Source of the DNA: Eledone cirrhosa | Taxonomy: Eukaryota | Assembly: GCA_964016885.1 (NCBI GenBank) | Contig: OZ024743.1 | Span: forward strand, 338,086,001-338,150,000 | Direction of reading: 5' to 3' | Length of the DNA stretch: 64,000 nucleotides | Shown: one piece after another, positions 1 to 64,000 of the stretch | Layout of the letters: every line of letters starts with the position of its first letter | How positions within the stretch are numbered: position 1 is the first letter of the stretch | Program-made: the position numbers and the translations under genes | The notes under the pieces: generated by a model | What the model saw: only the letters and a program-made list of their open reading frames with translations | The model's database searches: none | Told to the model about the DNA's origin: nothing

Positions 1-3000
1 CACTACACCACAACCCTTTTCATCGTCACCAACACCATTTTTTTACCAACACTATACCACAACCCTTGTCATCATCATTACCACCACCACCACTTTTATT
101 ACCAACACTACACCACAACCCTTTTCATCAACATTATCACCACCATTTTTATTACCAACACTACACCACAACCCTTCTCATCATCATCATCACCACAATT
201 TTTATTACCAACACAACACCACAACCATTTTCATCATCATCATCACCACCATTTTTGTTACCAAAACTACACCACACCCGTTTTCATCATCATCATCACC
301 ACCATTTTTATTACCAACACTACACCACAACCCTTTTCATCATCATCATCAACACCATTTTTATGACCAACACTACACCACAACCCTTTTCATCATCATC
401 ACCACCACCATTTTTATTACCAACACTACACCACAACCCTTTTCATCATCATCATCACCACCACCATTTTTATTACCAACACTACACCACAACCCTTTTC
501 ATCATCATCATCAACACCATTTTTATTACCAACACTACACCACAACCCTTTTCATCATCATCATCATCACCATCATTTTTATTACCAACACTACACCACA
601 ACCCTTTTCATCATCATCATCACCACCATTTTTATTACGAACACTATACCACAACCCTTTCCATCATCATCATCACCACCACCATTTTTATTACCAACAC
701 TACACCACAACGCTTTTCATCACCATCAACACCACCATTTTTATTACCAACACTACGCCACAACGCTTTTCATCATCAACACCACCACCATTTTTTTACC
801 CACACTACACCACACCCGTTTTTATCATCAGCATCACCACCATTTATATTACCAACACTACACCACAACCCTTTTCATCATCATCATCACCACCACCATT
901 TTGTTACAAACATTACACCACAACCCTTTTCATCATCACCATCACCACCACCATTTTTATTACCAACACTACACCACAACCCTTTTCATCATCATCACCA
1001 CCACCATTTTTATTACCAACACTACACCACAACCCTTTTCATCATTATCACCACCACCATTTTTATTACCAACACTACACCACAACTCTTTTCAACATCA
1101 TCATCCCCACCATTTTTATTACCAACACTACACCACAACCCTTTTCATCATCATCACCACCACCATTTCTATTACCATCACTACACCACAACCCTTTTCA
1201 TCATCATCAACACCACCACCATTTTTTTACGAACACTACACCACACCCGTTTTCATCATCATCATCACCACCATTTTTATTACCAACACTACACCACAAC
1301 CCTTCTCAACATCATCACCACCATTTTTATTACCAACACTACACCACAACCCTTTTCATCGTCACCAACACCATTTTTTTACCAACACTATACCACAACC
1401 CTTGTCATCATCATTACCACCACCACCACTTTTATTACCAACACTACACCACAACCCTTTTCATCAACATTATCACCACCATTTTTATTACCAACACTAC
1501 ACCACAACCCTTCTCATCATCATCATCACCACAATTTTTATTACCAACACAACACCACAACCATTTTCATCATCATCATCACCACCATTTTTGTTACCAA
1601 AACTACACCACACCCGTTTTCATCATCATCATCACCACCATTTTTATTACCAACACTACACCACAACCCTTTTCATCATCATCATCAACCCCATTTTTAT
1701 GACCAACACTACACCACAACCCTTTTCATCATCATCACCACCACCATTTTTATTACCAACACTACACCACAACCCTTTTCATCATCATCATCACCACCAC
1801 CATTTTTATTACCAACACTACACCACAACCCTTTTCATCATCATCATCACCACCATTTTTATTACGAACACTATACCACAACCCTTTCCATCATCATCAT
1901 CACCACCACCATTTTTATTACCAACACTACACCACAACGCTTTTCATCACCATCAACACCACCATTTTTATTACCAACACTACGCCACAACGCTTTTCAT
2001 CATCAACACCACCACCATTTTTTTACCCACACTACACCACACCCGTTTTTATCATCAGCATCACCACCATTTATATTACCAACACTACACCACAACCCTT
2101 TTCATCATCATCATCACCACCACCATTTTGTTACAAACATTACACCACAACCCTTTTCATCATCACCATCACCACCACCATTTTTATTACCAACACTACA
2201 CCACAACCCTTTTCATCATCATCACCACCACCATTTTTATTACCAACACTACACCACAACCCTTTTCATCATTATCACCACCACCATTTTTATTACCAAC
2301 ACTACACCACAACTCTTTTCAACATCATCAACACCACCATTTTTATTACCAACACTACACCACAATCCTTTTCATCATCATCACCACCACCATTTTTATT
2401 ACCATCACTACACCACAACCCTTTTCATCATCATCAACACCACCACCATTTTTTTACGAACACTACACCACACCCGTTTTCATCATCATCATCACCACCA
2501 TTTTTATTACCAACACTACACCACAACCCTTCTCAACATCATCACCACCATTTTATTACCAACACTACACCACAACCCTTTTCATCGTCACCACCACCAT
2601 TTTTTTACCAACACTATACCACAACCCTTGTCATCATCATTACCACCACCACCACTTTTATTACCAACACTACACCACAACCCTTTTCATCATCATCACC
2701 ACCACCATTTTTATTACCAACACTACACCACAACCCTTTTCATCATCATCACCACCACCATTTTTATTACCAACTCTACACCACAACCCTTTTCATCATC
2801 AACACCACCACCATTTTTTTACCAACACTACACCACACCCGCTTTCATCATCATCAGCACCACCATTTTTATTACCAACACTACACCACAACCCTTCTCA
2901 ACATCATCACCACCACAATTTTTGTTACCAAAACTACACCACGCCCGTTTTCATCATCATCATCACCACCGTATTTATTACCAACACTACACCACATCCC

Positions 3001-6000
3001 TTTTCATCATCATCACCACCACAATTTTTATTACCAACACTACACCACAACCCTTTTCATTACCATCAACACCACCATTTTTATTACCAACACTACACCA
3101 CAACCCTTCTCATCATCATCATCACCACCATTTTTATTACAAACACTACAACACAACCCTTTTCATCGTCATCACCACCACCATTTTTATTACCAACACT
3201 ACACCACAACCCTTCTCATCATCATCCTCACCACCATTTTTATTACTAACACTACACCACAACCCTTTTCATCATCATCATCACCACCACCAATTTTATT
3301 ACCAACACTACACCACAACCCTTTTCATCATCATCATCACCACTACCATTTTTATTACCAACACTACACCACAACCCTTTTCATCGTCATCATCACCACC
3401 ACCATTTTTATTACCAACACTACACCACAACGCTTTGCATCACCATCACCACCACCATTTTTATTACCAACACTACACCACAACCCTTTTCATCATCATC
3501 ACCACCACCATTTTTATTACCAACACTACACCACAACCCTTTTCATCATTATCACCACCACCATTTTTATTACCAACACTACACCACAACTCTTTTCAAC
3601 ATCATCATCCCCACCATTTTTATTACCAACACTACACCACAACCCTTTTCATCATCATCACCACCACCATTTCTATTACCATCACTACACCACAACCCTT
3701 TTCATCATCATCAACACCACCACCATTTTTTTACGAACACTACACCACACCCGTTTTCATCATCATCATCACCACCATTTTTATTACCAACACTACACCA
3801 CAACCCTTCTCAACATCATCACCACCATTTTTATTACCAACACTACACCACAACCCTTTTCATCGTCACCAACACCATTTTTTTACCAACACTATACCAC
3901 AACCCTTGTCATCATCATTACCACCACCACCACTTTTATTACCAACACTACACCACAACCCTTTTCATCAACATTATCACCACCATTTTTATTACCAACA
4001 CTACACCACAACCCTTCTCATCATCATCATCACCACAATTTTTATTACCAACACAACACCACAACCATTTTCATCATCATCATCACCACCATTTTTGTTA
4101 CCAAAACTACACCACACCCGTTTTCATCATCATCATCACCACCATTTTTATTACCAACACTACACCACATCCCATTTCATCATCATCACCACCACCATTT
4201 GTATTACCAACACTACACCCCAACCCTTTTCATTACCATCAACACCACCATTTTTATTACCAACACTACACCACAACCCTTTTCATCACCACCACCATTT
4301 TAATTACCATCACTACACCACAACCCTTTTCATCATCATCATCATCACCACCATTTTTATTACCAACACTACACCACAACCCTTTTCATCGTCATCATCA
4401 CCACCACCATTTTTATTACCAACACTACACCACAACTCTTTTTAACATCATCATCACCACCATTTTTATTACCAACACTACACCACAACTCTTTTCAACA
4501 TCATCATCACCACCATTTTTATTACCAACACTACACCACCACCCTTTTCATCATCATCATCACCACCATTTTTATTACCAACACTACCCCACAACCCTTT
4601 TCATCACCACCACCATTTTAATTACCATCCCTACACCACAACCCTTTTCATCATCATCATCATCACCACCATTTTTATTACCAACACTACACCACAACCC
4701 TTTTCATCATCATCATCACCACCACCATTTTTATTACCAACACTACACCACAACCCTTTTCATCATCATCATCACCACCACCATTTTTATTACCAACACT
4801 ACACCACAACTCTTTGATCATCATCATCACCACCATTTTTATTACCAACACTACACCACAACCCTTTTCATCGTCACCACCACCATTTTTTTACCAACAC
4901 TACACCACAACCCTTGTCATCATCATCACCACCACCACCACTTTTATTACCAACACTACACCACCTACCCTTTTCATCATCATCATCACCACCATTTTTA
5001 TTACCAACACTACACCACAACCCTTCTCATCATCATCATCACCACCATTTTTGTTACCAAAACTACACCACACCCGTTTTCATCATCATCATCACCACAA
5101 TTTTTATTACCAACACTACATCCCAACCCTTTTCATTACCATCAACACCACCGCCATTTGTATTACCAACACTACACCACGACCCTTTTCATCGTCACCA
5201 CCACCATTTTTATTACCAACACTACACCACAACCCTTTTCATCATCATCATCACCACCACCATTTTTATTACCAACACTACACCACAACCCTTTTCATCA
5301 TCATCATCAACACCATTTTTATTACCAACACTACACCACAACCCTTTTCATCATCATCATCATCACCACCATTTTTATTACCAACACTACACCACACCCG
5401 TTTTCATCATCATCATCACCACCATTTTTATTACCGACACTACACCACAACCCTTTTCATCATCATCATCACCACCACCATTTTTATTACCAACACTACA
5501 CCACAACCCTTTTCATCGTCATCACCACCACCATTTTTATTACCAACACTACACCACAACTCTTTGCTCATCATCATCACCACTATTTTTATTACCAACA
5601 CTACACCACAACCCTTTTCATCGTCACCACCACCATTTTTTTACCAACACTACACCACAACCCTTGTCGTCATCATCATTACCACCACCACCACTTTTAT
5701 TACCAACACTACACCACATCCCATTTCATCATCATCACCACCACAATTTGTATTTCAACACTACACCCCAACCCTTTTCATTACCATCAACACCACCATT
5801 TTTATTACCAACACTACACCACGACCCTTTTCATCGTCACAACCACCATTTTTATTACCAACACTACACCACAACCCTTTTCATCATCATCATCACCACC
5901 ACCACTTTCATTACCAACACTACACCACAACCCTTTTCATGATCATCATCACCACCACCATTTTGATTACCAACGCTGTAACCACAACCCTTTTCATCAT

Positions 6001-9000
6001 TATCAGCACCACTATTTTTATTACCAACACTACACCACAACCCTTTTCATCATCATCATCACCACCATTTTTATTACCAACACTACACCACAACCCTTTA
6101 CCTCATCATCACCACCACCATTTTTATTACCAACACTACACCACAACACTTTTCATCATTATCACCACCACCATTTTTATTACCAACACTACACCACAAC
6201 TCTTTTCAACATCATCATCACCACCATTTTTATTACCAACACTACACCACAACTCTTTTCAACATCATCATCACCACCATTTTTATTACCAACACTACAC
6301 CACCACCCTTTTCATCATCATCATCACCACCATTTTTATTACCAACACTACACCACATCCCTTTTCATCATCATTACCATCACTACACCACAACCCTTTT
6401 CATCATCATCATCATCACCACCATTTTTATTACCAACACTACACCACAACCCTCTTCATCATCATCAACACCACCACCATTTTTTTACCAACACTACACC
6501 ACACCCGTTTTCATCATCATCATCACCATTTTTATTACCAACACTACACCACAACCCTTTTCATCATCATCATCACCACCACCATTTTTATTACCAACAC
6601 TACACCACAACCCTTTTCATCATCATCATCACCACCACCATTTTTATTACCAACACTACACCACAACTCTTTGATCATCATCATCACCACCATTTTTATT
6701 ACCAACACTACACCACAACCCTTTTCATCGTCACCACCACCATTTTTTTACCAACACTACACCACAACCCTTGTCATCATCATCACCACCACCACCACTT
6801 TTATTACCAACACTACACCACAACCCTTTTCATCATCATCATCACCACCATTTTTATTACCAACACTACACCACAACCCTTCTCATCATCATCATCACCA
6901 CCATTTTTGTTACCAAAACTACACCACACCCGTTTTCATCATCATCATCACCACAATTTTTATTACCAACACTACACCCCAACCCTTTTCATTACCATCA
7001 ACACCACCACCATTTTTATTACCAACACTACACCACGACCCTTTTTATCGTCACCACCACCATTTTTATTACCAACACTACACCACAACCCTTTTCATCA
7101 TCATCATCACCACCACCATTTTTATTACCAACACTACACCACAACCCTTTTCATCATCATCATCAACACCATTTTTATTACCAACACTACACCACAACCC
7201 TTTTCATCATCATCATCATCACCACCATTTTTATTACCAACACTACACCACAACCCTTTTCATCATCATCACCACCACCATTTTTATTACCAACACTACA
7301 CCACAACCCTTTTCATCATCATCATCACTACCACCATTTTTATTACCAACACTACACCACAACCCTTTTCATCATCATCATCAACACCATTTTTATGACC
7401 AACACTACACCACAACCCTTTTCATCATCATCACCACCACCATTTTTATTACCAACACTACACCACAACCCTTTTCATCATCATCATCACCACCACCATT
7501 TTTATTACCAACACTACACCACAACCCTTTTCATCATCAGCATCAACACCATTTTTATTACCAACACTACACCACAACCCTTTTCATCATCATCATCATC
7601 ACCACCATTTTTATTACCAACACTACACCACAACCGTTTTCATCATCATCATCACCACCATTTTTATTACCAACACTACACCACAACCCTTTTCATCATC
7701 ATCATCATCACCACCATTTTTATTACCAACACTACACCACAACCCTTTTCATCATCATCATCACCACCATTTTTATTACGTACACTATACCACAACCCTT
7801 TCCATCATCATCATCACCACCACCATTTTTATTACCAACACTACACCACAACGCTTTTCATCACCATCAACACCACCATTTTTATTACCAACACTACGCC
7901 ACAACGCTTTTCATCATCAACACCACCACCATTTTTTTACCCACACTACACCACACCCGTTTTTATCATCAGCATCACCACCATTTATATTACCAACACT
8001 ACACCACAACCCTTTTCATCATCATCATCACCACCACCATTTTGTTACAAACATTACACCACAACCCTTTTCATCATCATCATCACCACCACCATTTATA
8101 TTACCAACACTACACCACAACCCTTTTCATCATCATCATCACCACCACCATTTTTATTACCAACACTACACCACAACCCTTTTCGTCATCATCATCACCA
8201 CCATTTTTAGTACCAACACTACACCACAACCCTTCTCATTATCATCATCACCACCATTTTTCTTACCAACACTACACCACAACCCTTTTCATCAACATCA
8301 CCACCACCATTTTTATTACCAACACTACACCACATCCCTTTTCATCATCATCACCACCACCATTTTTATTACCAACACTACACAACAACCCTTTTCATCA
8401 TCATCATCACCACCATTTTTATTACCAACACTACACCACATCCCTTCTCATCATCATCATCACCACCATTTTTATTACCAACACTACACCACAACCCTTT
8501 TCATCGTCATCACCACCACCATTTTTATTACCAACACTACTCCACAACCCTTCTCATCATTATCATCACCACCATTTTTATTACCAACACTACACCACAA
8601 CCCTTTTCATCGTTATCACCACCACAATTTTTATTACCAACACTACGCCACAACCCTTTTCAACATCGTCATCACCACCACCATTTTTATTACCAACACT
8701 ACACCACAACCCTTTTCATCGTCATCACCATCACCATTTTTATTACCCACACTACACCACAACCCTTCTCATCATCATCATCACCACCATTTTTATTACC
8801 AACACTACACCACAACCCTTTTCATCATCATCACCACCACCATTTTTATTACCAACACTACACCACAACCCTTCTCAACATCATCACCACCACCATTCTT
8901 GTTACCAAAACTACACCACGCCCGTTTTCATCACCATCACCACCACCATTTTTATTACCAACACTACACCACAACCCTTTTCATCATCATCACCACCACC

Positions 9001-12000
9001 ATTTTTATTACCAACACTACACCACAACCCTTTTCATCATTATCACCACCACCATTTTTATTACCAACACTACACCACAACTCTTTTCAACATCATCAAC
9101 ACCACCATTTTTATTACCAACACTACACCACAATCCTTTTCATCATCATCACCACCACCATTTTTATTACCATCACTACACCACAACCCGTTTTCATCAT
9201 CATCAGCACCACCATTTTTATTACCATCACTACACCACGACCCTTTTCATCATCATCATCACCACAACCCTTTTCATCATCATATTCACCACCATTTTTA
9301 TTACCAACACTACACCACAACCCTTCTCAACATCATCACCACCACCATTTTTGTTACCAAAACCACATCACACCCGTTTTCATCACCATCACCACCACCA
9401 TTTTTATTACCAACACTACACCACAACCCTTTTCATCATCATCACCACCACCATTTTTATTACCAACACTACACCACAACCCTTTTCATCATTATCACCA
9501 CCACCATTTTTATTACCAACACTACACCACAACTCTTTTCAACATCATCAACACCACCATTTTTATTACCAACACTACACCACAATCCTTTTCATCATCA
9601 TCACCACCACCATTTTTATTACCATCACTACACCACAACCCTTTTCATCATCATCAACACCACCACCATTTTTTTACGAACACTACACCACACCCGTTTT
9701 CATCATCATCATCACCACCATTTTTATTACCAACACTACACCACAACCCTTCTCAACATCATCACCACCATTTTTATTACCAACACTACACCACAACCCT
9801 TTTCATCGTCACCACCACCATTTTTTTACCAACACTATACCACAACCCTTGTCATCATCATTACCACCACCACCACTTTTATTACCAACACTACACCACA
9901 ACCCTTTTCATCATCATCACCACCACCATTTTTATTACCAACACTACACCACAACCCTTTTCATCATCATCACCACCACCATGTTTATTACCAACTCTAC
10001 ACCACAACCCTTTTCATCATCAACACCACCACCATTTTTTTACCAACACTACACCACACCCGTTTTCATCATCATCAGCACCACAATTTTTATTACCAAC
10101 ACTACACCACAACCCTTTTCATTACCATCAACACCACCATTTTTATTACCAACACTACACCACAACCCTTCTCATCATCATCATCACCACCATTTTTATT
10201 ACAAACACTACACCACAACCCTTTTCATCGTCATCACCACCACCATTTTTATTACCAACACTACACCACAACCCTTTTCATCATCATCACCACCACCATG
10301 TTTATTACCAACTCTACACCACAACCCTTTTCATCATCAACACCACCACCATTTTTTTACCAACACTACACCACACCCGTTTTCATCATCATCAGCACCA
10401 CAATTTTTATTACCAACACTACACCACAACCCTTTTCATTACCATCAACACCACCATTTTTATTACCAACACTACACCACAACCCTTCTCATCATCATCC
10501 TCACCACCATTTTTATTACTAACACTACACCACAACCCTTTTCATCATCATCATCACCACCACCAATTTTATTACCAACACTACACCACAACCCTTTTCA
10601 TCATCATCATCACCACTACCATTTTTATTACCAACACTACACCACAACCCTTTTCATCGTCATCATCACCACCACCATTTTTATTACCAACACTACACCA
10701 CAACCCTTTTCATCTTCATCATCAACACAACAATTTTTATTACCAACACTACACCATGCCCGTTTTCATCCCCATCATCACCACCACCATTTTTATTACC
10801 AACACTACACCACAACGCTTTGCATCACCATCACCACCACCATTTTTATTACCAACACTACACCACAACCCTTTTCATCATCATCATCACCACCACCATT
10901 TTTATTACCAACACTACACCACAACCCTTTTCATCATTATCACCACCACCATTTTTATTACCAACACTACACCACAACTCTTTTCAACATCATCATCCCC
11001 ACCATTTTTATTACCAACACTACACCACAACCCTTTTCATCATCATCACCACCACCATTTCTATTACCATCACTACACCACAACCCTTTTCATCATCAAC
11101 ACCACCACCATTTTTTTACGAACACTACACCACACACGTTTTCATCATCATCATCACCACCATTTTTATTACCAACACTACACCACAACCCTTCTCAACA
11201 TCATCACCACCATTTTTATTACCAACACTACACCACAACCCTTTTCATCGTCACCAACACCATTTTTTTACCAACACTATACCACAACCCTTTTCATCAT
11301 CATTACCACCACCACCACTTTTATTACCAACACTACACCACAACCCTTTTCATCAACATTATCACCACCATTTTTATTACCAACACTACACCACAACCCT
11401 TCTCATCATCATCATCACCACAATTTTTATTACCAACACTACACCACAACCATTTTCATCATCATCATCACCACCATTTTTGTTACCAAAACTACACCAC
11501 GACCCTTTTCATCGTCACCACCACCATTTTTATTACCAACACTACACCACAACCCTTTTCATCATCATCATCACCACCACCTCTTTTATTACCAACACTA
11601 CACCACAACCCTTTTCATCATCATCATCACCACCACCATTTTTATTACCAACACTACACCACATCCCTTTTCATCATCATGATCACCACCACCACTTTTA
11701 TTACCAACACTACACCACAACCCTTTTCATCATCATTATCACCACCACCTCTTTTATTACCAACACTACACCACAACCCTTTTCATCGTCATCATCACCA
11801 CCACCATTTTTATTACCAACACTACACCACACCCGTTTTCATCCCCATCATCACCACCACCATTTTTATTACCAACACTACACCACAACCCTTTTCATCA
11901 TCATCATCATCACCACCACCATTTTTATTACCAACACTGAAACCACAACCCTTTTCATCATTATCAGCACCACCATTTTTATTACCAACACTACACCACA

Positions 12001-13170
12001 ACCCTTTTCATTATCATCATCACCGCCATTTTTATTACCAACACTACACCACAACCCTTCTCATCATCATCACACCACCATTTTTATTACCAACACTACA
12101 CCACAACCCTTTTCTTCATCATCACACCACCATTTTTATTACCAACACTACACCACAACCCTTTTCAACATCATCACCACCACCATTTTTATTACCAACA
12201 CTACACCACAACCCTTTTCATCATCATCATCACCACCACCATTTTTATTACCAACACTACACCACAACCCTTTTCATCATCATCACCACCACCATTTTTA
12301 TTACCAACACTGCACCACAACCCTTTTCATCATCATCATCACCACCACCATTTTTATTACCAACACTACACCACAACCCTTTTCATCATCATCATCACCA
12401 CCACCATTTTTATTACCAACACTACACCACAACCCTATTCATCATCATCATCACCACCACCATTTTTATTACCAACACTACACCACAACCCTTTTCATCA
12501 TCATCATCACCACCACCATTTTTATTACCAACACTACACCACAACCCTTTTCAACATCATCACCACCACCATTTTTATTACCAACACTACACCACAACCC
12601 TTTTCATCATCATCATCACCACCACCATTTTTATTACCAACACTACACCACAACCCTTATCATCATCATCACCACCACCATTTTTATTACCAACACTACA
12701 CCACAACCCTTTTCATCATCATCATCACCACCATTTTTATTACCAACACTGCACCACAACCCTTTTCATCATCATCATCACCACCACCATTTTTATTACC
12801 AACACTACACCACAACCCTTTTCATCATCATCATCACCACCACCATTTTTATTACCAACACTACACCACAACCCTATTCATCATCATCATCACCACCACC
12901 ATTTTTATTACCAACACTACACCACAACCCTATTCATCATCATCATCACCACCACCATTTTTATTACCAACACTACACCACAACCCTTTTCAACATCATC
13001 ACCACCACCATTTTTATTACCAACACTACACCACAACCCTTTTCATCATCATCATCACCACCACCATTTTTATTACCAACACTACACCACAACCCTTATC
13101 ATCATCATCACCACCACCATTTTTATTACCAACACTACACCACAACCCTTTTCATCATCATCACCACCAC
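1..13170. repeat. Tandem satellite, monomer ~50-56 bp (TTTTATTACCAACACTACACCACAACCCTTTT(CAT)n(CAC)nCAT), with kb-scale higher-order duplications; runs off the 5' edge of the window
   Basis: The monomer is directly visible and its length varies in 3-nt steps. Variant blocks recur: 1-300 matches 3841-4140, with similar blocks at ~1337 and ~11225. The + strand is almost G-free, which explains the spurious stop-free ORFs. Confidence 0.98.
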
Positions 13171-13424
13171 CACAACAACCACCATCATCATCATGATCTT
13201 CATCATCACCATTATTATGACTCCCATCACCCCCATCATAATCATCATCATCACCACCACCATAATCATCATTATCATAATCACCACCATCAACATCATC
13301 ATTATCGTCAACAACAATCCCACCACCACCATCACCATCACTATCAAGGCCATCATCATCATAATTATCATTATCATCACCCCCACCACCATTATCTTCC
13401 TCGTCCTCATCATTACCAACCCCA

Positions 13425-15330
13425 TTTATCGTCACCACCGCCACCATCAGTACCACCACCACCACCACCACTATCATTACCATCATTATCGTCACCACCG
13501 CCACCATCAGTACCACCACCACCACCACCACTATCATTACCATCATTATCGTCACCACCGCCACCATCAGTACCACCACCACCACCACCACTATCATTAC
13601 CATCATTATCGTCACCACTGCCACCATCAGTAACACCACCACCACCACCACCACCACTATCATGACCATCATTATCGTCACCACCGCCACCATCAGTACC
13701 ACCACCACCACCACCACTATCATTACCATCATTATCGTCACCACCGCCACCATCAGTACCACCACCACCACCACCACTATCATTACCATCATTATCGTCA
13801 CCACCGCCACCATCAGTACCACCACCACCACCACCACTATCATTACCATCATTATCGTCACCACCGCCACCATCAGTGCCACCACCACCACCACCACCAC
13901 TATCATTACCATCATTATCGGCACCACCGCCACCATCAGTACTACCACCACCACCACCACTATCATTACCATCATTATCGTCACCACTGCCACCATCAGT
14001 GCCACCACCACCACCACCACTATCATTACCATCATTATCGTCACCACCGCCACCATCAGTGCCACCACCACCACCACCACCACTATCATTACCATCATTA
14101 TCGGCACCACCGCCACCATCAGTACTACCACCACCACCACCACTATCATTACCATCATTATCGTCACCACTGCCACCATCAGTGCCACGACCACCACCAC
14201 CACTATCATTACCATCATTATCGTCACCACCGCCACCATCAGTAACACCACCACCACCACCACCACCACTATCATGACCATCATTATCGTCACCACTGCC
14301 ACCATCAGTACCACCACCACCACCACCACTATCATTACCATCATTATCGTCACCACTGCCACCATCAGTAACACCACCACCACCACCACCACCACTATCA
14401 TGACCATCATTATCGTCACCACCGCCACCATCAGTACCACCACCACCACCACCACTATCATGACCATCATTATCGTCACCACCGCCACCATCAGTACCAC
14501 CACCACCACCACCACTATCATTACCATCATTATCGTCACCACCGCCACCATCAGTACCACCACCACCACCACCACTATCATTACCATCATTATCGTCACC
14601 ACCGCCACCATCAGTACCACCACCACCACCACCACTATCATTACCATCATTATCGTCACCACCGCCACCATCAGTGCCACCACCACCACCACCACCACTA
14701 TCATTACCATCATTATCGGCACCACCGCCACCATCAGTACTACCACCACCACCACCACTATCATTACCATCATTATCGTCACCACTGCCACCATCAGTGC
14801 CACCACCACCACCACCACTATCATTACCATCATTATCGTCACCACCGCCACCATCAGTGCCACCACCACCACCACCACCACTATCATTACCATCATTATC
14901 GGCACCACCGCCACCATCAGTACTACCACCACCACCACCACTATCATTACCATCATTATCGTCACCACTGCCACCATCAGTGCCACGACCACCACCACCA
15001 CTATCATTACCATCATTATCGTCACCACCGCCACCATCAGTAACACCACCACCACCACCACCACCACTATCATGACCATCATTATCGTCACCACTGCCAC
15101 CATCAGTACCACCACCACCACCACCACTATCATTACCATCATTATCGTCACCACTGCCACCATCAGTAACACCACCACCACCACCACCACCACTATCATG
15201 ACCATCATTATCGTCACCACCGCCACCATCAGTACCACCACCACCACCACCACTATCATTACCATCATTATCGTCACCACCGCCACCATCAGTACTGCCA
15301 CCACCACTATCATCATCATCATCGTCGTCG
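13425..15330. repeat. 60-bp (60-66) minisatellite ATCGTCACCACCGCCACCATCAGTA(CCA)nCTATCATTACCATCATT with a ~798-bp higher-order duplication
   Basis: Consecutive 60-nt lines are identical. ORFs 13876..14277 and 14674..15075 are identical and 798 bp apart. Confidence 0.97.
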
Positions 15331-15419
15331 TAATCAGCACCATTGCCGCCAAAAGCAAGGGTTGTTTTCATCTCTTCTAGAAAGGTCTCTGACACCATAT
15401 TGTGAAGAAATGTTGATTG

Positions 15420-15592
<173 letters not shown>

Positions 15593-15943
15593 GTGAAAGA
15601 CTGAGAAATACAGAAAAATAAAGAAACAAAGAAACAAAGAAATAAAGAACGAAAAGAGACCCAAAATTGCCAAAAACAACAAGAAACAAACAAAAATAAA
15701 TATTAGATAAAAGCAAGTACACGCAATATTGGTGTTCAGTGTGTAGATACAGCAAGTGGGTAGACATAATATTAACTAGAAGTGTATATCTACACATACA
15801 TATATCTATGTGTAGATGTTTATATAAGTGTGTGTAGTTTATAATTGTAAATCTATATGAAATAGACTTATATGATTATATAAGTGCCATCTCTATATCT
15901 TTGTATCTGTTTCTTTCTCCCCACCTCTCTCACACACACGCGC

Positions 15944-16015
<72 letters not shown>

Positions 16016-16017
<2 letters not shown>

Positions 16018-16190
16018 CGAAGGAATTGTGGTAAGGAACCAGATGGACCATAACGCACTAAAGTACTCAATACTTAGGGTAGTAGAGTGGGTAATAAGAA
16101 CAAGTATGACGGCTATTTCTGGACTAAATAGTCCAGAAATAGCCGTCGAAACGGCTTGAGCTCTGCCGTCGGGGTCATACTTGTTCTTAT
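16016..16190. mobile_element. PLE pseudo-LTR-derived fold-back mini-element (family P1) in a (TA)n array, carrying the 3' half of a hammerhead (GAAA-CGGC..GCCG-TC)
   Basis: Homologous to 16841-17116 and 53222-53422. Contains the hairpin GACGGCTATTTCTGGAC/GTCCAGAAATAGCCGTC followed by GAAACGGC-TTGAGCTCT-GCCGTC. (TA)n on both sides. Confidence 0.65.
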
Positions 16191-16232
16191 ATATATATAT
16201 TTAGTTATGTAATAAACAACATAAGGCAATTA

Positions 16233-16292
16233 TTTAATTTACCAGTGGTTTCTTAAAAGCAAAAAATTTTGCTTTCAATCATCAGAATGAAA
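16233..16292 (-). ncRNA. Type I hammerhead ribozyme with intact core
   Basis: The minus strand reads TTTCATT-CTGATGA-[TTGAAAGCAAAA/TTTTGCTTTTAA stem II]-GAAA-CC ACT GG-TA-AATTAAA. Stem I pairs 6/7 and the cleavage triplet is GUA. Confidence 0.75.
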
Positions 16293-16302
16293 AAATCCTG
16301 TT

Positions 16303-16363
16303 TTTCATTCTGATGATTGAAAGCAAAATTTTTTTGCTTTTAAAAAACCACTGGTAAATGAAA
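16303..16363 (+). ncRNA. Hammerhead ribozyme copy with a GAAA->AAAA core change (likely inactive)
   Basis: Reads TTTCATT-CTGATGA-stem II-AAAA-CCACTGG-TA-AATGAAA. Stem I is a perfect 7 bp, but G12 is replaced by A. Confidence 0.65.
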
Positions 16364-16751
16364 TAATTGTCTTATGTTGTTTATTACATAAATATTAAGC
16401 TCTGTTACCTACATCGAGCATTCTTTTTTCCTGGACTTTTCCGACGGAATTACTTCATTTACACATATATATATATATTTATATATATATGTGTATATAT
16501 ATTAGAAGAGTCAGGGCCCCGATATCTAGCTGTCGAAACCGCCGGAAACCATGTTTATTCCCTTTCAGAAACTAATTAGTTGGAGTGAAATTTTAGTAAG
16601 TAAGTTAATTTTTATAATTTTCTTATTTTACGTCTTTCATATAATTGTAATGCGTCCCCTTGCATTGAACCTCAAAGTTACTAAGACAAAACCTATATAT
16701 TTGCTAGCATAGGTATGCATCTGTATATATATGTTGGTAGATATACTAATT

Positions 16752-16835
<84 letters not shown>

Positions 16836-16840
16836 ATGTA

Positions 16841-17390
<550 letters not shown>

Positions 17391-17991
17391 GTTAGAGAAG
17401 CAAGAAATTGCTTATTGTGATCCAGTTCTTGGTTAAGAAAGCCAGTTTCATGGATGGTTTCAACGTACGGTTAGGGGTAACTCTACAAGTTTGTAAGAAT
17501 TCCGTTCAATCTTGGAGTATAAAGTATAAAAGAGAAAACATAGGTAAGCATTAAAAGAAGGATTTTATCCAGGTATTTACGACCGTTTCATTGGTAAGTG
17601 CAACCTTATATTGCTATACTGCAAATAGCAGCCACTCAATTATAATTGTTGTTCACAGTCCAAATTTTCAAAATAGTGAGTAAGTTACTCTTGAAATAGT
17701 TCTTAATATATAGAGAAAAACATTTATTTGGAATTGTATTTACTAGTATAGAGAGAGAGGAGGAGGAATTAGAAGGTGAGGGGACAAACGGAATAGTATA
17801 GAGAGAGAGGAAGGAGGAATAGGTAGGAAGTAGAGTAACAAACTGAGATGGAGGGAGGGGTAGAGGTGGAAGGATTCCTTGGTCAGTTTTGATAGCAGAC
17901 TTCATGTCGTGGAATGTAGTGAGTTAAAGAGAATTAAATTGATCATAGTGGGAGGGAGGGATAGAGAGGGAGAGAGTGAGAGGGGGGGGAG

Positions 17992-18049
<58 letters not shown>

Positions 18050-18280
18050 AAGATAAAGATAATAATGACAAAAATAAAAGCAAAGATGGGAGTGAGAAAG
18101 AAGAAGAGAAAAGATAGCCAAGAAGGGGAGGGAAGGAAGGAAGAAAACGAAGAAATAGAAGAGGAATGAGGGAGAAGAGGGGGATATATATATTGGTTTT
18201 GTGGGTAATTAAAAGGGTTTAGATACAACAAGAGGGTATAAAGTCTAAGTATATGCAGTTTGTCAGTTGGTAGTAAGAGG

Positions 18281-20495
18281 TTAAGGGTTCGATTTGTAGT
18301 GCGAAAACTTCTCTTTGAGTCTATGGTTACAATAAATTGATCTTTCGATTTTATTGTTGAGTAACTTATTCTTCGAACTCAAGATATGGAACAGCTCAAG
18401 GTCGCATAATCGACAGCTTCTCATACCACTCCGATATGGGGGCGCGTTCGATAATTTGTTCCACTTCAGGGTGTATTGATGGTTACTTTCCCTCAGTTGC
18501 CAGGTCTTGTTTGCAAGGGTAGTTACATAACGATGCTGGGAATATTTCATTGCGTAACGGTGTGTATACCAACGGGCTTTAAATGTATTCCCAGTCGCTC
18601 CGATGTAATACCATTTCTGGTTGTCTGATTCCACTGTGCATTGGTAAACCAGGTTAGACTGCATACATTCATTTTGTAATGGACAGGTTTCAGGTAGGTG
18701 GCAGTTACAGTTCTTGTCATGGGCAACTTTGGCATTATTGGTGGGCATTATTGGTGGGCATTATTGGCGGTGGATTGGCAGTATCGGTGGAGGGTCGGAC
18801 GCCATGCCTTCCAGCATAGTTACGTCCCTTTACGATCTGAGTTCAAATCCCGCCGAGGTTGACTTTGCCTTTCATCCTTACGGGGTCGATAAAATAAAGT
18901 ACCAGTAATGCACTGGGTAATTGCTGGCCTTGTGCCTAAAGTAGAAACAATTATTGGTGGGCTGCGATGCCTGTACAAGTGTGTTACGTTTTGTTTGCCT
19001 ATTAGTGGGTGGTTGTGTATTAGATATTCTGTTGTATCGGTGGTGATTGTATTGTTATTGTTGTAAATTTGTGTTTTTGTGTTGTTATGTATCTTTTTAA
19101 CGTTAAGCATCTTAATGTGTGCCTCTATATTTGGTGCCGTGGAGTAAGATAGTCTAATAGATTTAGTGTTAAGGATTTTGCTGTATCTATGTGAATCTGG
19201 AAAGTGCTTATTTATTATTCTAAAGAAGGTAGAGGGTAGGTTAGTACTAATAGAGGTGTTAAATATGGGGTTATACCAAATATATTTTCTACTACGTGAC
19301 TTGTTTGATTTCGATGTTGTATTTCTATTTGCCGTATACTTTGCAGTTCTATGCGTAAGTGCGTGTGTGCGTGTGTTACCAGAGTTTGTGTTATGCGTGT
19401 TCGTGTGCGCTTCACGGAGGCTTTCATCTATATATTCTACTCTATCTAAGTGGCCTGCCTTGTCTAATGCGGTATTGTAGTATTCTGCGTGTTCTTCGAA
19501 GATTTGTCGGTTAGACGAGAGGCGGGAGATCCTAAGGGATATGCTGCGTGGAATGGATGTAATTATGGATAGTGGGTGGTTTGAGTTACAGTTGATGTAT
19601 GCTAAGTTTTCATTAATCTTGTGAAAAGGTCTTATAAGTCCCGTATTTAGGTTAAGCGTCGAGTCTAGAAAGTTAACTGTTTTAGTGCTATACTCATACG
19701 TTATGCTAAGGTCTAGTTTCCTGAGAGTCTTTCTAATATTATTACGGAGTCTTTCTATGCTCTGATTATTTAGGTTCTTAACTAGGGGAAGGGCGTCGTC
19801 TCTGTAGATTCCACCGTGAAGGTCGCTAAACTCAATTTGTAAACTATGGGCTATGTAAATACCTACTAAATCTGTGACTTGAGCCGAGTCATTTAGCCCC
19901 CATCGTGATGTCAGAGTTATTTAATCTATCCTTACGTTCCCAATAGGCGTTTTCAAATTTAATTATTGTTTTACTAGCAGCTAATATGATTTTTATCTCG
20001 TCGTCTGTTATGTCAGAATTGGCTTTGGCGAATGCTAAGGCTTTATCCAAGGTCTTGAGGGATATAGATGAGTAATAATCGTTAATGTCAAATTGTATAA
20101 ATTTAGATACTTCTTTGTTAGCTATATTGTTAAACCACTTAATTGTTTCGGTAGCGTTACCCCATAGTTTAATCACTAGTTTATTCTTCATTTGTGCTAT
20201 CACTCTGTCTAATATCTGTTTACTAATTTTCCCGATGTCCGATTTGGACAGGCATATAAGTCTAATTGTGGGGTTATAATCAAAATTTACCTTGTGGTCC
20301 TTGAGGTTAAATGTGGGGGTAGGTGGCCTAAGTGGCTCCGTTCTGTCGTCTATTTCTAGGTGTTTGACTATATTGTGTGCTTCGTTGTTGATGTTTATCA
20401 GTGCCGCCTCATTAGTTTTTTTGTATTTTCTATGCAATTCCTTCCGTATGAAGCTATTGTATGTATTAACATCCATCGTATACACATTTGATGTG
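18281..20495 (-). pseudogene. Naiad-like PLE RT/GIY-YIG ORF, broken by a +1 frameshift (~19892) and a SINE insertion (~18766-18955)
   Basis: ORFs 19889..20485, 18820..19110 and 18281..18748. The frame from 19890 to 18955 is stop-free by manual translation. Confidence 0.88.
18766..18955 (+). mobile_element. tRNA-derived SINE, family A young subfamily, inserted in the Naiad ORF with 13-bp TSD ATTATTGGTGGGC
   Basis: Pol III A-box-like TGGCAGTATCGG and B-box-like GAGTTCAAATCCC, body GCCTTTCATCCTTACGGGGTCGATAAAATAAAGTACCAG, tail GTAGAAACAATTATT. Near-identical to 44668-44856. Confidence 0.9.
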
Positions 20496-20539
20496 TATAT
20501 ATATATATAAAAGAATAGAGGTGTAACATACGAGTTGTG

Positions 20540-21087
20540 ATATATTGGTAAATGGAAAAGAAAATGCTGACAAATTGTTCCAAGTGAAAAATAGTTTAAG
20601 TAGGAATAAGTAAAAATTAGTAATAAGTAGTGGTTAGTATTCAGTTTTAGTTTTAAGTTTTTACCGGTTGCGCATTTCTAATGCTTTTCAAAAATAATTT
20701 TGAGATAGAGCGCCCGTGATGTTTGCTCTAATCTGATTAGTTTTGGAAATTCTACCTGTTTTATGTGAAAAAAGTGGCTCCAGAGGTATTAAAATAAGTT
20801 TCGCGCCAATTCGTGTTGTAAAAATTCTTGTGGTCAAAACAATTTTGATTGGTCGGTAGAGGTCACGTGAATGTTAAAAATTGATTTTGCGCCAAATGTA
20901 GGTTTGTCGAAGAGTGTCCTTTTTCGCCTGATTGAGAAGTCACTGAAAAATAAGTCTTTTAAGACAAATATGTGTGTGTGTGTGTGTGTAGTAAAGAGGT
21001 TCATTGTTGTGATAATGGTCAGTAGGGATGTGTGTGTGAATTGCAGTCATGTTGAAAGGTCAACATTTCAGGTGCCTATTAAAACAA

Positions 21088-21165
<78 letters not shown>

Positions 21166-23717
21166 CAGAGTAATTCGTGGTAGAGGGATCGGTCAGTAGG
21201 AATGTGTCTGTACGTGTGTGGGGGATACAAAAACACAAGTCAAACCTCAACAAGAAAGAATGGGAATAATTAAATAGATTAAAAACCGACAGAACCATTA
21301 CAATTAAAGAGGCTGATAAAGGGAGTACAGTAGTCCTAATGGAGACAGAATTCTATATCAACTTAGCGCTCTCCACTTTGGAAAACGAAACATACTACGA
21401 AAAGGCTGTACACTACAATCAACAGAAAATTATGAGAAACCTAAAAACTCTGATCAACCAATACAAAGAAGGACTCACTAGTAAGGAATTCAGCTTCATC
21501 ACAGACTTCACAAGTAAATCCAGCCTTTTCTACGGTATCCCTTAAGTACATAAAAGCGAATTAATAAGTAAGGCATGGAAGGAAGCCACAGACATAGTCA
21601 TCAATGTCCCCTCACCTAATGATCTCAAATTAAGACCTATAATAGCAGGCCCCGCTTGCGAAACCCACCGCCTTAGCAACTTCATTGATACCCTTCTCAA
21701 GCCTTTTCTCAAACACATCAAAAGCTATATAAGGGACGACCTAGATATGCTCAATCACCTCCCTAATATGCCCCTTTCTGAACAAACCCTACTAGTGACG
21801 TTCGATGTAGTCAACCTATACTCCAACATCTCCCACAACCTAGGAATAGAAGCTATCCAATTCTGGCTGGATAATTACCACAATGAACTCCCACAACGCA
21901 TCAAAAAAGAATTCGGGATAGAGGGACTCAAATTTATCTTGGAGAACAATTACTTCGTTTTCAATAACAAATCCTACAGGCAGAAATCTGGTACTGCTAT
22001 GGGAACGAAAACAGCCCCCACTTATGCCAACCTAGTCATGGGATACCTGGAAATCACCCTCTACACTAAAGTACTAAACAAATTTGGAAACACTCTCCAC
22101 TTACACATAGAAAAGAACTGGAAGCGATATCTAGATGACTGCTTCACCCTTTGGCACGAAAACATCGAGAAACTTAAAGAATTTCACACCCTTATAAATG
22201 GACTCAACACGAATATTAACTTTACGATGGAGTACAGCCATCAACAACTCCCCTTCCTCGACATCCTCATTAAGATTCATAACAAAAAAATAGTAACAGA
22301 CATATACTACAAGCCCACAGACTCCAAGCAATATCTTCCTTTCAACTCTTGCCACCCTAGACACGTTAAAATTAATTTTCCCTACAACTTAGCCAAGAGA
22401 ATCTGTACTATAGTCTCCAATAAAAACACCTGTTATTTACGGCTACAAGAACTAAAGGACACACTCATAGGCAGGGACTACCCTGCATCACTAATTGACA
22501 ATGGAATCCAACGTGCCCTAAAACTCAGTACCCAGGACCTTAGACACCCTAAAGTAAATCAACCGAAACTAAAAGCTCTTCCATACATCTCAACACACAA
22601 CCCCCTCAACAATGAGGCCTTTGACACCATCCTCCAGAACATCCCTGTGTTAAAGAAGGACCATAGAATGAACTAAATCCTTCGAACACACGATATCATA
22701 AAGAGCAAAATACAATCCAAGTCAATGAAAAACATCCTAACACATGCCAAAGTACTGCCAACCACAACAACGAAACCCACAGTAAAAAAGTGCGATAGAC
22801 CCAACTGTGGCATTTGCATCAACCTAATAGAGGGTTCGGAATTCTATTTCAAAGAAGGACAACGTTTTATAGTAAAACACAATTTCACATGCGCATCAGA
22901 AAATCTAATATATGTATTAACTTGCTCAGGTTGTCGAGAACAATACATAGGCCAGACCAAAAGCAGCCTCCGCCAACGCATGACTGTCCATAGATCCCAA
23001 ATTAAAATACGGGAATGCAGGAAAATACCACTGAGTGAAGACATTGATACCTGTGCCGCCCAAAATCATCCCAACTTTAGAATCTTTCCCCTCTACAAAT
23101 TTAAAGATAATGCCACCCACACCCAGCGCATCAGCAAGGAATCTCACTTTATTAACAAATACGGACCCCGTCTAAACACTTCTCCCTAAGACGAACCCAC
23201 AACATACACACTTCAACATACATACCTACATCAGCATACATCTCTATCCACATATAAACACAATGACATACGTAAACACACATGTTCTATGGTGCAACAC
23301 AAATATACACAAATTTGCATACCTTTTGATGTCTATAGATATACATGTGCCGACACACACACATACATATACGCACACATGCATTGCACACTGATGGGCA
23401 CATACATATTTGTGCACAAGTATTCCATTACGGCAGGGCCTAATGGATTCCCCTTGCAGTACGTACAATCTGGACACTCACACACACCTTGGTGTTATGA
23501 CAATACTATATATCATTTCACACCTTTTATTATTAATGTTTTTGATGTTCTCTTGAGAGAATCGTTTTTACTGAAAATATCGAATAATGTACACCATTTT
23601 TACCAGTATCACAAAAATACTCCCCCCCCACACACACACACATACACACATATACACACACACACACACATATATATACACACACACATACACACGCGTA
23701 CACTAACATACAAAGAG

Positions 23718-23754
<37 letters not shown>

Positions 23755-23860
23755 TCCGTATAAGACAAGAGCTGAAAAATATCTTTCAACATGTTAAAAT
23801 ATCCCCACACACGTACAGACACATTCCTACTAACCGATCCCTCTACCACGAATTACTCTG

Positions 23861-23896
<36 letters not shown>

Positions 23897-24322
23897 TTGT
23901 CTTCAAAGACTTATTTTTCAGTGACTTCTCAATCAGGCGAAAAAGGACACTCTTCGACAAACCTACATTTGGCGCAAAATCAATTTTTAACATTCACGTG
24001 ACCTCTACCGACCAATCAAAATTGTTTTGACCACAAGAATTTTTACAACACGAATTGACGCGAAACTTATTTTAATACCTCTGGAGCCACTTTTTTCACA
24101 TAAAACAGGTAGAATTTCCAAAACTAATCAGATTAGAGCAAACATCACGGGCGCTCTATCTCAAAATTATTTTTGAAAAGCATTAGAAATGCGCAACCGG
24201 TAAAAACTTAAAACTAAAACTGAATACTAACCACTACTTATTACTAATTTTTACTTATTCCTACTTAAACTATTTTTCACTGGGAACAATTTGTCAGCAT
24301 TTTCTTTTCCTTTTACCAATAT
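20540..24322 (+). mobile_element. 5'-truncated Penelope-like retroelement, Neptune-like clade, with an inverted 5' pseudo-LTR (20540-21227) and a 3' pseudo-LTR (23800-24322)
   Basis: 20540-21227 is the reverse complement of 23800-24322 apart from a ~120-bp indel and (CA)n length. The RT-EN ORF lies between them, and TA-rich sequence is at both ends. Confidence 0.9.
21228..23189 (+). pseudogene. Neptune-like PLE reverse transcriptase + GIY-YIG endonuclease ORF, in one frame with three TAA stops (~21267, 21543, 22674)
   Basis: Motifs IKEADKGSTVV, YGIP*VHK, LRPII, TFDVVNLYSNI, GTAMGT..APTYANL, RYLDDCF, LPFLD, YYKPTD, SCHP; Zn finger CDRPNCGIC; GIY-YIG NLIYVLTCSGC..YIGQT..LRQRM..H..E..LN. ORFs starting at 21339, 21747 and 22725 share one frame. 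Confidence 0.92.
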
Positions 24323-24346
24323 ATATATATATATATATATTATATA

Positions 24347-24425
24347 TGACCCTAAACTTCATCCTAACCCAAACACTAACCCCAGTCCTAACCCTAAAAC
24401 TAACACTAATTCTGACCCTAACCCG
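24347..24425 (+). repeat. Degenerate (CCCTAA)n-like hexamer run
   Basis: About 13 hexamers such as CCCTAA, TCCTAA, CACTAA and AACTAA. Confidence 0.6.
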
Positions 24426-24716
24426 TAATGTCTATTTACTGAATAATAAATATCTGTTGAAGAGGAAATATATATTGAGGAAACGAGAAATTCTAACACC
24501 ACTATTTAGAAATATCCCTTTGAACTCTAAAGCAGCTAGCTTACTTCCATTTTGAAACTCAACTCATATTTAATGTTATAGTTACCAATTTAGTATTGTT
24601 TTTTTGTTTGTTTGTTTGTTTGTTTGTTTGTTTTTTTGTTTGTTTTTGTTGTTTTTTTTTGGTGTGGCATAATGAGTTCAATAACCGAAGTTTTTTATTT
24701 TATTTTAATCATTTAA

Positions 24717-24988
24717 TTCTTATGATTTCTGACAAGAGATTTTGGTATGGGTGTGGTTCGTGGATTGCGCAGCTTGACAACAATAATGTTTTGGGGGAGA
24801 ATATATGTGTAATTTGGGGGAAAATACTTGTGTGATTATATTACACATATATTCTGTAGGCAAGATCGTAAAAAATCGCTTGCATAGGCCGAACTCGCCC
24901 AAAACATCACAGTTGTCAAGCTGTGTAATCCACACCAACAACTCTAGTCAGAAACCATACCAACAACTCTAGTCAGAAATCATAAGAT
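24717..24988. mobile_element. Fold-back MITE-like element
   Basis: Terminal TCTTATGATTTCTGAC(A/T)AGAG is inverted at both ends. Inner inverted blocks are GTGGATT.CGCAGCTTGACAAC / GTTGTCAAGCTGTGTAATCCAC and GAATATATGTGTAAT / ATTACACATATATTC. Confidence 0.7.
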
Positions 24989-25999
24989 TTACATGAACTT
25001 ACAGACACTCGTCCACTAGCTAAGAGACCCTGTCCTTTTACTCTTCCACTTACCTGACATAGTTGCTCCTATTACTTCCAGCACGTCACCCATTATGTGT
25101 GAAAATATTTGCTACTTCCTTTTGAAAATATATGCACAGGTATATGCAAGAGATATTAATGTTTGGAACGTGGCAGACGTAGATTTAGGTCAATGGAACT
25201 GAAAATAAAAAGAAAAATATGACTAACGGTATATATATTTTGTACTCTATGAACCTGTAGGAGTACCATAGTGACATGTGGCGTGTCTTGGGAATTTAAT
25301 ACCTGGCGAAGTCCATCTCTCCACATCTGAATAAGCGGATTTCTTCCAGTCAAGGAAGGATTTGAGGAGGTGGTTGCAGTACTAGAGTGGTACTTTTTTA
25401 TTGACCTTGAAAGGGTGAAAGGCAAAGTTGACCTCATGTTGTTTTTAACACAAAGATAGCAAAAAGCCTTAAGAAATACTGCAAAGCATTCTATCCGGCG
25501 TTGTAAGGGCTCTGCTATTTTGCCAAACTTGACCGACGATATAAAGATGAGCCATATTTAACATTTAAGCCAATATAGGGAAATTAAGAAATGTGGTTGC
25601 TATTTCTAGTAAATCTTTAACACAATTGAAGAGTCCTTTCAACCCTTTGTTTAGCGTGGTTTGTACAGCTGGATGCCCTTCCTAACACCAACCACTTTAT
25701 AGAATATACATTGTATGTAAGTATGGACTCATGACTCGTGATAAAACCATGTGGAGGCCGTAGTGACACGTGGTTTTTCTTGGACATTTTTAAGCCAACC
25801 GATTTCTTCCAAAGAAGGAAAGAGAGAAGGAGAATGAGATATATTTTTGCTATCTAAAGGATGAACGGCAAAGTTGACTTCGGAGGGATTTGAACGAAGA
25901 ACGCAGAGAGCCGGAACTGCTAAACATTTGTCTGACGCTCAAACGACTCTGTCCACTATCTTGAGAGTATACATTAGATTTTATTAATTGACAAGCGTG

Positions 26000-26222
26000 A
26001 GTGCGGTGGCTTGACAGTATCAACAGCGCGTTGGACACCATGCTTTGCCGCATAGAGTTACGGCCCATTACGTTCTGAGTTGAAATCCCGTCGAGGTTAG
26101 CTTTGCCTTTCATCCTTACAAGATCGATAAACAAAGTATCACTAATGCACTGAGGTCGATTTAATCGATTTCCCGCCTCACCCTAAAATTGCCGGCCTTG
26201 TGCCTATAGTAGAAATCATTAA
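26000..26222 (+). mobile_element. SINE family A copy (older); minus-strand fragments at ~25370-25520 and ~25850-25960
   Basis: Shared body GCCTTTCATCCT..GATAAA..AGTA.CA and tail GGCCTTGTGCCTATAGTAGAAA. Confidence 0.8.
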
Positions 26223-26689
26223 TTGACGAGCATATTTCAAACTGAAAGTTCTTCACAAACTATTGTTAGCTGATGACAAAGCTGCTGGTATTTCATCGAG
26301 AATACTTTATATGCATCGTGTTTTATTTTAATTTGTTGGTATTCTTAACAGAATGAGTCAAAGATGTGTTTAGTACTTAACACGCATATAAATATGGTGA
26401 TAAACCATCAACGATGAGAGAACTGAGGCAGAATCATGATGTTTAAAATCGTGATTTGATAATTGACATAGAAATAAATAAAGGTAAATTGTTCCTACAT
26501 CAACTGTTAGGTAGGTAGATGTTTTGGTTTCGTTTCGTAATATTTGGGTTGGATGGTGCGAAATGATTTTCTGTTAGGGAATGTTGTTAGTAGCTGACTG
26601 TGTGTCTAACTGACTGTGTGTCTATGTGTGGCTGTGTCTATGTGTGCTTGTGTCTATGTGTGCTTGTGTTACTGTGTAGATGGCTGTCT

Positions 26690-27570
26690 GTGTAGCTGTA
26701 TATTTGTGTAGCTGCGTAAATGTGTACCTGTATTACAGTGTTTTGTGTGTCTGAGTTGCTGTGTAGCTGTGTACCTGTATAGCTGTGTGTTTAAGTTGCT
26801 CTATACATATATTTCTGTGTAGATGTGTAGCTGTGTAGATGTGTAGCTGTATAGCAGTGTACCTGTATAGGTGTGTGGCTGTGTAGCTGTGTACCAGTGT
26901 ACCTGTGTAGCTGTGTAGCTGTAGAGCTGTGTACCTGTGTAGCAGTGTACCAGTGTACCTGTGTAGCTGTGAGCTGTGTAGCAGTGTACCTGTATAGCTG
27001 TATGGCTGTGTAGCTGTGTAGCAGTGTACATGTATAGATGTGTAGCTGTGTACCTGTGTAGCTGTGTAGCTGTATAGCTGTGTAGCTGTGTATCTGTATA
27101 GCTGTATAGCTGAGTAGCTGTGTAGCTGAGTAGCTGTGTACCTGTGTAGCAGTGTAGCTGTATAGCTGTGTAACTGTGTAGCAGTGTACATGTATAGATG
27201 TGTAGCTGTGTACCTGTGTAGCTGTGTAGCTGTATAGCTGTGTAGCTGTGTATCTGTAAAGCTGTATAGCTGAGTAGCTGTGTAGCTGAGTAGCTGTGTA
27301 CCTGTGTAGCAGTATAGCTGTATAGCTTTGTAGCTGTATAGCTTTGTAGCTGTATACCTGCATAGCTGTGTGTTTGAGTTGCTGTATACATATATTTCTG
27401 TGTAGATGTGTACCTGTATAGATGTGTAGCTGTGTAGCAGTGTACCTGTGTAGATGTGTAGATGTGTAACTGTGTACCTGTGTAGCTATGTAGATGTGTA
27501 CCTGTATAGCAGTGTATCTGTGTACCTGTGTGTAGATGTGTACCTGTATAGTAGTGTAGTTGTGTACCTC
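26690..27570. repeat. 8-bp repeat (TGTAGCTG)n, left flank of the 24-bp satellite
   Basis: Variants TGTAGCTG, TGTACCTG and TATAGCTG, with a ~128-bp internal duplication (~27008-27135 vs ~27168-27295). Confidence 0.9.
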
Positions 27571-27599
27571 TACACATGTGTGTCTGGATTAAAATTATT

Positions 27600-30500
27600 G
27601 TGTTGTAGACATGTAGCATGTGTAGACATGTAGCCATATCTGTGAAGATGTGTACATGTTTGTGTGAAGCTGTGTAGTTTCATATCTGTGTACCTATTGT
27701 GTACTCATCTTATTGCGTATTTGTGTAAACATGTAGCTCTGTGTCTGTGTAGACATATAACTCTGTGTCTGTGTAGACATGTAGCTGTGTGTATGTGTAG
27801 ACATGTAGCTCTGTGTCTGTGTAGACATGTAGCTGTGTGTCTATGTAGACATGTAGGTCTCTGTCTGTATATATATATATATGTAGCTCTGTGTCTGTGT
27901 AGACATGGAGCTCTGTGTCTGGGTAGAAATGTAGCTGTGTACATGTGTAGACATGTAGCTCTGTGTAGACATGTAGCTCTATGTCTGTGTAGACATGGAG
28001 CTCTGTGTAGGGTAGACATGTAGCTGTGTGTCTGTGTAGACATGTAGCTCTGTGTAGACATGTAGCTCTGTGTCTGTATAGACATGTAGCTCTGTGTATG
28101 TGTAGACATGTAGCTCTGTGTCTGTGTAGACATGTGGCTCTGTGTATATGTAGACATGTAGATGAGCGTCTGTGTAGACATGTAGGATTGTGTATGTGTA
28201 GATATGTAGCTGTGTGTCTGTGTAGACATGTAGCTCTGTGTCTCTGTAGACATGTAACTCTGTGTATGTGTAGACATGTAGCTGTGTGTATATGTAGATA
28301 TGTAGCTCTGTGTCTGTTTAGACATGTAGCTCTGTGTCTGTGTAGATATGTAGCTCTGTGTCTGTGTAGATATGTAGATCTGCTTCTGTGTAGACATGTA
28401 GCTCTGTGTCTGTGTACAAATGTAGCTGTGTACATGTGTAGACATGTATCTGTGCGTCTGTGTAGACATGTAGCTCTGTGTCTGTGTAGAAATGTAGCTC
28501 TGTGTCTGTGTAGACGTGTAGTTCTGTGTCTGTGTAGACAGGTAGCTCTGTGTCTATGTAGGCATGTAGCTCTGTGTCTGTGTAGATATGTAGTTCTCTG
28601 TCCGTGTAGACATGTAGCTCTGTGTCTGTGTAGACATGTAGCTGTGTACATGTGTAGACATGTATCTGTGTGTATGTGTAGACATGTAGATCTGTGTATG
28701 TGTAGACATGTAGATCTGTGTATGTGTAGACATGTAGCTCTGTGTCTATGTAGACATGTAGCTCTGTGTATGTGTAGACATGTGGCTCTGTGTATGTGTA
28801 GGCATGTAACTATGTGTCTGTGTAGACATGTAGCTCTGTGTATGTGTAGACATGTAGCTCTGTGTCTGTGTAGACATGTAGCTCTGTGTATGTGTAGACA
28901 TGTAGCTCTGTGTCTGTGTAGACATGTGGCTCTGTGTATGTGTAGACATGTAGCTTTGTGTATGTGTAGACATGTAGCTGTGTGTATATGTAGACATGTA
29001 GCTCTGTGTCTGTGTAGACATGTAGCTGTGTGTATGTGTAGGCATGTAGCTCTGTGTATGTGTAGACATGTAGCTCTGTGTATGTGTAGGCATGTAACTC
29101 TGTGTATGTGTTGAAATGTAGCTGCGTGTATGTGTAGACATGGAGCTATGTGTATGTGTAGACATGTAGCTCTGTGTCTGTTTATATATATGTAGCTATG
29201 TGTATGTGTAGACATATAGCTGTGTCTGTGTAGACATGTAGATCTGTGTCTGTGTAGACATGTGGCTCTGTGTATGTGTAGACATGTAGCTTTGTGTATG
29301 TGTAGATATGTAGCTGTGTGTATATGTAAACATGTAGCTCTGTATCTGTGTAGACATGTAGCTCTGTGTCTGTGTAGGCATGTAGCTCTGTGTCTGTATA
29401 GCATGTAGCTATGTGTCCGTGTAGACATGTAGCTCTGTGTCTGTGTAGAAATGTAGCTGTGTACATGTATAGACATGTATCTGTGTGTCTACGTAGACAT
29501 TTAGCTCTGTGTATGTGTAGACATGTAGCTCTGTGTATGTGTAGACATGTAGTTCTGTATCTGTGAAGACATGTAGCTCTGTGTATGTGTAGACATGTAG
29601 CTCTGTATATATGTAGACATGTAGCTCTGTGTATGTGTAGACATGTACCTCCGTGTATGTGTAGACATCTAGCTGTATGTATAGACATGTAGCTCTGTGT
29701 GTGTGTAGACATGTAGCTCTGTGTCTGTCTAGGCATGTAGCTCTGTGTATGTGTAGACATCTAGCTCTGTGTATGTGTAGACATGTAGCTGTGTGTATAT
29801 GTAGACATGTAGTTCTGTGTCTTTGTAGACATGTAGCTCTGTGTCTGTCTAGGCATGTAGCTCTGTGTCTGTATAGACATGTAGCTCTGTGTCAGTGTAG
29901 ACATGTAGCTCTGTGTCTGTGTAGACATGTAGCTGTGTACATATGTTGACAGGTATCTGTGAGTATGTGGAGAGATGTAGCCCTGTGTCAATGTAGACAT
30001 GTAGCTCTGTGTATGTGTAGACATGTAGCTGTGTGTATGTGTAGACATGTAGCTGTGTGTCTGTGTAGACATGTAACTGTGTGTATGTGTAGACATGTAG
30101 CTGTGTGTATATGTAGACATGTAGCTCTGTGTCTGTGAAGACATGTAGCTCTGTGTCTGTATAGGCATGTAGCTCTGTGTCTGTGTAGACATCTAGCTCT
30201 GTGTATGTGTAGACATGTTGCTGTGTGTATATGTAGACATGTAGTTCTGTGACTGTGTAGACATGTAGCTCTGTGTCAGTGTAGACATGTAGCTCTGTGT
30301 CTGTGTAGACATGTAGCTGTGTACATGTGTAGACATGTATCTGTGTGTATGTGTAGTTATCTAGCTCTGTGTCTGTGTAGACATGTAGGTCTGTGTCTAT
30401 GTAGACATGTAGCTCTGTGTATGTGTAGACATGTAGCTCTGTGATGTGCAGATGTGTAGCTCTGTGTCTGTGTAGACATGTAGCTCTGTGTCTGTGTAGA

Positions 30501-33500
30501 CATGTATCTGTGTGTAGGTGTAGACATGTAGTTCTGTGTCTGTGAAGACATGTAGCTCTGTCTCTGTATAGGCATGTAGCTCTGTGTCTGTGTAGACATC
30601 TAGCTCTGTGTATGTGTAGACATGTAGCTGTGTGTATATGTAGACATGTAGTTCTGTGACTGTGTAGACATGTAGCTCTGTGTCTGTGTAGACATGTAGC
30701 TGTGTACATGTGTAGACATGTATCTGCGTGTATGTGTAGATATCTAGCTCTGTGTCTGTGTAGACATGTAGCTCTGTGTCTATGTAGACATGTAGCTCTG
30801 TGTATGTGTAGACATGTAGCTCTGTGATGTGCAGATGTGTAGCTCTGTGTCTGTGTAGACATGTAGCTCTGTGTCTGTGTAGGCATGTAGCTCTGTGTCT
30901 GTGTATACATGTAGCTGTGTACATGTGTAGACATGTATCTGTGTGTATGTGTAGACATGTAGCTCTGTGTCTATGTAGACATGTAGCTCTGTGTATGTGT
31001 AGACATGTAGCTCTGTGTATGTGTAGGCATGTATTTCTGTGTCTGTGTAGACATTTAGCTCTGTGTATGTGTAGACATGTATCTCTGTGTATCTGTAGAC
31101 ATGTAGATGTGTGTATGTCTAGATCTGTAGCTGTGTGTATGCGCAGACATGTAGCTCTGTGTATGTTTAGACTGTAGCTCTGTGTCTGTATATATATGTA
31201 GCTATGTGTATGTGTAGACATGTAGCTCTGTGTCTGTGTAGACATGGAGCTCTGTTTGTGGGTATCCATGTAGCCGTGTGTCTGTGTAGACATGTCGCTC
31301 TGTGTATGTGTAGCCATGTAGCTGTGTGTATGTGTAGACATGTAGCTGTGTGTATATGTAGACATGTAGCTCTGTGTCTGTGAAGACATGTAGCTCTGTG
31401 TCTGTATAGACATGTAGATCTGTGTCCGTGTAGGCATGTAGCTGTGTACATGTGTAGACATGTATCTGTGTGTATGTGTAGACATGTAGCTCTGTGTCTG
31501 TGTAGACATGTAGCTGTGTACATGTGTAGACATGTATCTGTGTGTATGTGTAGACATGTAGCTCTGTGTCTGTGTAGACATGTAGCTCTGTGTCTATGTA
31601 GACATGTAGCTCTGTGTCTGTGTAGACATGTAGCTCTGTGTATGTGTAGACATGTAGATGTGTGTATGTGTAGATATGTAGCTGTGTGTATGTGTAGACA
31701 TGTAGCTCTGTGTGTGTAGGCACGTAGCTCTGTGTCTGTGTATATATGTAGATCTGTGTATGTTTAGACATGTAGCTCTGTGTATGTATAGACATGTAGC
31801 TCTGTGTATGTGTAGACATGTAGTGCTGTGTCTGTGTAGGCATGTAGCTCTGTGTATATATAGACATGTAGCTCTGTGTCCGTGTAGACATGTAGTTATG
31901 TGTCTGTGTAGACACGTAGCTGTGTACATGTGTAGACATGTATCTGTGTGTATGTGTAGACATGTCGCTCTGTGTCTGTTTAGACATGTAGCTCTGTGTA
32001 TGTATAGACTAGTAGTTCTGTGTCTGTGTATATATGTAGCTCTGTGCATGTGTATACATGTAGCCCTATGTATGTATAGACATGTAGCTCTGTGTCTGGG
32101 TAGACATGTGGCTCTGTGTAAGTGTAGACATATAGCTGTGTATCTGTGTAGACATGTAGGCCTGTGTATGTGTAAACATGTAGCTGTGTGTCTCTGTAGA
32201 CATGTAGCTGTGCGTTTCTGTAGACATGTAGATCTGTGTCTGTGTAGACATGTAGCTCTGTGTCTGTGATGACATGTAGCTCTGTGTCCGTGTAGACATG
32301 TAGCTCTGTGTCTGTGTAGACATGTAGATGTGTCCATGTGTAGATATATGGCTGTGTGTATGTGTAAACATGTAGCACTGTGTATGTGTAGACATGTAGC
32401 TCTGTCTATGTGTAGACATGTAGCTGTGTGTATGTATAGACATGTAGCTCTGTGTCTGTGTAGACATGTAGCTCTGTGTATGTGTAGACTTGTAGCTCTG
32501 TGTCTGTGTAGGCATGTAGCTCTGTGTCTGTATAGGCATGTAGCTCTGTGTCCGTGTAGACATGTAGCTCTGTGTCTGTGTAGACATGTAGCTCTGTACA
32601 TGTGTAAACATGTATCCCTGTGTATGTGTAGAGATGTAGCTCTGTGTCTGTGTAGACATGTAGCTCTGTGTCTATGTAGGCATGTAGCTGTGTGTCTGTG
32701 TAGACATGTAGCTTTGTGTATATGTAGACATGTAGCTCTGTGTCTATGTAGACATGTAGCTCTCTGTATGTGTAGACATGTAGCTATGTCTCTCTGTAGA
32801 TATGTAGCTATGTCTCTCTGTAGACATGTAGCTGTATTTATATCTAGACATGTAGCTCTGCGTCTGTGTAGACATATAGATCTGTGTCTGTGTAGACATG
32901 TAGCTCTGTGTCCGTGTAGACATGTAGCTCTGCGTCTGTGTAGACATGTAGTTCTGTACATGTGTAGACATGTAGCTTTGTGTCTGTGTAGACATGTAGC
33001 TCTGTGTCTATGTAGACAGTTAGCTCTGTGTATGCGTAGACATGTAGCTCTGTGTATGTTTAGACATGTAGCTCTGTGTGTGTGTAGACCTGTAACTCTG
33101 TGTCTGTGTAGACATATAGCTGTGTCTATGTAGACATGTAGCTCTGTGTCTATGTAGGCATGTAACTGTGTGTCTGTGTAGACATGTAGCTGTGTGTCTG
33201 TGTAGACATGTAGCTGTCTATCTGTGTAAACATGTAGCTGTGTGTCTGTTTAGATATGTAGCTGTGTGTCTGTGTAGACATGTAGCTGTGTGTCTGTGTA
33301 GATATGTAGCTATTGTCTGTGTAGACATGTAGCTGTGTGTCTGTGTAGATATGTAGCTGTGTGTCTGTGTAGCCATGTAGCTGTGTGTCTGTGTAGACAT
33401 GTAGCTCTATGTATGTGTAGACATGTAGCTGTGTGTCTGTGTAGACATGTAGCTGTGTGTCTGTGTAGACATGTAGCTGTGTGTCTGTGTAGACATGTAG

Positions 33501-34630
33501 CTCTGTGTCTGTGTAGACATGTAGCTCTGTGTCTGTTTAGACATGTAGCTCTGTGTCTGTGTAGACATGTAGCTCTGTGTCTGTATAGACATGTAGCTCT
33601 GTGTCCGTGTAGACGTGTAGCCCTGTGTCTGTGTAGACATGTAGCTGTGGACATGTGCAGACATATAGCTCTGTGTCTGTGTAGACATGTATCTCTGTTT
33701 CTATGTAGACATGTAGCTGTGTGTCTGTGTAGACATGTAGGTCTGTGTATGTGTAGACATGTAGCTGTATGTCTGTGTAGACATGTAGCTAAGGGTCTCT
33801 GTAGACATGTAGCTCTGTGTATTTGTAGACATGTAGCTGTATGTATATCTAGACATGTAGCTCTGTGTATGTGTAGACATGTAGCTCTGTGTCTATGTAG
33901 ACATGTAGCTCTGTGTATGTGTAGACATGTAGCTCTGTGTATGTGTAAACATGTAGCTCTGTGTGTGGGTAAACATTTAACTCTGTGTCTGTGTAGACAT
34001 ATAGCTGTGTCTATGTAGACATGTAGCTGTGTGTCTGTGTAGACATGTAGCTGTGTGTCTGTGTAGACATGTAGCTGTGTGTCTGTGTAGATATGTAGCT
34101 GTGTGTCTGTGTAGACATGTAGCTCTGTGTCTGTGTAGACATGTAGCTGTGTACATGTGCAGACATGTAGCTCTGTGTCTGTGTAGACATGTAGCTCTGT
34201 TTCTATGTAGACATATAGCTGTGTGTCTGTGTAGACATGTAGGTCTGTGTATGTGTAGACATGTAGCTGTATGTCTGTGTAGACATGTAGCTATGGGTCT
34301 CTGTAGACATGTAGCTCTGTGTATTTGTAGACATGTAGCTGTATGTATATCTAGACATGTAGCTCTGTGTAATGTGTAGACATGTAGCTCTGTGTATGTG
34401 TAGACATGTAGCTCTGTGTGTGGGTAAACATTTAACTCTGTGTCTGTGTAGACATATAGCTGTGTCTATGTAGACATGTAGCTCTGTGTCTCTGTAGGCA
34501 TGTAGCTGTGTGTCTGTGTAGACATGTAGCTGTGTGTCTCTGTAGGCATGTAGCTGTGTGTCTGTGTAGACATGTAGCTGTGTGTCTCTGTAGACATGTA
34601 GCTGTGTGTCTGTGTAGATATGTAGCCGTG
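27600..34630. repeat. 24-bp satellite TGTAGACATGTAGCTCTGTGTCTG (~290 copies)
   Basis: Directly visible. It produces the 8-aa periodic pseudo-ORFs (LCRHVALC, HRATCLHR, QSYMSTQT). Confidence 0.98.
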
Positions 34631-34649
34631 TACATATGTGTCTATGTAA

Positions 34650-35310
34650 TGTGTAACTGTGTTGACTGTATATGTTTGTGTAGTTGTGTAACTGTGTAGT
34701 TGTATGTCTGTGTAGCTGTAATTCTGCGCAGCTGTATGTCTGTGTAGCTCTATGTCTGTGTAGCTGTATATCTGTGTAGCTGTGTAACTGTGTAGTTGTA
34801 TGTTTGTGTAGCTGTATAACTGTATAGCTGTATTTCTGTGTAGCTGTATGGCTGTGTAGCTATATGTCTGTGTAGCTGTATGTCTGTGTAGCTGCATGTC
34901 TGTGTAGCTGTGTAACTGTGTAGTTGTGTTTGTGTAGCTGTATAACTGTATAGCTGTATGTCTGTGTAGCTGTATGGTTTTGTAGCTGTATACCTGTATA
35001 ACTGTGTAGCTGTATGTCTGTGTAGTTGTATGTCTGTGTAGCTGTATAACTGTATAGCTGCATATCTGTGTAGCTGTATAACTGTGTAGTTGTATAACTG
35101 TGTACCTGTATAACTGTGTACTTGTATAACTATGTACCTGTATGGTTGTGTAGCTGTATGTCTTAGTAGCTATATACCCTTGCAGCTATATACCCCTGTA
35201 GCTGTATAGCCCTGTTGCTGTGTAGCCGTGTATCTGTGTACCCGTGTAGCTCTGTAGCTGTGTAGCTGTGTAACCGTGTAGCCGTGTAGCCGTGTAGCTG
35301 TGTAGCTGCT
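34650..35310. repeat. 8-bp repeat (TGTAGCTG)n, right flank of the 24-bp satellite
   Basis: Directly visible, in the same orientation as the left flank. Confidence 0.9.
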
Positions 35311-35660
35311 GTGTGTCTGCTGCTGAAGGCGGTGAGTAATGCTGTGGAGGAGAAGGCTAATAATACATTAGAGAAAATGTCGATGTCTAAAGGAGGAGAT
35401 TATATTGCAAAGAAAAACCTCCTGAAGGTTAATATTAACAGACAAGTAAAAACTGCTAGAAATATGTGTGTGCGTGTGAGAGAGAGCGTGTGTGTGAGTG
35501 TGTTTGCATATATATGTATACGCGTTTATCTGTGTGTATACATATTTGTATGTGTTTGTATCAGTACGTGTGTGTCTCTCTCTCTAAACACATACATAAA
35601 TCTCTCTCTATATATATGTCTCTCTCTCTATCTCTATCTCTCTATTTATATATATATATA

Positions 35661-35766
<106 letters not shown>

Positions 35767-36295
35767 GTATGTATGTATATATGTGTGTGGGTGTTTGTAT
35801 GTGTGAGTGGTGAGGTTGGAAGAGGGGCGGTGGTAATAAACCACAGACAAATATCAGAATGACCTGAAACAAACCTAAATTGTTACTATAGTGAGGTATC
35901 CTTATAACAGAATGATATAAAAATCATTCTTCGGCACCGAGCCAATTGTTTAATGCAGGGGGAACAGGGGGAGGACGACGACGTAAAGGAGAGGGGGGCT
36001 TGATGAATATAGACGAATGCATTCAAATGAGATGTCCTTCTCTGTAGGAATTCAACTCGGAAGTAAGAAAAATGAAACTAAATACTGCAAGATTCTTTCT
36101 TTTGCTTTTATGTTTTAATCCGGTTTTCTTTTGCTATCTGATTTTTGTTTTTTGTTTGTCTTTTATTTATTTTGTTATTGCTTAGTCAGAAGAATGAGTG
36201 CGGAACCCACGAACATTTTACAGGGGCTCAGAAATGGTTTGATGAAAAAGAGGAATTTACCCTCAGACGAACAGAGCTGGCCCGAATCCATGCAA

Positions 36296-36515
36296 TACGA
36301 GGGGTTGCTGAAAAATTCCTGGCTTGGTCACTGCTATAGAGACCTGGCTGGAGGCCCAAACTTCCGGGTTCTTTTTACAGGGCTTAGAAAAACTGAAGGA
36401 CCACTGCAATAAGTGTGTGAATCTGTGAGGGAATATATTGAATAAAATGATAATTAATTGATCCTCCTATATTTTCTTTTACCCAAAGTCAGGAACTTTT
36501 CAGCACCCCTTCGTA
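36296..36515 (+). mobile_element. Internally deleted mariner element / MITE with TA TSD
   Basis: TIRs TA-CGAGGGGTTGCTGAAAAATTCCTGGC and GTCAGGAACTTTTCAGCACCCCTTCG-TA. The internal remnant translates as GLEKLKDHCNKCVNL.GEYIE*, resembling a mariner transposase C-terminus. Confidence 0.85.
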
Positions 36516-36669
36516 GACTATGTGAGGACCGGCAAATCCTGTTGGAGCGTAAGTGCGCCGAAATACGACGTTTCTTGAGCATCTAAAACCTGGCAGAGTC
36601 CATCCCATCTCCAGACCTGAGCACAGTCGTTTCTTCTACTTGATGGTGAACGTTCCATTTGTTTAATCA

Positions 36670-36955
36670 AATGAAATTAATGTGTAAGTGGCTGAATAAT
36701 TCACAGACACGTGTACCCGTAAGTTAAATTTCAGAGAGATTCGGTGGGATATGGTGAATGACAGGGCTGGTCCTTTGTATTACTTGTACAGTCCATCCGA
36801 CGGGCTTCCAAACAGTTCCAATCAACACAATTTTACTCAGTGTATGGGTCGACACGGCTCTATGGTAAATGGCACTTGCCAAAAATGCCACATAGTGGGA
36901 TCGAACCTGAGACTTGATGATTGTAGAGCGAACTTCTTAACCATTCGGCCATGCT
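36670..36955 (-). mobile_element. Old tRNA-derived SINE fragment; related minus-strand copies at ~43000-43185 and ~47110-47380
   Basis: Reverse tRNA-like head GGGATCGAACC...CTTAACCATTCGGCC. The body is shared with 47110-47240. Confidence 0.55.
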
Positions 36956-37025
36956 GGGTCCACAGTATATCTTAGCAAGGGAGATATATATTTATATAAT
37001 ATATAAGAAGCCCTCAACAGAAACT

Positions 37026-37357
37026 TACTCTCGGGTCCCAAATATTACTGGGGGGGGGGGGGGGGGGGGGTAACCGAGGGAGGCATAATTTTTCTAGGTC
37101 GTCTCCGTTGAAAATTTAAAAAACCCAAATTAGTCGTTTAGTTTACATATTGAGACCCGAAACGATCCTATTTATTTTATAACGCATGGGATTTCTAGGA
37201 CTGTTATTTTTTGTCATGTATAAAGAAAAATCAATAAAATTTCGCCGGAGATAGTTTGCAAAATTTAGTATGGTGGGGGAGGAATGAGAGCGGGGGGGGG
37301 GGGGGCTGAAAATTTAATAAGCGCAGGAGAGGGGTGATTATTCGAGACCTGAGGGTA
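37026..37357. mobile_element. TA-flanked MITE (Tc1/mariner-superfamily-like) with internal poly-G tracts
   Basis: Imperfect TIRs: TACTCTCGGGTCCCAAATA versus the reverse complement of the right end, TACCCTCAGGTCTCGAATA. Confidence 0.6.
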
Positions 37358-37732
37358 CTCCAGTATTACTTGCATATGATGAATATAAATATCAACCCGG
37401 TCATACTTGCTTCAAAATTTAGGCAAAGGACCAGCAAATTTGATCAAAACAATCCCTACTATTTGACTGGTACTTTATTATATTGACCATGGAATGATCA
37501 AAAGGCAAAGTTGACCTCAAAGTTGACCTCGGGATTATAACTCAGAATGTAAAGAGAAGAAATAACCACAACAAAGCACTTAGCTGATTCTCAAATGACT
37601 CTGCTATTCTGCATGGTCAGATTTATTTACTGAACAAATCTCTTACTTCTATGTCTTCACTGAAACATATGCATAAGCACTTGTATTAACCTAATACCAG
37701 TTAAATAAAGAAACCATTATTTAACTGGTATT

Positions 37733-37952
37733 AGGGTGGTGGATTGGCAGAATCGGTAGAGCGTCAGACAAAATGCTTTGCGGCATTGAGTTACGTTCCT
37801 TTAGGTTCTAAGTTCAAATCCCGCCCAGGTTAACTTTGCCTTTCATCCTTACGGGGTCGATAAAATAAAGTACCAGTCACGTACTGGGTTCGATTTAATC
37901 GACTTTCCCCTCCCCCAAAATTGCTGGCCTTGTGCCTATATAAGAAACTATT
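37733..37952 (+). mobile_element. SINE family A full-length copy, flanked by minus-strand copies (~37420-37610, ~37960-38190)
   Basis: Head GGTGGATTGGCAGAATCGGTAGAGCG, B box AGTTCAAATCCC, conserved body and tail. Confidence 0.88.
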
Positions 37953-38694
37953 ATTTAAATGGTGTTTTATTTTATCGACCCCGGAAGAAGGAAAAACAAA
38001 GTTGGTCTCGGTGAGATTTGAACTCAGAATGTAAAGAGCCAGAACACATACGACAGTAGCATTTTATCCGTGGCTCTACCAATTCTTCCAATCTACCTCG
38101 ACAGGATTTGAGCTCATAGCACAGAGAGCCGGGACGAATACTGCAAATCATTCTATCCGACGTTTTAACGACCCTATCAATTCGCCACTTTATTTATGAA
38201 TATATGTGTTTAAATAATTTCTGTATTTTTTGGTGAGAGGCGGTGGGCTTCGAATTCTTTTATATTCATGTTGAACTCAGAACGTAGCGGGGCCCAACTA
38301 AATACGGCTGAATGTAGACCTTATTGTTCATGTTTAGCACCAAGTCATCCCTGATCGAGCAGTCCTATGGTCAAAGACATTCCAACCGTGACCATTCCGT
38401 CTTTTTCTTATATACATATACAAAAATCCCAGGATCACACGATCCTGCGTTTTCGTTTGTTTGTTTGTTTTTGTTTTTGTTTTTATTTATTTTCATTTGC
38501 GACGGTGGGGTATAATTTGAGGAAGATTTGACTGCTAATTCTTGCAACCACATAGAGGCCCAATCATTGCTGTGTATCCCGTTGGACGTTTAATCCAGTA
38601 CTCTGCCGTTTCTATCACTCCAACAACATTGTAAAGATTTATAACTGTAGAACAACGTCACACATTTGCCAAATATTATAACTGAGGGTCAAGG

Positions 38695-39200
38695 GGGCGA
38701 ATTGGTAGAGTCGTTAGAACGTCGGATATAATGCTTTGTGGTATTCATTTCGGCTCTCTGTTCTCTGAATTAAAATCCCGTCGAGGTCAACTTTGCCTTT
38801 CAGCTTTTCGAGGTCAATAAAAAAGTACCAGTCTAGTACTGGGGTCGATTCTTCCTCTATATCTCTTGTTCACTTCCATTCTCTCTATCTCACTCCCTAT
38901 CCTTCACTGGAAGAAATCTGCTGTATTCAGACCTGGAGAAGAGATGAACTCCGCCAGATTTTAACATTTTGAGGTCGAGGAAAAAAGTACCAGTCAAGTA
39001 CTGGAGTCGATTCTTCCTCTATATCTCTTTCTCGCTTTCTCTCTCTCACTTTCTATTTTTCCCTGAAAGAGATCTGCTGTACTCAGACCTGAAAAGAAGA
39101 GGGATGGTCTCCGCCAGGCTTTAAATGCCCAAGAAACGCCGTTCAAATATGTCAATACTTCACCTCCGTGACTCCCTCAGGAATATCTATACCATATCAT
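38695..39200 (+). mobile_element. SINE family A variant with an alternative long tail (subfamily C) and an internal duplication; other copies at 41700-42050(-), 55150-55475(+), 57142-57448(+)
   Basis: Same head and body as family A, then the tail GATTCTTCCTCTATATCTC...GAAATCTGCTGTATTCAGACCTGGAG...CTCCGCCAGG.TTTAAATGCC.AAGA, shared among the four loci. Confidence 0.8.
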
Positions 39201-40564
39201 CCTAATCACCCCTATACGTCAGCAGTGATCTTTAACCTACGTTAGAAACTATAAACAACTGACACCGTAACACCTATTTCCGAATTGCTTCACAGAATGA
39301 AATATGGCTATTCACACGGACAAAACTTGTTAAATATTTCTTATCTTACTGTTTCAAGAATTCTAACACCTATTATACTGTTGGGGCCTAGGGTCGGTAT
39401 ACCTCAGCTGGGCAGTGGGGTGAGCTCCTGCTGGTCCACAAAATGGCTTAAATAGGTTGTGTTTATAAACTCTATCGGCCAAACTCCCTCCTTTGCATCC
39501 CCGTCGTGGCACTGGCTCCACCAAATTGGGTTGGGTGTGAAAGCGAGAGTTCAGTGCTAGAACCGATGCAATACTTGGTTTGCACTACCCTAAACTATAT
39601 ATGCTTGTGGCTGGACACTGCTTGTGAGACCAATAGCCCGAAGAAACTCCATTAAAATGAACTTACGTCGTGAATTCTTGCGATGAAGCCTGTTCAACCC
39701 ACCCCGGGTGATAACAATTTAGTAAGTATTATACTGTTACGTTTTTATGCAGCAGGCCTCCCTAAGCAATTTTCCTCCGAGCCATTCTTTTAGATATCAA
39801 TATTTTACATTTTTTCTTAAATGAGTTGGAAAACTGCCAATTTGTTCTGATGGATGTATTAATTTAAAATCATTAGAGAACGTAAGAAATGTGTTCATTT
39901 TTATTCCACTTGTAATTGGTACAACAGGAATGATAACACAATAGATTATATAGAGATACCGACCAACACATGTCCTACAAATAAAGACGTGTAAATGGTC
40001 CAGAAAATAGCATTGTTTGAGTCTGTTACTACTCAGATTTCTCTTTCAGAACAGAAGGTAGCCTTGAAAATGCTATACGCATGGTTTCTAAAATGTATCC
40101 ATATTTCTGTGATATAAGAACGAAAAAAACATGGTGTGCCTTTCAGATGATTTGTGCAATAACTGTTTAATTCAGGCACTAGGCCATCAATTTCTGTGAA
40201 AAGAGAATGACGATGTAAATCGACACCAATACATGACTAGTACTAGACCCCGGTCGCATTTGAATTCAGAACATACAAAGCATTTTGTCCGACGCTCTAC
40301 CGATTCTACAAATCCACCACCTTAGATGATTATCTAATAATAACTTCATTTAGATACAAGGCCAGAAAATTTTGGAGAAAGGCAAAATTGATAAAATCAA
40401 CCCCAGTATTTGACTGGGGCTTTATTTTATCGATACTGGACGAATGAAAGGCAAAGTTGACCTTGCAGAATTTGCACTAAAAACATAAAGAAACGGAAAA
40501 ATACACAAACATTTTTTCTGCCACCGATTCTGCCAAACCACTGCCTTAGACAATTTCAATAATT

Positions 40565-40775
40565 AGCTCTTAGTCCGGCTTGCTCCGTCGAGAACATAAG
40601 TCAACCAATGTCTCCAATGCTGTCGGTCGGCAGCAGCTCGTTAACATCCGTACCAGGGTATGTTGACGGTTTGTAGGTTGCTTTGAAATGTCCACCAATA
40701 GGTCATCTTCATTCGGCCTCTTTACCGTTTACCTTCGGAGGGAGTCTACGTCATCACCGTTTTGGAATTTTTAGA
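40565..40775 (-). mobile_element. RTE-clade LINE 3' fragment (degenerate)
   Basis: The minus-strand translation ~PKTVMT*TPSEGKR*RGRMKMTY...W...AAADRQHWR matches the typical RTE ORF C-terminus (P..GKR.RGRP..TW....A.DR..WR). Confidence 0.65.
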
Positions 40776-40809
40776 ATCTTACGCAGACACCTTTGATAGA
40801 ATTTGTATA

Positions 40810-40990
40810 ATAATTGTTTCTACTTTAGGCACAAGGCCAGCAATTACCTAGTGCATTACTGGTACTTTATTTTATCGACCCCGTAAGGATGAAAGGCAAA
40901 GTCAACCTCGGCGGGATTTGAACTCAGACCGTAAAGGGACGTAACTATGCTGGAAAGCATGGCGTCCGACCCTCTACCGATACTGCTAAT
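40810..40990 (-). mobile_element. SINE family A young-subfamily copy; others at 44668-44856(+) and 48855-49038(-), partial at 43195-43297(-) and 46505-46592(-), older copies at 40170-40545, 43510-43720, 44873-45092, 46595-46985, 48080-48265, 57760-57955, 61770-61992
   Basis: Reverse complement of 18766-18955 with few differences. Confidence 0.88.
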
Positions 40991-41124
40991 AATGAAATCA
41001 TTTTTTTTTCTTTTATTGCCACCATACCTACACATAATCTATTGCTAAGCTGTGGTATAACACATGTAGGGATATACAGACAAGTTATATGAAACCGAAA
41101 CAGGTAAGTTGTGTTGTATTAAAA

Positions 41125-41408
41125 CAAAGGTTCTCAAAGTGGGTGCTGGGGCCTAAGGGGGCGGTAGAGATGATATAATAGTATATTAGATATCAAATGA
41201 TACATATATATAAATATAGTAAAATAAAAAATATATATTTATTTATACATAGTATATATTATAATATTTATTATATATATACTAACGATTTTATTTATTT
41301 AGTATTGTTAACAATTTGTGTATAGACAGGTCTCTCTGGAAATAGGGTTGGGGGCGCTGAGGGTACTACGTGGCCGTGAGGGGGTGCCAAAATGTTTCAG
41401 AATCTCTG
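41125..41408. mobile_element. hAT (Charlie/MER5-like) MITE with 8-bp TSD TATTAAAA
   Basis: Ends are CAAAGGTTCTCAAA and TTTCAGAATCTCTG. TATTAAAA is at 41117-41124 and 41409-41416. Confidence 0.8.
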
Positions 41409-42139
41409 TATTAAAACGTAAGGAATTTATTTTCTTTTAAATTTCACAAAGAATTAAATGGATGCATACATTGCACGGATATAATTAAATAAAATAGATA
41501 TTGTATCCAAAACAAATAAATAGCAACTCATGCACATAGGTAAGGAAGTTTCGTTTCGGTTTCATCCGACCACTCCACCAACCAGACTACCTTTTGCTTC
41601 CATACCCTCCGCATCCAGATATTAGAAATCGCCGGTTCCAAAATGAGCAACTCGGGTGTCTGTCGGAGTAGGTAAGAAAGGGCTTTCGTCCTCCTGAAAG
41701 TTAAGATATGTATGTATGGTCCCGTAACTCCTGAGGGAGTCGTAGGGCGCCGTATTGACATGTGGCGTTTCTTAGGCATTTTAAGCCTGGCGGAGCCCAT
41801 CCTTCAGCAGGCCTGGGTACAGCAGATTTCTTCATAAGAAAGATAGAAAGTGAGAGAGAGAAATGAGAAAGAGATATTCAGAAAGATTCGACTCTAGTAC
41901 TAGACTGGTACTTTTTTTTATCGACCGACCTCTAAAGGATGAAAGGCAAAGTTGACCTCGGTGGGATTTGAACTCAGAGAGCAAAAAGCCGGAGCGAATA
42001 ACATAAAGCATTCTATCGGAGGTTCTAACAACTCTGCCAATTCACCGCCTGAAGGTGAAGTAGCTCATATCCTATAAAGTGGTTTTCAACAGCAGTCTGT
42101 TTCTTGCATATTTTACATAACTGGGGATCATCTACTTGC

Positions 42140-42405
42140 AAATAGTGAAGGTGTTGGTCTTACGATCATAATGTCATGAGCTCGATTCCGGGACCGGGCT
42201 GTGATTTTGAGCAAAACATTTAATTTCATGTTGTTCCCGTATACTCAGCTGAAAATGAGTATCAGCAGTAGCTGGGGGTTTAACCTTGCGATGAACTGGC
42301 ATCGTGTTCAGTGGGTGGAATAGTCTTATACTCTCAGTCGCTCAACGCCATGGAAAACGGAATAAGCACCGGCCTGGTGAGCCTCCGGGCATGAGACAGA
42401 CTTTT
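42140..42405 (+). mobile_element. tRNA-derived CORE-like SINE family B; further copies at 45241-45515 and 46198-46480
   Basis: Head (T)AGTGG..AGGGTGTTGGACTTACGAT..GTTCGATTCC, central TTGAGCAAAACACTT..TTTCACGTTG.TCCAG.ATACTCAGCTGAAAATGAGTACCAG, and tail GGATAAGCACCGGCC..GAGCCT, shared by three copies. Confidence 0.82.
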
Positions 42406-43819
42406 ATACTTGCAAATCTGCATTTGATATGTTCTTAGGTCTTTTTATAAGTAATTAAAATTAGTACGTACATTTACAGTAGGTAGAGTGTTGACAGCAG
42501 GTGTCTGTTCTACAAAAAGGAAAAAAGAGAGCGAAAAAGAGAGAACGTATTCAGACATTCTTTAGAAGAAAGTATAGTCTTCAACCAATGATATGTCACC
42601 GAAGCGGGAACCATTCACCACCAGCACATAACCTTTCAAGGAAAGCGTTTCAGCTAATTTCTGAGTGAAATCGTAAAACTGATGTAGTCGTAGAGTTGCC
42701 GTTCTGACATACGATGTGTCTTGGGCATTTTAAACCTGACTGAGCCCTTACCATCTACAGGTTTGAACACAGCCGATTTCTTTCGGAGCTGGTAATTTTT
42801 TTTATCGACCTCGAAAAGCAAAGTTGACCTCGGCGATATTTGAACTCATAGAACGCAGAAAACTGGAACGATTGCCGCAAAGCATTCAGTCCAGTGTTCT
42901 AACGACTCAACCAATTCGCCATCTAAATAAATGGATGTCATTGTATGTGCATGTGTGTGTGACAGCTCACACCTATGCAAGGTATATCTCGTTGGAGGTG
43001 TCTTGGGTGATTTAATGATAGGGACCCCAGTCCTATCATCTCATTTCTACAACTGAGTAAACTGGAGCAGCGTGAAATAAAGTGTCTTGCTCAAGGAAAC
43101 AACACATCACCCGGTCCGATAATTAAACTCACAACCTTTCCGTTGCAAGCCCAATGCTCTAACCACTAAGCCATGTGCCTTCATTGTATATATATAATTG
43201 TTTCTACTTTTGGCACAATGCCAGCAATTATCCAGTACATTACTGGTACTTTATTTTATCGACCCCGTAAGGATGAAAGGCGAAGTTAACCTCGGCAGTG
43301 TTTAATTAGTGTTTAATTAGACACAAGGCCAGTAGTCTGGAAAGGCTGGTTCTTTGATTTATCAAATCCAAAAGGGTGAAAGACAAAGTTAACATTTGCC
43401 AGATTTGAACTCAGAATGTAGAGGGTCGTAACAAAATATCACAAAGCAATTTTTCCGATACTTTAACGTATCTGCCACCCCAGTGGCGTCCGACCAAGGT
43501 CTGTATAATGATTTCTAATTTCGGTACAAAGCCAGTAATTTTTAGAAAAGGGGAAAGTCTCTCCCAGTACTTTATTGGTACTTTATTTTATCGACCCCAG
43601 AAGATTGAAAGGTAAATATGACCTCGGTAGGATTTGAACACAGAATCTAAAGCGCCGTAACTACGTATATGTCGCAAAGCATTTTCTCCGGTGCTCTAAC
43701 TATACTGATAATCCACCGCCCTTTATTAAGGTATATGCGATGATATAGGCTTAATCGAGACCGGAAGTGCATAGAACAGTTGCCAAAAGTACGTTTTACT
43801 ATTGCCACCAAAGCACATA

Positions 43820-44470
43820 ACCGGCGTTTCCTTGAGGCTCGGCCTTCAGATCTACGAGCCACACCAATGTCGCTGCGGATCCACCGTGGATTCTTTCGGC
43901 CGTCACCCGCTTTCCTGTCGCCACAGCGCCGGCCGCCTTTCACGCCATGCTGCCCTCAACGAGGTCATAAAGCATGGCTTGGACGCTGCAGGCTTCCCTT
44001 CCCAGCTTGAGCTGATGGGGTTGGATCGAGGGGACGGCAAAAGACCAGATGACATGACCATCTTCCCGTTCCGCGGTGGCAAGCCCCTCGTCTGGGATGC
44101 CACTTGCACCGACACTTTCTGCAGTCGCAACCTGGTGCAGTCTGCGACTAACCCAGGTTCTGCTGCACGTCGGGCTGAGAAGGCCAAACTCCTCAAATAC
44201 CGGTCGCTCTCCGACAGGTTTGCGGTTGTACCCCTGGCAGTGGAGACTTCTGGTGTCCTCGGCCCCAGGGCTACCTCCCTACTCACCACCATAGGCGCTG
44301 AGCTGGCCAGCCGCAGGTGTGAGCCCGCGAGTTGGAGTGGCTTTTCCAGCGCGTCTCCCTTGCCGTCCTCCGGGGAAACGCCTTCTCCATTCTGTCCGCC
44401 GGGGCTGTGGGAAGCCCTATCGCGTACCATTCCATATTTAAGTATGGTCGACAAGAAATACTTCTAATTC
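43820..44470 (+). mobile_element. 3' fragment of a CRE-clade (restriction-like endonuclease) non-LTR retrotransposon
   Basis: A GC-rich island. The ORF shows LRLG, Zn-knuckle CRCG..HPLSC, RHAALN, KRPDD..WDAT, AEKAK..KY and PLAVETSG. After a frameshift at ~44325 it reads LFQRVSLAVLRGNA, the typical CRE C-terminus. Confidence 0.85.
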
Positions 44471-45713
44471 ATTTCAGATATTCATCCGATAAAATGTAAT
44501 TCTATAGAAATGTGTAATTGGTATAACTGGAATGAAGCAGCCATCTCTGTAAAAAAAGGATAGTCATACAGAGCCGCATTGTTGACATGACTCACTAGGT
44601 TGAAGTCTACACAGCAGTTTTATTTATATTTATTTATTATTATTTATTTATACTGCCAATCCACCGAGGCGGTGGATTGGCAGTATCGGTAGAGGGTCGG
44701 ACGCCATGCTTTCCAGCATAGTTACGTCCCTTTACGATCGGAGTTCAAATCCCGCCGAGGTTGACTTTGCCTTTCATCCTTACGGGGTCGATAAAATAAA
44801 GTACCAGTAATGCACTGGGTAATTGCTGGCCTTGTGCCTAAAGTAGAAACAATTATTTATTTATTTATTGTTAGGGAGGTGGATTGGCAGTATCGGTAGA
44901 GTGCCGGACACCGTGTTTTGCAGCACAGAGTCATGTCCCTTTACATTCTGATTTCAAATCCCGCCGAGCTTAGCTTTGCCTTTCATCCTTACGAGGTTGA
45001 TAAAATAAGTACCAGTAATGAACTGGGTCGATTTAATCGACTTTCCCCTCCCCCAAAATTGCTGGCCCTGTGCCTAAAGTAGAACCAATTTTATTTATTG
45101 TTGTTACGTGTTCAATTACTGTTGAGATCATATTTGCCTTAGAAGAAGTTAGGTGAAAGATTGCAAGTTGTGGTCCGAAATACCCGGAAGACTAGAAGGG
45201 AACCCGACTATGGGTTAATACAGCTCCGTAGAATATAACGTGGAGGCACATGGCCTAGTGGAGAGGGTGTTGGACTTACGATTATAATGTCGTGGGTTCG
45301 ATTCCTGAGTTGCGTGTTGTGTTCTTGAGCAAAACACTTTCATTTCACGTTGATCCAGTATACTCAGCTGAAAATGAGTACCAGCTATAGATGGGTGTTT
45401 AACCCTGTGATGGACTGGCGTCCTGTCCAGGGGGAAGTCTTATACTCTCAGTCGCTTCATGCTCTGAAACCGGGATAAGCACCGACCAAATGAGCCTTCT
45501 GGCTTAAGACAAGAAAAGAAAAAAGAAAAAACAGAATATAACAACACTAGAATCTATAAATATTGTTAGAATATTCTCTCACAGTATTTGATAATCTTGA
45601 ACATTGTAAACTATGTCTTCCGACATGGGACTGATTCTTGCTTGATTTACTGATTTATTTATTTGTATGATGGAATTCTAGGATTTGTTTCTCAGCCCCA
45701 TGAATGATAAAGA

Positions 45714-45755
<42 letters not shown>

Positions 45756-45774
45756 CACCACCACTACCACCATC

Positions 45775-45830
<56 letters not shown>

Positions 45831-45858
45831 CACCACTACCACCATCACCACCATCACC

Positions 45859-45905
<47 letters not shown>

Positions 45906-45930
45906 CACCACCACCACTACCACCATCATC

Positions 45931-45974
<44 letters not shown>

Positions 45975-45984
45975 CGCCACTACC

Positions 45985-46031
<47 letters not shown>

Positions 46032-46095
46032 CACCACCACTACCACCATCACCACCGCTACTACTACTACTACTACTACTGCCACTACCACCACC

Positions 46096-46158
<63 letters not shown>

Positions 46159-46195
46159 GCGACGACGACGACGACAACTTCTACTACTACTACCA
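45714..46195. repeat. Compound (CTA)n/(CCA)n trinucleotide array with ~55-66-bp super-period
   Basis: Directly visible. It gives the poly-T/L/P/V/S/G ORFs. Confidence 0.95.
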
Positions 46196-47609
46196 GTAGA
46201 GGCGCGTGCCCTAGTGGTAAGGGTGTTGGACTTACGATCATAATGTTGATTCGATTCCTGAGCTGGGTTCTGTGTTATGTTCTTGAGCAAAACACTTCAT
46301 TTCACGTTGTTCCAGAATACTCAACTGAAAATGAGTACCAGTTATAGATCGGTGTTTAACCTTGTGATGGACTGGTGACCTGTCCAGGGGGCGGGGAGTC
46401 TTGTTTTCTCAGTAGCCTCACGCCACGAAACTGGAATAAGCACCGGCCTGACTAGCCTCCTGGCTTGAGACAGACTTGAGATTAAAACTACTACTACTTA
46501 TAATAATTGTTTCTACTTTTGGCACAAGACCAGCAATTACCCAGTGGATTACTGGTACTTTATTTTATCGACCCCGTAAGGATGAAAAGCAAAATGTTTT
46601 CTAATATTGGCCCAAGGCCACTAATTTTGAGGGAGGTAACAATCGTTTACTTCGACACCGGAAGGATAAAATATCAAGTTCACCTCGGTGTGATTTCAAC
46701 TCAGAACGTAAAGAGCCAAAACAAATACTGCTGGGCATTTGTCCGAAGCTTTAACGATTCAACCAATTCACCTCCAGTAATAATTCTTTCTAGCATTAGC
46801 ACAAGGCCAATAATTTGTTGGAGGGACAAGTCAATTATATCGACCCCAGTACTTGACTGGTACTTTATTTTATCGACCCCAGAAGGATGAAAAGCAAAGT
46901 TGATCTCGGCATGATTTGAACTCACAACGTAAAGAGTCGGAACAAATACTACTAAGCATTTGTCCGACGCTCGAACGATTCTGCAAAAGTGGAAGGGGTA
47001 ACATGAAATGCCAGGCCCCAACAAGATCGAATTATTTATATGTAACCTCTAATTGGAGAACTTGGAAAATATCGGTCGGTTACAACAATGAGTGTTCCAG
47101 TTTTTAGATCAACTGAACTGCTCGTGAAATTAACGTACATGAGTCAGAGCGTTCCACAGATTCGTGTATCTTTAACGTAGTTCTCAGGGAGATTCAGCCT
47201 GACATAATGTGTGACAAGGCTAGCTCTTTGAATCACAGGTACATTTTCTCCGACTTAATGGACTACAGCAACCTGAAATAAAGTGCCTTGCTCACGGACA
47301 CAACACATCCCTGAGTATCGACCTCACGGCCGGCATTACAATTATAAGCCGAGAACCCTAACTACTAAACCATACGCGCTTACGAATTAAGAATAAAAGA
47401 GGTTAGATACTGAAATATCTTGCACAAGGATACAACATACGGCTATGTGTTGACACCGTTTGTAAAACCGAGCACTCTAGCCACTAGGCCACACACCTTC
47501 ATGAATTGAGAGTAAAATAGGTTAAAATATTGAAAGAATGGGGAAAGAGTAAAATAGATTGTCGAAAGTTTGGGAGGAAAGAGAGATGAAACGTCACTCC
47601 ACGTCTCAC

Positions 47610-47673
<64 letters not shown>

Positions 47674-47797
47674 ATGTGTGTGTCTCTCTGTATGTGTGGT
47701 TGTGTCTAAGAGGCTCACATCATCTTCTATAGCTTTTCCTGCCACTCCACCTTTTCTACCTACCTATCTACATACCAACTAGATAACTAGACAGACA

Positions 47798-47839
<42 letters not shown>

Positions 47840-49097
47840 TATATATATATATACACACACAAAGTATCTGCCGATGAGTGTATTCAGTTTGGGGGTGGGA
47901 ATGGGTGGTGGACAAAATCAGGGATGATGGTGATATTAATTTCTCATATTTCTAACACAAGGCCTCACATTTCTTTGTCGGGGATGGGTTTATACCGTCG
48001 ATTAAATCGGCTCCTGTACTTGACTGCCGTTTAATTCATTGATGGTGACCCCTGGAAAGATGAATGGCAAGGTCAAACAATAATTGTTTCTACTTTTGGC
48101 TCAAGGCCAGCAATATCTCCCAATGCATTACTGGTGCTTTATTTTTTTTACCCTGTAAGGAAGAAAGGCAAAGTTAACCTCGGCGGGATTTGACCTCAGA
48201 ACGTAAAGGATCATAACTCTATGCTGCAAAGCTTGGTCTCTGACTCTCTACCGATACTGCCAAAATCAAATAATAATAATGAATTTTAATATAGACTGTA
48301 GAGGGCAGGCCTGAGGCCAGGTTTTGGAGCTCAATGGGGTTCGGGGGCCTTCTGAGCATACTGGGTCGATACCCTTTCGCAAGGAACCTATTTCAGGACG
48401 TTTTATAAACTCCCTTTTTTAATTAGATTAGAAGTAACACTAACATTGCTTGGTTCATAACTTGGGTGTATATGAAAGCATATGCGTTATGTTTATGTAT
48501 AATACACTTACGAGAGTCTCAGCTTTCTCAGTAGCCGTTGAGAATGCCAGACAGCTGTTTTGGGGGATTTTTATCTGTCATTTGTGACATTTACTCTATT
48601 TTTTAAATCTGTGGGTGTACCCTTGAAAGGTAGGGTGGAGTGCCATCCTGTGCCTCCCTCTCCTTTTTGGTGACAGATATGGTACAACGTCTGACAAATT
48701 TGGGGTGCATGGGGTGTGCTGGAGAGAGAGGGCTGAACAGTCAATTATATAGACCCTAAGTACTTGACAGATACTTTATTTCATCGTCCGCCTTCCCCCT
48801 CCCCCGCCACCACCACTCGGAAGGATGATAGGCACAATCGACAAATAATAATAATAATTGTTTCTACTTTTGGCACAAGGCCAGCAGATCACCAGTGTAT
48901 TACTAGTACTTTATTTTATCGACCCCGTAAGGATGAAAGGCAAAGTTAACCTCGGCGGGATTTGAACTCAGAATGGCAAGGGCCGTAACTCAATGCGTCA
49001 AAGCATGGCGTCCGACCCTCTACCGATACTGCCAATCCATACCCAAATAATAATAATAATGATAAATATGATATTGAAGATGAAATCTTTTCTGCAT

Positions 49098-49235
<138 letters not shown>

Positions 49236-49815
49236 AAAGATAGCGGAGATAGATAGATTGATAATCAGGCAGACAAGAAAAATAGGTAAGGTACTCAAGG
49301 AGAGTTTATGCCGGTAAAAGTAGACCGATAAAAGACTGATCAATGAATGGACAAAGTTGATGGTTAATGGCGGTACAGAGACATACAGACAGAGGGAGAG
49401 ATAAGTAAGGTATAAGAGATAGAGACAGATGGACTGACGGAAGAATAATGGAGACAGAGCAACAGTTAGATTGACTCAGGTGATTAAAGAAGAAGAGGAA
49501 ACGGGCGGAAAGAATGTGAAAATTGTAAGATAAAGACTGAAGATTCTTGAATAAAGATAGAAAGCATATATTTAATCTGTTTTATTGTTTTGTCGTAGTT
49601 TTCTCTGTATTTATGATTTTGTTATTGTTGTTGTTGTTGTTGCTGTTTTGTTGTATCTGTTTTGGATTTGTTTTTGTTTCATAATAACTGAGCAATTACG
49701 AATATATGTGTACATGTGCCTATGTATGTGGGTATGCATATGTGTGCGTGTACGTCATATGCATGTAAACGTATTGTGGAATGTGTTTCTATTATGCCAC
49801 ACTACTCACACATGC

Positions 49816-49850
<35 letters not shown>

Positions 49851-49854
49851 TTGT

Positions 49855-49939
<85 letters not shown>

Positions 49940-50369
49940 CGTGTGTGTGTGTGTGCGCGCGTGTGCGTGTGTGGGTGTGTGTGTGGGTGTGTGTGTGTGG
50001 GTGTGTGTGTGTGTGTGTGTGTGTGAATTTTACATAGACAGAAGTATATTTCTGGTGCAGTTTAGCGTGCTTACATGTTTAATTTTATGAGCAAGAATTA
50101 ACGAGGAAAAAAAAGGTAACGAGGAAAGAGAGGGGGAAGAAATAGAGGGAGAAACTGAGGTGGGAGATAGTGAGAGAGGAAGAGAGAGAAAAAAAATAAG
50201 TAAAAGATAGAAACAGTTCTGCCTGCTTTCTGCCCAACCCACATAGCGTTAACTAAAACAGTAGCAGCCCATACCATCTTTGACTTGAAGAACTATCGTG
50301 TTACCATACCAAACTCTATCCTCACATCACCTTGCCATGAAAACGTAAAAAAAAAAGACTACCGGTTGG

Positions 50370-50465
50370 TTACGCCACCTGGTGGCCGTTCCCTCATTGC
50401 CGTATAAATACGTAGCTCTTCAGCTATTTAAGACATCAGATTTTGGGCGTTCGGATTAGTCTGCT
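50370..50465 (+). promoter_or_regulatory. Putative core promoter: GCCACCTGGTGGCC (E-box / CTCF-like), TATAAATA (50403), TATTTAA (50425), Inr-like TTAGTC (~50456)
   Basis: Unique non-repetitive sequence immediately upstream of the exon. The TATTTAA-to-TTAGTC spacing is ~31 bp. Further E-boxes are CAGGTG (50474) and CAGCTG (50493). Confidence 0.55.
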
Positions 50466-50622
50466 AATTTTATCAGGTGGTAAGCTCTGTGCCAGCTGAG
50501 TATTTGCTGTATCCCCCTCCATTTCGGCTTGAAATTGCTGAAAGATAATAAATAGATTGAAAATCTATTTTCATTGAAATTTGTATTATTCTTGAGTAAG
50601 CAAGTCCTTTAAACCAGAAACC

Positions 50623-50715
50623 ATGGACATAGATTCTGACGTTACAGTTAAACGTACTTTCCGTCGTTATGAGGTGTACAGGGGTCAGTCTCCAACCAGT
50701 CAAAGTAGGACTGAG
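50623..50715 (+). CDS. Prm: First coding exon of a probable paramyosin (MDIDSDVTVKRTFRRYEVYRGQSPTSQSRTE), followed by a phase-0 intron
   Basis: Strong Kozak context AAACCATGG, 31 codons, then a perfect donor GAG|GTAAGT. The VYRGxSP.....RxE pattern matches my recollection of the non-helical head of mollusc/flatworm paramyosins. I did not recognise exon 2 in the window. Confidence 0.72.
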
Positions 50716-50952
50716 GTAAGTGTCTTTTTGTTTTTTTGTACAATATTTATTGATGTTGTTGTCGTTGTTGATGTCGTCGTTATGATTGTCTTTTTGCCAG
50801 TCGCAACTTTCACCACTGCTTATTGATTTCGTTGATCATTTAGTGTTACACTTCCTAATTTTATTCGTGTGGTTTTCATTATAGTAAAGCTTTTCCTGTA
50901 TTATATATATATAATAAATATATACATATATATATATACATATATATATTTA

Positions 50953-51053
<101 letters not shown>

Positions 51054-51120
51054 CTATACAGTCATCTATACATATTACATACATATATATATATACACAC
51101 ATATCTATATATATATGTAT

Positions 51121-51156
<36 letters not shown>

Positions 51157-51165
51157 AGCGGAGCA

Positions 51166-51197
<32 letters not shown>

Positions 51198-52154
51198 CAT
51201 ACATATAATATCTACATACATATACACATATAATATATACATACATATAAACATATAATATATACATACATAGATATAATATATACATACATATAATAAA
51301 TACATACATATATACACATATAATATATTCATATATATATGCAGATATATTAAAAGAAAACTGAGAAAATGATGATATTTAACAAAATATTTTAAGAAAA
51401 AACTATATAATAAAATGCACGCAGTTAATCAAATTGAAGATTTTTTTCATAATGATTTTTAAAAAATATACGGAGAATTACACAACTTTCGGATTTTTTG
51501 GATAAATGGATATACATGCATTCCGACTTTACTTTATCTTGACAACAAATGATTACGATGTGAATAATATACTGTGAAAACAATATCAAGAACTCCTAAA
51601 CCAATATTTGGGAACTATCACCCAATCTTGCCTTTGGCAGCATTCTTAAAAAAGTCATGAAAGCAAATTTCCAAAAATGGATTTCAATTTTTTTTTCTCT
51701 CCCAAAATCCCAAGCTAGCTTTTGAGCACCAAATTCATTGACGTAAATGGTAAAATGTTAGACCGGATGTTTCTGATATCTGCTTTGATGCCTCTAGTTT
51801 CCGTTTCCAAGTCTTAAAGAGAATTCCATTTTGTCTTTCAATCCCCTGATCCGGGGTGAAGGAAATCAGAAGGGGTCTCGATACTAGAATCGACTAACGT
51901 TTTAATAGAGGGAACCTCGGCTTGCTATAGATAGCAGGTAATTCTCCCTCAAATCATACCCGTTAAAAAGTAAGAACACATAGGACAATTTAGTCCCTGA
52001 TAACCAAAAGATACAATGCCCGTAGCTGGATTGACTTTAATCATAGCTGATCTGGGGTTAAACAAAATCAAAAACACCAACCAGAAGTGGAAAGAGAAAA
52101 AGATGAGGGAGAGAAAATAAAATAGAAAAAGAGAACCTAAGTAAGAGAAAAAGG

Positions 52155-52185
<31 letters not shown>

Positions 52186-52837
52186 TGGACATAAAATTCG
52201 AGGTGCTGTCATGAAATATAAATTTGCGTTCAGCAATAACGAAACACAGTTTTATAAAGTAGCTTCATTATGAAGTCCTGTCAATCATTTATGAATCATT
52301 TGTTTTCTCCATAAATATAAAAAAAAAAAATAATCTCTTCTAAATCATTGAAGAGATCAATTTGATTATCTATCCTCTCAAAATGGAAGGACACATATAT
52401 ACACACACATACACACATACACACATCTACACATGCACTCACACGCACAACAGCGCGCCTAGATGGGGCACGCGCATTGCTATACACAAACACACAGCAA
52501 GTAATTAAAATGAAAATCCACACGTGTATCATTTGTTTTTATTGTTGGAGTGTTTTTATTTCTGTTTTTTATTTGTTGTTCGTCATAATTGTTTTGCACA
52601 ACTATAGTACACGTTAGTGCTTTATATGTTAGCTTGGCTTTCGATGTAAACCATCCACCATCCACTGCACCAACATGCACCACCAGTATGCATACATACA
52701 TGATAAATGCACCCTACGTAACACTATTACACCCTGCTACACATTGAACTAAAACAGTTGCTGCTAAGGTCTGAATTTTAATACTAGCATTTATATACTC
52801 ACGTAATATATTTTAAATTTAAATAATGATGATGATC

Positions 52838-52872
<35 letters not shown>

Positions 52873-53165
52873 TTTTCTAACATTGGCATAAGGCCAGCAA
52901 TTTGGAGAGTAAAATAAATTACATCGACCCTAGTATTAAACTGGTACCTGAAGGATGAAAGAAAAGTTGACCTCGGCGGGGGTCATTACAGATAGTTAAT
53001 TCGTTTAACACTGCAACAGCAAGTTCTGTCAGTCTTATAAATAAATAAATTTAATCCTTCAGATTACACACATATGTATATATACAAACATAGAATTTGA
53101 TTGCTTCGACTACAAGAGAGGCTGAAGCGGAGAATAGATGCTTGTATTCGTTTTCCAAGTACCCA

Positions 53166-53221
<56 letters not shown>

Positions 53222-53224
<3 letters not shown>

Positions 53225-53422
53225 GTAAGTAAGACCCCGACGGCTGAGCTCAAGCCGTTTCGACGGCTAATTCTGTACAATTGAGTACAGAATTAGCCGT
53301 CGAAACGGCTTGAGCTCAGTCGTCGGGGTCTTACTTACTCCTATTACCCACTCTACTACCCTAAGTATTGAGTACTTTGGTGCGTTATGGTCCACCTGGT
53401 TCCTTACCACTTTTCCTTCGCT
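53222..53422. mobile_element. P1 fold-back mini-element in (TA)n, with a partial left arm and a full right arm
   Basis: Palindrome centred at ~53281 with GAAACGGCTTGAGCTCAGTCGTCGGGGTC. The right arm is homologous to 16980-17116. Confidence 0.8.
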
Positions 53423-53633
53423 ATATATATATATATATATATATATGGGAAAAAGTTTCATGTATCAGCTTTTTGTGGGCTACTTCCAGAGAAGTACAGA
53501 AATAATGGATTATGTAATTATATAGATTTCATAGGCCGCTTACCTAACGAATTGAAACACATCTAGGACTTTCCAATATTCCAATAAAGGAATCATTGAA
53601 TATCAGGAAATATGCATTGTTTTCCTATTAACC

Positions 53634-53743
<110 letters not shown>

Positions 53744-53979
53744 GTAATAGCTAGAGAGGCTAATGCGACTGAGATTAGGTAACAGTACAATTGCTTTTAT
53801 TAAATGAGAATAGAATCTATGAAGCCGAATTAAAAGACCGGCTATGTCTGGAAGTTCAGCAAAAGCAGCAGCAGCAAATACATCCTAAGTACTTACATAT
53901 ATACACGTCTATACATTTACATGACAGCTTTTAATCTCAAACAATACATACATACATACATGCATACGTACACACCTGC

Positions 53980-54068
<89 letters not shown>

Positions 54069-54077
54069 CACACGCAC

Positions 54078-54111
<34 letters not shown>

Positions 54112-54113
54112 TT

Positions 54114-54148
<35 letters not shown>

Positions 54149-54155
54149 GTGTGTA

Positions 54156-54262
<107 letters not shown>

Positions 54263-54307
54263 CATACATATATATATAGTAAGTAGAAAGGCATATAAAT
54301 ATATGCC

Positions 54308-54368
<61 letters not shown>

Positions 54369-54793
54369 ACACAGGCACACCTTTTTTACGCACTTTACGC
54401 AACTGCACCTCACCGCTTCTCTCTCGCCCTTTCCATTCCATTCACATTGCATCTCCAGTTCATAAAACTGTTTGAAAAAGAAAATAGTAATAAATTAACT
54501 AACAGTTTTATTTTTGGCATAAAACACAAATAAATTCGTTTTAGCCATTCGAAATCACACAAAAATCTTTACATTTCTTTCTCGGTGTGAATATTTTCGT
54601 CTCACTGTTTGTGACCTGGTCACTGCATAAAGAATTTTGACACCAAGAATTAAATGATAACGGTAAAGGTTAATAGTTTTTGTGTGTTCTTTGAATGACT
54701 GAAATGGTTCTTCCGCGATATAATTGCTTTAGTTTCAATATAAGTCTAAGATGAAATCACTTGCTAGGCAAGTACACTGAAACATAAAATTTC

Positions 54794-54876
<83 letters not shown>

Positions 54877-55964
54877 CATTGTACATTATCTTTGGCGAAG
54901 CTAACCGGCGCCACCGCTCTTTGCTATATAGATAGATATATAAATATATAGACAGGGAGAGACACAGAGAGGTTACTAATAATACACTGGCTAATATAAC
55001 AGCAGTACCAATGTTTTAGTACCTTCTAGCAATCTCTTCTCTATGTGGGTGTTCATTTTTATTTATTTATCTATTTATTTAGTCATTTTGTAAGTATATT
55101 TTCAACAATTGGGCAGTGTTCCTTCATATACTACCTTTATTAAATTAAGGTGATGGTGTGGTAGAAGTGTAAGGGTCGGACAGAATGCTTTGCAGTGTTC
55201 TTTTTGGCTCTCTGCACTCTCTAAGTTCAAATACCGTCGAGGTCAACTTAGCCCTTCCTCCCTTCGTGGTTGAAAGAAAAACCCTCTAAGTCCTCTATAT
55301 CTCTTATCTCAGTTCGTCTTTATCACCCTCTCTCCTTCTCTGGAAGAAATCGGCTTTGTTCAGACCTGGAGAGGGGATGGGCTCCGCCACGTTTCAAGGG
55401 CCTGAGAAAGACACTCAGTATGGTGCAACAACGGCCCTGCTATTCCACCAGGAGTTACGGGTCCATACATACTTAATACTGTAAGTCCCAATCCCGTCAA
55501 GGCCGTCTTTCCCTTACATCCTTCCGGTGTCGAAAAAATAAAGTACCTGTAAAGTACTGGGGTCGATGTGATTGACTTTTCCCTCCCAACAAATTGGCAT
55601 TGTACCTAGATGTGTAGTAGTAATATTCATAGTAGTAGTATTTGGGGGGGGGGGGGGGTGAATAGTTGTACAGGAGTGTTTAGTGGCGGTGTAATGTCTT
55701 ACGTAATTTAATGGTGTCTACGAGAGAGCGATGGTATGGAGAGAATTGAGTCCTATATTCCACCAGCTCCGGTCTCTAGCAAGTTTTAAATGCCCAAGAC
55801 TCCAGCAGGAGTTAAGGTCCCTTGCATGTATACACTATAACCTAAAAGCATACCCTTCTCAACTTGATGTCCACTTATAACTCCACCCGATTCAAAGCCC
55901 TATAACGAATAGTAATCGATGATGATGATATTGATAAAGATGATGAATATCATGGGGGAGAAGT

Positions 55965-56102
55965 CGGCTTTCCCGATGATTTCCTTCGAATGAAACAGTT
56001 CTAGTCCTGTAGAAACCATTTCTATATTAAATTTCGTATATACTCTACTAATGTATTGAGTACCTTACTTACTGTGGTTACCTCCGATTGAACCCGGGAC
56101 TC
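55965..56102 (+). mobile_element. Solo P3 pLTR-like element with a hammerhead variant (core CCGATGA)
   Basis: Reads TTTC-CCGATGA-T TTC CTTC GAA T-GAAA-CAG TTCTAGTC CTG-TA-GAAA. The tail is homologous to 60490-60566. Antisense fragments lie at 56574-56610 and 56622-56660. Confidence 0.75.
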
Positions 56103-56496
56103 ATATATATATATATAACATGAGAAGGGTATAGTTAAATGAATTTAATTCTTTTTATTACACGTACAGAAATTTATCGATCTCGAAGAAATAATTAATA
56201 GAATCAACCCTACATGAAATTTGAAAAGAGAAAGAGTGAGAGAGTGAAGTTTGAAATCTGGTTCTTTTCTAAATCGGCGAAGTTAAATACTTCTTATGTC
56301 ATAATAATAAATATTTCATTATACCATCTATCTGCAATATGTAGTGGAGGTGGGTATGTATAAGGCCCTTAAACGAAAACCAAAAATAAAAACACACGCA
56401 TAAATACATAACATACACACACATATATATAATGATCAAGGGTTGTGGAAAAATCACGGAAGCAAAGATGCTGATGTTCAATATTTCATTTATAAA

Positions 56497-56581
<85 letters not shown>

Positions 56582-56653
56582 AATGGCTCCTACAAGACTA
56601 GAACTGTTTTATATATATATATAATATAGAAATGGCTTCTTCAGGACGAGAAC

Positions 56654-56697
<44 letters not shown>

Positions 56698-56779
56698 CGC
56701 GTTATCTTATGCCCTAATGGTGTGAATAAAAATGGTTATATTGGATATAAAAACTATTAGAGACCGTGAAAGGGATTGG

Positions 56780-56912
56780 CATACGTACATACATACATCC
56801 ATACATACATACATACGTATATACATACATACATACATACATACATACATACATACATACATACATACATACATACATACATACATACATACATACATAC
56901 ATACATACATAC
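56780..56912. repeat. (CATA)n tetranucleotide microsatellite
   Basis: Directly visible. Confidence 0.95.
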
Positions 56913-57448
56913 CTTGATGCACACGTACACTTGTCAGATATCTTAATTATAAAAGAGGGAAGGTATATGAAGCCTGAAGCAAATATATACAATATGTGTT
57001 TCAGTTTGTATGAGTGCGAGATTCCTAATTAGGATACAGCTATGTTATATCACCTGTCTATTTTACCTGTAATATGATAGAAACAGTAAGTTAGTACGTG
57101 TGAAATAGTGAATTACTAAAAGTGCTAATGTATATGTTACAGGCGACGAATTGGTAGAGTCGTTAGAACGTCGGATAGAATGCTTTGCGGTATTCATTTC
57201 GGCTCTCAGCTCAGTTTAAATCCCATTGAGGTCAATTTTGCCTTTCATCTTTTCGAAGTCGATAAAAAATGTACCAGTCATGTACTGGAGTCGATTCTTC
57301 TTCTATATCTCTTTCTCACTTCCATTCTCTCACTCTCTATCCTCCTTTGTAAGGAATCTGATGTATTCAGACCTGGAGAGGAGCTGGACTCCGCTTGGTT
57401 TAAAAATTCCCGTATGTCAATTCGGCGTCCCTACGACTCCTTCAGGAG

Positions 57449-57680
57449 TTAACCCTTTAACATTTACATTACTCTATATATACTATTGTATTTTTGTGGT
57501 AAAGGCTTTCTTTATCTTACATAATATCTCACATAATATCGAATCTATGAGATTTTGATATTTATTTTGAGAACAATACCTTATCCTTGATATTATGAGT
57601 GGCCAGTTACAGCCAGTTTGAACAGAAAGAAGTGACAGAACTCTGGTCGGATATGGCCGGTTTAAATGCTAAAGGGTTAA
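57449..57680. mobile_element. piggyBac-like MITE with TTAA TSD, abutting the tail of a SINE-C copy
   Basis: TTAA-CCCTTTAACATTTA ... TAAATGCTAAAGGG-TTAA. Confidence 0.78.
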
Positions 57681-58055
57681 GCGACAAAAAAAAAAAGAGT
57701 ACATAGAAATAAATAATTTGCTTAGTAAATAAATGTAGCGATGAAGATTAAGAGAGTAGTTGTAGCGCTGGACAAATATTTAGCAGTATTTGGTCCGGCT
57801 CTTTACGTTCTGAGTTCAAATCTTGCTAGGGCCAACATTGCTTTTCGTCCTTCTGGGGTGGGCTAAATAAGGTACCAGTAAAAGACTTGGTCGGTATAAT
57901 CGGCTTGCCGCTCCACCAAAATTGCTGGCCTTGTGCCTAAATTAGAAATTATTATTGTTATTTGTTGTTGTTGTTGTTTTGTATTAAGTTAAACAAACAC
58001 AACCATCACGTGATAAACATGCAATTATCTCTGTTAAAGATTAAATAGATGGAGA

Positions 58056-58098
<43 letters not shown>

Positions 58099-58124
58099 CA
58101 TATATTATGCATATATTGTACTTG

Positions 58125-58176
<52 letters not shown>

Positions 58177-58827
58177 TAGACGGTAGTATTGAAAGAGAAT
58201 ATAGTGGAGCTGTTATTAGATAGGAATTTTATAAAGATAACATAGATACGGGCTGGAAAGAGGAGGTGGTGAGAGAAAGAAAGAAAGAATGTAAGAAGGA
58301 TAGAAAGAAAGAAAAGGGGGAGGGGGGGGTATGGCTGAGAATGATAGAAGAATCTCAAACATCAGGTCAGCTGTATATTGAAGAAGTCTTAGGTATTTGT
58401 TTGGGCTGAAAGTTATGTGTGTGTGTGTATGTTGGTGTTATGTATGTCTATCTGTGGCTATGGTTATATCTGTTGTGTGTGTGTGTATGTAGGTATGTGT
58501 ATGTGTGTCTATATGTGGCTATGGTTATGTCTGTTGTGTGTGTGTGTATGTAGGTATGTGTATGTAGATCTGTGTGGCTATGATAGGGTAAAACTGAAAA
58601 TAGGAATCAAACGAAATGAACAACACATTACAATTCTGTTATCTCTCAGCTCCCCCCTTTTATTTTCATGCACCCAACTCAGCTCCCCTATTTTATAATG
58701 CACTCAGCCCCTTCACTCACATCCGTACACTCACTCCTACACACACACACGCACACATACTCACACACATACATACATCCATTCTGAGCATTTTCTCCAC
58801 CATCTCAGCTGATACATATATAGAAGT

Positions 58828-58906
<79 letters not shown>

Positions 58907-58992
58907 CAGGTATATATACACACAGATACAGGTATATATACCTATATGTATACAGGTATATATACATATATATATATATACCTGTATATAGG

Positions 58993-59074
<82 letters not shown>

Positions 59075-59514
59075 GGTATATATTCCCACCCATATCAAAT
59101 ACTGCAAAACACTTTCGCCAATCAATCTATCACCCCCTAGACTGGCTGGTGGTACTTCATTTATCTACTCCGAATGTATGAGATGCAAAGAAAGCTAAGT
59201 TGAACTGGGAGCTCACTGAGCCGTAATGGATATCGAGGCATTTAATCCGAGGCTCAAACAACTCTGCCAATTCACTGAGTAGTAAATAGATACGTAATAA
59301 ATGAATAAATAGTAAAGAATAAAAAGTAAAAAAAAAATGAACTCATCCTGAAACACCAACCAATCATATAAACTTTATCGCATCACCATTTTATTTTTAT
59401 TCTACAGCACATAGCCAAACATTTCTGGTTTATCTTCCTTTCAACTATCTCCACCAACACAAACACCACAACCATTACCATCTCCACCAACACAACACCA
59501 ACAATCCCTTCATT

Positions 59515-59820
59515 CTCTTATCTCTGCAACACCCACCATACCTTCCTAACTTATTCTCCAAAAACTCCACTCCTCTCACCCTCAACCTGTTATCCTTGCA
59601 ACACCTCCACCTTCCCTCTCATTCCCCCAAAACCTCCACTTTTCTCATCCCATACGAGATATCCTTGCAACCCCACCCTCCCTAACTCCTTCCCCCCAAA
59701 CCTTCACTCCTCTCATCCATATGAGATATCCTTTCAACCTCCACCCTTCTTCAGTCTTCCCCAAACCTCCACTCCATCTTACCCCATACCAGTTATCCCT
59801 GGGTACTATTCCTTACCTTC
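59515..59820. repeat. Degenerate ~68-72-bp C-rich minisatellite (4-5 units)
   Basis: Recurrent ATCCTTGCAAC..CCACC..CCCCAAAACCTCCACT..TCTCATCC.ATA.GAG. Confidence 0.7.
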
Positions 59821-59886
59821 CCTTGCTAAATATAGAGACCTCGTGCATGGAACGTGCAGTACCCGTCTTCCGAGATAATACACACA

Positions 59887-60001
<115 letters not shown>

Positions 60002-60384
60002 ATATATGTGTCTGTGTATGTATATGTATGTATGGGTATCTACACTTTATTTTCCTTAAGTAAAGAGCACAAAGTTGAATAATGGTTTTATTGGACTTGT
60101 AAAATATCGTACATTTCTCTCTGTGTGTGTATGTGCGCGCGTGTGTGCGTGCGTGTGTGTGTTATGTTTATATATATATATATATACATATACATACACA
60201 CACACATGCATACACACACATATATATGTGTATATATGTATATATATATAATATGTACAACTATATGTATATGTGTGCGTATGTGTATATATATATATAT
60301 ATATATAATATGTACAACTATATGTATATGTGTGCGTATGTGTATATATATATATATATATATAAATAGTTTTAATATAGATGA

Positions 60385-60433
60385 GATTCTACAGGACTAG
60401 AACTGTTTCATTCTTTAGAAATCATCAGGAATC
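60385..60433 (-). ncRNA. Identical hammerhead ribozyme on the minus strand (left palindrome arm)
   Basis: Exact reverse complement of 60440-60488. Confidence 0.8.
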
Positions 60434-60439
60434 TGGCCG

Positions 60440-60488
60440 GATTCCTGATGATTTCTAAAGAATGAAACAGTTCTAGTCCTGTAGAATC
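60440..60488 (+). ncRNA. Type I hammerhead ribozyme, intact core, predicted cleavage after GUA (60483)
   Basis: Stem I GATTC/GAATC; CTGATGA at 60445-60451; stem II TTC-TAAA-GAA with a U.U at its base; GAAA at 60464-60467; stem III CAG/CTG; then TA. Confidence 0.82.
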
Positions 60489-60576
60489 TCATCTATATTA
60501 AAACTTTTATACTCTGCTATGTATTGAGTACCTTACTTACTGTGGTTACCTCCGATTCAACCCGGAATAACGTACC

Positions 60577-60614
<38 letters not shown>

Positions 60615-60955
60615 TGTGTGTGTGTGTGCGTGTGCGTGTGTGTGTATCTATCTATATACACACATACATATAGTATGTGTGTATATAGATATAATAGTAA
60701 TACAGTGAGAGGTAGAAATAGATATGCAGCCGCCGCACCCACATACGCACACAGACCTGAATAATTCCAGTAGCTACTGTCATTTCGACTAAAAGAAACG
60801 TAGTCAGTGGTACACATCAGGATACGCTATCGAATCCACGCCATATATGGCCAGCTGTAACCAAATAACAAACTTATACCAAGGATCCTACCATTTTTGA
60901 GTTCTTCAGTGTTGTGTGTTAGCGTGTGCTTATATATATATTTTTTTTTTTCCTA

Positions 60956-61041
<86 letters not shown>

Positions 61042-61050
61042 CATATATGA

Positions 61051-61083
<33 letters not shown>

Positions 61084-62504
61084 CATGTATATATGTGTGT
61101 GTGTGTGTATGTATGTACGTGTATATCAGCTGAGGTGGTGGAGAAGTTACTAAGACTTGATGTATGTTTGTGTATGCTTCTTCCTCGATAAAATGTTGTG
61201 AGAGATTTATCAACGAAAACATAATAAAAAATAATATATTCCAAATAGAAAGTGAAAACAAAGAATTAACAAAATATATCTATATTTATTTCTTGTTTAA
61301 ACAAATATTGCTATTTATAATAATGATAATAATTAGGATGATGATGATGATGATGATTAATATCATCATCATCATCACTATTGTTGGTGTTGTTTTGGCT
61401 ATAGTCCTTCCGAAATCGCGACATAGTTTCTATTCATCGTTAAAAGACCGTCCACTTCCCTTATACCACAAATAGGGCGATATTATTCATAAAGATGACC
61501 AAGCAGGAGCCTGAGTCGGCCATACAGATTAGGGATCCGTCATTTTTGTTCACTTTGCTGTAGTGGGCGTGAAGGATTGAAGTGTCAGTGGGGCCCGGAA
61601 ATACTTTAAAGCCTAGGGACCCGGCCATGGGTTAATACGGTCCAGACCACAAATGCCATTGCTGAAAGGTTTGAACACATTGCGATATTATACCCCCTGC
61701 TGACTGTAAATACGAGTTATTGACACTGTCAAAAATCGTTATGGCTGTTGTTTTAGCCTTGTGTGTATTAACAGAATCGTTAGAACGTCAGACAAACACT
61801 TTGCAGCATTTATTTACGGCCATTTACGCCTAAATCCCACTGAGGCCAACATAACTTTATTTTTATTCATTTATTTATTCATTTAGTCTTTCCGGGTTCG
61901 ATAAAATAAAATACCAGTATAATATTGAGTCAATTTAATTGACTTTCCCTTCTCTTCAAAATGCTGTCCATGTGCCTTAATTAGAAACCATTTAGCCTTA
62001 TGATAAAAGGCGCCCAGTCGGTGACCATCCACCATTCGCTATAACCAGAACACCATTGTTCCTCGTTTTTTTTTTGGGGGGGGGGGGGGGGGTTTAAAGA
62101 TTTTCAGGTGTGATTTGAAAGAGTGATATGTTTCTTCCGGTGAAGCGAAGCTTATGTCCCGGTTTCAATTTACACCTGAAACTATTTTCGTTTCACTTAA
62201 GTCACTATTACCATTGAAGGAAGGCATGAGAGTCACAACACCTCTTTATCCTAAAAATATAACAGCTATATGCTTTTCGTGAAAATAAAAAGGCAAATGA
62301 GTATCCCATGGGCCAAATATGAACTATGAAATGGCGTTTCACATGAATGTGTGTGTGTATCTGTGTTTGTGTCTGTGTGTGTGTGTGTCTGTGTCTCTGT
62401 GTGTGTGTGTCTTTCTCTCTCTCTCTCACACACACACAGACACGTGCGTATCACAATTGGTTATGCAGTAGAAGTCTTAGATTAAATTCCAGTAATAGTT
62501 GCAT

Positions 62505-62610
<106 letters not shown>

Positions 62611-62615
62611 GCATA

Positions 62616-62672
<57 letters not shown>

Positions 62673-63009
62673 AGATTGATAGATAGATATGCATATTCAT
62701 ATACACATATATATGTGTATGTATCTTTCTCTCTCTATATATATGTGTATGCGGCGTGTGTGTGTATGCGTGTGTGTGTGCGCTCACTGCTGATAGCATG
62801 CAGGTGGCACTTTTGGTGGTCGTGTGCCGCTTTTGGTTAAGTGTAAGATGCTAGTCACCACCCATTAATATTCTTCTTCCTCAACACCATCTCTTCCTTC
62901 ATCCCCCACCCCATCCACCTCCTCCTCTTCTTTCATCAACACCTTCTCTTCCTCCACCTTTTCCTTCATACCTACCCCCTTCTCTTTACCTCCTTTTCTC
63001 TTTTCATAT

Positions 63010-63112
<103 letters not shown>

Positions 63113-63129
63113 TATATGTGTTCAGGTAT

Positions 63130-63272
63130 TTCTTACGTAATCTGGAAGGAGTTAAAACAGCTCACCGACAAAAACAGTTATGGAATTTCTCAGAGGATGC
63201 CGGGTTTCTGTTGATGTTCTCATGTCGATATTACAGTTGGCTTCCTTGAGTTCCTTAAATAAACAATCGGTC
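63130..63272 (-). mobile_element. Possible degraded CR1/Jockey-type LINE 3' fragment
   Basis: The minus-strand translation ...LRNSITVFVGELF*LLPDYVRN resembles the 'NS..V.GP.LFN.LP..IRN' motif near LINE RT C-termini. Confidence 0.4.
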
Positions 63273-64000
63273 AAAGTAAGAGGGAGAGGGAGGTGTAGTA
63301 AGGAAGGAGCTGAAAGAGAGCGGGTGGTGTGTGTGAGAGAGAGAGGTGGAGGTTGATCTGTATTGCAGCTTCTGTTATCACCTGAGTGCTGTGTGTATTT
63401 TGGCAAGAGACCACTTTGCAGAGACAGAGTGTTGTAGGGTTGCGAGGGTAGTTAGGTAGCAAGCTAGCAACTCGGGTGGAAAGGATGTAGGTGTATAAAA
63501 GAATACAGGAGATAGAGAGGGTGGGAGGGAGAGAGAGAAAGAGAGAGGAGTGTGAAAGACGGTGGGGAGGAAGAAAAAATGAGAAAGAGAGAAGGAACAA
63601 GCTGAAATTACCTTTCATGGTTAGAGCAACCTGATTAAATATAACAAGAGAACTACTGAATTTCAACTTCCTAGAATACAAGAAGCAGCTGCCTCCAATG
63701 TGTTTTTCCCAAATATGAAGCGATTCTTAGAACTGCTATTCCATTCAAAAAACAGCTTTTTTTATTCTTCAGATTCTCGTGTTTATTTTTGTATCTTTTT
63801 CATAAATATTCCATTTCTAGTGACATTAATAGCATAAGTGAAGTGAAATAAGTTGAAATAGCTACAACCAGGAACTGAGTATGAGTCACGAAAGTTTATA
63901 TCTCTTACTTAACTTCCACATATCTATTTACCTAACTTCCACATAGCTTTGTAGTCAACTTCCACATAACTCTATATTCCACTTCCATAATCTTTTATTC

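Follow-up and report, generated by a model that had tools for sequence, protein, structure and literature searches.

A head-to-head hammerhead palindrome in a paramyosin intron of Eledone cirrhosa, very probably an insertion by-product of a young Penelope-like retrotransposon

Inverted pseudo-LTRs (pLTRs) with junction palindromes and one-sided tails have already been published for Penelope-like elements (PLEs), in the accessible text of PMC3846280 and PMC8557442, as have opposite-strand hammerhead pairs, in that of PMC4209133. How the tandem and inverted ends of PLEs are formed, and what role their hammerheads have, are stated as open questions in the available part of PMC8557442. The metazoan PLE hammerheads published so far are weak and depend on dimers or on protein, according to the portions of PMC4209133 and PMC11167929 at hand. 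For Poseidon of Anolis, the accessible text of PMC11167929 describes two internal reverse transcriptase (RT) starts with the tail between them, shows that both strands of the target are cut and extended, and finds that the main template is uncut RNA.

Here we consider a locus in a stretch of 64,000 nucleotides (the window) of the Eledone cirrhosa genome (contig OZ024743.1, positions 338,086,001 to 338,150,000). Its sequence identifies the palindrome as the pLTR end of a young Penelope-like retrotransposon, which is assigned to the Hydra clade by motifs, and the palindrome is very probably a by-product of the insertion of that element. Our reading as a whole is that this is a young head-to-head PLE insertion, in which two cDNAs would both have run to a capped RNA 5' end near the start of the hammerhead; we regard this as fairly probable. 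The locus itself is ordinary. The family to which it belongs bears on the questions of PLE end formation and hammerhead role, and the combination of a young family, an intact parent and more than a thousand near-perfect junctions makes the PLE mechanism testable.

The palindrome and its host intron

Features of the locus are collected in Table 1, where signed positions are numbered from the hammerhead C3 = 0. In the window sequence, 60368-60505 form a 138-bp palindrome in which 68 of 69 positions are complementary, the arms (60368-60434 and 60439-60505) flanking a 4-nt centre, GGCC, whose midpoint is 60436/60437. The sole mismatch, T60434/G60439, is a U.G pair at the RNA level. Both strands carry the hammerhead core CUGAUGA...GAAA...GUA, with each conserved type I position in place (C3-U4-G5-A6-N7-G8-A9, G12-A13-A14, A15.1-U16.1 and H17). 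The three helices, with helix I open, have 6, 3 and 4 bp: stem I has five Watson-Crick pairs and a G.U on the + strand and six Watson-Crick pairs on the - strand, stem II has a U10.1.U11.1 mismatch before its pairs and a UAAA loop, and the 8-nt loop of stem III contains the palindrome CUAG. The + strand is predicted to be cut after GUA, at 60483|60484. The identical core is present in 258 of 359 motif instances of the family, a count in which overlapping loci enter more than once. The G10.1-C11.1 pair is absent and U.U is found across the entire family; natural U.U variants at these positions exist and are the best tolerated mismatch, as stated in the accessible part of PMC3088659. Loop II is variable across the family while stem II stays constant, and in one further subfamily a compensatory pair is seen in 6 instances of helix I. 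An assembly artefact could be ruled out, since the head-to-head form recurs on many contigs with different centres.

Table 1. Features of the locus in the window
Feature	Position	Strand	Remarks
First matched paramyosin coding exon	50623..50715	+	MDIDSDV...SRTE; donor GT at 50716
Older solo family copy, same intron	55970..56097	+	86% identical; without adjoining inverted arm
Left flank	60280..60367		(TA)n/(TG)n microsatellite target
Inverted arm	60368..60437	-	pLTR copy from +60 back to -9; AGCC before stem I
Complete hammerhead motif in inverted arm	C3 at 60428	-
Junction base	C60438		absent from parent template; may be an RNA cap copy
Junction base	G60439		parent has A; possibly a second cap copy or a point change
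Type I hammerhead motif	60439..60489	+	C3 at 60445
Stem I	60439-60444/60484-60489	+
Core CUGAUGA	60445-60451	+
Stem II	60452-60463	+	first pair U.U
GAA	60464-60466	+
Stem III	60467-60482	+
A17	60483	+
Remaining direct arm	60490..60505	+	to inner end point +60
One-sided tail	60506..60577	+	~70 nt; ends at outer start site +129 to +132, TA microhomology
Right flank	60578..60660		(TA)n then (TG)n microsatellite

The original prediction had described a 136-bp palindrome with a complete hammerhead on each strand. The palindrome and both motifs are real and the length is 138 bp; its 5-bp stem I holds for the Watson-Crick pairs of the + strand, within a stem of 6 bp that includes the G.U. The same cut position, 60483/60484, is predicted from the motif, and the element, drawn as 60369..60566, ends about 11 nt further out on the right, at 60574-60577. 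The Rfam check proposed with it was negative: for the window, the element and a single arm, RF00008 scored 10.9-12.5 bits against a cut-off of 48.5, Hammerhead_1 and other hammerhead models were not among the matches listed, and the remaining matches were only microsatellite or miRNA look-alikes. In the parent element the tail stretch runs into the ORF, and the inner end point, +60, is where inverted arms and one full-length copy stop.

The placement in a paramyosin intron proved correct. A tblastn search with paramyosin proteins found the exon at 50623-50715, which a coiled-coil scan of the window had not picked up, and further exons 10-24 kb beyond the window end, all on the + strand. The next exon lies 10.3 kb past the window end, and the splice between the two is in frame, so that donor and acceptor enclose a + strand intron of 23,595 nt around the palindrome, which lies 9.6 kb and 13.8 kb from the splice sites. 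The older solo copy in the same intron has the altered core CCGAUGA and a weakened stem I; 480 nt downstream of it, at 56573-56661 on the - strand, are two short inverted family fragments. The intron also contains a palindrome at 53244-53319 whose arms resemble one half, GAAAC-helix III, of hammerheads from a third family, and pieces related to it flank two surveyed loci (L050 and L055). The depth from three runs of one sample (contigs) is pooled for the whole family and does not represent the window copy.

Folding was modelled with and without the upstream arm, which the original prediction had proposed to pair with the ribozyme and silence it. With the arm, the hammerhead fold is predicted to be disfavoured by 78 kcal/mol on either strand, compared with 4.2-4.5 kcal/mol for the motif alone (4.5 being the value set against 78) and 7.4 kcal/mol for the motif with tail, and the hairpin ensemble is put at -122.6 kcal/mol. 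Given this penalty, the paramyosin pre-mRNA would carry a 67-bp hairpin with the ribozyme unfolded, and the hairpin is predicted to block folding of the + strand ribozyme. The free motif is itself not the predicted minimum-energy fold, and for helix III the model gives -12.8 kcal/mol for a dimer duplex versus -1.4 kcal/mol for the hairpin. The lock proposed for this ribozyme is thus upheld in the folding model, but not as a selected switch: locking is the geometry of every head-to-head copy, on either strand, and gives no sign of selection. The lock is most likely a neutral by-product and at most a reason why such copies are tolerated in introns.

The parent element and its family

The species' own genome, of 3.0 Gb, was searched for relatives of the locus. 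With a 202-nt query, most of the 40 scored candidates, out of 934, matched over nearly the full length at 91-100% identity. Exact matches numbered 7,806 for a tail word (3,887 and 3,919 on the two strands), 16,398 for a hammerhead word (9,189 and 7,209) and 112 for an ORF-start word (56 on each), and a head-to-head junction word gave 1,167 and 1,168 strand matches; the reversed control was 0 in each case. The junction matches therefore correspond to at least 1,168 head-to-head loci and, by the share found among tail-selected loci (59/90, see below), the genome probably holds some thousands of perfect hairpins of 60-70 bp. Many are presumably intronic and would be a ready source of dsRNA for editing or silencing. 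The hammerhead word, not the tail word, is skewed by strand; this may reflect a tail-less unit that is tandemly repeated on one strand in a large array somewhere in the genome.

The tail continues into the ORF at three loci (L084, L047 and L060), which provided the route to the parent. An intact copy, L222, is 6,039 nt long and consists of a truncated pLTR, an open frame of 758 codons (713 from the first ATG), a 3' UTR which is a microsatellite of about 3 kb, and a second pLTR that stops at +60. Over 136 nt its identity to the direct arm of the window is 99.3%, which bears out the proposed PLE origin, and the inverted pLTR end that had also been proposed is found both at the locus and in the survey described below. 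The insertion is very young, since its arms show no difference from each other over 66 bp and share 99% identity with an intact parent.

The single ORF of L222, lying between the pLTRs, has the YRDD of an RT together with a GIY-YIG-type nuclease motif at the C terminus (IVY...YIG), the layout of an EN+ PLE. It further contains RWR, DKT, CNCLNKEAC (CxCX5C), CDLC (CxxC) and CMH (CxH), and between IVY and YIG two cysteines 8 apart. Across 55 homologues an RWK-type motif occurs in 44, DKT in 54, CxCX5C in 38, CxxC in 54 and CxH in 53, and a canonical CxxC between the GIY and YIG words in none. In a profile comparison L222 matched the RVT_1-bearing ORF of the window (92.8%, E 4e-7) and, weakly, a retron RT (E 0.024). 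A Pfam search of pieces of the parent returned no RT or GIY-YIG match, and one homologue gave a weak one (E 0.006).

Two broken PLE ORFs in the window were considered as parents and ruled out, as neither has a DNA match to the family. One (21068-23189, +) carries RT (PF00078) and GIY-YIG (PF01541) domains, is followed by a microsatellite-rich tail and has a Cx4CxxC linker that is Neptune-like by motif; the other (18281-20677, -) lies head to head with it and, having CxCX5C and GIY-like motifs, apparently belongs to another Hydra-type family. Elsewhere in the window lies a head-to-head palindrome of a different family (16261-16334), where the CUGAUGA..GAAA core of either strand comes with a very short stem II. 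There are also two long low-complexity tandem arrays (1-15400, with a GC skew near -0.94, and 26700-35200) and a 230-codon open frame (43775-44467, +), which we take to resemble a non-LTR retrotransposon ORF at its C-terminal end. Related arrangements were also seen at surveyed loci. L224 (contig C1, 67879-67881 kb) is a same-strand trimer of a 222-nt unit made up of hammerhead, tail and ORF start, retrozyme-like in its sequence and potentially able to form dimeric hammerheads. An older subfamily, with helix I AGCTTC/GAAGCT, likewise forms a head-to-head palindrome at L042 (1141-1352), tail to tail with a young copy on the other side of a single (TA)n tract. At L049, a head-to-head palindrome of another hammerhead family, with the core CUGAGGA..GAAAC and a duplicated centre, lies about 170-310 nt upstream of the tail match.

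Junctions and the origin of the mirror arm

Two samples of junctions were compared. The tail sample comprised 90 of the first 100 listed of the 7,806 tail-word matches, all of them from a single contig, within its first 60 Mb, leaving out three matches inside L084 and the last seven listed; the junction sample comprised 40 further loci chosen by junction pattern alone from the first 100 listed matches. An inverted arm adjoins the 5' end in 59 of the 90 tail-selected loci, apparent inversions at L048, L112 and L116 having been rejected as low-complexity matches and counted as non-inverted. The outer end of the tailed arm is at +129 in 59 of the 90 and within +129..+132 in 76, and (TA)3 adjoins the tailed arm in 86, as expected for (TA)n insertion. 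In 54 of 59 the inverted arm has its outer end at +53, +60 or +66, at each of which a TA matches the target. At the centre, 32 of 59 inverted arms end within -7..-4 (p 2e-31 versus a uniform distribution over -60..+40), as do 19 of 59 tailed arms.

Of the 40 junction-selected loci, 39 have the tail on a single arm and none has it on both. Among 61 parsable centres from the 130 loci there are 38 distinct sequences, and the perfect centre, the closest to that of the window, occurs at 7 loci only. Loop II is the same in both arms of 34 of 36 copies, against 14.4 expected for arms drawn independently. The variety of centres, the one-sided tail and the matched arms together indicate that each insertion produces its mirror arm afresh, from the same source variant; concordance of the arms would also be expected if subfamilies were active in succession or if arms convert each other. 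Compared arm with arm over 67 copies, there are 65 scattered differing sites and 35 variants in common, hence the family is young. The tailed arm is shorter by at least 8 nt in 11 copies and the inverted arm in 2, and the arms do not overlap in 3. Two possible signals were set aside. Tailed arms starting at +37/+39 (3 of 59) had been considered as cut-site junctions and thus evidence of cleavage, which a 6-nt microhomology explains equally well, and G12-to-A changes (5 of the 65 arm differences) were too few.

Long copies of the main subfamily have TATAAA at -36 and CCAGATT at -8..-2. The latter is initiator-like by the consensus YYANWYY. The arms end at the first hammerhead bases, 30 nt below the TATA box, and the 5' end of the PLE RNA, to judge from these motifs, likely coincides with those bases. 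When an arm ends at A(-6) and inserted bases follow, the next base is G in 14 of 17 (p 5e-5), while the template has C; for L1 insertions, the available text of PMC9341517 accepts an untemplated G as the mark of cap copying. Three copies (L173, L175 and L038) carry an extra base on both arms. The window copy belongs to a second, AGCC subfamily, whose TATA lies at -37..-40 and is in register upstream in 20 of 30 loci. Here the arm end point shifts together with the TATA box: an end at -9/-10 with a cap-type base was counted by eye in 38 of 61 strand matches, versus 6 of 46 in the main subfamily, where the matches are arms reaching -9. GAGCC is junction sequence and was rejected as template upstream of the hammerhead; for the extra C of many AGCC-subfamily junctions, the other arm could be the source. 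The commonest arm end is -5, where the next base is T in 24, G in 14 and C in 3. The cap trace is therefore clean only at -6, and the cap model has to assume either early fall-off or a further start at -4. The first base of L222 is itself at -12 (about -9 once TA microhomology is allowed for), which lies upstream of the start we propose.

We think it rather probable, on the start site and cap that these sequences suggest, that the palindrome arose by a two-primer cap run-off. The TATA box and initiator of the pLTR would start a capped RNA at stem I, and the element protein would cut both strands of a (TA)n target. The outer site (+129) would then be primed by one DNA end and an inner, TA-matching site (+53/+60/+66) by the other, with a single uncut RNA, or RNA from the same source copy, as template. 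Priming in the first pLTR of the RNA, not the last, would make both cDNAs short and let them run off the cap, copied as one extra base, and the two 3' ends would be joined with 0-9 untemplated or microhomologous bases. The inner primer may sometimes block the outer cDNA and so shorten the tailed arm; the excess of shorter tailed arms and the three non-overlapping copies fit this twin-priming prediction. In its sharpest form, with the capped 5' end of the mRNA being the hammerhead itself and the head-to-head pLTR two sense-templated cDNAs, one per cut strand, run off the cap, the model stands at about an even chance. If it is true, the thousand-plus junctions are a fossil map of RNA 5' ends and speak against antisense self-priming and for an uncut template. 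The only cut of the ribozyme would then remove a 45-nt capped leader, making the hammerhead a possible switch between translated and reverse-transcribed RNA.

The main rival, which we consider unlikely, keeps the same parent and by-product status: one cDNA reaches the RNA 5' end, folds back, primes itself, copies to about +60 and is captured by a (TA)n overhang or, in a variant proposed for rotifer PLEs, an antisense RNA folds on itself. Fold-back accounts for the one-sided tail and the matched arms without two primers, some centres do contain short copies of the arm's own sequence, and self-priming is the reading of PLE junction palindromes in the accessible text of PMC3846280. Yet at many centres the loop has just 0-1 nt, which is not long enough to prime by pairing, and the three copies with an extra base on both arms do not suit it. 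The 11 copies (versus 2) in which the inverted arm extends at least 8 nt further 5' would need a later deletion, and a sense, TATA-linked end with a cap-type base is not what an antisense template would give. It is improbable that the cluster of ends marks instead a splice acceptor or a structural stop at the hammerhead, with the extra G as the end of a short upstream exon. In both subfamilies CAG at -7..-5, behind a T-rich tract, does look like an acceptor, the intron of the D. virilis Penelope ends at the 5' edge of helix I (as given in the available parts of PMC4209133 and PMC2377424), and -5 is the commonest end. Against this, the 61 centres have no constant exon sequence, their inserts being variable and of 0-9 nt; ends in the AGCC subfamily lie 5' of the CAG, in unspliced sequence; and an RT moving 3' to 5' would already have opened stem I on reaching its 5' strand.

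Two further readings, both in the spirit of the original prediction, are very improbable. One is a non-coding palindromic mini-element, transcribed and re-inserted as a unit in the manner of a MITE or retrozyme. Dozens of copies are indeed 91-100% identical over the whole 202 nt and a few centres recur, but 38 centres in 61 copies largely refute it. Perfect-centre copies differ in outer ends and subfamily markers, arms track the subfamily variants of the linear parent, and the surveyed copies failed to share a centre together with both ends, as copies of a palindromic master would. The palindrome is better described as a truncated product of an autonomous element. The other is a self-locking ribozyme or editing substrate retained by the host to tune the paramyosin pre-mRNA. 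The position inside the intron and the predicted hairpin energies would suit such a lock, and the altered core of the solo sense copy fits selection against unlocked ribozymes, in one case. However, the insertion is very young, over a thousand similar copies exist genome-wide, the splice sites are 9.6 and 13.8 kb away, a perfect 67-bp duplex has no evident unlocking route, and the free motif itself is predicted to fold poorly. We therefore retain the two-primer cap run-off as the preferred reading.

Comparison with known systems

In LINE-1 twin priming, two target ends prime on the RNA and produce a 5' inversion whose arms do not overlap; in the present family, by contrast, most arms overlap along their full length, with both extending to the 5' end. 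A search of the literature, outside subscription journals and supplements, found nothing tying inverted PLE junctions to cap traces or start-site run-off. Families and hammerheads are listed in the supplements of PMC8557442 and PMC4209133, which may include this family or such pairs.

The comparisons that follow refer to the accessible parts of each source. Hydra-clade EN+ PLEs (Craig et al. 2021, PMC8557442) share with the family RW[K/R], DKT, the CxCX5C linker, the C-terminal CxxC and CxH, the lack of CxxC between the GIY and YIG words, the pLTR hammerhead and (TA)n targets. The described Hydra families are mostly shorter than 3 kb, whereas the family here, with thousands of young copies, reaches about 6 kb (6,039 nt in L222) because of its 3-kb microsatellite 3' UTR. 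The non-LTR retrozymes (bioRxiv 10.64898/2026.07.22.740005) are similarly non-coding, PLE-derived and equipped with a type I hammerhead; they are defined as same-strand tandem repeats, whereas the window locus is an inverted pair. Poseidon of Anolis, studied in vitro (Frangieh et al. 2024, PMC11167929), likewise has two RT starts near the ORF start and AT-rich targets, but belongs to a different clade, and its account deals with neither inverted junctions nor the 5' end of the RNA.

PLEs of Schistosoma mansoni (Cervera and de la Pena 2014, PMC4209133) also have opposite-strand hammerhead pairs and a palindromic loop III. Their pairs are 100-700 bp apart and receive no further analysis there, whereas those described here abut, and the present motif has U10.1.U11.1 where G10.1-C11.1 would stand, with a helix III of 4 bp. 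The nearest likeness is with the EN+ PLEs of Adineta vaga (PMC3846280, PMC8557442), which share the head-to-head inverted 5'-truncated pLTR, the junction palindrome, the one-sided tail, and TATA and initiator-like motifs in the pLTR. Most copies here are, unlike those, minimal, consisting of hammerhead and tail without ORF, and the tail is about 70 nt rather than 30-40 nt. Finally, whereas PMC3846280 favours self-priming on an antisense template, the junctions described here point to a capped sense template.
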